Shown here piece after piece: positions 1 through 64,000 of a stretch of DNA of 64,000 nt; within the stretch, counting starts at the first letter, position 1, and every line of letters begins with the position of its first letter. The notes below the pieces were generated by a model, which searched no databases, was not told where the DNA came from, and worked only from the letters and a program-made list of their open reading frames with translations. This stretch comes from Macrostomum lignano (taxonomy: Eukaryota). Both the position numbers and the translations under genes were made by a program. The stretch lies in contig NIVC01002124.1 in NCBI GenBank assembly GCA_002269645.1, positions 124,001 to 188,000 on the forward strand, given 5' to 3'.

Positions 1-995
1 GTTCGCTTGCATCGAACGCAACACTTCAAAAGCACTGTTCAACCAGAGAGGCACGAATTGGGGTTCCGATGCGCCAAATTGCACACAGACATTCCTTGCG
101 TAAGCAGGTTGCATGCTTTGTCCTTGAATAATAAGATCCAGCAGAGTATCAGACGACTGCCGGTCCTGATGTCGTTGCCTACTCGCAGCAATTCGTAGTA
201 CATTAGGAGATGGCAACAACCGAATGTCCCCATCTGCTGCGATTTCTGCCCTTACCCGCGTGGCACTTGAAGAGCAAACTCTTTTGGCCAATTCAATACG
301 TCGCTCCCCACATAGAGGACGTGCCTTGGTAGCATGCTTAGTAGGATTCGTTTTGACTTCAAGCGAACAGAGCAACCTGTTTCCAGAGTGGAGCACTTTC
401 AAACGGAATAGGCCAGTGCAACCATCAACATTGCAGTAAACATCTGCAGATATGTAGCCTGCATTGTGCTTATGCCTGCGCATACACAGGGTGCACTTGA
501 GTGATGAAGAGAACGACAAAAGAACATAGTCATGCCAGCTCTTTTTCAGATTGCCACTACCATCGAAAACGTGGTCAATGTCAACGAAGCTTTGGTGTAA
601 TTGCGTTTCAGCTGTTGTACTGCTGGAAGACCTGAAATCAAAACGAAGAAGACGAAATTATAGATGACTATGTCAAAGTTATAAGAAAAGCCAAAGTAAG
701 AGCGCATCAAGAAAAGCAATACTTACGCTGTATTGCTCGGTATCTCACTCAAAGAATTTCCGGTGATGACAGCCTGAACTTCAGCGATGATATTGCTTCT
801 TCTGAATTTGTCATAGAGCCATCTGCGACTTGATTCGTTAGTGCCATCAAGACCAAGTAAATCAGCAAGTCTCTGAAGTATGCCATTCGCATTACGCCAA
901 GTAGGAATCCCAGCGGAAAACTCAGCAACATCAACCTGACCAGATACAATGACCTTCTTGATGTCTTCCAGGGTCACTGAACTAGTGAAATTCAT
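1..995 (-). CDS. Spliced ORF (exon 995..727, intron 726..632, exon 631..<1), probable MULE/NOF-FB-like transposase N-terminus; runs off the window edge
   Basis: ATG at 995; GTAAGT donor at 726 and ATTTCAG acceptor at 632 join in matching phase 2. Exon 2 is open for all 210 codons to position 1 (hand-translated; absent from the ORF track). It contains CTLCMRRHKH, YCNVDGC...H, RPLCGERR and LPSPNVLRIAAS, which resemble MULE/NOF-type transposase N-termini from recall (not searched). Confidence 0.5.
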
Positions 996-1051
996 GGTTG
1001 GTGACAATATCGACAATCACTTGAAGGGCCTGAAATGGAATAATCATAAAG

Positions 1052-1740
1052 GCAGATATTAACAAGAAACATGAAAAACATGAATTATCATGTTTATATG
1101 ATATACATTACTCAGATATGAAAGGACATGAGTGGAAGTAGCAGATATTGACAAGAAACATGAAAAACATGAATTATCATGTTTATATGATATACATTAC
1201 TCAGATATGAAAGGACATGAGTGGAAGTAGCAGATATTGACAAGAAACATGAAAAACATGAATTATCATGTTTATATGATATACATTACTCAGATATGAA
1301 AGGACATGAGTGGAAGTAGCAGATATTGACAAGAAACATGAAAAACATGAATTATCATGTTTATATGATATACATTACTCAGATATGAAAGGACATGAGT
1401 GGAAGTAGCAGATATTGACATGAAACATGAAAAACATGAATTATCATGTTTATATGATATACATTACTCAGATATGAAAGGACATGAGTGGAAGTAGCAG
1501 ATATTGACAAGAAACATGAAAAACATGAATTATCATGTTTATATGAGATTATTACTTAGATATGAAAGGACATGAGTGGAAGTAGCAGATATTGACAAGA
1601 AACATGAAAAACATGAATTATCATGTTTATATGATATACATTACTCAGATATGAAAGGACATGAGTGGAAGTAGCAGATATTGACAAGAAACATGAAAAA
1701 CATGAATTATCATGTTTATATGAGATTATTACTTAGATAT
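1052..1740. repeat. 89-bp tandem repeat, ~7.7 near-identical copies
   Basis: Unit gcagatattgacaagaaacatgaaaaacatg...ggaagta recurs at 1141, 1230, 1319 and onward. Confidence 0.95.
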
Positions 1741-3342
1741 AAAACTTAAAAAGGCACAAGTGGAACTAACATGGAAGCACTTGATGTTGAGTGTATATTA
1801 TACACAGAAACAGATTTTGTTTTTTGTGAATATGAGTTATCTATCAAATATATAATTTGGAGATTAATATAATTATTTTTGTTATTGATTTAAAGAATAT
1901 ATTACATTCTAGACTTGTAACTCAAACAATTATATTAAAAATGAGCCATAGCTATATGTATGTTAATTAAAAAAAGACTAAAAGTTTTGCCTATTGAACT
2001 TATTTTTTTCAAGTTAGCTAAGAATGAGTAAAAAAGAAGCATTCTAACTATATTGAAGCTAATGGTAATATTTAGCTTGTAAGGCCTAACATGTAAATAT
2101 AATAGAAACAGAAATAGAAAATAGAAAATAGATTGTAAATAGGCCCTAGCTACTAGAATTTTGTATTTTTAAATATCAATAGCTAGTCTAGCTATTAGGC
2201 CTAGTATTATTATTACTTTGTTAATTGTATAGAAAAGTGACAATAAAGTTGGATTTAATATAAAGCTCCTCTAGTTGCATGCATCATATTCTGAATAAAT
2301 TTGAGTCATACATGACATAATTCATAAGAAGGTGCATATGTAGAATTCTGTATGTATAGCCATAGCTAGCTATTATTGTTTGAAATATTAGTGTTACTGA
2401 GTGTTAATATACATAGGCATATATATAGATTATAGAATATATTGAGTGATTTGATTACAATCTTAAAGTGACAATTGTCATGCCAGTTTTTAATATTTCT
2501 AAAGGACACATACAATTACATATCCATCAACATGGACATTGTCACATTGATAGTAATTTATGAATTGGTCCATTAGTCTATTTAGTAGACAAGCTTTGCA
2601 ACAAGTTAGAATTTAATTTTTTACGATTGCAAAGTCGTAATCTCGACTGTAAGTCGTAATGACTGGTGTCTGAGTGACAATCAAGTTATTTCACTTCGCC
2701 ACTCAGTTGGAAATTGTGGGGCATGTACAGAAATTTACTTATACAGTAAAATTTTGACCCTGCTTCTTTTTACCGCATTGGGGCATTAGCCGCTAGTCAA
2801 GAAAATGGTTGGGGCACGCTTTTACCTATTGGAATGCTGAATTTCAAACTAAAGGTCACACTACTCTAAGAAATAAAAGCCAATGAACCAAAGTTTATTA
2901 TGCATATTAAAGATAAGACTTGCATCTAATTTTTTTCCATTTGGGGCACAATTATACTGCGCCAATACAGAGCAATTCTCTAGCCCCCTTCCAGCCGCCC
3001 TTCAGCCGCCCTAAAGCCAACTTTCACTGCCAGATTTTCATAGAAACAGCATCGACCATGCGAAACATGTTTTGGGGTAATCAATTAAGAGCATATGTGA
3101 TTCATTTTTATAAAAATTACACCTGGGGCACTCATTTAAAATTTCGGTGTGGCTGGAAGGCGGCTACGGACATGTCAGTGGCAAGGCAGTGATCTGACTG
3201 CCTGAGTTCACGAAAATTCTACTCGTGAGTTTCCTACGTGGAAGTTCTTAATTAAACTATAGAGCCGTGGCGTTTTGAACGGACAATATGGAGCTAGTAG
3301 TTGAGGTGTAAAATCTGTGGTCTGTATTCTGTCGGTTGGAAT

Positions 3343-3917
3343 TTAAGCACAGCGCACTGACGGAATCGAAGTACGGCATGCTGAAGCAATGTGGCTCTGT
3401 TTGCCACACTGCTTGCACGTCGCTTGGCGAAACTTGCATGAGGATCGCAGATGTCCGGGTTTACCGCAAGAATAGCCTTGTTTATGTGGATTGAATTTGA
3501 ACAGTGGCTTAGTAGAGGAAGCGGTCACCGTTGGACCTTGGACTTGCACTGGTTTGGTACTGTTCTGCTTCCTATGAAGCGGAATTCGGACGGCGGCAAT
3601 AGTGCGGGAAGCATATGAGTACTGTTTCGGAGAGCAGTGCGCCACGAACGGCGTCTTCAAGTGTGAGCTAGTCCTTTTTTAGCAATTTCTGCCGTAATGC
3701 TTGATCCGCAAGTTCGAAGATGAATTGCGACAGAATAAAACTAAGAGTCTCCACAAGTAAAAATGGCTGCAGAGCCGCAGGTAGCCAGGAACGCGGCCTT
3801 CGCGTCCTCATCGGTCCTCTTTGTAGCCGATAGGTAGCTGAACCTTTTAAACTATTGATCGACGTCAGGATATGACATTGGCATGTCGCCGAGCTTGCAT
3901 TCTAGTAAAGCCGCCAT
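3343..3917 (-). pseudogene. Degenerate Ty3/gypsy-type gag fragment
   Basis: Tandem zinc knuckles [14 protein letters not shown] and [14 protein letters not shown], preceded by FLATCGSAA and QFIFELADQALRQKLL gag-like segments interrupted by stops and frameshifts. Confidence 0.75.
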
Positions 3918-4090
3918 TTGAAAAGTCAGGATTGAGCTTTCAAATGGGGTCAGCACTTACATGCTGTTTTAATCATTGTCGTCGAGTTATAGGTTGGCTA
4001 AATGACCAACGAAGTATTTGTGCATTTTAGGAGATGGATTTATCAAGTCACGCTTATATATACTTGCATAACAATAAAGACGCCAACTTA

Positions 4091-4348
4091 AAGGTCGGGG
4101 GTTCGATTCTCCACCAACTTGGAACAATTTGTGTCCTTGAGCAAGACACTTAATTTTGCATTACTTTAGTTCACCCAGCTGTAAAATGGGTGCCAGCATT
4201 AGCTGGGGTAATTGAGGGTGTGTGGCGACCCCCCAGTCCTTGGACTGAACAGTCGTAAGCAGCCTTTAGATGCGCCGCGCAATAGCTGCGGCTGAGCTGT
4301 CGGTTGCACATCTGCCCGCTAAGGCAGATGTAATCAATTACGCTCGTA

Positions 4349-4389
<41 letters not shown>

Positions 4390-4402
4390 ATTATTATTAT
4401 TA
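4091..4402 (+). mobile_element. tRNA-derived SINE with CORE-like central domain and (ATT)n tail, 5'-truncated
   Basis: B-box GGTTCGATTC at ~4100, then TGTGTCCTTGAGCAAGACACTTAA...CACCCAGCTGTAAAATGGG (similar to the CORE-SINE consensus), ending in (ATT)n at 4351-4402. Confidence 0.7.
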
Positions 4403-5201
4403 TAACAACAAAAAGGAAGTGCCTTACAAATATATTACGAAGAATAGCGTGCAACTGAACGACTGCGTCAGAGCTAACGCTCATGGGCATACAACTTAAA
4501 AGTCTATACACAACACCTGTGACCGTGCTTTGTAACCCCTAACTTTTTCTCTTGAATCTTATATAGACCCAATTTATCAGCTCCGCCGCAAAGTTGAACA
4601 CATCGACAGAGCATCACAGCTATATAGATCATCAACACTAAGCCAAGGGGACCTTAAAAACAGAACCCTCGTTTTGAGGTCACTGAAGCTGGTACCTAAA
4701 GCTCCTGGCTCTGGGTCTCTTTGCCCTGGTGTGGGTAGAGTTCCGCGCAGCTGCCAGCTGTCTAGCGGACCACAGTTTTTCCCGAGTAAAATCACTGTTT
4801 CAGTTTAAAATAGATAAATATGGAGAGTGCGTCAGCCTCAACCAAAGCTGCGACGATAAATATAAACACAGAATAGTTTGGATTTTGGAACTCTCGCCGG
4901 TCGAAGCTTCCCGTGGCTTTTTTCAAGTGAAAAGTGTTTTGCTTGAAATTGGCAAAAAGCGACAGTATTGGCACTAATAGTACAAATAAGGAAATTAAAC
5001 TACTTGGTGTATCCATTTTATAAAAGCTATTTTCAATAACTTAGTACCATATTAGCAGTCGTAGAAGATTAAAGACAGTCAGAGACAGGCATGCATAAGG
5101 TGATGTGGAGAAGTAGCGAGGCGATCGAGAAAGTGTGGGAAGAGATGGGGATAGGTGCGTCTACGAGATTTACCTCTTAAAGGGGCAACAACTACAAAAT
5201 A

Positions 5202-5742
5202 GGCGCCAGCTACAGAGGGCGTCAGCTACAGAGGGGGCGCCAGCTACAGATGGCGGCAGCTACAGAGGGCGCCAGCTACAGAGGGGGCGGCAGCTACAGA
5301 GGGCGGCAGCTACAGAGGGGGCGCCAGCTACAGATGGCGGCAGCTACAGAGGGCGCCAGCTACAGAGGGGGCGCCAGTTACGGAGGGGCGCCAGCTACAG
5401 AGGGCGTCAGCTACAGAGGGCGCCAGCTACAGAGGGGGCGCCAACTACGGAGGGGGCGACAGCTACAGAGGGGCGCCAGCTACAGAGGGGGCGCCAGTTA
5501 CGGAGGGGCGCCAGCTACAGAGGGCGCGACAGCTACAGAGGGGGCGCCAGCTACAGAGGGGGCGCCAGCTACGTAGGGGCGCCAGCTAAAGAGGGCGTAG
5601 GCTACAGAGGGGCGCCAGCTACAGAGGGGGCGCCAGCTAGAGGGCTTAAGCTACAGAGGGGCGCCAGCTACAGAGGGGGCGCCAGCTACGGAGGGGCGCC
5701 AACTACAGAGGGGGCGCCAGCTACGGATTGGCGCCAGCTACA
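5202..5742. repeat. 17-19-bp GC-rich minisatellite (gggggcgccagctacaga)
   Basis: Direct inspection; it produces the repetitive ORFs 5135..5767 and 5250..5576. Confidence 0.95.
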
Positions 5743-6469
5743 AAGGTTCAATTATGACTGCTGCTGAATGCTGCGCAGCAACGAGCTGCTTGTCTGCGAG
5801 TGCGCAATGACTAAACCTCTTCAGAAGATATTCAGGCGAAAAATCTCCCGCGGGTAAAGCTTGGTGGGCAAGTCTCGTGGCTACCAGAGGCACGAGAGAA
5901 AAAGAGAGGTAGAGGAAAGAGTACAGAGGAGTAGAGAAGAGGAACATAGGGGACATGCAAGGTGGTAAAAAAGGTGCGATTGAAGCGCGCTACAAACCGA
6001 CAAATTCGGCAAAAAGTCACGCGTCGGGGTTCCAAACAACAATGCTTCGGGCCGGACAATCAATATTTGCAAAGGGGATATATTGGTGCCGCTGCGAATT
6101 GTAAACAAGCCTAAAGACGTCGGATAGTAGCCAGAAAATTGCTTCTGGTCAAAAAAGCATGCTCAGGCTAGAGGGAAAGAAAGCAACTGCGCAGATAAGA
6201 CTTATCTCTGCTAGGTACAAGAAGTGTCGGGAGGCTGGGCAAAGTGGCGACCACTCAGCTATTTAATAAAGCGGGTAAAGCTGACTCGCTTTCCAGATTA
6301 ACATTCGTTGAACTGACGCGGTTTTTTACCTAAAGCAGGAGGCCGCACCATGAACTCAAGCGAATTTCTAGTAGCAAAAACTAAAGGTAAGTTCGACATT
6401 CTTAGGGGTTGATAGTGACATTAGCTAGAGACCGATTTACCAGAGTGAAGTGACAATAATATTATTTAC

Positions 6470-6671
6470 CGACAAGCTGAGGGTGCCGCGCACGCCAAGC
6501 ACAATGCATTTCCGCTCGTCATCTCTGGCCAGGTAAAACGCAGCCTGATTAACTTCGGCCCTGAAGTCGTAATAGAGAATCTGGGCCTCGGTTAAGCCAG
6601 TCTGGTGAATAACGGCGGCCAGGTCGCAGCCCCAGATACCGGTGCGATTGTGCCGGCAACAGGAGCAGGGA
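6470..6671 (-). CDS. DAGL: Diacylglycerol lipase (DAGLA/B-like) coding exon 4
   Basis: PCSCCRH...AFYLARDDERKCIVLGVRGTLSLS matches the lipase class 3 'FYVAVDH..K.VVISIRGTLS' segment. Acceptor TTGCAG at 6672 (phase 2, matching exon 3); donor GTAAAT at 6469. Confidence 0.9.
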
Positions 6672-7342
6672 CTGCAAGGATGGGGAGAAAAGTTGTTTGA
6701 AATTACAATTGCTGTGCTCAAATTAAGCAAAGCGAGCTAAATTTTATTCCTCAAATAAGACTTTTTAAAGTTCAAATTAACAGCCTTCAAAACTTTTTGA
6801 GGTATTCAATAATTAATTTTGGCAATATCAGGTCTACACATCTTCAATATTACGTGTTTGCGATGTTCAATTCGTGTGCAGAAAAAATCTATATCAACGA
6901 AAGAAATTTTAGTCGTTGGTAGCTCTCGTTATGCATGAGAGAAGCTTTTAATTGGTTTTGAAGCAAGCAAACAAGCTTGAAGAAGCAGTAAAAACAATTT
7001 TGTTATGCTCTACAAATGTTTTGTATATTTTGTCTATAAAAATAGGAATAATTCATGAGCAACTTCGGGGGGCACAGAGTGCAACAAAAGTAAAATTAGA
7101 AAGCACATTAATCCTCGTACGCCTTAAGCAGGGCAATATGATGGCTTTAAGCTATAAAAACTTCAAGCTGAGTTTGAGCCAACTCAATCTTGCATTAATA
7201 ACTTAGATAATCGGGTGGCCGAAAAATGGCCTGGTTACTGTTAGCTGTTTTGAACCATAAAATTTAATCATATTCGGTAATAAAAACGCATCGCCTGTGA
7301 TCCCCACCCACAGCAGCAAACCAAACAACCCCGGTCGTTCGC

Positions 7343-8542
7343 ATGTCGAGTTTATGCCTCAATATTTGGTTAGGATTGAACTGCACGCTTGTGGTATTAG
7401 TTCTGTTAAGCAATAGCGCCATACTTCACGTGGTGCATCGGAACAGAAATTTGCACACTACAGCCTATGCATTCATTTGCAACTTGGCCGTTTGCGATAT
7501 GTGCTATGGACTCGGCATTGCATTCTTCACCATCACCGTGTACTATCCAAGCCTGGCCGAAAGCTTTATAGCCTGCCGATTTGCACTTGTCGCATTCTAC
7601 GGATCGATCGGCTTTGCCACTGTTGGTATAGCACTGATCTCTGTTGAGCGTTGCATCGCGATAAAATGTGCAATTCATTACAATCGACTGCTAACCAGAG
7701 GCCGAGTGGCCCTACTAATAGGAGCATCCCCAACTCTGTTCGTAGCCCTGGTGGCGGGAATTGTGTTTGGCTCAGCGACAAAAATGACTCCTAATAGCGT
7801 CTGCGTGACGCGTGAGGTTCTACCAAGCTGGGCTATCGCACTGGCCTCCGCCTGCGTCATGGCGACACAACTAGCGTCAACGGCCTGTTACGTTGTAGTT
7901 TACCTGGTGGCCAGGAAGCAACGAAATCGCATCAGTCAGGAGTTGAACTACCTAAGACGGTTAGCAGCAATGTCGGCACCTGCAGCTGCGCGTGGCAGAA
8001 GTTATAAACGTGAGATGTACCGTCGACAGAGCTGGAGATTAACCGTCACAGTTGGCATCGTCCTGCTAGTGTTCTACGCATTTTGGGCGCCAACCTGGCT
8101 TATACAGCTGCTGCGTATCAAACATATTGACAATGAACTAACGCTAACGTTGGCTTACTTCAGCAGCAGCTACTCGACCATAAATAGCATAGCAAACATC
8201 TTCATTTACAGTTTCAAGACTAAAGAATTTCGCGAGTCGGCAAAGCGCACGTTTCTGGGCGTATTATTTAGCGACAGTCTGAAGAACAGTGACAAGAATA
8301 CGAATGGTTGGAGTCTAAGACGAGATACTGCGGCAGGTCTCACAACCGTCGGGCCGACAAGCTGGGCAGTGTTTGCTATTAGCTATGAAGCTGGCACGGC
8401 TGCCACCGCGGCTGCAGCAGCAGCCACTGCCCAAACCGAAGCGTGGCAATCAAGCGGACCAAGCTCTTCAAATGAGGTAGCCACCGGGGAGGCTACCGAT
8501 ATGATTAAACTTGCACAAAAACCATTGGGCATTGGGGCTTGA
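7343..8542 (+). CDS. Intronless rhodopsin-family (class A) GPCR, 399 aa, nested antisense in DAGL intron 3
   Basis: Seven hydrophobic segments with NLAVCD (TM2), ISVERCIAI (DRY equivalent), FWAP (TM6) and NSIANIFIYSFKTKEFR (TM7/helix 8). Confidence 0.92.
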   Translation: MSSLCLNIWLGLNCTLVVLVLLSNSAILHVVHRNRNLHTTAYAFICNLAVCDMCYGLGIAFFTITVYYPSLAESFIACRFALVAFYGSIGFATVGIALISVERCIAIKCAIHYNRLLTRGRVALLIGASPTLFVALVAGIVFGSATKMTPNSVCVTREVLPSWAIALASACVMATQLASTACYVVVYLVARKQRNRISQELNYLRRLAAMSAPAAARGRSYKREMYRRQSWRLTVTVGIVLLVFYAFWAPTWLIQLLRIKHIDNELTLTLAYFSSSYSTINSIANIFIYSFKTKEFRESAKRTFLGVLFSDSLKNSDKNTNGWSLRRDTAAGLTTVGPTSWAVFAISYEAGTAATAAAAAATAQTEAWQSSGPSSSNEVATGEATDMIKLAQKPLGIGA

Positions 8543-9774
8543 AAAGCCAATTAACACCTCGACTTGTAATCCTTCAAGCCATGGCTAAAATGTGTTTCTA
8601 ATCTATGTTGCTTTATTAAGAGTTTTATGAATGAGGTATTTTACTGCTAAATGAAAAGTTGAAACGCTTATCTCAAAATTCTTACTTTGTAATTGCTGGT
8701 ACTAATTACAAAAATTCACAACAAAGAACAAATTTAATAGCGTATCGTTTGCTTTGTGCATCAAATGTCTGACAAATAAGAAATTACGAGTAATTTAAAC
8801 ACGTTTTTAGAGTCTTAATACACTTGTATCATGTTACAAGAACGCCTTAGATTCGTTTTCGGGGATAAAGGCCAGCTGTTGCTGACTGTCAAGCTGATAG
8901 GAAGGTGAAATTCAATAAGAGCATCTATTTTTGCTCCAGGATTGTCTTATGTATATTAAGACTCAGAGGGCAGACCCCTTGTGCGCACGCGCTAGCAGAA
9001 CAGGCAGAAGGGGCAGACAGCAGCAGCCTGAGGGGTCTTTCCTTGCCAATCATTGGCTTGGAATGTTTTAAAAGCCAGGCGATACGATACGTATCTTTCA
9101 AGAGTTCGCTAAGTTGGCCAACTCAAAATGCCTTAATGTCAATCTGCCGGTATTTTTTCGACAAGGCTTCAAATGGAACTCTCGTGCCCATTGTGTCGCC
9201 AAGGAATAGAGGAGCAATTTGTTGACCACTTTTTGAGTCACTTTTTTAACGTGACGCTTGTTTATCTTCTGAACTCAATTCTTAAGCAGTTGTGAAATAT
9301 ATACCGTGTGGTAGGGGACAAAAATAGGCATCGATTGCCTATGGAATATACCAGTCAGATAACAGATTTTATCCATTGCTTTGTTTTTCACTTTTACCTC
9401 ATGCGGCCACGCAGTTTGTAAACCTCATTTAGTTTTTTTTCAAGTAGCATAGACAGTCTTTAGTCATAGACATTAAGTGCTGGCTTCATGCGGTAAAAAT
9501 TAGTGATAGACTGTTAACGCACGAAGGAACCAATCGATAGATAATTGATTTATGGGCGATGCGTTCTTCCTATTTTAGCCATAGACATAGATGGATTGGA
9601 ATTTACTGTAAGGCTAGGAGGGGGAAGACAGCTTGACAGGAGATCTCACACGAAGCTAGAGTTTTACCATAGACTAAGACTATAAGAGATTATAAGAGCG
9701 GTGATTTAAAGTTTGGGTTGGGTCAGAAAGACGAGACGAGAAAGACAGGAGCCAAAAATGTCTCGAACCACTAG

Positions 9775-9877
9775 ACTTATTGAACTCTCTAAATTTTCAA
9801 ATGAAATGATTTCGGGTTAATTCGGATAAACTTGACTTATTAAACTCTCTAAATTTTCAAATGAAATGATTTCGGGT
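9775..9877. repeat. Local ~60-bp-period tandem duplication
   Basis: acttatt(g/a)aactctctaaattttcaaatgaaatgatttcgggt occurs at ~9775 and ~9835. Confidence 0.8.
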
Positions 9878-10464
9878 CTTTTATGGCTACGGAGACCTCT
9901 CCAAGTTGGACCTCTTTCGGAAGTTTGTTTCTGCATATCCGGCCATGACCTGACCTGAAGGACCTGACAAGAGTTGTTTCATCCAACGTTAACAATTTCC
10001 ACGGACAGGTCAGTAACTGAAAACTTAGCAAGATCTGAACGACGCCACGTCCGTCAGGTGTGTGACACTAAGTATCATCCTTATGTACTGTTTTTTGCCA
10101 TAAAAACTGCTTCGTTTTGTTATCAGACTACATGTCTGTGCTCGTTTTATTGTATGAAATTATGTTTTAAACAAAATTGAAAAGTTTAAATTCGTGCGAA
10201 AATTTACCGCACGATCGCGTTATGGTGAAAGTCGGCTTTTTGGCCATAGACAATGGATAGTAGAGGTCTTTTGAGAAGACTTGGCCATATTTAAATGTTT
10301 AATTTCATACGAGCGTAGCTATTTTGAAAACACTTAACAGCCACTTTTACGTTTTTATATTGTTTTTTAACTGGCAGCATAACAAACAACCCGTTGTAAA
10401 TTTTGCTTGAGCGATTTATTAGTTTATCGTACATTTCAGGCTAGTGTTGTATGTGTTGTATGAG

Positions 10465-10475
10465 TTATATATATG

Positions 10476-10509
<34 letters not shown>

Positions 10510-10550
10510 ATATGTATATATTTATATGTATATATATGTATATATGTATG
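10465..10550. repeat. (AT)n/(ATGT) microsatellite
   Basis: Direct inspection. Confidence 0.9.
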
Positions 10551-11449
10551 AGTGTTGTATGAGTTACTCTATATCCCCGCCGAACCCCCCCCCCCAAATC
10601 ATTTACTATTCATGTCGAGCAGGAGTTATTGCGGGAGTTGCTGAAAAATAAGGACTTGGGCACTTTCGAATTTCGTGATAGGCCGCAACTTTCAAGTAAC
10701 TTATTGAGAAAGTGCTGCCTGCCGAAGAAAAACAAACAAAATAAGCGTCAAAATAACGAGCACTATGGTTGATTCGAATAGGATCCAAAATCGGAGTACT
10801 TTATTTATGCTTTTGGAGTATACTTTTTAGATAACTTAGAGTTAATGACTATTTTTATTGTCTTCTTTATTTTTATGAATCGCCTTTTACTATCATTTAA
10901 AGTTGTTCCAACCGAAGTAAAAAGCCGACATGTAAAAGCAAACTAGTCACGGACAGAGCATAGATTTGCCTGCAAGATGGCGCAAAACAGTTTTTAGGAG
11001 GAACAAAGATAAGCCAAATCCTCTAGCCAACGGAAGATCAGAAAAAGACCGAGCGGAAGAAGGGAACAGCTAATCTTCTTTTTCCCATTAGGTGTCTTGT
11101 CTATTTGGAGATTATTATATACCTCTACTGCTCGCAAAGTCAGACAGCAGGTACCGGCCGCGGCCGGTAATTACCTGGCAGCAGAAGCAGTCATATTGAA
11201 CGAGCGACTGCAATTAAGTACGCAACTGAGCCTGGCTAATTGCGCGACCGGGAAAGTTCTCGCATAGGAAGGAAATAATTCCACAGAGCCAGCCGCCAAT
11301 TTTTTTGCATTGATTTGAACAAGCCGATTCCAGAACAAAAAAGGAATTATAAGAATGAACAAGGTTTGTAACACTTGCCATATCATCAGGAAACTAATTA
11401 TGGTAGCAGTAAAAGTGCAATCAGTCAGACTTGTGCAATAGAAGCCAAA

Positions 11450-12500
11450 TAAAGGTGGAAATACACCCGGTATTACTTGTAGATCTGCACATCATATGCA
11501 TATTTACAATAGTAGTCTGTTTATAATAAGTTACTAATCATATATTGAAGTTGAAATGTGGAAAAGGGTGCCATTGCGAGCGTGGTGTGCTTACGCAAAC
11601 GGGTTACATAAGCCGAAATAGAAATCCCTTAGTCCTAAAATCCCGAAAAATACACGATCCTGCAAATAACGTCTATCCTGGCTAGCGATACAATATTTAT
11701 AATTATTTAAGCCTCCCTTCCAAGCTTCCATCGATCAGCTACACACTACATTAGCAGACTCAGTAGAGTTTCGGCGGGAGCCAAAAAAAGGTTACTTTCT
11801 AGCGCAGTCAACATGCAGCCAATTAGTTTTCGCTTTGTATAGCAAAAAATAATGAACGGCGCAGGCTATATCAACTAAAAACTGCTTGCGTTCATCAATC
11901 TGCAAGAAGTCTGATCTTTTCTGATAGAAAGCATGAACAAATAGGCGGCGACGGCTTGGTGCTTATTGAAGTGAGTCCTGAAAGTGCAGCAGCTGCGCGT
12001 TATATTACTATTCTGTACATCAAAACTAAGATCGTAGTACATATCTTTCTAGTGATCATTTCGGTAAGAATTCTTGAGAATTCAAGAGTCCCTAGGGTGG
12101 ATGCACTTAAGTAACCCTGCACTTCTCCCTACGAGTCCCATTACTACAAAAACATTGCACGAAGGCGGTTTTACTAATACCGGCCAGCATATCGTCCAAC
12201 TAGCCCACACAGAATTAATCACATTCACGGTAGGGGCCTATGGGAGAGCAAAAACTGACTAAACAGACTGCTAGACGCGTCAATTCTGTTAACGTTTGCT
12301 TTGCCTCTACTGCTATTCTGAGGCAAGACCAGCTAAACTAGATTGCGTACCAGCTAGTTGTTATGTCCACATGCAGACACGGCTGAAGAAGTAAAGCAAA
12401 AAACAAAGATCGTAAATTCGGTTACAACCTGAGCTATAACAGTAAAGACTATCCAAAAACGTAACTCTTTACGAAAGGAGGTCTTCATTTATCTTATTGT
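11450..12500 (+). pseudogene. Highly degenerate non-LTR (LINE, RTE-like) reverse transcriptase remnant
   Basis: Motif relics occur in the correct order across frameshifts: MWKRVPLRAW, DPAN(YRP), LLAFINLQEV, YITILYIKTK, LSNPALL, KQKTKIV, EVFIYL. Confidence 0.5.
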
Positions 12501-14916
12501 TATTGAATTCATTCCTTCGAGTTATTCTGATTATTTTTATCAGACAAGATTCCTAAAAAATAGCATCCTGCTTGATTGTTAGAACTCAAAACCAATTTGT
12601 TATGCATGGTTGAAGCTTTCAACTAATATAGGATTTCATCTCCCGCAGCAATTCGAAAGTTGGCTTCTGTAATAAAGGCAAAATTGAATTCAAAATAAGC
12701 CAATATACTCTACCCACGCAGTAAACTACTAGAGAAGGTAATTCACAGTTCCCAGTGCCGTTAACTGGTAGCATAATCTTACAAGGCCGCTATAGAAATT
12801 ATGGAAAGGAATATAAATTTTAAGGAATAACACAGAAAGGAGAAAGGCAGAAAGCAAACTAAGCATTGAGTTTCGTCAAACATTTAGGCCGATCGGAGCA
12901 AACAGGGACTCAGCTGGATGCCAGCCATGTCGGCCAGCAAAAACGGCTCTTGGGGCGATTTACGATTTACAAAGCGCAGGGCAGCAAATTTTCTTTCTAT
13001 AACGGAGGGTGAAAGCGGATAAGAAAGGGCCGAAGGGGAAGACGCACAAAAACAGCTCAGAAGTCGGCTGTGCAACAAGAGAAAGGGAAAAGTTAATTTA
13101 GACACGAATTTAGCCAGAAAAATAAGGACAATCCGTCTTCTACTTGAAATGCCAGAGTTTTCCTGCCGCGCAAGATATTTTTAGCAATTTTTAGTCCTCT
13201 GCGTGATCACACTAGACTAGAGGCTGCTGTTTGCGTGCGCACGGGAAGAATCTCCCAGAGTTGAGTGAAGAGTGTGAAGACTCAAGAGGAAAAAATACGT
13301 GTCGTTCGAAAAAGAAGCTAGAAATTTTTCTAATCTTAAAACCTTATTTTCCCGTATGGTTCGAGTGTATCGCAACTCGGCGAGCCGAACTTTCAATATT
13401 CCAAATAGGTAGAAAATCTCTTCACTCACTCAATATTCGGTCCTCAGTACTGGAGCAGGAGAGCAGCTGGCTGAGGAGGATGCGGATTGACTAAAACTAA
13501 CCGACCCACCTCCTCGTCGACTGGCAGCAGATGGTGAGGTAAAGGACATCAGCTCAAGCTATCATCTTCTGGGGCAAGCACAGAGAGCGTACTAAGACCG
13601 TGTCATAGCGTCGCGCCAGAGTTGACTTAGAAATTAAACAACACACAGCTCCCTATCGTCCACTCGTATCCCGGATCCAATCCTGAAAATTCTCAACTAG
13701 CAATCTACCGCGGCAGTCCCACTTCAACTGCGCGATAGAGCATAGCTTAGGAGGCTGGCCAGAGTCAGGGAAGAGCCTCTTTCGCCAACTTCCGTCCGAT
13801 TCGATATTTTTCTTAGTTCTACTGACTAGATTCTCATACAGAAATTCACCCCTATCCCAGCTAGTCCCAACAGGGACTTGAATTGCGGAAGCAAGACCAA
13901 CACGGAAGGAAGATGAAAAATAGAGGCTGGCGAACTGATATTGCAAGAAGGATCCAGTGGGATGACTTTATGGGTAGAAAAGACTTCGGGGACGGATTAG
14001 GGCGATAATTCGTTCTGCTAGCATTACTTTGACTTAGCCGAAATGCTTGGAATCTCCTCTGCTATTGCAAGCTAGTCTAGGAGAAAATAAAATACCATAT
14101 ACCACTCATTTCCCACGTCAGAATTTAAGACGATATATATTCGCCCAAAGCATGGGAAAATGCAGACCTCAAAGAAAACTCTGGCAGTAATATACAAGGT
14201 GCTGCCAATATTTGTCAACTACATGTATTTTACCAGCCGAATTTCCGACGCATCTCGTAATTCACCAAGTGGCTTTTACTGGGAAATTTCTATTCTATTC
14301 TATTAAATTTATTTAACTCACCCACATTGACAAAGGATATAAGCTAGGCGTCAGAATTGTCCCAGAAACTGTTTTGTCGCGCCTCACAAATTTGGCCATT
14401 TAGTTATCTCTAGGTTCGGTCAATATCCTCCTGATATTGTTTTTAGCATCCTTTCAAGCTGTCATTTGTTCTTTGTTTCTGAAAATAGCTGACACTGAAA
14501 AGCGGAAATTAAAACCTTCTACGATTACTTTCCTGTGGGTTTGCTACTAAAATTGCTGCTTTTAACATGCATTTATGAAGTTACCTCTTCTATAAATATC
14601 GCGTTCATTGTACTTGCTAGATATATCATTATTGATTTGCCAAATGTGGAAAAAACTCATCTATCAAGCAATTTAATAGACGGAGTTTTCATTTATGTAA
14701 ACTACTCAAGCGCAATGTGGAATTATCCCACAAAATAGACTTTTAACCCAAACTTTCCATTAATTACGGTGTAGAAGGTGGTTTCAATATCTGACAAAAA
14801 ATAGGTAAACATTCCGAATCTAGCAAGTAGCATTTGCGCACACTCAGAAGTAGCTGATACATTTCTGTTGAATAAAAATTTAGACGTTATAAAGCATTAG
14901 GCTTATCATTAGCTTA

Positions 14917-15675
14917 CGTGTCTCAAAAGTTCCCGGAATTTCTATCGTAGCTCTGCAATGCCTTGCTCAATTTTCACGCTTGTGGATACAAATTAAAGAT
15001 AAAATATCAACGAATGTCATACAAGTCATCTCCAACCGTTAATAAGCTGCATCAAAAAATATGTGTACAGGTGAGAGCTAGTGCTACAAATTGCCACTTT
15101 GTCTTGCAAAAATTACCCAAGAGCTCTCTTCCTTGGAGTTGGAAGTTTTCATTTTGGACTTGTGCTGCTGACGTGTCCAAGGACATGGCAGTGTCTATGG
15201 TCAAACCTGACAATGCGTGGACGCATCTTCGCCAACTGTTGTGAGCTTTAGTCCCTAACTCGTCATGTTTTCATGCACGAGATGCCTCGCTCGGTGTTTA
15301 CTAGTGCCAATGAAAACATGCACTCTCGGCATGCAACTGTCTGGTGACTACGTGGAAAAGCCTTAGGAGAAATTTGACGAGTGATCTTGTTCCCCTCCAT
15401 CTGTTTTCCCTCTGTTTTACTGAACTGCTATCATTGGAGCCGTCACACATTTGTATCTATAGCACGTTGAAAAACAAAGTGGCAATGTGTAACTATAGTA
15501 CTCACATGTACATATACTTTTAATGCAGCTATAACGGTTCGAGATAAATAATAATTCGATTGTATGACTTATTCTTTATTACTATTCTATCTTTAATACA
15601 TCTACAAGCGTGAAATTTGAGCAAGGCATTGCAGAGCTATGATAGAAATTCCGGGAACTTTTGGGACACCCCTAG
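14917..15675. mobile_element. Non-autonomous Tc1/mariner-like element with ~90-bp terminal inverted repeats
   Basis: Left GTGTCTCAAAAGTTCCCGGAATTTCTATCGTAGCTCTGCAATGCC... is the reverse complement of right ...GGCATTGCAGAGCTATGATAGAAATTCCGGGAACTTTTGGGACACCCC. TA lies at both outer ends, and the (CA)GGGTGTCCCAAAAG-type end is typical of mariner. Confidence 0.75.
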
Positions 15676-16689
15676 TAGTCTGTCACTAGACAGGAAAATT
15701 CATTTTTTTGCATGCTCCCAATCAAGAAGACAGTTCATTAAATTCTTCGAAGAGCGAAGAGACGCGTCTACCTAAGAATAGATTTTAGCCTTGTTTTAAT
15801 GATACGGCCCCCTATAGAGGCATAAAATAAATCCACTTATACAGGTTTTTACTCCACTAATAAGCTTTGAAAATTGAGACACAAAAATGGTCATCAATTT
15901 CAGAATTCAAAAGCAAATTACCCAACCCTACATTAGATCAAAGGACTACTGTTTTAAAGGTAGAGCCTGCAATTAGGTAACACTAAAAAGATAGCGAATT
16001 GAACCTATAAAAGAGCATAGGTGCCATTAGGGATTAATTGAGGGCCTTTAGTTAGGGAATAAATTTGCCCAAAATTCGAATTCCATATAAAAGATTGTGA
16101 AATTTCACTTGATAAAATATTCATAGTAACATTCAATAAGGAATTTGGAAGGCTCAATTTGAAAGCGGATCGCAAAAGCCAACAATCTGACACGGCTGCT
16201 GCTTTTAAATACTCGTAATTCTGCACGAAACCTGTCAATCAATCTTTGAACAGGTATTTTGATCCCATTTAAAACTGCTGCTTTTTCAATCAAACTGTTA
16301 TACCAACTCGGTTATAGGTTAAAACTCTGCACTTTTATAGCTACTAAATTAGAATACATAGAGCCTACAGCCAAAAAAGCAATTTAGTGTCTGTAATATT
16401 CGGAAAAGCTCTCCGCTATAGCTCGTACTCGTAAAATCGCTGCACATAAAAGTTGGCGCATCGAGCGGCCATTTAATGTCATTTGTTCTAAAGCAACGGT
16501 GCCTGGCAGATGGCTTTTTTGCTTTGCCTAGTTGGCATAACACAAGCAAATATTTTCAACGCATTTCGTTGGAATACAACTGGACCAAAAGACCATTGAC
16601 GAGGCTGTTTCTGAGTGTAGCCGATAAGGTAGCTGATATTCTAGGAAATCTAACTAACAAAACTACTAACTGCAGCAAGAAGTGTAGCA

Positions 16690-16830
16690 GAAAGCCTATG
16701 ATGATCCTTGTGTGCATTAGCAAAGCTTTTAATAAGCTTCCATGCTTCCATAGAAGACTTTCAAGGACGGGCGGTACGCGTATGGGCTCGGGAAATTTGT
16801 TACAAAATCGTTATTATCCTTGACTTAGCA
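16690..16830 (+). pseudogene. Possible LINE RT fragment
   Basis: ISKAFNKLP..HRRL followed, after a frameshift, by YAYGLGKF resembles 'D.SKAFD.V.H..LL.KL..YG'. Confidence 0.3.
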
Positions 16831-17512
16831 AACGTCATCCATTTTGGGATTTCGATACAATCATAGGCTGATCTTTGACTCTGCAAAAGTAAGAAGTCTC
16901 AGCCATTGATTTTATCTTCATAGTGCCTTTGATTTGTACCTCAAGCCCAAAATTGATACTTCACGAGCGTAGAGCAATACGACGTACAAATTGCCTAATT
17001 AAGACTCGATATCCCCCTCAGTTTTTTCATGTTACACCCAGTGAGACCATGTATGATATTATTAATCAAGACAAGAAAAACGTCAGACTGTACGAAGACC
17101 ACTTCAAAAAGTGGTGTGGTAGACTGTCAGACTAAACGTTGACATTCATTTATGCATGTACGCTCGTACTTATCGACACAGAATGCATCACCGAAGTACA
17201 AGTGCAGGTGCAATCAATTAAAAGCTACAACAAACTTAAATTTTTGGGATTTTTTGTTAATTATGTACAAATGCGCAGTTCAGGAGCTGTGCAGGACATC
17301 GAATAAAAGCTGTGCATTAAAGTGTAACGATTTTACATCTATATACAACAAGTGTTCTGGCAGAATGGTGCAAAGAGACGAGCAGAACGAAACGCAGCTG
17401 CAATAAAAGGAGAAATAATAATCCAAATTGTTTTCTGGTTCACAAGTCTTGATTTATCAATACCCTCGATTCTCAAACATATGCAGTTGATCGGGCAGAA
17501 CCGAGCACAAGT

Positions 17513-18712
17513 TCACACAAAGCCACTGTCCATGCGAGAGTGGCGCGGCGACTCGCAACAGGCGACATTGGCGGACACGGAGTCCTCAAAGCCGCACCGC
17601 AGTGGCTGGGCAGCTTCCGGACCTTTTTCAACTGTGCCCGAAGAACCGTGCTGTTGAAGCCGCTGTCCAATAGAGCAATGACCCTCGGCAGTGCATCGGA
17701 GGCCGCAGGACACTTTGCGATTGTTGACTTTCGGTTGCAGACAATTCATACGGATGTGCAAAAAGCCAAGCAGTTGGATTCGGAAGTTGCGGCACATAAC
17801 AAAATAGATGGCAAAGTTCAAGCCGGAGTCGATACTAATTAATAGCGACTTGATCTCGCCAAGAATGTTTAACCAGTCTGGCATATTCGAGCTCAGTGAC
17901 ATTGACGATGTTAAATTTGCAATGCTGCAGAATAGTTCGTAGAATAAGTGAGGAAATGACAAACCAAAGAAAGTTCCAGACACAAGCAGCAGAGTTTTTG
18001 TCGCTTTTAGATTGCTGTCTACATGAGCTGGCAAATCTGTCCACTGGCGCCGGCGTCGGGTAAGGTGGCTGGTCATCACGCAGGTTAGAGTCATAACTAC
18101 AATAATCGGAATTCCGGTGCTAAGCACTACCTCGATAGAGATGGTTACGTCGAAGATGTACTCTTCATTAACGCTCGTAGTTATTAAGTCCATAGCGATG
18201 GTGAAAGCGGCCGAGAACGCGGTCAAGCCGAACAGAAGGGCAGCCTGCTGGCGATAGTTAAACTCAATAGGAGCAGACAGAGGTCGAACGACTACAGAAT
18301 ACCTAGCCGATGTCATAGCTACAATCCACCAACTGCGAGCTAGATATGAAACTTTCCAGGCTGTGGTGAACCATTTCAGATAGTAGCGGCAGTGCGGATG
18401 ACTGGCTTGATTGGAATGGGTGACCGTGTCAGCCACGAATGCCATAGCGCTGCGAGCGGACAGACACAGGTTCATAAAGACATCGATTGCTACAAGCAGG
18501 CTGAAGCCTTTGGCCTGAGTAGACGACTGGAACACGGCGGCCAGCACTACGCAATTGAGCAGTGCGCTCAGCGAGCACACAGCCAAGCGGATCAGATGAC
18601 TGGCTGACGAACCCAGCAAACAGGTGCTGTTGTCAAATGCTGGTACAGACGGACTAACAATAAGGATGGTGCTTTGGACAGTAGCCAGCTCCATGGAGTA
18701 AGTTGCTGTCAT
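17513..18712 (-). CDS. Intronless class A GPCR, 399 aa, peptide-receptor-like (FMRFamide/Srw-like orphan), nested in DAGL intron 3 on the same strand
   Basis: Seven TM segments with LLVAID (TM2), AMTSARYSVVVRPL (DRY equivalent), KATKTLLLVSGTFFGLSFP (TM6) and DSGLNFAIYFVMCRNFR (TM7/helix 8). Confidence 0.9.
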   Translation of the reverse strand: MTATYSMELATVQSTILIVSPSVPAFDNSTCLLGSSASHLIRLAVCSLSALLNCVVLAAVFQSSTQAKGFSLLVAIDVFMNLCLSARSAMAFVADTVTHSNQASHPHCRYYLKWFTTAWKVSYLARSWWIVAMTSARYSVVVRPLSAPIEFNYRQQAALLFGLTAFSAAFTIAMDLITTSVNEEYIFDVTISIEVVLSTGIPIIVVMTLTCVMTSHLTRRRRQWTDLPAHVDSNLKATKTLLLVSGTFFGLSFPHLFYELFCSIANLTSSMSLSSNMPDWLNILGEIKSLLISIDSGLNFAIYFVMCRNFRIQLLGFLHIRMNCLQPKVNNRKVSCGLRCTAEGHCSIGQRLQQHGSSGTVEKGPEAAQPLRCGFEDSVSANVACCESPRHSRMDSGFV

Positions 18713-19322
18713 GGCTAACTTTCAAGCGAATTAAGATCGATACGCAAGTGTGGAGGAGAAACACGCTTTCAGCCTTTCGTTTTGCTTTTAAATGATGAAG
18801 CCGATTCACCAGGGAGGACAGCCTACCCGATTTCTAGCGCCTGCATTGGCTAGCTGGAGGCCGCAGCCAATCTAAACTAATCGCAAAAAAATTCAATGTC
18901 TTTCTGAAGCCCTATTTTATCCAAAGAAGCATGAAATAATGCCATGCATTTTGCAAGTTTTACTGCAATCTAGCCAATGGGATTTGAATTCTTCATAAAT
19001 CACAGGAAAACAGCAACGTTTCAAGAGAAACCTTTTTAGTTGATTTCGATTTTTTCTTGGAATTTCTCTCCAGTGCTACATGTCATAGTACCTACATCGT
19101 ATTTGCAGCGCTTAATTGAATCAGCCAGCTGCTGAGTGCAAATCAGATAGGCTAGTATTTTTGCATGTATTGCATTCTCTCGGGACAGACAGTACTAACA
19201 CTTATACAACCAATACCAAAGAGCGTAAAGCAAAATTCTGAGCCTTATATCACGGAAAGAAGGCGTACGTATATACAAGACTAAAGTCCAAATTATAAGC
19301 GAAGCGTAAAAATAAATAAAGC

Positions 19323-19912
19323 GGCCAAGCCTAAACAGACGTGAAGATCAGGGAGGGTGTAAACGAACCAAGCCTGAATAGGCGTGAGGATCAGGAGGGT
19401 ATAAAGGGGCCAAGCCTGAAGAGACGTGAGGATCAGGGAGGGTATAAAGGGGCCAAGCCTGAAGAGACGTGAGGATCAGGAGGGTATAAAGGGGCCAAGC
19501 CTGAAGAGACGTGAGGATCAGGAGGGTATAAAGGGGCCAAGCCTGATGAGACGTGAGGATCAGGGAGGGTATAAAGGGGTCAAGCCTGAATAGACGTGAA
19601 GATCAGGGAGGGTGTAAACGAGCCAAGCCAAGCCTGAATAGACGTGAGGATCAGGAGGGTATAAAGGGGCCAAGCCTGAATAGACGTGAAGATCAGGGAG
19701 GGTGCAAACGAATCAAGCCAAGCCTGAAGAGACGTGAGGATCAGGGAGGGTATAAAGGGGCCAAGCCTGATGAGACGTGAGGATCAGGGAGGGTATAAAG
19801 GGGCCAAGCCTGAATAGACGTGAAGATCAGGGAGGGTGTAAACGAGCCAAGCCAAGCCTGAAGAGACGTGAGGACCAGGAGGGTATAAAGGGGTCAAGCC
19901 TGAAGAGGGGAT
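19323..19912. repeat. ~42-48-bp minisatellite in DAGL intron 3
   Basis: Unit ggccaagcctgaagagacgtgaggatcaggagggtataaagg with variant units. Confidence 0.95.
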
Positions 19913-19975
19913 CAGAGAGGGTAGTCTCTGTGTAAATCAATATTAACAGCAACGCAGTCCAAGTTCAGTACTCAC

Positions 19976-20436
19976 GCGCAATGCGGCCCCATAGTACAGC
20001 AGCACAGACAGGGGTTGTTGAAGACCTCCAGTGGCCAACCGTAGCACGCATTAGCGTACTTCACATAGTACTGCAGTTGTTCCAGGCTGCACCAGTCGGC
20101 TTCGCTGTCGGGCGGCACAGCCGGCGGCGCAGTCACAATAATGTCCAAGTGGCGTCTATTAAGCAGCAAAACTCCCAACGCTAAGTCGCTAGGCGTCAGA
20201 TCGTATTCGTGAAAATAGGCTAAGAGAATTCTGTGTACATTTTCAAATGCGTGCCGAGTGGTCTCGTCGTACCGGGTGCAGCAAAGGAACGAGACGAGGC
20301 GCGACCAGAAGTCCGGCGACAGGAAGCTAAAGCTGCAGGTGCCGCCGGAGTCGTTGGGCTCAGTGAATGAGAAGCATGGCCCGAGAGTCATGAAGAATGC
20401 GGCCGATAAAGATAGGCAAGCAACGGCGAAGCCCAC
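19976..20436 (-). CDS. DAGL: Diacylglycerol lipase coding exon 3
   Basis: FWSRLVSFLCC...AFENV...YDLTPSDLALGVLLL...YANACYGWP are DAGL hallmarks. Acceptor CTCTCAG at 20437 (phase 0); donor GTGAGT at 19975 (phase 2). Confidence 0.92.
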
Positions 20437-20530
20437 CTGAGAGTTAAAAAAAAGTTTAGATAAATTATTTCCAACTTTTATTTAAACTTATTTTCAAAGC
20501 TATTACTTTAAATTACAAAAATAATGCTCT

Positions 20531-20820
20531 ACCAGATCCACATACAGATCCCAGTACAGTTTCTTGAATCCCAAATTGCAGATCCCAGTCCAGTCTCTTG
20601 AGTCCCCAATTACAGATCCCAGTCCAGTCTCTTAAATTCCCAATTAGAGATCCCAGTCTCTTGTATCCCCAATTATAGATCCCAGTCTCTTGTACCCCCA
20701 ATTACAGATCCCAGTCCAGTCTCTTGTACCCTTAATTACAGATCCCAGTCCAGTCTCTTAAATTCCCAATTAGAGATCCCAGTCCAGTCTCTTAAATCCC
20801 CTATTACAGTTCCCAGCCCC
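20531..20820. repeat. ~30-34-bp minisatellite (acagatcccagtccagtctctt...) in DAGL intron 2
   Basis: Direct inspection. Confidence 0.9.
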
Positions 20821-21130
20821 AGTTTCTAATTTCCCAAATCAAGTGGTATTTAGTTTTTTTGGTATAAAAAAAATTAAGCATCAGTTCATAACTAATTATC
20901 TGAAATCATATATATTTTTTATCATATAGTTTCCAATACATAAATAAGCAAGACATTTCATCGGTAATTTCATCCTGACATAAATAAAAGAACAAAGAGA
21001 TTTTTTCGCAATCCAGAAACCAGTGTAGCTGTGTAAAGAGCATCTGTATGGGACACTTGCTATCCTGCCTAAGACCCAGACCCTAGATCTCCGCTACAAA
21101 TATGTTTATAGCCATAAATCCCAGCCTTAC

Positions 21131-21455
21131 CAGACACACGCAGCGCGCAATGATGACAGTCTGCAGACTGCAGTCGTACGGCTTAAATGCCAGATAGAAA
21201 CCGTAGCCATACAATAGCAGGCTGATTGGCAAGTTAAATAGCAAGTGAAACCACAGCAATATTGGTACGTAGCGTCGTTTCCGTTCCTGCCGTATCGTGC
21301 CCCGGCCAGACTGCCAAGCTAGCAGGCAGGCGTGCAGAAACTTTAACGAAGTGAGCGCAATAGCCAAAGCGTAGAATGCGCGCAGTTGATCGCCGCCAAC
21401 GCAGGCAAACGCCCATTGATCGTGCGACGCTAGAAATACTACTAGCATCATCAGC
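21131..21455 (-). CDS. DAGL: Diacylglycerol lipase coding exon 2 (N-terminal TM helices)
   Basis: SGRGTIRQERKRRYVPILLW matches DAGL 'SMRGTI...PR..M..LLY'. Acceptor CCACAG at 21456 (phase 2); donor GTAAGG at 21130 (phase 0). Confidence 0.88.
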
Positions 21456-21544
21456 CTGTGGAGACAAGTAGAGCATTACTTTCATTTTAAAAAACTGGAA
21501 AAAATACTTGAAATGCTACTAAAAGTAGACAAAAGGAGGCTTAC

Positions 21545-21639
21545 CAGAAGAACTCAATAACCGACGATAGTAAAAAAGGAAAAAGGAAGTCATCTGAACT
21601 GACGCGCCACTTCCGTCCAGCAAAGTGCATGTAAGGCAT
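21545..21639 (-). CDS. DAGL: Diacylglycerol lipase coding exon 1
   Basis: MPYMHFAGRKWRVSSDDFLFP matches the DAGL N-terminus 'MPG...F.RRW.VGSDD...P'. Donor GTAAGC at 21544. Confidence 0.9.
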
Positions 21640-24117
21640 GATTGGCTTTTGATTCTAGTTGATTACAAGCCGCTTGTACTAATTGACACAGATTAGCATA
21701 TTGAAAACTGGTCAAGTCAAAGTTGGGCAGAAATATGTATGTTCTTTGATGAGAACTCCATATATATACAAAATTCTAGGTCTGGCAGCATCTTAGTATA
21801 TAAATTCTATAGGCCTGAGCCAGATGCTACTGATAAATGTATTATATATATTATTTCAGACTTGGGAATTGCTAAGATGTGGTAACGCTGCCAGAAAAAG
21901 TTTAGCCTAAAGCATTAAATAATAAATTTGGATTAAAAATTGAAAATTTACAAAGTTTTCAATCCAGATCAGAGTTGCATTGAACTATATACACAGGTCT
22001 ATATATATTGCTAATGAAGTGTTTTGATCACATGCTAGAGAAATACATAATACCATAACTTGCAGTTGTGGCACTCCTTTAGTACCTTTAAAAGGGGTGC
22101 TGATTGAAAAGGCCTTGGTACCTGTTGGTTTATTGGTTTAGTTGTAAATAGAAACCAAAGTAGGAGAAACCAACTGATATTAACTATAAACCAACTCAAA
22201 ATAGAGACTTTAAATTATATATATATATTAATAGTAATGGGCAAAGTACTAGCACTTTTGGCACTTTTAGTACTGGAAGGTACTATTTTTCAAAGTGGCA
22301 ATTTTTTCATTTCTTTTTTTAGACTGCTGGTCTTAGGTAACAGAAGTTACTTTTTGATAAGTCTGGTACCTTTAGTACTTGAAAATGAAAATTTAGGTGC
22401 CAAACTACCTATTTAGCACTTTATATTTCCTAAAAGCATAAACTTTCACCAAAATGCAATTATACAATGGTAAAAAGATTATAGGTTTTTTACTTTTTAT
22501 GTTAAACTACATTAAATGGCATTCAATTAAATTTTCTATGAGGATTGACCTCACAGAAATGAGGATTCTATGAGGAAGTATTCTCCTTTTGTGCTTTTGC
22601 GAATAAATTGCTTTGTTCAACCCAAATAGTGTAGAAACAAAAAACATTAAAAAAATTAACATCCTTATTTTACAACTCATTGCAAGTTTTCTAACAAGGA
22701 TCAATAGCAGTGCATCAAGACACTATACCTGTGATTGGTAGAAAAATTTTTGAAAGCCAATTTCTTTATTTTGATATTTTTGCAAGATAAGTCTATGTAC
22801 TCTAGGAGTGTTTTATGACTATTAACTCTTTTGAGACCAATTATATTTTTATTGTAGTATAAAGGCACAAATCAAAATATTTAATGTTTTGTACATTGGT
22901 CCATCTCATACATGCGCAACTTCCAAAATTAAGTTAAAACTTAATTTAAAACTTAGTTTAAACAATAAATGTGACATAGTTTTTGGCCAAAAATGCGACT
23001 TACATATAAAAGAAATCCTAAAGCAAAATTAATGCAAATTTCGATAAATAAGAGGAATAACTATGACTGTTTTATTAAGGCAAAATGGCTCATTATCTAC
23101 TTAGTACTATTAATTTGGATGGGCATTTTTGCAACTTACCTTGGTTAACCGCCAAATTTGTCAGCCAGATTGGCCAACTTGCTTGACTGTTGCGCATGTA
23201 TGGTCTATCTATCAAATTGTAGCCATTTATTGTCCTAGTATCCTTTTTTAATTGTTAAATGGTATTTCCAAGGCTGCCAAAAGATTATCATTTATTCTAA
23301 ATAGTTATCTAAATCTAAATAAGTATGTTAGCAGTATAAAAGTGCACCATATACTGTAAAAATATAGCTGCTAAAAAACTATAACATAAGTACTAATAAA
23401 GAGAATGACCCACACAAACTAAAAGTTGACTAAAGTATTGTACTCATTATGAGATAGTTATTGCCAAGAATTACCTTTATACATACTTCTAATGATTCAA
23501 AATTAATATTTTGAAAATCAGCCTCCAATTTTTATCCACAAATCATAAGTATAGTGCCTTAATATATTGCTAATCTTTGTTTTCTATTTTTTGTTTATTC
23601 ACTCAAATTTTGGTTGCAATAATAATAATTATATTGCATTTTTATTTAAGGACTAATTGTACAGTTAACTATAGACCAAAAATGTTTCTTCTACTTTTCA
23701 CAAAAAACTATTTTGCACTTTTTAATTAGTAGATCATTAAAATTAGAAAGGACTAGTAAATTTCAGGGTTTTTTGTACCAAATTAGTACAAATGCCAATG
23801 CCACTTTAGCATATCCTCTTTTTTTAGTTTTAAGTTATAAACATTGAAAACTTTTACTTTTATTTTATATAAACTGTTAAAACCTGCAGATTTTGAACCC
23901 ACTGAAATATATTCCCTGGAACTTTTTTGGATAGATTCTAAAATCTAAAGCAATACTCAAAATACTTATTAATAGTTAGAATAAATAAATAAAATTTGGA
24001 ATAAATTTGTATTAAATGAAAATTTAAAGCAAGTATTGATCTTATTGATTGGGGTTGCCACAGATTGATAGGTAATATCTGTCTAAAGTATGCACTGACA
24101 AACTCTAGTCTCTGATC

Positions 24118-24425
24118 TTTGCCTATTTCTGTCTCTCAGGTCCTTTGAAACTCTTCTATTCTTTCTTCTTTCTCTTCTCCTTTCTCTTATCTTTTCTTTT
24201 CTTTTCCCTCTTATCTCTTCTTTCTTATCCTTCCTCTTTTCACTCTTCTTTTTACTCTTTCCTCTGCTCTCTTATTCTGCCTCTCTTCATTCTTTTATCT
24301 TATCCTTCCTCTCTTTATTATATTCTCTATTCTCTTATCTTTTCCTTTTTCTCTTTATTCTTTTCTCTACTCTCTTATCTTTTTTCTCTGCTATTTTCTC
24401 TTTTCTTTACTCTCTCTATTTAACT
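24118..24425. repeat. CT-rich low-complexity tract
   Basis: Direct inspection; source of the spurious ORF 24145..24423. Confidence 0.85.
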
Positions 24426-26179
24426 CTCTTTTATGTTTTTTTATTTCATCTTTAGTTTCCTTTTATTTGGCTTATAGCCATAAGCTAGATTCTTTATTGG
24501 GCCCTTAAGGTAAAAAATTGCAGTCTCAAGTCTTTATTCTCCAGAAAGTAGCAAGGTGATTCTAATGCTATTTAGGTTAAATCCTACAGCATTAGCTTGA
24601 GTGCTTCAAAATTTACCATGTATACTCAACCTACTTGACACTTTCTTCTATGGGACTAAGGGAATGAGTGGAGCAGCAAAACTACCAGAAAAAGCAGACA
24701 AAATTCACCTGCTCATAGTTTTTATCCTGATTGAAGTACAGAGTAAAGACTTTATACTAAGAGAGAAAATAAGTCAAAAAATTCTATGAAGTTTAAAGAC
24801 AATGGCTTTATGTGGAGCAAACTTATGGAAACTGAAAGTTAGTCAATTGTATTCTGGCAAGATAAGGAAAGGAGAAAGGCAGAGATTGGTATGATTGCTA
24901 TGCTAATAAAAAGCAAACAAATTTTAAAAGTGCACAATACAATTTAAGATTAACTTAAATTAAAAGACTCAAAATTTTATAGTATTATGTCAAAAAGTTG
25001 AAGCTTGTGTCAAATTTTGGTTTTATTGGTTAATTGGATTTGGAAAAATAGTGACTATAAAAATAATCATTTTGCTATTTTAATGACTAGGCCCTACTCT
25101 TAAATAAAAATAATTACCTTTATTTTTACAAAAACCATATCTAGACTCTTAGAGCATACATTTAATTTAAATAATTGCCATTTGTGTGGCTAAGATGCAG
25201 CTAGAAACATGCAACATAAGTTCTAGAGGGTTAGGCAGGCTCTAGAACATATTTGCATCATAAGCAAAATCATATTTATAAACAAAACAGCATTAGGCAT
25301 TTTAATAATCTATAAGAAATGTGCTAACTTTTTTAGTATTTTTAGCAAATTGTAAAGAAAATTTCTTTTGATATAATAATATGCAAACATGATTTTTCTG
25401 CAAACTGAGAGCCAACTAAACTAAGCTGGTTGGGTTAGGTCTTGGCAAAAAGAACACAACAAACTCTTTATGACAATATATTGTAGCAGATGAAATGATT
25501 ATATTGCAGACAAGAGTGAAGATGAACTGGCAATAGATGAAATGACTGTCAACCCTTACATCTTATCCGACTGATAATAGTATACTTTATAAACATAAAA
25601 CATAGCAATTATTATAGAATGCAGCTTATAGGCATAGGCCCTAGAACTGATAGGGGGCCTAGCTAAAGGCATAGGCCCTAGCATTCAAAACATAGAACAT
25701 TATCATTGTTTTAAACAAAGAGAAGTAGGAACTTAATTGCAAGGAAATATATTGTTAGCAAAAGGGAATAACAAGTAGGCCTAAGCAATCAAGGTAACCG
25801 GTGCAATAGATTCAATTGGTGTAAGATGGGCAACAATAGCATGGTACACATATAGCATTTTCTATAATTTTCATGTCGGTTATAGAGGAAAATTTGCTAT
25901 GAGTTTAAAGATCTTCTTAATAGCTAGCAATAAATCTTTTTTATTTTTGTTTTTGTTTGTAGCATAGCCTAAGCTGTAAAAATGCCTTGTACTGAGATGA
26001 CTTTGGTTAAAGTACTTAGAAAGTAGTTTTTTAAGTTAGGCTTGAAAATATTCTTATAGAAAAATCAATTGTTGTTATGTCTGCCTTTCGTGTGGTTTTC
26101 TATTTTTTTAAAAGTTCACATTCCCAAGAGATGAGCAGTAACTTTGTGTGGTCTAGTGTGGTCATTGTTGTTTTATCTT

Positions 26180-26560
26180 CGTTGTAACTGTTACCAGGGT
26201 CCGATACTCCTATGTTTATATGTGCAGGTGACGGTAAGATAAACCTAGGTGGCGATCTTTGGGTTTCCCGCTCTAAATTATTTAAACACTTTTTTCAAAC
26301 TGCATATAAATAGTATTGTAGGTAGGTGCTTTTAGGTAGGTTAAGGAGTACTTGTAGAAATTTGTTTGGATTTTGTTGATGTTCTTGAGTTCAGTACAGG
26401 TTGCTAGATGTCCCCAGATTTCACAACTATATGTTATAACTGGTGTGACCAAAGAATCAAACTAATAAGCATGATATCCAGCGGGTGTCTCTTACTTTGT
26501 CCAGCAGTGAAAACATTGCAGAATTACCTTGTTTGGTCTGATAAATGTTCAACTCTCATG
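26180..26560 (-). pseudogene. Degenerate LINE RT C-terminal fragment
   Basis: FDSLVTPVITYSCEIWGH...INKIQTNFYKY resembles the post-RT 'LFDSLV.P.L.YGCE.WG...IEK....F.K' motif of non-LTR elements. Confidence 0.6.
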
Positions 26561-26899
26561 TTTAGTTAATACATAATGCACATTATTTAAATTAGGTTTT
26601 TCTTTATTTTGCGTTACCCGCCGATCGCCTGCCGCTGCCCGCGATTCTGAACATAATTTACATAATTCATAATAATTCATAAACTTTGACAGACGTCATA
26701 AACATAAAATTTGAAATTTCTTGCTACGATAAAAACAAACAGTTTACAACTTTAGTAAGCACTATAGTTTTAATGTTAAAAGCTATGTGTATTTTATAGA
26801 AGAATATAATTCTTTTTAATATTGAATTACTAGTTGTTTTACATTTACACTTTCTTTGTTCTTTAAAACCATCGAGCATTTTCAAAAATTATCTTCTAT

Positions 26900-27159
26900 G
26901 GGCCTTTTCATATTGCTTGCTCTGGTTCCAGAACCAGAACCAATTTGTGAAGTATAACTTTTTGTCTCCATAACTAGAGGGAGATACGTGCTATAAAGTT
27001 TTTATTATTGAATGACAATCGCCAAGAAGAAAGTGAAAAATTGTGCTAAGTTAGGTTGTTAAGGCAGTCAAATATTAACAGAGTTTAATAGTTATACTGC
27101 TGTTTTTCTTGGAATTCCGAACCGATTCTGGTTCTGGAATTGGTAATATGAAAAGGCCC
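26900..27159. mobile_element. Small MITE with 15-bp perfect TIRs (possibly PIF/Harbinger-like)
   Basis: GGGCCTTTTCATATT (26900-26914) pairs with AATATGAAAAGGCCC (27145-27159), with inner ccagaacc/ggttctgg repeats. No clear TSD. Confidence 0.5.
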
Positions 27160-28142
27160 CAGAATAGGTTCCAGAACCGTGATGGCGTGATCCGATTTTG
27201 TCATTTTGCAAATTGGGTTTGAGAAATTTTCTCGATCCGTTGTCATATTTCTATGGACAAATTTGAAGAAAGCATTTGAAACATTTCAAAATTCAAAAAG
27301 AATACTAAAACTTAAAAGTATGGGCTATATTTTAGATAAAAATATTTTTATCATTTGTTTTGAGAAGTAAAATAATTAAAGAGAAAGAGAAAAATTCAAC
27401 ACTTATTATTTTCCTACCAATTCTAGTTCTGGAATTGGAATTATTCTGGTTCTAGAACTGATCTTCATGAGAAGCCTATATCTTTTTAGTTGTTTGAGTT
27501 TTCAGGTTTGCTTAATGGCAAATAATGCATTTGCATTTTTATGGATATAAATATTTGTATGCCTGAGTTAGTAAAACTAAAAAGTTTAAAAAACTGAAGG
27601 ACAAGGTGCAGAGATAAGCATAATATTTTCCTTTTAAGCTTACTGATTAAAACATTTTTTATTGAAATAGGCCTGTGCCATAATTTTTTATTATTAGTTA
27701 TAAGGATTGACTAAGCATGATTTTTTTCATGCATAGTTGAAACTAGACCATGTATAAAACTGCATGACTGACTTTTTTTATAATATACATTAATTTAAAC
27801 ACACAACTATTCGTATTAATATTACCAAGTCTAGCAATTTTTATTGATTTTTAAGCTTTTTTTTCATCATGCTTATTGTTGATCAAATTTTATTATATGG
27901 CTTTATTATAATAATTATATCTGTGATTTTTTGCAATTTTGGTTTGCTTTGGTTGTGCTATGCCTATATATAAGGGGCCTATAGGCTATAGCCTGCAAGC
28001 AAGTTGCCCATAAAGTTTTTTCCTGCCAAGATTTGCCCACAATGCTTTTTTACTACAATGAATTTGGCAGCTAGATTCTCTCTGTATTGCCGAGCCCCCC
28101 AAAAAATATGCATTTAATATGCAGTTACTATCAAAAAGTTTT

Positions 28143-28780
28143 TAGCAATTCTTAAGTTTTGTTTGTTGAATTATTTTGACTTTAGAAAAGTATTGTATAC
28201 ACTTTTTTAAGTACAAATAACTATTTTAAGAGACTTAAGCTTAATAAGGCACTAATTCTATGTTTCAAAACTTGTTATAATGTATTTGACACTGAAAAGC
28301 TGCAATAGTCTATGGCCAAAAGTCCAAAACTTTAACAAGTGAACAAGTCTTAAAGGAAATAAATAAAAAGTATTATTGTCTATGGTCAAATTGCCAACAA
28401 ATAGCAAAAGCTTTATATGCTATAGTAGTGGGAAATCCAATAATAAGATATTCCCAAATGGCTTCATTGGGTTCAGTTGACAGGTTGACACCACAATTCT
28501 TCTAAGTATTTTAAATAGGTCAACTTTGTCAACTTGTTAAAGATTATTGATGTTTAGTCTGGACCATAGACCTTTTTTTCAAGTCAAAAAATGTTCAAAC
28601 ATTCTGGCTAAAGACTATTGCAGCTTTCCAGTGTCAGAACATTATAACAAGTTTTGAAGCATAGAATTAGTGCTTAATCAGGCTTATGTCTTTTAAAAGT
28701 ATTTATTTGTACTTAAAATAGTTGGTAGATTACTTTTCTAGAGTCAAAATAATTTAACAAACGGAACTTGACAATTGCCA
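28143..28780. mobile_element. AT-rich palindromic (foldback/MITE-like) element with long imperfect arms
   Basis: 28161-28325 aligns by eye with the reverse complement of 28598-28762. Inner gtctatggtc/gaccatagac also pair; centre ~28460. Confidence 0.75.
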
Positions 28781-29255
28781 AGTTTTGATCATGTAAATCT
28801 CTTTACTAAGATTAATTACATCTAATAAGCATTAGGAAGGCAATGCAGACTAAATCTGCAATAAAAAAGCATTGCAAGCAAACCTCGGTAGGGGGGGGGT
28901 GGCCGTAGCCCAGCAGTAGTGCAGCTGCTCTGGTGTGCCAGCAACCTAGGCTTGATTCCAAGTATAGCACATTAATTTGGGGCTGAATTGGAATCTCGGC
29001 TTGGCTCTGCTTATACAATTAACAGCCTTAAGAGCCAACCCCTCAAGGCGCAGTGAAGTGTATATGCCTAACATTAATATAAATTTAGGGCCACTATATA
29101 CTATTGTGTGAGTGTGTGCCTGCGTACGTATCCACGCGCTTGTATGCCTGCTCAGGGGGGATAGAATGAGCAGTAATGTCTCATGCCGGTTGTGTGCCTA
29201 TGTTGCTTAAAGTGCACCAGTGTGCACACAACCCCTGCCTCTAAAAAAACCTTGG

Positions 29256-29458
29256 TGGGAAAAAACTCTGCAGGAAACTCACTTGTGGGCAATCCACTTG
29301 CAGGCAAATTGCACTGCAGGCAAATCTTGGTGGGAAAATCTCCATAGGCAATTTGCTCACAGGCAAAATGCACTGTGGGCAAATCTTAGCAGAAAAAGCT
29401 TGGCAAGCAAATCTCCTGCAGGCAAATCTTGGCAAGCAATTCATCTGCAGGCAATTCT
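29256..29458. repeat. Degenerate ~21-bp repeat (gcaggcaaat core)
   Basis: Direct inspection; a related short patch lies at ~27990-28050. Confidence 0.75.
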
Positions 29459-30696
29459 CATGGACCCCAAATAAATTCTTCTGAGGTCACAAAAGCTTAG
29501 GACACTATTTAACATACAAATTAATTGGCTTATTAATCTGTGGTCTTAGGCTGAATATTATTATTATTATTATTATCATTGTTATTATTATAATTAACAG
29601 TTTAAGAAAAGCTAAAGTCCACAGTTTACAAGAGTTTGCAGAAGATGAATCATGTCAAGCTAAGTGCCCACTGGGTTTCTTGATGGCTTACTGAGGACAT
29701 GAAGCTGGGTTGTCTATCCAGACAGCTTGTGTGTCTAGGTTCAATAAGTCTATGACTGATGTTCCTCTACTTAAATGAACATCTCTCTTGAAATACAAAT
29801 CCAAAGCAGTTTGAGTCATTTTAAAGAAGAGACTTACTTGCTACTTTCAAACAACACCAAACTTGTGTCAATCCAACTTACCAAACATCTGCTACAAGTG
29901 AAAGTAACACTATTTTCCAGATACCCCTCGTGTTTCTTCCCTTATTTATTTAAAACAAAAATAAGGGTGAGAAGAAAAACGAACTTTAAAATACCTATGT
30001 TTAGTAGTAATAGTAATAGTAATCATATTAATAGAAGTAAGTAGTAATACTGGATGGCATATACCTTCACATGTATAAATTAAATTACATTTTGTATAGC
30101 AATTTGTGTGCCACCTGATAGAGTAGTAAGATCTAGAAATATCTAAATAAAGCTGGGCACCAATGGTGGACCTTGATCCCAATCTTGATTCCAACTAATC
30201 CCAAATTCTGACTTTTATGAGTTAAATCTCACCTAACCATATTTTCCCATCCCAGTCAGGCTCTAGGGGCACCATGATATACATAAGAGATATACTATAC
30301 TCAGCAAACTGAGGTCAGTGAGGACCTTTTTTGATGATCTTAGCTTATAATATGAAATTAGTCAGGCAACTTTTATGCTTAAATGTTTTCTAGTACTCCT
30401 ATGTATTTTTTCCTGTTTTGGATTTATTCACTTCATATATTCAAAGTTTTATAGCTCAGAATATTGATAACATTTGAACATCCAAGGGCACATTCAAAAA
30501 TTTTTTGAGGGGGCAGCTATACCAAGTACTATAACCCAAAATAGACCTTGCATAGTTATAGGCCAATAGTAAAGTTGTTGATTCTTATTTTATAATTACT
30601 CTCTACAATATAGTAATGTATTTTTATATCCATAATTGATAATTTTCACTGAAGACAATCTTGAACTACAATTTTACTTTCCTATTTCAGCTGTCA

Positions 30697-32135
30697 ATGA
30701 AAATGCAATTCTCAAGAGGCCTAAGCAAAATAAATTTATTTGTGCACAGCTCATCAACGTTCATCCAACCATTTAGAGCTTTTACCAGGCATGGTAAAAA
30801 TCCCTTCAATAGGCTGTCCTGGGATTCAATACAGTAAGTTTTTTATTGTATATTCAAAAAATAATTGCCATATCCATTGTCTAATACTGGTTTAGATTCT
30901 AAGTAGTGTATTACGTGTTTCCTTCTGCTTTTTAATGCACTTCAGACCCGACAAAACTGAAAAGACGTCCAGTATTGACGATTCTGTCGATGCTGTTATT
31001 AAAGTGGCCGAATTGGCGGCTAAACAAGCGGACGAAGCCGCCACAACGGCAGCAACCGAAGCCCTTCTGGCGGCCAGTCAGCGGCATCTCAGCCTGCTGC
31101 CAGAGGATGCCAGATTTCTGCGCTCCGGCCTTAGCCCGCTGGCTCTGCTGCCTGACGATCAGGCCGAGTCTCCCGTTGACTCGGCAGCTGCCGGCCGGGC
31201 CAGACAGGCAGTTCCGGCCGGCTGTCCGCACTGGGGCCGAGTGTCGGAACCGGCGGCCAGGCCGGAACAGACTGGCGGGCGCAGCCAGCAGCAGCAGCTG
31301 AATCCAACCTATGCCGACTGTGCCAAGCGAGACTGGGCCAGGGTGTTCCTGCGGCCGCCAACTAATCCTTGGCAGGAGTTGATTCAGCTGACCGCCGAGG
31401 GCAAGCTCTGGCACTATCCGATTGATAATGAGCAGGTAGATTCTGAGTCGTTTTTTTGTCGTCATGGGCTTGTTTGTTTTAAAGTGGCTTTTTATGGCGT
31501 CAATTTCGCGCCACGACCCCTTATTTGGGTCTACGACGTTTGCCAGCCGGCTGGCAAACGTCTCGCTGGCAAATGCCCGGCTGGCAAACGTCTCGCTGGC
31601 AAATGCCCGGCTGGCAAACGTCGCTATCCCCCCCCTCATTTGATTCCGTGCGCGTTTATTTGAGAAAATTTTTCGATTCACACCCAAGACACAGTGAAGT
31701 GCACATGCCTGACGATTAGAAAGTCAGGGCCGCTGTACACTCCTGTGTGAGCGTGTGTTCGAATTATGTCTATCGAGTCAAGATGGCAAATTTAGGATGG
31801 TCAGTCCCCGATCCGCCACCTGCACTGACCAAATTTTCACTGGCAAAAGTGCACAAAAGTACAACTTCAATTTGCAGGGCCGAGAACTGGAGCCAGACGG
31901 TCGGGTATCTTTCCAGCGTCACGTGATGCTTGACCGGCAACTGCAAGACTGGGTGCCCAAGACTGGGCCAGTCCGGCACTTCATGGAGACCGTGTGCGTT
32001 GGCCTGTCAAAGAATCCCTACCTGACAGCGGCTGAGAAGGCCGATCACCTGGATTGGTATCGGCGCTACTTTGCTGACAAGATTGACAGAATTCAGGCTG
32101 TCTATGAGCAGTCTGCTGAGCCTACTGAAGCCTGA
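30697..32135 (+). CDS. MRPS31: Mitochondrial ribosomal protein S31, join(30697..30833,30946..31435,31878..32135), 294 aa
   Basis: WQELIQLTAEGKLWHYPIDNEQ and FQRHVMLD...GPVRHFMETVCVGLSKNPYLT...HLDWYRRYF match MRPS31. The N-terminus is basic and Ser-rich like a mitochondrial presequence. GT-AG phases 2 and 0 are consistent; AATAAA at ~32202. Confidence 0.93.
31543..31625. repeat. 30-bp unit x~2.7 in MRPS31 intron 2
   Basis: ggctggcaaacgtctcgctggcaaatgccc repeated. Confidence 0.85.
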
Positions 32136-33754
32136 GTGAGCATTGGAGCACTAAGTAGTGGTTGTTCTCTGTTATTTTAATGAAGAATTTAAACAAATCA
32201 AATAAATAAATTGCTTTGTTATTATTGCTTTAACTCGCATTTTTAATACGATTTATTAACACCGGAGTCAAATATTTACAGCTGATTATTTGTTGTGCTG
32301 ATTATTTTCTTGCTAACGATTCCGTGTTAGTCTACTTACAGTAGCATGATTCCCACCTGCTTCCTTATTTGGTGAAAAAAACCCAGATTGCGAATTGCAA
32401 TCCAAGTTCAATAGTAATTAAATGGCTATATGTACCTATGTCAATGCTATTGATCTATCTCAGGAATCCGTAAACTTTTTTTTTACCTCAAGAATCCAGC
32501 TCATGGCTGCGGGCCAAGGTGAGAGGAAAGGAGAATTGAAGATGGGAGAGGAGAGGCGAGAGAAGAAATAAAAGTGAGAAGAGAGCTGAGAAGAGACACC
32601 AACCTTGAGCAAGACAGATTAGAGAGGCTTCGCGGGCCTCGGTGTGACAAACCCTGATCTATCTGTCTGATAGAAGTGGAGTCTCAAACTATGACAAACT
32701 GGCTAACTTATTCTCCGTGTCTGCTTGTAGCTCGTATGACGTTAAAAATCCTTGGAGCTGTTTCTCATTGACTCGTTTGGCACTGCTGCCAAATGGCAAT
32801 TTGATTTAGAAAATAAAGGTAAAAAAACAAGCACAGGTTTGCTATAAAATAAGTATAATACATTTGCTAACTAAACATTATAGTATCCGGTTACCTTCAT
32901 CAGGTAACTTTGTCTGCGGAGAATTTCTAGCAACCAACTGTGGGTGCTTCTTACTCCTCGGGCAAAGTCTGCTTAACGATACGGGATATTCAGTGAGGCG
33001 TTTCGGGATCAGGGGCTGTGGTATCATATATACCGAGAATTAATTGAACGTTAATCGAGCGAGAACTGTAATCTGCGCTCAGCCTTCCTATAGTGGGGTA
33101 ATACCGAGGCCAATTAAATGCTAGCTGAGCTGTGGGTCCGAGTCTGAGCATTGGACCATGGGGCTGCAGCTTGCGTAAGCTGTGGTGGTGTCTCAGCTGT
33201 CTTGTGTGTAGCCAATTGTCTCCGCTTATAGCTGTCAGTCTGTTTCCTATTTTCTTTTTGATTATTGTACTGCCTAGATCATGCATACATTGTCCAGATG
33301 TGCAGGCATGTGCACTGCAAATAGATAAACTGAGAACAACAATAGGTGCAGTAGAGCGGGTACAACAATGATGAGAAGGAACACAACGCGTTTTAATCGC
33401 TTGCTCCGTTATATGAGCCTAATTAACAGAGATAAACAATCTTTTATCAATTCACACTTGGTGGTTTATTAGTCAGGCAGACAGGTAGAGTTTATCTCAC
33501 CTTCGCTGTCAAGTCAATCCGTGCGAGACAAAACGCGAGCTACCGGTTTCGTCCATCGGGTGTCTTGGCCGCCGGCCACGCGACTGGACACGTGTCAGAA
33601 TGCATACACGTGTTTATGCTGTCACTTATATAATGATATAAACAGGTGGGGTGTGCTCTCAATTGTTAGTGGCATCAGAAAGTTGTCAACATGCATGTAT
33701 CGGTGATCTGGTATCAGCAACGAAGGGCTTAGATATTCTAAAGGTTCCTTTGAG

Positions 33755-34596
33755 CACCCTGTCACCCCTGGCTCACCTGGAGCTCTTTCAGTGTGATCCT
33801 TCTAGGTATCCCTGTCACCCCTGGCTCACCTGGAGCTCTTTCAGTGTGATCCTTCTAGGTATCCCTGTCACTCCTGGCTCACCTGGAGCTCTTTCAGTGT
33901 GATCCTTCTAGGTATCCCTGTCACCCCTGGCTCACCTGGAGCTCTCCCATTGTGATCCTGCTGGGTATCCCTGTCACCCCTGGCTCACCTGGAGCTCTCC
34001 CAGTGTGATCCTGCTGGGTATCCCTGTCACCCCTGGCTCACCTGGAGCTCTCCCAGTGTGATCCTGCTGGGTATCCCTGTCCCTCCTGGCTCACCTGGAG
34101 CTCTCCCAGTGTGATCCTGCTGGGTATCCCTGTCACCCTGGCTCACCTGGAGCTCTCCCAGTGTGATCCTGCTGGGTATCCCTGTCCCTCCTGGCTCACC
34201 TGGAGCTCTCCCAGTGTGATCCTGCTGGGTATCCCTGTCACTCCTGGCTCACCTGGAGCTCTCCCAGTGTGATCCTGCTGGGTATCCCTGTCCCTCCTGG
34301 CTCACCTGGAGCTCTCCCAGTGTGATCCTGCTGGGTATCCCTGTCACCCCTGGCTCACCTGGAGCTCTCAATCCCATTGTGATCCTGCTGGGTATCCCTG
34401 TCACTCCTGGCTCACCTGGAGCTCTCGATTCCATTGTGATCCTGCTGGGTATCCCTGTCACCCCTGGCTCACCTGGAGCTCTCAATCCCATTGTGATCCT
34501 GCTGGGTATCCCTGTCACTCCTGGCTCACCTGGAGCTCTCGATCCCATTGTGATCCTGCTGGGTATCCCTGTCACTCCTGGCTCACCTGGAGCTCA
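33755..34596. repeat. 53/57-bp minisatellite
   Basis: Unit ccctgtcacccctggctcacctggagctctcccagtgtgatcctgctgggtat; the distal units are 57 bp. Confidence 0.95.
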
Positions 34597-35933
34597 GTTT
34601 TAATGTTTAACATTTGAAAGCAAACATCCGTGATAAAAAACACGAAGCAGTCCTAGAGACCGTTTAATTGTAATTTTTAATTAAACTCCAACGCTGTGCG
34701 TGCTGTTTCATATCCTGGGAGAATCTGCAGTTCACCCAAAACTGCGGAGCCCCAAAAACTACTTGATACAGTTATTTGACAAGTTGTCACGTCAGTCTTG
34801 CCTAAATTTTTAGTTGAACCCATGGAGAATAAAGTATAGCCACTTCAATCAAGGAACTGTTTCATATTGCGGTTCTCACACGTTCTTAATATTCGCGAGC
34901 GCCCAGCGGTTCTCAATGAGGACACTTGTAAAATCTGCCTATCATTACTGACTGAGCCACTTTCTCCTCAAAGTAAATGGCCTTCTTATTAAGTTCACCA
35001 ATCGGAGCGCCGAGAACCTCCTCTTCAAAAAGCAATTATTAAAAAAATCTATGACAAAAAACGAAAAACGCTCTCGCTTATAACAGTTTTTTTACTACTG
35101 GATATATAAGTTTCTAAAACCAGCCGTCCATCTGCTGTGAGTTGGGAATTTTCTCTTGGATAAGCTTCACAGACAGCAGGCCCTGTACGCGGCTGACGCA
35201 TGGCTGTCAATCGGCATCAAAGCCGACCAGAGGGGCACAGATGGGTGAGAGATCCTTCAAACTCGGTAGGACTCCCCCTCAGGCCTGCAGTCTTCTTATC
35301 CACGATCCGTTTGGCTATAGAACCTCAAAGGCAAGATCCGCGGGAACTCGTCTTTGAGTGAGCCGAGCCCAGCAGAACTTCAACAGCAGTTGACTGTGTA
35401 TGATGTATGCGTTCTCAGAATAGCTCTCTCTCTCTCTCTCTCTGCTATATTCCATGGCACTCAAATCCCCCCGGCCTCGATGGCAAATAATTAAAGGCCT
35501 TTTTTCCACCGCGGTGCTGTTTGCACGCGTGCGACAAAGACTGAAGGAGCTTGAGGTCCACTTCAAGTTCTGTTCCATCCTTAGGATCGGGGTCTCCTAT
35601 GCAAGAATTCTTCGAGAGATGGAGTGGGATAATTGGGCGAAATTGGCCAGCTAAACCTGACTGTTGCAATCCTGGGGGGGGAGGCTGCTCAGCAGAGTCT
35701 TGCTGGGTAAACTGTGAAACGTGCCGTCACGTGCGGGGCCGGTCTGATTTTTGTTTGTTTTTAACTGGCTTATCCAATACTACCTATCTGAGCATTAGCT
35801 TGCGCTCTACGCGATTTCGCTATTAAAATCCTTATACAAGGATCAGACTCGGGTTCAAATTTTTAAGCAGTACGAACTCGTACAAATGAAAATCGATGCT
35901 ATTTATTGTGCTTCCTTATCGTGCAGAGTGGCG

Positions 35934-37080
35934 TTGGGGATCTGGGAATGGCATTTGAATGGCAATGGGGATCTTGGAGTACGATGGGGATATGGAATGG
36001 CAGTGGGGATCTGGGAGTACGATGGGGATATGGAATGGCAGTGGGGATCTGGGAGTACGATGGGGATATGGAATGGCAGTGGGGATCTGGGAATGGCATT
36101 GGGGATCTGGAAATGGCATTTGAATGGCAGTGGGGATCTGGGAGTACGATGGGGATATGGAATGGCAGTGGGGATCTGGGAGTACGATGGGGATATGGAA
36201 TGGCAGTGGGGATCTGGGAATGGCATTGGGGATCTGGGAATGGCATTGGGGATCTAGGAATGGCATTTGGGATCTGGGAATGGCATTGGGGATCTGGGAA
36301 TGGCATTGGGGATCTGGGAATGGCATTGGGGATCTGGGAATGGCATTTGAATGGCAGTGGGGATCTGGGAATGGCATTTGAATGGCAGTGGGGATCTGGG
36401 AATGGAATTTGAATGGCAGTGGGGATCTGGGAGTACGATGGGGATATGGAATGGCAGTGGGGATCTGGGAGTACGATGGGGATATGGAATGGCAGTGGGG
36501 ATCTGGGAATGGCATTGGGGATCTAGGAATGGCATTTGGGATCTTGGAATGGCATTGGGGATCTGGGAATGGCATTTGAATGGCAGTGGGGATCTGGGAA
36601 TGGCATTGGGAATCTGGGAATGGCATTTTAATGGCAGTTGGGATCTAGGAATGGCATTTGAATGGCAGTGGGGATCTAGGAATGGCAGTGGGGATCTAGG
36701 AATGGCAGTGGGGATCTGGGAATGGCATTGGGGATCTGGGAATGGCATCGGGGATCTGGGAATGGCATTGGGGATCTGGGAATGGCATTGAGGATCTGGG
36801 AATGGCATTTGAATGGCAGTAGGGATCTGGGAATGGCAGTGGGGATCTGGGAATGGCATTTAAATGGCAGTGGGGATATGGGAATGGCATTGGGTATCTG
36901 GGAGTACGATGGTGATCTGGGAATGACATTGGGGGATCTGGGAATGGCATTAAGGATCTGGGAACGGCATTAAGGATCTGAGGGTAGCGTCGGAGATCGG
37001 GAAATGGCAGTGGGGATCTGGGAATGGCATTGGGGGATCTGGGAATGGCATTGGGGATCTGGGAATGGTATTAGGGATCT
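35934..37080. repeat. G-rich ~20-bp minisatellite (ggggatctgggaatggcatt) with 29-bp variant units
   Basis: Direct inspection; generates many spurious ORFs. Confidence 0.95.
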
Positions 37081-38149
37081 GAAAGTGAGTGGCATTCTAG
37101 CTATTTATTGAAATAAAAATTTTATTACAATCTTTTTTACAAAGATTAGTTATCCAAACAAGTGAATATTTCTAGTATAGAGGCTGGTTGGCCCAAGAAA
37201 ATCCCCACCTAATTCTTCATGATCAGAGCTTAGAGGCAAAGAAAAATAGCCCTGAATCCATAACTCCTTATCATTATATTATGATCAGGGGCAGAGAAAG
37301 GGCCACCTAAAGACCCGTTTCTTACTCAGCTCGCGTGTCGGATTTCCCAGTCAAATCGGAGGAGATGAAAGGCACACGCAGTCCCCAATGTCGGAGGAAT
37401 GAACTGACGCTGGCACTAAAACCATATCCGCCTTATTCGCAGGGTTTAGGGGCAATAAGGGAGCTGAGATGACGCGGCCATCTGGTCCCTGTTTACCCGG
37501 GCGTAAACCGGTCCTTTTGCAGTCCAGCGGCGAGCGCTGCGCTGTCAGAAAAGAAGGATATGGAAGGGCACTGGACAGGGACGACCCTGACAGTGCTGCA
37601 GCATCCCCGGAAGTCGGAGAAATTAGGAAAAAGAATTATATTTTTTATCCCACCCAAACTGTCTGTCTGGGTTCCAGGTTAAAAATCACCGTCCCCTCAC
37701 ACACACAGGCTACACATTTCAGTCTAAGTGTAATTTAGGCCGGATATTAATACTGACTGGGCAAAATCAGCGACAGATTGGCCCGAGCTGAGCAGGGCAG
37801 GAGGAGCTCATTCACTCATATCACGGGCGTCTGTCAGGGGAAAACACCAACCCTGGGTCTCCTCAGCCGTCTGTCGGGGTGAATTCCCGAACACCCAGCC
37901 TGGCTCGGAGTAAGCGAGGGGTGAAAGAGTGAGGGGAGGAACAGATCCACTTGTTCCCAGTCCGCTGCGCCCGAAACTTCCAAAGCTCCCTCGTCTTCTG
38001 TCGTCTGATCTCCCCGAAAGGTTCGCGAAGGGATGCAACTCGAAAAAGGGAAGAGAAGGTGACTCGACACCCATGATACCTTCCGGGCATCGCAGCCGGA
38101 GTTGAGGATGAGGAACTGAATGATTAGGGCTGAAAAAAATCGGATTTTG

Positions 38150-38318
38150 CCAATAGGAGCCGAGCAGCCAATAGGAGACGGCCTGGGGCAGCCCAGGGGC
38201 CACGCGAGAGGGGCGGCGGCCACGGCTAGAAAAGGAGGCGCCACGTGGCGGGCCTCGTGTCAGGCGCACTCTGTTTAGCACTCAGCAGGCAGTCAGAACG
38301 CAGGCCAAACACGCGACC
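38150..38318 (+). promoter_or_regulatory. Proximal promoter of achaete-scute copy 1 (shared with copy 2)
   Basis: CCAAT at 38150 and 38168, CACGCG at 38201 and 38310, GC-box-like gggcggcgg, palindromic GCCACGTGGC at 38240, and CTCGTG (N-box) at 38254. Confidence 0.55.
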
Positions 38319-39195
38319 ATGTCATCAACAGCTGACAGGCAGCACTTGCCGGTGCCCTCCTTCCTGCGACTGCAGCAGCTCCGGGCAGCAGGCGACGCCT
38401 CCGGGCCGACTCGGCAGCCGCTGGGCGAGCGGTGCTCCAACCTGCCGCCTCGGCCGCCGCAGAAGCCGCCGGGCTCCGAGGCGGCCAAAGCCGCGGCCGC
38501 TGCCGCTTCAAACGCCGCCGCCAACACCGCCGCCGCCGCACGTCCAGCCGCCTCGTCGATGCAGCGTCGCAACCAGCGCGAGAGGAACCGCGTCAAGCTG
38601 CTCAACCTCGGCTTCGAGCGGCTTCGCCAGCTGGTGCCGAGCGATGACGGACAGAGGCTGAGCAAGATCGCCACCCTGCGGGCCGCCATCGCCTACATCC
38701 GCAGCCTGCAGGAGCTGCTGGACCAGGACGACTGCGGAGGCTGCGGCTGCGACGGCTGCGCGGCCTGCGGCGGCCCCGGCGACTCCTGGATGGCGGAGCA
38801 GCCGCGGCAGGAGGCCGAGTCGGTGGCGACGCGGCCGGAGGGCCAAAACACCTTCAGCTTTTAATTGAGTGCTCTGCGCTTTTTTGCGAAACTCTGCTTT
38901 TCGGTGCTCCAATGCTTTTTTGCTGTTTTCTGCTTTCGCTTTCGTAGCATTTTTACCTGCGTTTTTTCGCTCCAAGTTTTTTTTTCCGTGCCGCCTCTGT
39001 CAAGCGAGAACATCCAAGCCAAGCAGCTTCTCTTTCAGCATCTTCCGCATCAGCGGGGCAACTCAGCAGCGCTTGGATTTTGTCGCTTTTCAGATCTTCT
39101 TTCTCAGCCTGCTTTTTTCAACTCAGCTTTTGCTGCTCGCTCAGATTTTCTGTTAGGAGTTTTCTAGATAGGAACTTTTCTTTATTTTTTTAGAT
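38158..39195 (+). repeat. Left arm of ~1.04-kb inverted duplication
   Basis: Near-identical reverse complement of 50385..51427. Confidence 0.95.
38319..38864 (+). CDS. ASCL: Achaete-scute family bHLH transcription factor, copy 1, intronless, 181 aa
   Basis: [25 protein letters not shown]...[23 protein letters not shown] matches the achaete-scute bHLH; Ala-rich N-terminal segment. Confidence 0.93.
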
Positions 39196-39826
39196 TTCTC
39201 AGATAGACTTTACAATTTCATAGACTTTTAGGATTTTTCTTGTGTTTTATCTCCAGAGCTCAATTTCTTGCTGTGCGGCACGTGTCCCTATTAATTGATA
39301 TCGGTGTCCGAGGCTCCGACCTTCCCTCTGTTGCTGTCGCCTGTCGAGTTTTTTTTCACACTTTCTAAATTGAATTCTTCTATGTAAATGACTCCCTCCG
39401 TTTCGCTTGGTGCTTTTAATCTAATTAAATTATTGCTCATGTTTCAATGCTATCATAGTTAGTATTTGTAGTCAGCTATTAAAATTGACGTAACTAAATA
39501 AATCTAATCTCTGGATTTTGTACTTTTACGTAGCTCGTATTTAAAACAAAAAACGAACCTTTGAGTTTGAGTTTGTTTGCTATTTGATTTCTTCTGACTA
39601 ACTAAATGTATTCATTCGTAATTGTCGGAGTGCAAGTGCCTGGCCTTGTCAGTTCAAGCAAGTGCAAATTGAATGTCCAAAATGTCAGGGACTGGGGTTA
39701 TCCCAATCTGTATTCTCACACCTGAGATTGTAGCTCGCACCTTTGTTATACTCATTTCGATGTCTGAATTTCAAAACGCAAAACGCATGGAACACCTTGA
39801 GATTAATCGCTTTCCGCAATCTCATT

Positions 39827-40520
39827 CCCGAATCACACCTGAGATTATCTCAATTCAGGATTCTCACACCTGAGATTATCTCCATTCAGGATTCTCACAC
39901 CTGAGATTATCTCCATTCAGGATTCTCACACCTGAGATTATCTCCATTCAGGATTCTCACACCTGAGATTATCTCCATTCAGGATTCTCACACCTGAGAT
40001 TATCTCCATTCAGGATTCTCACACCTGAGATTATCTCCATTCAGGATTCTCACACCTGAGATTATCTCCATTCAGGATTCTCACACCTGAGATTATCTCC
40101 ATTCAGGATTCTCACACCTGAGATTATCTCCATTCAGGATTCTCACACCTGAGATTATCTGCATTCATGATTCTCACACATGAGATTATCTCCATTCAGG
40201 ATTCTCACACATGAGATTATCTCCATTCAGGATTCTCAAACCTGAGATTATCTCCATTCAGGATTCACACACCTGAGATTATCTCCATTCAGGATTCTCA
40301 CACCTGAGATTATCTGCATTCATGATTCTCACACATGAGATTATCTCCATTCAGGATTCTCACACATGAGATTATCTCCATTCAGGATTCTCAAACCTGA
40401 GATTATCTCCATTCAGGATTCTCAAACCTGAGATTATCTCCATTCAGGATTCTCAAACCTGAGATTATCTCCATTCAGGATTCTCAAACCTGAGATTATC
40501 TCCATTCAGGATTCTCACAC
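39827..40520. repeat. 31-bp minisatellite, ~22 copies
   Basis: Unit ctgagattatctccattcaggattctcacac. Confidence 0.95.
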
Positions 40521-40564
40521 AATACGCATCCCGAGATTGTATCTATTTTATCTATTTAGCTTCT

Positions 40565-41035
40565 CACACCATGAGATTATCCCTACTCAGATTCGCACGC
40601 CTTGAGATTATCCCCGATTCTGATTCTTGCTGTCTGAGATTATCTCAAATTCAGATTCTTGCTCTCTGAGATTATCTCAAATTCAATATCATTCTCTGAG
40701 ATTATCCCGAATTCAATATCATGCTCTCTGAGATTATCTCAAATTCAATATCATGCTCTCTGAGATTATCTCAAATTCAATATCATGCTCTCTGAGATTA
40801 TCCCGAATTCAATATCATGCTCTCTGAGATTATCCCGAATTCAATATCATGCTCTCTGAGATTATCCCGAATTCAATATCATGCTCTCTGAGATTATCCA
40901 AAACTCAGATTCTCACGCATTGAGATTATCTCTATTTAGATTCTTGCTCTCTGAGATTATCCCAAACTCAGATTCTTGTTCTCATAGGATCATCTCAAAT
41001 TCAGATTTTCGGTCTCTAAGATTATCCCTATTTAG
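40565..41035. repeat. ~32-bp related degenerate minisatellite
   Basis: Unit tctgagattatcccgaattcaatatcatgctc. Confidence 0.85.
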
Positions 41036-41715
41036 ATTCTCCGCCCCTGTAATATTTTCCCATTTAGATTGTCGCTCCCTGGACAATGAAGAAATGGAAT
41101 AAAAAGCTATAAACTTAATTTATGCCTCGAGACTCAACTGGCCCAGAGTTCACTGTGACATTAAGGCATCTAAAATTCAATTCACGCTCGGCATGCTGAA
41201 GTGAGGCAGCTGAGGCCATATCGGTCGAATTCCGATCAAAAACATTTTCATCCAATCTTCCCATTCTTCCTTTCAGATTTCGGGGCCGCTCTCTGCAGAG
41301 CCCCCGCAATCTGTCAACGTGGAAAAACTTCCAACTTATAGTTCTAAGTGACGAAAATTGGGAAATTATGAGCCAGACTTGGACTGACTGAGGATAAATA
41401 TCCCAATAAATATATAGTGTCTTTGTTTTTTATATCCCAATCGATACCTCTTATCCCACCCTCCCGGGGAGCCGCAAATATTTGCAGTAGTGGCGCATCC
41501 GGCTCCGATTCCGCCCACACATCTGTCGCGTGGATTCCGGTCTGGGCAATTATGAAAATCATCAGTTAGTTGATAATTTATTATCCCACTCAGCATCATC
41601 TGGGACCGGACAAGGCCAGGGAGACTTGGCAGTGAAACTCCCTCACCCAGGTGGCCAGGCCAGTTGGATTCCAAGAAATAGCTTGCCAAGAATGAGCACA
41701 AACTCAGTGTTTATG

Positions 41716-42305
41716 CGATGCGATGGGATAAGATGAGAGAGCAGAAACATAAGAAGATAGGAGAGAAGATAGGAGAGAGAAGATGAGAGGGTAGCGGGAG
41801 AAGAGAAAAGAGGGACAGAGCAGAGAAGATAAGAGAGGGGAGAGACGAAAGAAGAGAGAAGAGAGGAGATAGGAGAGAAGAGAGCCGAGGGAAGAATGGA
41901 GAGAAGAGAACCGAGGGGAGAGTGGAGAGAAGAGAGGAGAGGGGAGAGAAAAGAGAATGGAGAGTGGAGAGAAGAGAACCGAGGGAGAGTGGAGAAGAGA
42001 GTGGAGAGAAGAGAGAAGAAGGGAGAGTGGAGAGAAGAGAGAAGAAGGGAGACTGGAGACTGGAGAGAAGAGAACCGAGGGGAGAGAGGAGAGAAGAGAG
42101 AAGAAAGGGAGAGAGAAGATGGGAGAGAGAAGATGGGAGAGAAGATGGGAGAGAGAAGATGGGAGAGAGAAGATGGGAGAGAGAAGATGGGACAGAGAAG
42201 ATGGGAGAGAGAAGATGGGAGAGAGAAGATGGGAGAGAGAAGATGGGAGAGAGAAGATGGGAGAGAGAAGATGGGAGAGAGAAGATGAGAGAGCTGAGAA
42301 GAGAC
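41716..42305. repeat. GA-rich simple repeat (gagaagatgggagaga)n
   Basis: Direct inspection. Confidence 0.95.
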
Positions 42306-42936
42306 GCAAACCTTGAACGGTTGTGATTGCTATTGTGAAGTTTCAAGGGACCCGAGGGCTGGAGTATGTCGAACCCCAGGGCCGCCAGCCTAATGCTCAG
42401 CCGCACACGGAGCCGGTCGGCCCTACTGAAATTTCACACTGATTCGTCCCGTTCCTTTAAAAAAAGCATCATAGTCCAATTATTAATTTTTTCATACGCA
42501 AGCGAGCGAGCCTCGATACCCTGTAATTTTTGGCAAACAGCTCTCGCCATCCCGGGGGGGGGATGTTGGAAATTCAATAACCAGCGCGGGAGCTGTTTTG
42601 GAACTTTTTTTCCAAACCAGTGACCGCCTGTTGCTCTGCGCCCCCCCCTGCGTAATGGCGGTTTGCGTGCCGGTTCGGCGCCAACAAAAACTCCCCCGAG
42701 TCCCCGCAAACTTGGGATTGGGGGTGGGGTGGAGGAAAATTAATTTTTAATTTAATTGCCATGCAAGCTAAAAAACAGGGCCCCGCCAGTTCCGCATTTC
42801 ACTTCCGCACCGTCTGATCGAATCAGCGAATTCAAGCAGAGAGACCATCGATGAGGCCGATCTCCAGCCCAGGATAGCTATAGACATGGACTGCTAAACA
42901 TACTTTGACTGGAAGGCCAAAGTCCTACAGCGGGGG

Positions 42937-43453
42937 CATCATAAACCCGAAATATCACAAACCCGAAATATCACAAACCCGAAATATCCCAAACCCGAAA
43001 TATCACAAACCCGAAATATCACAAACCCGAAATATCACAAACCCGAAATATCACAAACCCTAAATATCACAAACCCGAAATATCACAAACCCGAAATATC
43101 ACAAACCCGAAATATCACAAACCCGAAATATCACAAACCCGAAATATCACAAACCCGAAATATCACAAACCCTAAATATCACAAACCCGAAATATCACAA
43201 ACCCGAAATATCACAAACCCGAAATATCACAAACCCGAAATATCATATCTCCGAAAGTTCTAGCAATGTCCAACACTATTTTGGTTTTCGGAGTTATGAT
43301 ATTTCGGGTTTATGATATTTCGGGTTTGTGATATTTCGGGTTTATGATATTTCGGGTTTGTGATATTTCGGGTTTATGATATTTCGGGTTTATGATATTT
43401 CGGGTTTACGATGGGAAGTGCTTTCGGAGTTGTGATTTTTCGGGTTTGTGATG
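42937..43453. mobile_element. Foldback-like element: inverted arrays of a 16-bp unit around a short loop
   Basis: (aaacccgaaatatcac)x~19, then ctccgaaa...ttttcggag, then (gtgatatttcgggttt)x~9. The outer ends catcataaacccgaaa / tttcgggtttgtgatg are complementary apart from one mismatch. Confidence 0.75.
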
Positions 43454-44139
43454 GCGACCCTCCTCCAGTTCGTGCGGCAGGGAAACTGGCCGCCGAGATG
43501 CAGACAGTGTACACTGACGGACGATACGAAAGTCAGAGCCGCTGTCCCCAACCAGTCCAAAATGCTTCTCAGGGTCCATGGCTGTGGCGCATTACCAGCC
43601 ATATTTGTGTTGCTACGCCAGCGTTTCCGCCAAAATGCCAGTTGGAGTTGGGGAAGGGGGGCGCCCTTCCTTACCTCACTGGGCCGGAAATGTCATGCGG
43701 CCCCAACCCGTGTCTGCATCAAAAATTTCCCCGTTTAAATCAGTTATCTTTTGTTGCCGTGGGGTTGTGGGGATATTCATGAAAAAATGAAAAATATCGG
43801 TTCTCGAATAACAGAAGTCGCGATTATTTTTTCTCTTATCAGTGCTGCCTCCTTGATCTTGAGTCGGTGGCTGGGTGGGCATGAGATCCCGACTTTGTCA
43901 TTGATCCTTGTTTTCTTTCAAATTGGAAAAACTGCTGGTAAAGTGAGAGTGCAGGGCGAGTGCTGCTCTTGCTCGCTTGTCATGCGGGTACCAGCGGTTT
44001 TTTTAACTATTAAGAGGAAAACAATCTATCTACTGATCTTCTTATAGCTGCCATTTGATAAATTATTTGCTGCTTTTGCTAGTTTTTGAGGTGAATGCTT
44101 TTCAACTAAACTGTGGGAGTCATCACATGAAATCATATG

Positions 44140-45436
44140 AGTCACGGGGATCATGGAGGTCACTGGGGATCATGAAAGTCATCACCCTGAGATCATTGGA
44201 GTCATCACCTGAGATCATTGGAGTCATCACCTGAGATCATGGAAGTCATCACCTGAGATAATGTAGGTCATCACCTGAGATCATTGGACTCATCACCTGA
44301 GATCATGTGAGTCACCACCTGAGATCATGAAAGTCACCACCTGAGATCATTGGAGTCACCACCTGAGATCATTGGAGTCATCACACCTGAGATCATGGGA
44401 GTCACCACCTGAGATCATGGGAGTCATCACCTGAGATCATGGGAGTCACCATGATCACCACCTGAGATCATGGGAGTCATCACCTGAGATCATGGGAGTC
44501 ACCACCTGAGATCATGGGAGTCACCACCTGAGATCATTGGAGTCATCACACCTGAGATCATGGGAGTCACCACCTGAGATCATGAAAGTCATCACCTGAG
44601 ATCATCAAAGTCACCACCTGAGATCATAAAAGTCATCACCTGAGATCATAGGAGTCACCACCTGAGATCATCAAAGTCACCACCTGAGATCATTGGAGTC
44701 ATCACCTGAGTTCATGAGAGTCAACTGGGATCATGGGAGTCAACTGGGATCATGGGAGTCATTGGGGATCATGGGAGTCATTGAGGATCATGGGAGTCAT
44801 TGAGGATCATGGGAGTCAACTGGGATCATGGGAGTCATTGAGGATCATGGGAATCATCATCTGAGTTCATGAGAGTCAACTGGGATCATGGGAGTCATTG
44901 AGGATCATGGGAGTCATTGAGGATCATGGGAGTCAACTGGGATCATGGGAGTCATTGAGGATCATGGGAATCATCATCTGAGTTCATGAGAGTCAACTGG
45001 GATCATGGGAGTCAACTGGGATCATGGGAGTCATTGAGGATCATCGGAGTCATCACCTGAGTTCATGAGAGTCAACTGGGATCATGGGAGTCATTGAGGA
45101 TCATGGGAGTCATCAGATGAGTTCATGAGAGTCAACTGGGATCATGGGAGTCATTGGGGATCATCGGAGGCATCACCTGAGTTCATGAGAGTCAACTGGG
45201 ATCATGGGAGTCATTGAGAATCATCGGAGTCATCACCTGAGTTCATGAGAGTCAACTGGGATCATGGGAGTCAACTGGGATCATGGGAGTCATTGAGGAT
45301 CATGGGAATCATCATCTGAGTTCATGAGAGTCAACTGGGATCATGAGAGTCAACTGGGATCATGGGAGTCATTGAGGATCATCGGAGTCATCACCTGAGT
45401 TCATGAGAGTCAACTGGGATCATGGGAGTCATTGGG
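44140..45436. repeat. ~19-22-bp minisatellite with a switch of unit type at ~44715 and higher-order blocks
   Basis: cacctgagatcatgggagtcac units, then aactgggatcatgggagtc / attgaggatcatgggagtc blocks. Confidence 0.95.
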
Positions 45437-46189
45437 GATTTTTCAAATCGGACCTATGGGTGCTTAATAAGCGGGAATTGTATGATTTAATCTATGAATA
45501 TATTACGCCCCTCAAATGCTATTTTCATTGTAAAGATGCATCTACATGGAGCTATTTAATCTCATCCCAGCTTATACCGCTCCCACCATTAAGCATAGAA
45601 GTTAGTCTTGTTCGACTGCAGTCTTTTAATTATGCCTCTAAGTCATAAAGAATGCATTTATTGCTCTCTGAGCGATACCTAGACTTGAAATGAGCAATAT
45701 AAATATGAGAGAAGCATCAGCAAGTTTATTGAGAGCTTATAGCTTTACGACAGCAGACCAATAGACTGGAACAATTAGAAAGAACCGCAATTGGCCTCAA
45801 AGGGGAATTATGGAGCACAGCTGAACAAAGATTCCCCAATTTCTCTGCAGACCCAGTACCCCCCCCCCCCCTAACACTCACGGACGCAAACAAGTTCCTT
45901 AGGCTCTGGCAAACAAAAATTTGAACTGAACTCGAACTGCGGAGCAATAAAAACTCAGAATAATCATCACCATCAGGCAACCCCCCCTGTTCACTTTCTC
46001 AGACACTTCAGCCTCAGAGTTGCCAAATATTTGCTGTGACTGTTGTCTGTTCCCTGTTCTCACGAACCCGTGACAGCCTCTCGCACTCTGGCTTCATCAC
46101 CATTGCAGGGCCATACAGTGTCCCTATTTTGGTTTTATGGGGAATATTTCTTCTTCATCTACACATTTTTCATTCAATTCGAGTCCCCA

Positions 46190-47552
46190 ATTGGAATCTC
46201 ACGAAGTATAACCCATCGAGAATCTCTCCGTACTAAATCTTCCCAATCGAGAATCTCATCCTTACTGAATCATCCCAATCGAGAATCTCACCATACTGAA
46301 TCATCCCAATCGAGAATCTCACCATACTGAATCTTCCCAATCGAGAATCTCACGCTTACTGAACCTTCCCATTCGAGAATCTCACCATACTGAATCTTCC
46401 CAGTCGAGAATCTCACCCTTACTGAACCTTCCTAATCGAGAATCTCACCATACTGAATCTTCCCAATCGAGAATCTCACCATACTGAATATTCCCAATCG
46501 AGAATCTCATCCTTACTGAACCTTCCCAATCGAGAATTTCACCTTTACTGAATCTTCCCAATCGAGAATCTCACCCTACTGAATCTTCGCAATCGAGAAT
46601 CTCACCCTTACTGAACCTTCCTAATCGAGAATCTCACCATACTGAATCTTCCCAGTCGAGAATCTCACCCCTACTGAACCTTCCCAATCGAGAATTTCAC
46701 CTTTACTGAATCTTCCCAATCGAGAATCTCACCCTACTGAATCTTCCAAATCGAGAATCTCACCCTATTGAATTTTCCCAATAGAGAACCTCATCCTACT
46801 GAATCTTCCCAGTCGAGAATCTCACCCCTACTGAATCTTCCCAATCGAGAATTTCACCTTTACTGAATCTTCCCAATCGAGAATCTCACGCTTACTGAAT
46901 CTTCCCAATCGAGAATCTCACCCTTACTGAACCTTCCCAATCGAGAATCTCACCCTACTGAATCTTCGCAATCGAGAATCTCACCCTTACTGAACCTTCC
47001 TAATCGAGAATCTCACCATACTGAATCTTCCCAGTCGAGAATCTCACCCCTACTGAACCTTCCCAATCGAGAATTTCACCTTTACTGAATCTTCCCAATC
47101 GAGAATCTCACCCTACTGAATCTTCCAAATCGAGAATCTCACCCTTACTGAATCTTCCCAATCGAGAATTTCACCTTTACTGAATCTTCCCAATCGAGAA
47201 TCTCACCCTACGGAATCTTCCAAATCGAGAATCTCACCCTATTGAATCTTCCCAATAGAGAACCTCATCCTACTGAGTCTTCCCAGTCGAGAATCTCACC
47301 CCTACTGAATCTTCGCAATCGAGAATCTCACCCTTACTGAACCTTCCCAATCGAGAATCTCACCCTACTGAATCTTCCCAATAGAGAACCTCATCCTACT
47401 GAATCTTCCCAGTTGAGAATCTGACCATACTGAATGTTCCCAATCGAGAATCTCATCCTACTGAATCTTCCCAGTCGAGAATCTGACCATACTGAATGTT
47501 CCCAATCGAGAATCTGACCATACTGAATGTTCCCAATCGAGAATCTCACCCC
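46190..47552. repeat. 31-32-bp minisatellite
   Basis: Unit aatcgagaatctcacc(c/a)tactgaatcttccc. Confidence 0.95.
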
Positions 47553-48603
47553 AGTAAATATCCCCTTTAAAAACCCTATCTCGGGTTACCAATCGAACTG
47601 AGTTCCAACTTGCCATCCGTCCGTCCGCAGCTTCCGCAGGCTCTTCATCTCAGACAGCGATCAGCTTCTCAAAAAACTGTCTATTACAGATAGAAATCTG
47701 GAGAGCGCAGCAGGAACTGCATTGGAGCAGCGGGGAAAAATCTGCATATTTGATGGAAGATTGGAAAGATTAAACTTGCTGTCAACGCTCTCTACGGGGT
47801 GGGAGCTAAAAATGGGAAAAGTGGTCGAAAAAAAATCCCAGACAGACACAGAATGAGTAGCTCACTAGAGTTGCCCAGCAAGCAGGCTTAGAATGTTGCT
47901 GCTCAGTTTTTCCTCTTATCAGGACAACGGGGGGTCCACCCCCCTAGGGAGGGTCCGATGCCCCCCTCCGCCCAGTGGGAGCTTTTATTATCTTCCCGCC
48001 GGCCCTGAAATCCTCAAGGGGGGGGGTAAAAAATCCCATCGATAAATGAATGGGATTCAGCCTTCGACACGCAACATTGAGGCTTTTTTCATAACCAACC
48101 TCGAAGCTTTTTCATGCCGCGCAAAAGTTCTGAATGCTGAGTAGCCTAATAATAATGATAATCATTCGACCCTTGACTGAGAAGTGCCGCCCCAGTTTTA
48201 GCTGACAGAAAAAAGACGTGGAGTTCTTGAACGCCACTCGAGACAGACAGACAGGCAGGCAGGGGGCCCGTGGGTGTGGCTGTAATTGGCTAAATGGGAG
48301 AAAAAAATCGCATTTTTTTGCTTATAATATAATTTGACAACAGACAAAACTATCACTTCCGTTATCTGTGAGACTGTGTTTTTCCAGGAAATATGAGTGT
48401 ATACATTATGATTATGTATGCATGAATATAGAAGGAAAATGAAAGTAGCCATGATGCGATACCCCCACAGACACGTGCTGCGCCACGTGCGCGCAGGTGT
48501 CACCCCGTCCGGTTATGCCAAGAAGTTTTGATTTTGAGTTTTAATTGCTCGTCATTAGCAGCTGATGCTGTATCAGACTGAGTAGCTCTGGTTAAAACAC
48601 AGC

Positions 48604-49096
48604 TTGGGGTAGCGCCATACATACTGAAAGATAGAACGGGGTAGCGCCCTTCGTACTGAAAGATAGAACAGGATAGCGCCCTTCATTCTGAAGGATAGAA
48701 CGGGATAGCGCCATACGTACTGAAGGATAGAACGGGATAGCGCCATACGTACTGAAGGATAGAACGGGATAGCGCCCTTCATTCTGAAGGATAGAACGGG
48801 ATAGCGCCCTTCATTCTGAAGGATAGAACGGGATAGCGCCATACGTACTGAAGGATAGAACGGGATAGCGCCCTTCGTACTGAAAGATAGAACAGGATAG
48901 CGCCCTTCATTCTGAAGGATAGAACGGGATAGCACCCTTCATTCTGAAGGATAGAACGGGATAGCGCCCTTCATTCTGAAGGATAGAACGGGATAGCGCC
49001 ATACGTACTGAAGGATAGAACGGGATAGCGCCCTTCGTACTGAAAGATAGAACAGGATAGCGCCCTTCATTCTGAAGGATAGAACGGGATAGCGCC
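48604..49096. repeat. 32-bp minisatellite with a 96-bp (3-unit) higher-order period
   Basis: Unit gaaggatagaacgggatagcgcccttcattct; the translated repeat is 32 aa. Confidence 0.93.
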
Positions 49097-49544
49097 ACCA
49101 ACTCAAAGCATGTACTTCAAAGCATGGACATAGACCGCTATCAATCCCCTAAGATAGTTGTGTTCGTAAACTCATAATTTGTATTTTAGGTGATAAATTG
49201 CACCGACAGAAGGGGGCGGGGACCGGTGACACCTGATCAGTCAGTTATGGGGTGGGGAGGGGCAGAGACAGACGGACAGACAAGACAGACAGTGAATTGC
49301 TCCGGGACAAGATGAGCGATTTGAAACTGTTTTGAAGCCTGAGTGAGCTTTCGCGCGTGTGCATGGAAAATCCCTTTTGTGCCTGTGCAACTTGGACCAT
49401 AGACTGACTATGCGCCCTCCGGGGTTTGGCCTAGAGAGCAGGTTGATTGCGCAACTACGCTTAAAAACGCGCCATCATCAATAGCTATCAACGTTACGGG
49501 AAAGTTTAGTCTATAATGTGCTACATTTTATGTCTACAACGCCC

Positions 49545-49862
49545 TATTTGATGTCTATAAGGAATCATATTTGATTTCTAGAAGACGCCATATTTGATGT
49601 CTATAAGGCGCCATAACTGATGTCTATAAGGCGCCATAACTGATGTCTATAAGGCGCCATAATTGATGTCTATAAGGCGCCATATTTGATGTCTATAAGG
49701 CGCCATAATTGATGTCTATAAGGCGCCATAATTGATGTCTATAAGGCGCCATAACTGATGTTTATAAGGGGCCATAATTGATGTCTATAAGGCGCCTTAA
49801 CCGATGTCTATAAGGCGCTATAATTGATCTCTATAAGGCGCCATAACCTATGTCTATAAGAC
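49545..49862. repeat. 23-bp minisatellite
   Basis: Unit gatgtctataaggcgccataatt. Confidence 0.93.
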
Positions 49863-50384
49863 ACTTTAGCTGAAAATTATCAGATAAATGTCAATTTAAA
49901 AAAAACTTAAGCTGTTGATTTGCTGAACTCATGCTCAAAGCTTTCATAATCACGCCCAGGCCACGTGTCCCTGCTAGCGCCATCTTCGATAACACGTGCG
50001 CACCGTTCTAAACATCCTTCCCTACGATCCCTACGAGTTTTTTCCCTACGAGCAAATAAAGTTAAATTCAACAGGGCTTAACTTTGTACTGACTTGAAAT
50101 TTAATTTGAAGTAGAATTAAGCTACGGGGATGCATATATATTTAGTTATGTTATTATTTACACAATAATTGCTCAACAAAGCAAAAAACATATAAGATTC
50201 GAATGAAATTGAAATCGAAACTGACTGTCGAATTGAATAAAAATTAAAAAAACAGAAATAAAACATTGGATACAAAGAGCAAACAAGAAAACTGACAAAA
50301 GTTCAAATGAAAGTGCCGCAACAAAAATCAAGACAATATAAAATACAAAGGCCTATATCTAAACAAAAATGTCTACACAAAATT

Positions 50385-51427
50385 AATCTAAAAAATAAAG
50401 AAAAGTTCCTATCTAGAAAACTCCTAACAGAAAATCTGAGCGAGCAGCAAAAGCTGAGTTGAAAAAAGCAGGCTGAGAAAGAAGATCTGAAAAGCGACAA
50501 AATCCAAGCGCTGCTGAGTTGCCCCGCTGATGCGGAAGATGCTGAAAGAGAAGCGGCTTGGATGTTCTCGCTTGACAGAGGCGGCACGGAAAAAAAAACT
50601 TGGAGCGAAAAACGCAGGTAAAAATGCTACGAAAGCGAAAGCAGAAAACAGCAAAAAAGCATTGGAGCACCGAAAAGCAGAGTTTCGCAAAAAAGCGCAG
50701 AGCACTCAATTAAAAGCTGAAGGTGTTTTGGCCCTCCGGCCGCGTCGCCACCGAGTCGGCCTCCTGCCGCGGCTGCTCCGCCATCCAGGAGTCGCCGGGG
50801 CCGCCGCAGGCGCCGCAGCCGTCGCAGCCGCAGCCTCCGCAGTCGTCCTGGTCCAGCAGCTCCTGCAGGCTGCGGATGTAGGCGATGGCGGCCCGCAGGG
50901 TGGCGATCTTGCTCAGCCTCTGTCCGTCATCGCTCGGCACCAGCTGGCGAAGCCGCTCGAAGCCGAGGTTGAGCAGCTTGACGCGGTTCCGCTCGCGCTG
51001 GTTGCGACGCTGCATCGACGAGGCGGCCGGACGGGCGGCGGCGGCGACGTTGGCGGCGGCGTTGGCGGCGGCGTTTGAAGCGGCAGCGGCCGCGGCTTTG
51101 GCCGCCTCGGAGCCCGGCGGCTTCTGCGGCGGCCGAGGCGGCAGGTTGGAGCACCGCTCGCCCAGCGGCTGCCGAGTCGGCCCGGAGGCGTCGCCTGCTG
51201 CCCGGAGCTGCTGCAGTCGCAGGAAGGAGGGCACCGGCAAGTGCTGCCTGTCAGCTGTTGATGACATGGTCGCGTGTTTGGCCTGCGTTCTGACTGCCTG
51301 CTGAGTGCTAAACAGAGTGCGCCCGACACGAGGCCCGCCACGTGGCGCCTCCTTTTCTAGCCGTGGCCGCCGCCCCTCTCGCGTGGCCCCTGGGCTGCCC
51401 CAGGCCGTCTCCTATTGGCTGCCGGCT
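50385..51427 (-). repeat. Right arm of inverted duplication
   Basis: Reverse complement of 38158..39195 with a few substitutions and small indels. Confidence 0.95.
50710..51267 (-). CDS. ASCL: Achaete-scute family bHLH transcription factor, copy 2, intronless, 185 aa
   Basis: Identical bHLH protein sequence to copy 1. Differences: +4 aa in the Ala tract ([13 protein letters not shown] vs AAANTAAAA), A>G in CDGC(A/G)AC, and E>D in EA(E/D)S. Confidence 0.93.
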
Positions 51428-52067
51428 TCAGCCAATCAGGAAAGCTTTGAGTTTTGCTTCACGCGTAGAGGCAGGAAGGCTGCTAGACTGTGTGTCCTTG
51501 CTGAATTCTTTTCAGTAAATCTCGATTCTTTTCTGCGACAGATGGCGCCCAAACATCTTCCTCTGTTCTACTCGATCGCTGAGACTGAATCTCTTCCGTT
51601 AACTGTTCCTTGTTGCCGTGGATTCCCGGGCCATAGCGTGCCGCTTCCCGCTGATTTCCGCTTCTAAATGCTTTTTCTCTGCTTGTTGTTGGGCGAGAAA
51701 ATTGAGCTATAATTTGTATTCGTACTGTTTCAATAGCAACTTGGTCTAGTCCTTTCTGTCACCTGGGCGCCATCGCTCAATTATGGGGGGGGGGCAATTA
51801 ATCTGATTAACAACCCAGAAGCAATATGTCTCATAATTTTCATAAATCTGTTTTGGTCTCTTAAGCTGCTTTGCCTGCAATGTAGGGGGCAGGTGCCACC
51901 CAATAAACAGAGTTATTGCGATTTTGGAACTATATTGAAACAATTTCCTGAGCTTGTAAAACATTCTGCTTGCAATGCTTCATGACTTTTGCTTGTGATC
52001 AAAGATTTCAGTGTAAACTGGAGCTTCAGAAACTTTTGCGAGTGCCTGATTTTAAACTAATCTGATG

Positions 52068-52928
52068 GAGATCTGCTGACTGTAAGAGTCAGGAGTGTGT
52101 GTCAGCTCATTCTGCTGACTGTGAGTGTGAGTCAGGAGAGTATGTCAGTTCTGTATGAGATTCTACTGACTGTGAGAGTCAGGAGTGTGTGTCAGTTCTG
52201 TATGAGATTCTACTGACTGTGAGAGTCAGGAGAGTGTGTCAGCTCATTCTACTGACTGTGAGAGTCAGGAGAGTGTGTCAGCTCTTTATGAGATTCTACT
52301 GACTGTGAGAGTCAGGAGAGTGTGTCAGCTCTTTATGAGATTCTACTGACTGTGAGAGTCAGGAGTGTGTGTGTCAGCTCTCTATGAGATTCTACTGACT
52401 GTGAGAGTCAGGAGTGTGTGTGTCAGCTCTCTATGAGATTCTACTGACTGTGAGAGTCAGGAGTGTGTGTGTCAGCTCTCTATGAGATTCTACTGACTGT
52501 GAGAGTCAGGAGTGTGTGTGTCAGCTCTCTATGAGATTCTACTGACTGTGAGAGTCAGGAGTGTGTGTGTCAGCTCTCTATGAGATTCTACTGACTGTGA
52601 GAGTCAGGAGTGTGTGTGTCAGCTCTCTATGAGATTCTACTGACTGTGAGAGTCAGGAGTGTGTGTGTCAGCTCTCTATGAGATTCTACTGACTGTGAGA
52701 GTCAGGAGAGTGTGTGTGTCAGCTGTCTATGAGATTCTACTGACTGTGAGAGTCAGGAGAGTGTGTCAGCTGTCTTTGAGATTCTACTGACTGTGAGTGT
52801 CAGGAATGTGTGTCAGCTCTCTATGAGATTCTGCTGACTGTGAGAGTCAGGAATGTGTGTCAGCTCTCTATGAGATTCTACTGACTGTGAAAGTCAGGAG
52901 TGTGTCAGCTCTCTATGAGATTCTACTC
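52068..52928. repeat. ~47-51-bp minisatellite
   Basis: Unit gactgtgagagtcaggagtgtgtgtcagctctctatgagattctact with variable (gt)n. Confidence 0.95.
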
Positions 52929-53384
52929 AGATTTTTATTTAATAGTATAATATTGATAACTGAGCTGTGCAGATTGAACTCACAACAGACAGCAAAATTT
53001 CAATTAAACTGCGAGAGCTCATCGATCACACTGGAGTCTTCAGCCCTTCACATTGCGCAAGTTCAGCACAAGAGAAATAGCTGAGACCCCCACGGCAGTC
53101 TTCTGTAACCCAAACCCATCATCGCGAATTTGTCCAGCCTGCGCGATCTGTGCCTGTGCAACAAGTTTTTGGTTTTCAACATCGCCATGGACTGGACCAC
53201 ACAGGGTCTGCTCTGGACTGCGAATCCCAAATTCTATAATACGAGCGTACTAACTTATTTGCATCATGCCCGATTCTGTAAAAGAAAAATGACCGTAAAA
53301 ATGTAACCTTTGATATTGGCGTACAAACTGGATTTCAAACAGTAAAAATCTGTGCGTGGATCTGCCAATGATTTGTTCCTAAGT

Positions 53385-54930
53385 GACTGCGGCGTCAAAA
53401 TGAGTCACTGCAGGGCCATAATGATGAGTCACTGCAGGGCCAACATGAGTCACTGCAGGGCCAACATGAGTCACTGCAGGGCCATAATAAGTCACTGCAG
53501 GGCCAAAATGAGTCACTGCAGGGCCATAATGAGTCACTGCAGGGCCAAAATGAGTCACTGCAGGGCCAACATGAGTCACTGCAGGGCCATAATGAGTCAC
53601 TGCAGGGCCAAAATGAGTCACTGCAGGGCCATAATGAGTCACTGCAGGGCCATAATGAGTCACTGCAGGGCCAACATGAGTCACTGCAGGGCCATAATGA
53701 GTCACTGCAGGGCCAACATGAGTCACTGCAGGGCCATAATAAGTCACTGCAGGGCCATAATGAGTTACTGCAGGGCCAACATGAGTCACTGCAGGGCCAA
53801 AATGAGTCACTGCAAGGCCATAATAAGTCACTGCAGGGCCATAATAAGTCACTGCAGGGCCAAAATGAGTCACTGCAGGGCCAAAATGAGTGACTGCGGC
53901 GCCAAAATGAGTCACTGCGGCGCCAAAATGAGTCACTGCGGCGTCAAAATGAGTGACTGCGGCGTCAAAATGAGTGCCTGCGGCGCTAAAATGAGTGACT
54001 GCGGCACCAAAATGAGTGACTGCGGCGTCAAAATGAGTGACTGCGGCACCAAAATGAGTGACTGCGGCGTCAAAATGAGTGACTGCGGCACCAAAATGAG
54101 TGACTGCGGCGTAAAATGAGTGACTGCGGCGTCAAAATGAGTGACTGCGGCACCAAAATGAGTGACTGCGGCGTAAAATGAGTGACTGCGGCGTCAAAAT
54201 GAGTGACTGCGGCGTAAAATGAGTGACTGCGGCGCCAAAATGAGTGACTGCGGCGTCAAAATGAGTGACTGTGGCACCAAAATGAGTGACTGCGGCGTCA
54301 AAATGAGTGACTGCGGCACCAAAATGAGTGACTGCGGCGTCAAAATGAGTGACTGCGGCACCAAAATGAGTGACTGCGGCGTAAAATGAGTGACTGCGGC
54401 GTCAAAATGAGTGACTGCGGCGTAAAATGAGTGACTGCGGCGCCAAAATGAGTGACTGCGGCGTCAAAATGAGTGACTGTGGCACCAAAATGAGTGACTG
54501 CGGCACCAAAATGAGTGACTGCGGGGCCAAAATGAGTGCCTGCGGCGCCAAAATGAGTGACTGCGGCGTCAAAATGAGTGACTGCTTCGTCAAAATGAGT
54601 GACTGCGGCGTCAAAATGAGTGACTGCGGCGCCAAAATGAGTGACTGTGGCGCCAAAATGAGTGCCTGCGGCGCTAAAATGAGTGACTGTGGCGTCAAAA
54701 TGAGTGACTGCGGCACCAAAATGAGTGACTGCGGCACCAAAATGAGTGCCTGCAGCGTCAAAATGAGTGACTGCGGTACCAAAATGAGTGACTGCAGCGT
54801 CAAAATGAGTGACTGCGGTACCAAAATGAGTGACTGCGGCGTAAAATGAGTGACTGCGGCGTCAAAATGAGTGACTGCGGCGTAAAATGAGTGACTGCGG
54901 CGCCAAAATGAGTGACTGCGGCGCCTAAAG
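53385..54930. repeat. 21-bp minisatellite, two subdomains
   Basis: atgagtcactgcagggcc(aac/ata/aaa) up to ~53885, then atgagtgactgcggc(gtc/acc/gcc)aaa. Confidence 0.97.
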
Positions 54931-55897
54931 AGTACCTGCGGCGCGAAAATCAGTATTAGCAACCCCAATTTCCAAAATACTGCGGGAATGTCATCATAGG
55001 AATTTTACGAATTCCTAATCTCTTTTTAGCAGTTCGTTTTGTTTTGTAACCTCCCACCAAAATATCCATGGCGACACCGTAGCCGACAAAAGTTATTTGT
55101 TCTGAACTCTGAACTAATTGTTTTTCTTTGGCTTGCTTCCAGTCCAGCTGATCTGTCCCAGGCGTCCATGTCCCAGCCCGTATCAATAGCTATCTCAGCT
55201 AGTCCCAGGCCAAATCAATAGCAATCAATGATGACGGACGCGAGGTCCCCATCCCATGCAGGGCTAAATTGCAGCCCGCATGTTGGCTTACGGGAGGCCC
55301 AGCTTATTGTGCAATAATAACCCAGAATTCTAATCGCTACTGCCACACAGACAGTCTGACAGCGGATCAGCTGAAGTCAGTTCAGCCAACACAGGTTAAC
55401 GCATGCATGTAGATTGTATTGTAAAATTGAAACGCTTAATTTAATTATAGCCATAATTTCCAGACGCTTATCATATCTGAATCGTTGCGCAGTACATGTA
55501 TTTATTGTCTAAAGCCATAATGCTTGGACGATATTTCATAAGAAAGTTCCAATTCAATATCCTTGGTTCAGTTTTTGACCCTTTCGATTGTAAGCAAACT
55601 TTCGGGCTCAGGGACAGACGTGCCGTATAATTGATTTTCCCAAGACTTGAGGAGCAATCCCACGTGAGCTCAAGTGAAGTCTCGACAGTCCAATGTTTAT
55701 TGTCTGTTGGTGTTGACACAGCTGTGAGCTCTCTGAGTCTGTCTTTGAGATGCTCTCTCAACTGTACAGTATTTGAACTGTCTGTGAAGTTTTTCTTTCA
55801 TATATTCATAGTCCAAGTGGTCACGTGCCTCCTCACTTGACTGAGGGGAAAGAGAAATCTTGTGCTGAAATTTCAATAAAATTGGCTGATTTAATGA

Positions 55898-56392
55898 CCG
55901 AATCTTCACCAACCCGAATCTTCACCAATCCGAATCTTCACCAATCTGAATCTTCACCAATCCGAATCTTCACCAATCCGAATCTTCACCAATCTGAATC
56001 TTCACCAATCCGAATCTTCACCAATACAAATCTTCACCAACACGAATCTTTACCAACCCGAATCTTCACCAACTCGAATCTTTACCAATCGGAATCTTCA
56101 CCAACACGAATCTTTACCAACCCGAATCTTCACCAACTCGAATCTTTACCAACTTTAATCTTCACCAAACCGAATCTTCAAACAATCCGAATCTTCACCA
56201 ACCCGAATCTTCACCAATACAAATCTTCACCGATCCGAATCTTCACCAAACCGAATCTTCACCAATCCAAATCTTTACCGATCCGAATCTTCACCAATCC
56301 GAATCTTCACCAACCCGAATCTTTACCAACCCGAATATTCACCAATCCGAATCTTCACCAATCCGAAGCTTCACCAACTCGAATCCGAATTT
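55898..56392. repeat. ~16-bp minisatellite (ccgaatcttcaccaat) with ~48-bp higher-order period
   Basis: Direct inspection; spurious ORF 55825..56394. Confidence 0.92.
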
Positions 56393-57134
56393 GAAATTCC
56401 AATTTTGAAACCGAAAATTTAACAACCTAGCAAAATGAAGTGTCTCAAGGCCATCTCAGTTTTATTATAATTCGACTTCCAAGAAACTGATTGATGGATT
56501 TCCCCTGGCGCCCCAGCAACAGTTTCTAAGGAGGCGGATTTTTTGATAGATTAAAAAAGTCACCAAACCCATCCAGTACGCTGAAGTTACGCTGAGCCAA
56601 GATTCCAATAAATTGAGTAGCACTTGAGAACATGTAACCGTTCACTCTCGCTTTTCCCATGCCACACAGAGTTCGCTTTCTCTCTCAATTCCGCTCCCTC
56701 GACTTCCTGAGGATGCTGAGCAACTGAGACGCCACTTGAGACCAAGTCTTGAATGTTTGACCTCATTCGTCTATTATAGCGACTGCTTCTAATTGTTACT
56801 GCCCCCGCAGTCTCTCGGCTTCATCATTCTCCTTCCGGTGCTCCGTGGGAACAGCACCATAAGTGTGTGTGTACGCCGCGTTTTTATAGAGAAACGTGGC
56901 TTGAGTCCGTCGCTTTGACTGCAGTTATAAGCTACTCATGCTCAACAGGCTCATTGACTGCCCCGTTGTATGAATTTGAGTCACTTATAAGCTTCTCCTG
57001 CTCTGCCTCCTTGAGCACGAGTTTTTCGATTCGATTGCGGGGTGAATTCTCAGTGAGTGAAGGGGGTGAATAAACTAAAAATATATTCAGAGTGATCTCC
57101 AATCTTTATCTGCTCTGCCTCTGCATCATTGAAT

Positions 57135-58120
57135 GACTCCCTTCTCTCTCATCTATCCCTTCTGCATCTCTTCCTCAGCTCTCCTCAGTCTCGCTTCTTT
57201 TCTCTTCTCCTCTCTCATCTCTTCTCCTCTCTCATCTCTTCTCCTCTCTCATCTCTTCTCCTCTCTCATCTCTTCTCCTCTCTCATCTCTTCTCCTCTCT
57301 CATCTCTTCTCCTCTCTCATCTCTTCTCCTCTCTCATCTCTTCTCCTCTCTCATCTCTTCTCCTTTCTCATCTCTTCTCATCTCTCTGCTCTTCTCTCCT
57401 CTTCTCCTCTCTCATCTCTTCTCCTCTCTCATCTCTTCTCCTCTCTCATCTCTTCTCCTTTCTCATCTCTTCTCATCTCTCTGCTCTTCTCTCCTCTTCT
57501 CCTCTCTCATCTCTTCTCCTCTCTCATCTCTTCTCCTCTCTCATCTCTTCTCCTTTCTCATCTCTTCTCCTCTCTCTGCTCTTCTCTCCTCTTCTCCTCT
57601 CTCATCTCTTCTCTTCTCTCTCCTCTTCTCCTCTCTCATCTCTTCTCCTCTCTCATCTCTTCTCCTCTCTCATCTCTTCTCCTTTCTCATCTCTTCTCCT
57701 CTCTCTGCTCTTCTCTCCTCTTCTCCTCTCTCATCTCTTCTCTTCTCTCTCCTCTTCTCCTCTCTCACCTCTTCTCATCTGTCATCTCTTCTCCTTTCCT
57801 ATTTCTTCTCCTTTTCTCTTCTCCTCTCTCATCTCTTCTCCTCTCTCATCTCTTCTCCTCTCTCTGCTCTTCTCTCCTCTTCTCCTCTCTCATCTCTTCT
57901 CTTCTCTCTCCTCTTCTCCTCTCTCATCTCTTCTCCTTTCTCATCTCTTCTCCTCTCTCTGCTCTTCTCTCCTCTTCTCCTCTCTCATCTCTTCTCTTCT
58001 CTCTTCTCTTCTCCTCTCTCATCTCTTCTCTTCTCTTTCACATCTGCTTCTTTCTCATCTATTCTCCGCTCTCATCTTTTCTCTTCTTTCCCACATATCT
58101 TCTTCTCTCTCATCTCTCCT
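57135..58120. repeat. CT-rich simple repeat (ctcttctcctctctcat)n
   Basis: Direct inspection. Confidence 0.95.
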
Positions 58121-59424
58121 CGCCTCGCCATTCTACTTTGATATGAAAATTGAAGCAAATATGAAACTTTTGCGGCTGTAAAAGGAACTGATATAGCAGA
58201 ATGCTTAAGACGGTCCTGTTGCAATGCTCTGATGGCATTCGCCTTGTTGCCAGTGTGGTGTGAGTCAAAATTCTGAGCAGCAGAGCTTCCGGCCGAGTAA
58301 AGACAGACAAAAAGATGAATCGCTCGGCTGCGTCCCTGCTAGCTTAATTAATTAATTAATTCTTGTCAGCTTCCTGTCTCATCTTACCGACTCGCCATTT
58401 TTTTTAGTAAAAATGGGAAGTCAGAGGCTGAAGGGCGGGAATTTAACGACAGTTGGTTAAAGATGAAGCTAGCTGATAGTCGCCTCCCTCCTCCCAGTTA
58501 TCTCATCTCGCTCTGGCTCCAGTTTTGCCTGTACAAGAGCTAAAATGAGGTTTTGAATAGCCTTGGGGCGAGATCCAAGTTGCAGTTCGAGTGGAAGCCA
58601 ACAGAAGGGAAAATTCTATTCAAATTTTTTCAAAGTTCTCCCCTTTGGGAGAATTCATTGAAAATAAAGTTTTTTCCCGTAATCACAAGACCCTGCCCCA
58701 ACATCTGAGCACATCTGTTATTGCAGACCCCAAGCTGCACAGATGCGCTGGCAATATTCATAAATTTAATCAATGAAAAAAGGATCGCGAAATTCTATCA
58801 AACAGATTGGGCGAATTTCAAATTCCAATTCGCACTCATCCTTCTGCTACGCATAGTCTGGGGACATATTTTCATATGCGATAGATTTATTGCCCAAGGG
58901 TCAGCACAAGGGCTCGAAATTGAATTCGTTTGAGTAGGAGCTTACAACACTTTGTGGAATTTTGAGAGAGGAATTTTTAATTAAAAGCAGAGCAGAGAAA
59001 GAAGTGACCGTTTCTCTCAGAGCACCTCCTGTCAGGGTTTGTGGGGCCAGCACACCGATTGCGTATTCAGGCTATGAAGTTATGAAATATTAAGGTGAAA
59101 GTGTATGACAGATTTTGACCTCGGCGAGCCTCCCGGCCCCCTCCCGCTGGGAACCTAAAGGAATTCTTCTATTCTCCCTAAAGTATTTTAGGGCATAAAT
59201 AAATCGATTCCAGTTTAGCTATGCCAGTCATTTTCTCAGCTTGAGTTTTTATAACTTTAGATTGCGGAATCAAAACTGGGTGATGAGGCTGAAAATTGAA
59301 TTATATATTTTCTTACAGACATCTATGATACAAACTACTGTTAGTGGCATGGTTGTAAATCTTGAGATTTAAAAATGAAAATAAACTTTCTGCGAACAGC
59401 TCTTGGCACAGAAAAGCCTGTTAA

Positions 59425-60050
59425 AAGTGACAGTTCAAAGTAAGCACCTGTGAGTGACAGGTTAGGAGTGACAGTTCACAGTAAGCACCGGTGAGTGACA
59501 GGTTAGGAGTGACAGTTCACAGTAAGCACCGATGAGTGACAGTTCACAGTAAGCACCGGTGAGTGACAGGTTAGGAGTGACAGTTCACAGTAAGCACCGG
59601 TGAGTGACAGGTTAGGAGTGACAGTTCACATTAAGCACCGATGAGTGACAGTTCACAGTAAGCACCGCTGAGTGATCTAAGTTAAGAGTGACAGCTCACA
59701 GGTAGCCCCGCTGAGTGATCCAAGTTAGGAGTGACAGTTCACAGTAAGCACCGCTGAGTGATCCAAGTTAAGAGTGACAGCTCACAGTAAGCATCAGCGA
59801 GTGACAAGTCAAGAGTGACAGCTCACAGTAAGCACCGCTGAGTGATCTAAGTTAAGAGTGACAGCTTACAGTAAGCATCGGCGAGTGACAAGTCAAGAGT
59901 GACAGCTCACAGTAAGCACCACTGAGTGATCCAAGTTAAGAGTGACAGCTCACAGTAAGCACCGCTGAGTGATCCAAGTTAAGAGTGACAGCTCACAGTA
60001 AGCACCGCTGAGTGATCCAAGTTAAGAGTGACAGCTCACAGTAAGCACTG
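59425..60050. repeat. ~43-bp minisatellite
   Basis: Unit gagtgacag(t/c)tcacagtaagcaccgctgagtgatccaagttaa. Confidence 0.92.
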
Positions 60051-60440
60051 TGCAGGCAGGTCAGTATTCCTACAGCCATGATTGACATCTTGAAAGAAAT
60101 TCTCCTTGCACTTCTGCTCCCAGTGCAGCGGATAAATAAACTCCTCAGCAATCGGAAAGCATTCTGGCAGCCCCGGCTACGAATTTAGCAGCAACCTGTT
60201 GGCGCAGTATTTACTCCCCTCACTCCTCGGATAAACACAGCACAGCTGGGGCTGCCTGAACGGTGGACAAATCAGATCTGGAAAACTGGGAGCGGAGTTT
60301 GGGATTTGGTAAGGAAGCGGATGCGGAGGCAGGACCTGACACCCAAGCCGAATGGCGCAGTTATAAAAGCAGGTCAAGTCTGAAGTCTGCAGGTCACCGC
60401 TGTTGCGGCCTCGACTTCGGTTCAGTGTGGGCAATCGAGA

Positions 60441-63400
60441 ATGCAGCAGCGAAGTGAATTTGTCGTCTACGTGTAAGTTGTGACACTCTAGTGGCTGTCT
60501 GCTGCGCTTGGGGCAGGGAGTGGGAGATTTCGGGAGTGGCAGATTTCGGGAGTGGGAGATTTCGGGAGTGGCAGATTTCGGGAGTGGGAGATTTCGGGAG
60601 TGGCAGATTTCGGGAGTGGGAGATTTCGGGAGTGGGAGATTTCGGGAGTGGGAGATTTCGGGAATGGGAGATTTCGGGAGTGGGAGATTTCGGGAGTGGG
60701 AGATTTCGGGAGTGGGAGATTTCGGGAGTGAAAGATTTCGGGAGTGGGAGATTTCGGGAGTGGGAGATTTCGGGAGTGGGAGATTTCGGGAATGGGAGAT
60801 TTCGGGAGTGGGAGATTTCGGGAGTGGTAGATTTCGGGAGTGGGAGATTTCGGGAGTGGGAGATTTCGGGAGTGGGAGATTTCGGGAGTGGGAGATTTCG
60901 GGAGTGGGAGATTTCGGTAGTGGGAGATTTCGGGAATGGGAGATTTCGGGAATGGGAGATTTCGGGAGTGGGAGATTTCGGGAGTGGGAGATTTCGGGAA
61001 TGGGAGATTTCGGGAGTGGGAGATTTCGGGAGTGGGAGATTTCGGGAGTGGGAGATTTCGGGAGTGGGAGATTTCGGGAGTGGGAGATTTCGGGAATGGG
61101 AGATTTCGGGAGTGGGAGATTTCGGGAATGGGAGATTTCGGGAATGGGAGCTTTCGGGAGTGGGAGATTTCGGGAGTGGGAGATTTCGGGAATGAGAGAT
61201 TTCGGGAATGAGAGATTTCGGGAGTGGGAGATTTCGGGAGTGGGAGATTTCGGGAATGAGAGATTTCGGGAATGAGAGATTTCGGGAATGAGAGATTTCG
61301 GGAATGGAAGATTTCGGGAACGGGAGATTTCAGGAACGGGAGATTTCAGGAACGGGAGATTTCAGGAACGGGAGATTTCAGGAACGGGAGATTTCAGGAA
61401 CGGGAGATTTCGAGAATCGGAGACTATTGGACATGGGAAATGAGAACTTTTGAGTATAAGGGATTTTAGAGAATCAAGTGACTGCTAACAAAGTTTTAGA
61501 TAATTTCATTACTAGCAATGAAACCAATTTTTTATGCCTCATCAGCCAAGGTGAGTCCTCAGACTCCGCCGCCAGTTCAGACATTCGCCGGCCAGCTCAC
61601 AGTCAGTCCTTCTACGACAAACCGGGAACAGGTGCTGTGGACAGCGTGCCGCCGCAGGAGGCGGACCACCTGTCCATCGACTGCCTCTCGTATCGGCGAG
61701 GAGGCGGTTGCCGGCGAGTCAGACTGGACACCGAGGGCCGGCAAAACCTCGGCAGGGTGGTGAGGGAAGCAGGCGTCTGATGGATAAAATCTTTGATGGG
61801 GGTGACTTACCAAGAGAGTGACTTTCCGTGAGTTAATTTCTTGAGAGTGACTTTCCCGACAGAGTGACTTTCCCGATAGAGTGACTTTCCCGATAGAGTG
61901 ACTTTCCCGATAGAGTGACTTTCCCGACAGAGTGACTTTCCCGATAGAGTGACTTTGCCGATAGAGTGACTTTCCCGACAGAGTGACTTTCCCGACAGAG
62001 TGACTTTCCCGACAGAGTGACTTTCCCGACAGAGTGACTTTCCCGATAGAGTGACTTTCCCGATAGAGTGACTTTCCCGACAGAGTGACTTTCCCGACAG
62101 AGTGACTTTCCCGACAGAGTGACTTTCTCGACAGAGTGACTTTCCCGATAGAGTGACTTTCACGACAGAGTGACTTTTTCGACAGAGTGACTTTCCCGAC
62201 AGAGTGACTTTCCCGACAGAGTGACTTTCCCGATAGAGTGACTTTCCCGACAGAGTGACTTTCCCGACAGAGTAACTTTGCCGACAGAGTGAGTTTCTCT
62301 GTGAGGAGTGACTTTCCCGGCAGAGTGAATTTCTCTGTGAGGAGTGACTTTCCCGGCAGAGTGAATTTCTTTGTGAGGAATGAATTTCCCGACAGAGTGA
62401 CTTTCTCTGTGAGGAGAGATTTCCCCCCGACAGAGTGACTTTCCCGAGAGCGTGAGTTTCTATGTGAAGAGTGACTTTCCCGACAGAGTGACTTTCCTGA
62501 CAGGGTGAGTTTCTCCATGAGGAGTGACTTTCCCGACAGAGTGACTTTCCTGACAGGGTGAGTTTCTCCATGAGGAGTGACTTTCCCGACAGAGTGACTT
62601 TCTGGGAGAGCGGGAGAGTTATTCTTTACTTGAACCTACACTTCTAGAACGGCGAGAACATGTTTTGTTTTATTTCAGGAGCTGCTAGTTGATGAAAATC
62701 CCATCTCAGAGGCGGCATTGGAAGGTAAGCGGCATTTTCACTGCCTCTACAAAATCCATTGTGAAAAATCATCTCCTCGCTTCATCTGCCGCAACCACCT
62801 CGCCTAGTCGCCGACGCCGTGTTTCGCCGAATCGCCGGCCGCGCCCAACTGCAGCCAGAAGGCCTCGCCGCTGCCTGCGGTGCTCTTGGCTTTCACTGCG
62901 GCAGCGATGGCCGTGAAAACGGGGGAGCCGCAGGATGGGCCGGCCTCATCGCTGATGGAGGTGAGATTCTGGAAATTGGTAGGGTGGATCTGTAGATTGA
63001 TAAATAGGGTGGATCTGTAGATTGATAGATAGGGTCCATTTGTAGATTGATAGATAGGGTGGATCTGTAGATTGATAAATAGGGTCGATCTGTAGATTGA
63101 TAGATAGGGTGGATCTGTAGATTGATAAATAGGGTGGATCTGTAGATTGATAGATAGGGTCGATTTGTAGATTGATAGATAGGGTGGATCTGTAGATTGA
63201 TAAATAGGGTCGATCTGTAGATTGATAGATAGGGTGGATCTGTAGATTGATAAATAGGGTGGATCTGTAGATTGATAGATAGGGTGGATCTGTAGATTGA
63301 TAGATAGGGTGGATCTGTAGATTGATAGATAGGGTGGATCTGTAGATTGATAGATAGGGTGGATCTGTAGATTGATAGATTGGGTAGATCAATAAAACTC

Positions 63401-63582
63401 AGCAGACTGACCGAATCCCGCAGGCAGCGGCTGCATCAGCAGGTCAAATTTTCTAGCTATGTTTGCCGCCCAACTGCTCAGAGATCGGGACGCCGCGGCG
63501 GAGGACTTGGGAACGGCGAGAGCAGACTTTGCGCTGGCGCCTGCCGATCTTCGCTGGCTGACTCGGCGAATGGCGAGTAAAG
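60441..63582 (+). CDS. Unidentified multi-exon gene, 5' part: join(60441..60472,61546..61759,62679..62724,62808..62960,63457..63582,>...)
   Basis: TATAAAAG at 60362 and ATG at 60441. Five GT-AG-bounded exons join in consistent phases (2,0,1,1,1) into an open 190-codon frame with GC3-rich codons (MQQRSEFVVYVQGESS...GRVELLVDENPISEAALEVADAVFRRIAG...LRWLTRRMASK). No confident homology. Confidence 0.6.
60520..61430. repeat. 16-bp minisatellite (gggagatttcgggagt) in predicted intron 1
   Basis: ~55 units; the distal units drift. Confidence 0.97.
61815..62605. repeat. 17-bp minisatellite (gagtgactttcccgaca) in predicted intron 2
   Basis: Direct inspection. Confidence 0.95.
62978..63392. repeat. 25-bp minisatellite (gatagggtggatctgtagattgata) in predicted intron 4
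   Basis: Direct inspection. Confidence 0.95.
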
Positions 63583-63894
63583 GTACACCTGTAGTTCGGG
63601 TCTTGTTGACCTTTTGACACTACTTTCAGCAGAAACGTACATTTTTTAAGTTCGAAAAATATTCCTTGCAGAGAGCCAATCGTGGACAGCTTCGTACAGC
63701 GAGTGGAGCCTTGATCCCTACTAAATAATGCAACCGTTTTGCATCAAGTTTAACCGCATTCACTAATACAGACACACTTTTTAAAAATTTATTGCTGCTT
63801 TTTAACAGCTACTGAAAGTAGAATGACAAGAAAAGTTATGGCTAAAATGCGAGTAAATGAAGCATCCATGTTCCCTTCTATCTCCCAAACCCTT

Positions 63895-64000
63895 TTTGTT
63901 CCCCGCTGTCTCCCAACACCCTGTTCGCCGCTGTCTCCCAACACCCTGTTCCCTGCTGTCTCCCAACACCCTGCTCCCTGCTGTCTCCCAACACCCTGTT
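63895..64000. repeat. 25-bp minisatellite (ctgtctcccaacaccctgttccctg), runs off the window
   Basis: Direct inspection. Confidence 0.85.

Follow-up and report, generated by a model that had tools for sequence, protein, structure and literature searches.

A Probably Young Inverted Duplication of a Complete Intronless ASCa-Like bHLH Gene

The window, a stretch of 64,000 nucleotides that is free of N, contains two near-identical genes of the achaete-scute (ASC) family in inverted orientation. The pair is probably genuine and of recent evolutionary origin, having arisen by a small-span inverted segmental duplication of a complete intronless ASCa-like bHLH gene. A 1.04-kb segment, comprising the gene with about 160 nt of proximal promoter and 5′UTR and the first 332 nt of the 3′UTR, would have been copied in inverted orientation to a site 11.2 kb away, most plausibly by template switching or by templated repair of a break. 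In both copies the ORF is intact and the same set of conserved core-promoter motifs is present; if both are expressed, the two are most likely redundant, dose-doubling versions of one transcription factor. Nothing found shows a function beyond that of an ordinary young gene duplicate; the pair is expected genome biology and involves no new mechanism. It reveals a key developmental bHLH regulator that has been duplicated in one lineage, within an animal clade that sequence databases hardly cover, and would represent a clean newborn small-span inverted duplicate that took the core promoter along but not the distal regulation and the poly(A) site. From such pairs, changes in dosage, sub-functionalisation or concerted evolution can arise.

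Organization of the Duplicated Segments

The two arms, at 38158–39196 (plus strand) and 51427–50385 (minus strand), form a single BLASTN alignment with 97.43% identity over 1051 columns (E = 0; 7 mismatches, 6 gap openings, and 20 gap positions in total). The left arm (38158..39196, 1039 nt) comprises the CDS with 161 nt ahead of it and 332 nt of 3′ sequence, and the right arm (50385..51427, 1043 nt) is its reverse complement at 97.4% identity; both are supported by repeat scan, BLASTN and MAFFT. The sequence-only reading had placed the arms at 38158–39195 and 50385–51427, which matches BLASTN to within 1 nt, and had correctly described their content as promoter, intronless CDS and about 330 bp of 3′ sequence. 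The repeat scan resolves three collinear inverted blocks: 38164–38534/51052–51422 (99%), 38481–38984/50590–51093 (94%, ungapped), and 39019–39190/50390–50561 (99%). An inverted match this long (1 kb) and this close (97%) vastly exceeds what chance would give, and a BLASTN search of the whole window with the arm recovers the two copies only.

The handful of substitutions and indels noted earlier between the arms amounts to 7–8 substitutions plus a few small indels (~99.3% identity at aligned bases, 97.4% with indels). In the MAFFT alignment, one substitution lies in the 5′UTR, and the Ala tract carries a 12-nt indel with 3 neighbouring substitutions; the other CDS differences are AGG/CGG, GCG/GGC and GAG/GAC. 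The 3′ part has a 1-nt T-run indel and a 5-nt AAGCA indel, and small indels also occur at both arm edges.

Each arm has its own unique, non-repetitive flanks (0.5–1 kb on either side) without mutual similarity. Smith-Waterman scores fall inside the shuffle distribution for the upstream flanks (z = 0.46) as well as for the downstream flanks (z = 1.46), as expected from the earlier description of unrelated sequence beyond the arms. Because each arm has such flanks, the two are not haplotypes of one locus, and an allelic duplicate is ruled out. A larger decayed palindrome was also rejected: the flanks hold no residual homology, and the repeat arrays of the spacer, which are of different families, show no mirror arrangement. 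As for capture mediated by a transposable element, repeat scans of this single window reveal no terminal inverted repeats around either arm, and there is no target-site duplication at the arm ends.

The spacer (39197..50384; 11,188 nt) lies 3′ of both genes and is asymmetric, with about 50% of its length in nine minisatellite arrays; no convincing gene was found in it. Over the 33–64 kb region the minisatellite content is ~46%, and sequence of this kind is hard to assemble. An assembly artefact, in which either only one copy would exist or two real paralogs from distant (e.g., homeologous) loci would have been misjoined through minisatellite-rich sequence, is nevertheless quite improbable. The arm divergence (0.3–0.7%) is within the allelic range of many invertebrates, and two of the arm differences are homopolymer-length changes, which are typical of long-read errors; however, the window is free of N, both arms are anchored in unique flanks, and, because the spacer arrays differ and lack mirroring, they offer no shared array for the expected inverted mis-join. 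The palindromes that arise from fold-back chimeras lack an 11-kb unique spacer.

The Two Genes and Their Family Placement

The left gene is an intronless ORF at 38319..38864 on the plus strand (stop codon included) that encodes 181 amino acids, and the right gene is an intronless ORF at 50710..51267 on the minus strand that encodes 185 amino acids; the two are convergent, in the tail-to-tail arrangement reported previously. The proteins are 98% identical. The right protein has four extra residues (an AANV-type insertion in the Ala tract) and the replacements T/A, A/G and E/D, all of which lie outside the bHLH domain. This domain is encoded by 38565..38711 on the plus strand (residues 83–131) and 50863..51009 on the minus strand (residues 87–135), which differ by one synonymous change (AGG/CGG). 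Both ORFs are intact, and the sole indel in the CDS is the 12-nt one, which is in frame, as against non-coding indels of 1 and 5 nt. The protein also has a lineage-specific N-terminal motif and a Cys/Gly-rich tail. Exact-protein look-ups returned no record for either copy.

The bHLH domain is canonical, with Pfam PF00010 (HLH) scores of 62.7 and 62.6 bits for the left and right copies (E = 2.9e-17 and 3e-17; cut-off, 20.7 bits). ASCL1 is the best match in the PDB (61.8 bits; E = 1.2e-15 for the left copy), ahead of MYF5 (35.0), NeuroD1 (33.4), Twist1 (32.0) and MyoD (31.8). ASCL2, Ash or achaete-scute are the names of the majority of the named proteins among the best profile hits, and the ASCa signature is present in the bHLH. 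The achaete-scute identity assigned from the letters alone is thus upheld. ASC family factors heterodimerise with E-protein/Daughterless, bind CAGSTG E-boxes, and act in the specification of neural or secretory precursors. Judging by family membership, the product would dimerise through its HLH and bind E-boxes, and homology suggests a neurogenic or proneural role.

Within the family, the bHLH is 63–67% identical to "achaete-scute 2" proteins of trematodes, cestodes and monogeneans, versus ~56% for vertebrate ASCL1. A neighbour-joining tree built from 56 residues without bootstrap support places it as sister to a 17-member clade in which all 13 of the named members are Neodermata (parasitic flatworms). 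These affinities suggest that the host, an animal of a thinly sampled lineage, is probably a platyhelminth or a relative. The protein shares with the platyhelminth "achaete-scute 2" group (Clonorchis, Paragonimus, Fasciola, Schistocephalus, Cichlidogyrus) its membership in the group-A bHLH proteins, the (L/V)NLGF sequence in the basic region/helix 1 stretch, a short loop, and LSKI(A/S)TLRxAIxYI in helix 2, and is likewise encoded by a small CDS that lacks introns, but differs from that group in being just 181–185 amino acids long. Outside the bHLH, the sole similar protein among ~15 billion proteins is P0001 (68% identical). The C-terminal motif of ASCL1/2 and insect AS-C proteins is absent here, and the C-terminus is not conserved even with P0001. 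An acidic motif at this position is typical of the ASCa members ASCL1/2 and the Drosophila AS-C proteins, but is not defining.

Age of the Pair and Arm-to-Arm Conversion

The sole close relative, L001, is a Logan contig of ~1.2 kb (1.16 kb). A scan of metagenomes for related loci, with a protein pattern and a degenerate DNA pattern for a 13-residue motif, gave no match. Between the left copy and the outgroup, dS is 0.78 and dN is 0.26; in the bHLH, the corresponding values are 0.485 and 0.036 (dN/dS ~0.07), and this region is under strong purifying selection. The left bHLH-coding segment overlaps a 64-nt coding stretch of helix 2 (38656–38719) that is nucleotide-identical to L001 (P ~0.001) and in which no RNA structure was detected (z = −0.37).

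Because dS between the two copies is only 0.029 (dN 0.008), compared with ~0.75 to the nearest relative, the pair is young or recently homogenised. The sequence-only reading had called it "very recent or conversion-maintained," and one or the other holds. The differences between the copies are unevenly distributed: 4 of 142 synonymous sites differ, versus 1 of 489 sites in the non-coding parts of the arms (Fisher P = 0.010), a pattern not expected under simple neutral divergence. This synonymous excess falls largely in slippage-prone GC-rich repeats, and it is gone when events rather than bases are counted.

An old inverted pair kept near-identical by arm-to-arm (ectopic) gene conversion over the whole 1.04-kb homology is a rather unlikely alternative. 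Full-length conversion would leave an old 1.04-kb duplicate indistinguishable from a young one, and inverted orientation at a short distance favours intrachromosomal conversion without rearrangement (PMC3924832; PMC3966223). Recent conversion tracts at the arm ends might explain why the non-coding ends are more alike than the synonymous sites. Substitutions are also clustered, with 7 of 8 within 293 nt (P = 0.015), but the significance is lost after complex slippage events are merged (P = 0.089), and the clustered changes sit in the slippage-prone GCC-repeat Ala tract and a TGCGGC-repeat segment. No decayed homology exists beyond the arms on either side, so nothing indicates that an older, larger duplication preceded the pair.

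Palindromic pairs homogenised by ectopic conversion include Hsp70Aa/Ab and Hsp70Ba/Bb in Drosophila and the hsp16 inverted repeat and hsp70-7/8 in C. elegans (PMC3924832; PMC3966223). Like these, the present genes are adjacent inverted paralogs of about 1 to a few kb that are near-identical (PMC3924832; PMC3966223). In the heat-shock pairs, however, conversion was demonstrated by shared polymorphism and by an identity that is greater within than between species, whereas the present pair is represented by one sequence only. The spacer is also longer here (11.2 kb, versus 0.4 to ~2 kb), and the duplicated gene encodes a regulator of development, not a stress protein.

Promoters, 3′ Ends and the Parental Copy

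The duplicated proximal promoter and 5′UTR of the left copy (38168..38318, plus strand) are conserved with L001. On this strand, the left promoter contains CCAAT at 38168–38172, CACGCG at 38201–38206 and 38310–38315, TAGAAAAGG at 38227–38235, and GCGCCACGTGGCGG at 38238–38251; the right arm has the mirror set at about 51268–51418. Motifs common to the arms and L001 are CCAAT, TAGAAAAGG, the 14-nt GCGCCACGTGGCGG, and ACACGCGACCA, which adjoins the ATG. For the exact 14-nt match of GCGCCACGTGGCGG to L001, we estimate a chance expectation of ~2e-4 for a comparison of 161 × 380 nt.

Candidate poly(A) signals (AATAAA/ATTAAA) lie about 230–300 nt beyond each arm. In the left copy these are ATTAAA at 39424, ATTAAA at 39478 and AATAAA at 39497 (39424..39502, plus strand), all of which are outside the arm; in the right copy the candidate is ATTAAA at 50100..50105 (minus strand), also outside the arm. 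As the promoter is inside the arms and the poly(A) signals are outside, neither copy is a retrocopy of the other. In addition, the arms carry CCAAT and further motifs ahead of the probable transcription start, end in the middle of the 3′UTR, before these signals, and have no A-tract or target-site duplication at their ends. Distal regulation and the 3′UTR ends with their poly(A) sites differ between the copies because they are located outside the arms.

Weak hints suggest that the right copy may be the parental one. An inverted CCAAT box (ATTGG, 51432..51436, minus strand) lies 5 nt outside the right arm, giving ATTGG-N13-CCAAT in the right copy, which resembles the ATTGG-N12-CCAAT spacing of the relative L001. 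A match to GAAGCGGAAAT (z = 3.5 among six comparisons) points in the same direction.

Convergent Arrangement and Comparison With Known Loci

Convergent near-identical arms are able to pair over ~1 kb. A regulatory hairpin or convergent-transcription locus, in which read-through or antisense overlap would yield dsRNA and siRNAs to adjust the ASC mRNA, as Drosophila hpRNA loci do, is nonetheless very unlikely. Both arms have intact ORFs and their own promoters and are followed by candidate poly(A) signals. A loop of 11.2 kb, half of it minisatellite, would be needed, and read-through would have to extend >11 kb across nine minisatellite arrays. The poly(A) signals so close to the arms and this long, half-minisatellite spacer therefore disfavour a hairpin. 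The arms of hpRNA loci are usually gene fragments within one transcription unit, non-coding, and joined by a short loop. Here, by comparison, two complete genes with separate promoters and candidate poly(A) signals flank an 11-kb loop. Inverted duplicates of protein-coding genes have given rise to hpRNA loci in Drosophila, and the present pair is like them in that its arms are inverted copies of protein-coding sequence and highly identical (PMC10317233).

It is similarly most improbable that the convergent pair acts as a functional unit, in which conversion would keep the promoter–CDS modules identical and occasional read-through dsRNA would feed back on ASC dosage. Were this the case, the locus would provide an RNAi-based brake on a neurogenic bHLH gene, and the 64-nt frozen helix-2 stretch would be part of an RNA-level target.

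The earlier proposal of a "mini proneural complex" was right in that two ASC copies lie in cis, 11.2 kb apart, but the term overstates two redundant copies because there is no other bHLH gene in the window; tblastn with ~160 ASC proteins revealed no third bHLH locus in the 64 kb. The Drosophila AS-C (ac, sc, l'sc, ase) likewise consists of ASC paralogs clustered on one chromosome segment through local duplication. The paralogs of the AS-C are old, diverged and sub-functionalised, and share dispersed enhancers over ~100 kb. The present locus instead has just two near-identical convergent copies in a non-insect lineage, with ~160 nt of promoter duplicated; AS-C-like divergence of paralogs is absent (98% protein identity, dS 0.029), and a sharing of spacer enhancers, raised in the earlier proposal, is a hypothetical feature of this pair. 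The insect analogy drawn earlier is a loose one, since flatworm ASC genes are the group into which the bHLH falls.

Other Features of the Window

No known RNA families or tRNAs were detected within the window. A Macrostomum spliced-leader sequence is absent from it. A nested GPCR gene in the window gave no match at E ≤ 0.001, and an exact-protein look-up of GPCR1 returned no record. DAGL-like exons in the window have one match, to a hagfish DAGL with 25% identity.

Structure of the Inverted Gene Pair

A repeat scan of the window detects three collinear inverted blocks, and BLASTN aligns the left arm (38158–39196, + strand) with the right arm (50385–51427, − strand, aligned as 51427–50385). The 1051 alignment columns are 97.43% identical and include 7 mismatches and 6 gap openings that comprise 20 gap positions. 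Both methods thus confirm the inverted repeat described in the sequence-only reading. The arm has no further match in the window, and local alignment against shuffled sequence reveals no homology between the flanks beyond the arms (upstream, z = 0.46; downstream, z = 1.46). The unique flanks at each arm, and the lack of gaps in the window, argue against the view that the pair is an assembly artefact, which is unlikely.

In each arm, 161 nt precede the ATG of an ORF that has no interruptions, and 332 nt follow its stop codon. The left ORF (38319–38864, 181 aa) is on the + strand and the right ORF (51267–50710, 185 aa) is on the − strand, and the two genes are therefore convergent. The arm does not span the complete transcription unit: the first AATAAA/ATTAAA signals lie beyond it, with three for the left gene (39424, 39478, and 39497) and one for the right gene (50105). 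Retrocopying was also considered and is ruled out, because the arm 3′ ends lack an A-tract and the upstream motifs lie inside the arms.

The positions of these signals also bear on the proposal that the locus produces a hairpin RNA or siRNAs. Drosophila hpRNA loci provide a precedent (PMC10317233), but such a product would require more than 11 kb of read-through beyond the poly(A) signals, and both arms carry a complete gene; this explanation is very improbable.

In the base-by-base alignment, the 5′ untranslated part differs by a single substitution (38262), and the 3′ part of the arm by a T-run indel of 1 nt and an AAGCA indel of 5 nt. The CDS contains an in-frame 12-nt indel with three adjacent substitutions in a GCC-rich alanine tract (38526–38546), an AGG/CGG difference (38583), a CG/GC dinucleotide swap (38761–38762), and a GAG/GAC difference (38819). 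Over 1039 nt, about seven mutational events thus separate the arms: four affect the CDS and three the remaining parts.

Gene Family and Closest Relative

Both proteins match Pfam HLH (~3e-17). The best solved-structure match by far is ASCL1 (61.8 bits), with MYF5, NeuroD1, Twist1, and MyoD at 31–35 bits, and the named proteins among the top profile matches are mostly ASCL2, ASCL2-like, Ash, and achaete-scute. The assignment of the genes to achaete-scute (ASC) therefore holds at the family level, and a look-up returned no record of the exact proteins. A profile search that covered 1.84 billion representative proteins yielded only one close relative, P0001 (E = 5e-82); another 4,404 proteins match in the bHLH alone at E ≤ 0.001, including 364 at E ≤ 1e-10.

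The basic region and helix 1 of the window protein are of the ASCa type. Its bHLH shares the loop length and the LSKI(A/S)TLRxAIxYI residues with a set of proteins whose named members are, without exception, from trematodes, cestodes, and monogeneans; bHLH identity to proteins of these groups is 63–67%, versus ~56% to vertebrate ASCL1. A neighbour-joining tree built from 141 distinct bHLH domains (56 residues, without bootstrap support) joins the window gene and P0001 as sister to a clade of 17 members, of which the 13 that carry a name are all neodermatan flatworms. The host is therefore probably a platyhelminth or an animal related to one; the other genes of the window add no further pointer.

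P0001 is encoded by a 1,164-bp Logan contig (L001) from SRR31628394. Its overall identity to the window protein is 68%, rising to 93% within the bHLH, and the two share an N-terminal motif and a Cys/Gly-rich tail. At the DNA level, a 64-nt stretch coding for bHLH helix 2 is identical between the window (38656–38719, mirrored in the right copy) and L001 (~739–802). The ungapped block shared by the window gene and L001 has 56 degenerate codons, 18 of which differ synonymously, and the 20 successive unchanged degenerate codons in the helix-2 stretch have a permutation P of ~0.001. RNA folding of the stretch is unremarkable (z = −0.37); nucleotide-level constraint, a small-RNA target site, and codon bias are possible causes of the identity.

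Proximal Promoter and Candidate Parental Copy

Upstream of the ATG, the window gene and L001 share a CCAAT box, TAGAAAA(A)GG, an exact 14-mer (GCGCCACGTGGCGG) that contains a palindromic CACGTG E-box, and, immediately 5′ of the start codon, ACACGCGACCA. The chance expectation of the 14-mer match at these lengths is ~2e-4 by our own arithmetic. All four elements lie inside the arms, and each copy therefore has the same conserved proximal promoter. Hairy/E(spl)-class repressors of other animals bind sites of the CACGTG and CACGCG types, and by analogy it is a reasonable hypothesis that a Hes-type factor represses the window ASC gene.

Each copy has two CCAAT boxes, which are arranged differently (left, 38150–38172; right, 51414–51436). 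In the right copy, an inverted CCAAT (ATTGG) just beyond the arm creates ATTGG-N13-CCAAT, and L001 has ATTGG-N12-CCAAT; farther upstream of the right copy, GAAGCGGAAAT also matches L001 (z = 3.5, in one of six comparisons). The left copy has two direct CCAAT boxes, the outer of which (GCCAATAGGAGCCGA) lies beyond the arm, in an imperfect repeat of GCCAATAGGAG, and looks like the product of a junctional tandem duplication. The ATTGG/CCAAT spacing, the GAAGCGGAAAT match, and the direct CCAAT of the left flank weakly hint that the right copy may be parental and the left copy derived.

Age, Selection, and Origin of the Pair

Between the left and right copies, dS is 0.029 and dN is 0.008 (four synonymous and three non-synonymous differences). 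Over the whole CDS, the left copy has a dS of 0.78 and a dN of 0.26 relative to L001, and the right copy 0.72 and 0.26; the copies split, or were last homogenised, within roughly the most recent 4% of the divergence that separates them from the L001 species. Within the bHLH, dS between the left copy and L001 is 0.485 and dN is 0.036 (ratio ~0.07), and the window ASC gene is under strong purifying selection. Both ORFs are intact, and the length of the only indel in coding sequence is divisible by three, compared with 1 and 5 nt for the non-coding indels.

Differences occur at 4 of 142 synonymous sites versus 1 of 489 sites in the non-coding arm parts (P = 0.010). As a possible trace of conversion tracts, seven of the eight substitutions lie inside 293 nt (P = 0.015; P = 0.089, not significant, when complex events are merged), and the clustered changes are located in the GCC-repeat tract and a TGCGGC-repeat segment.

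The left–right dS of 0.029 supports the earlier either/or, in which the pair is either recent or maintained by conversion. In any one genome, a young duplication would be indistinguishable from an old pair whose arms are kept identical by ectopic conversion along their full length. Such an old pair would resemble the Hsp70 palindromes of Drosophila (PMC3924832) and, in C. elegans, the inverted pairs of hsp16 and hsp70 genes (PMC3966223); we regard it as a possible but distinctly less probable origin. The best-supported reading, and in our judgement the probable one, is a young inverted segmental duplication of small span. Such a duplication would leave one ASC-type factor encoded by two redundant copies, whose core promoter is the same and whose distal context and 3′ ends differ. 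The locus is thus both an ASC duplicate specific to its lineage and an inverted gene pair of small size. A tblastn search with ~160 ASC proteins found no third bHLH locus in the window; the proposed ASC complex therefore consists of exactly two copies.

Spacer and Remainder of the Window

The spacer (39197–50384; 11,188 nt) contains no convincing gene, and its ORFs of at least 80 aa are mostly repeat translations. Nine minisatellite arrays with units of 14–32 nt occupy half of it; they belong to separate families and show no mirror symmetry around the spacer midpoint. The sole inverted structure within the spacer is a 16-nt minisatellite, ATCACAAACCCGAAAT, that flips orientation between 42938–43245 and 43286–43412, with arms of 127 nt that are 94% complementary and a loop of 29 nt, and that could potentially form a mid-spacer hairpin or cruciform. 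Minisatellites (14–95-nt units, TRF score of at least 200) account for ~25% of the window and ~46% of the 33–64 kb region, and many of the arrays give rise to long spurious ORFs.

Elsewhere in the window, exons resembling diacylglycerol lipase (DAGL) are located on the − strand (21475–21086, 20481–19975, 6736–6440); their only database match, at 25% identity, is hagfish DAGL. Introns of this gene appear to hold two nested GPCR ORFs of the rhodopsin type, both intronless: one on the + strand (7343–8542), which has no relatives at E ≤ 0.001, and one on the − strand (17513–18712), with a Pfam score of 26.4 bits, under the cut-off of 30.5. A mitochondrial ribosomal protein S31 gene is represented by two exon-like ORFs (30935–32132, + strand; Pfam MRP-S31, 3.5e-11 for the first ORF), and CCHC zinc-knuckle-like motifs in an ORF on the − strand (3346–3678) suggest a possible retroelement gag remnant. 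The CpG observed/expected ratio is ~0.8–1.0 across most of the window; this ratio and the minisatellite share are in keeping with an invertebrate, not a vertebrate, genome. Of the four 2-kb bins that make up an AT-rich block (22000–30000; GC 0.28–0.36), three have ratios of 0.06–0.2 and one has 0.57, and this strong CpG depletion suggests either mosaic methylation, perhaps of gene bodies, or a different origin of the sequence.
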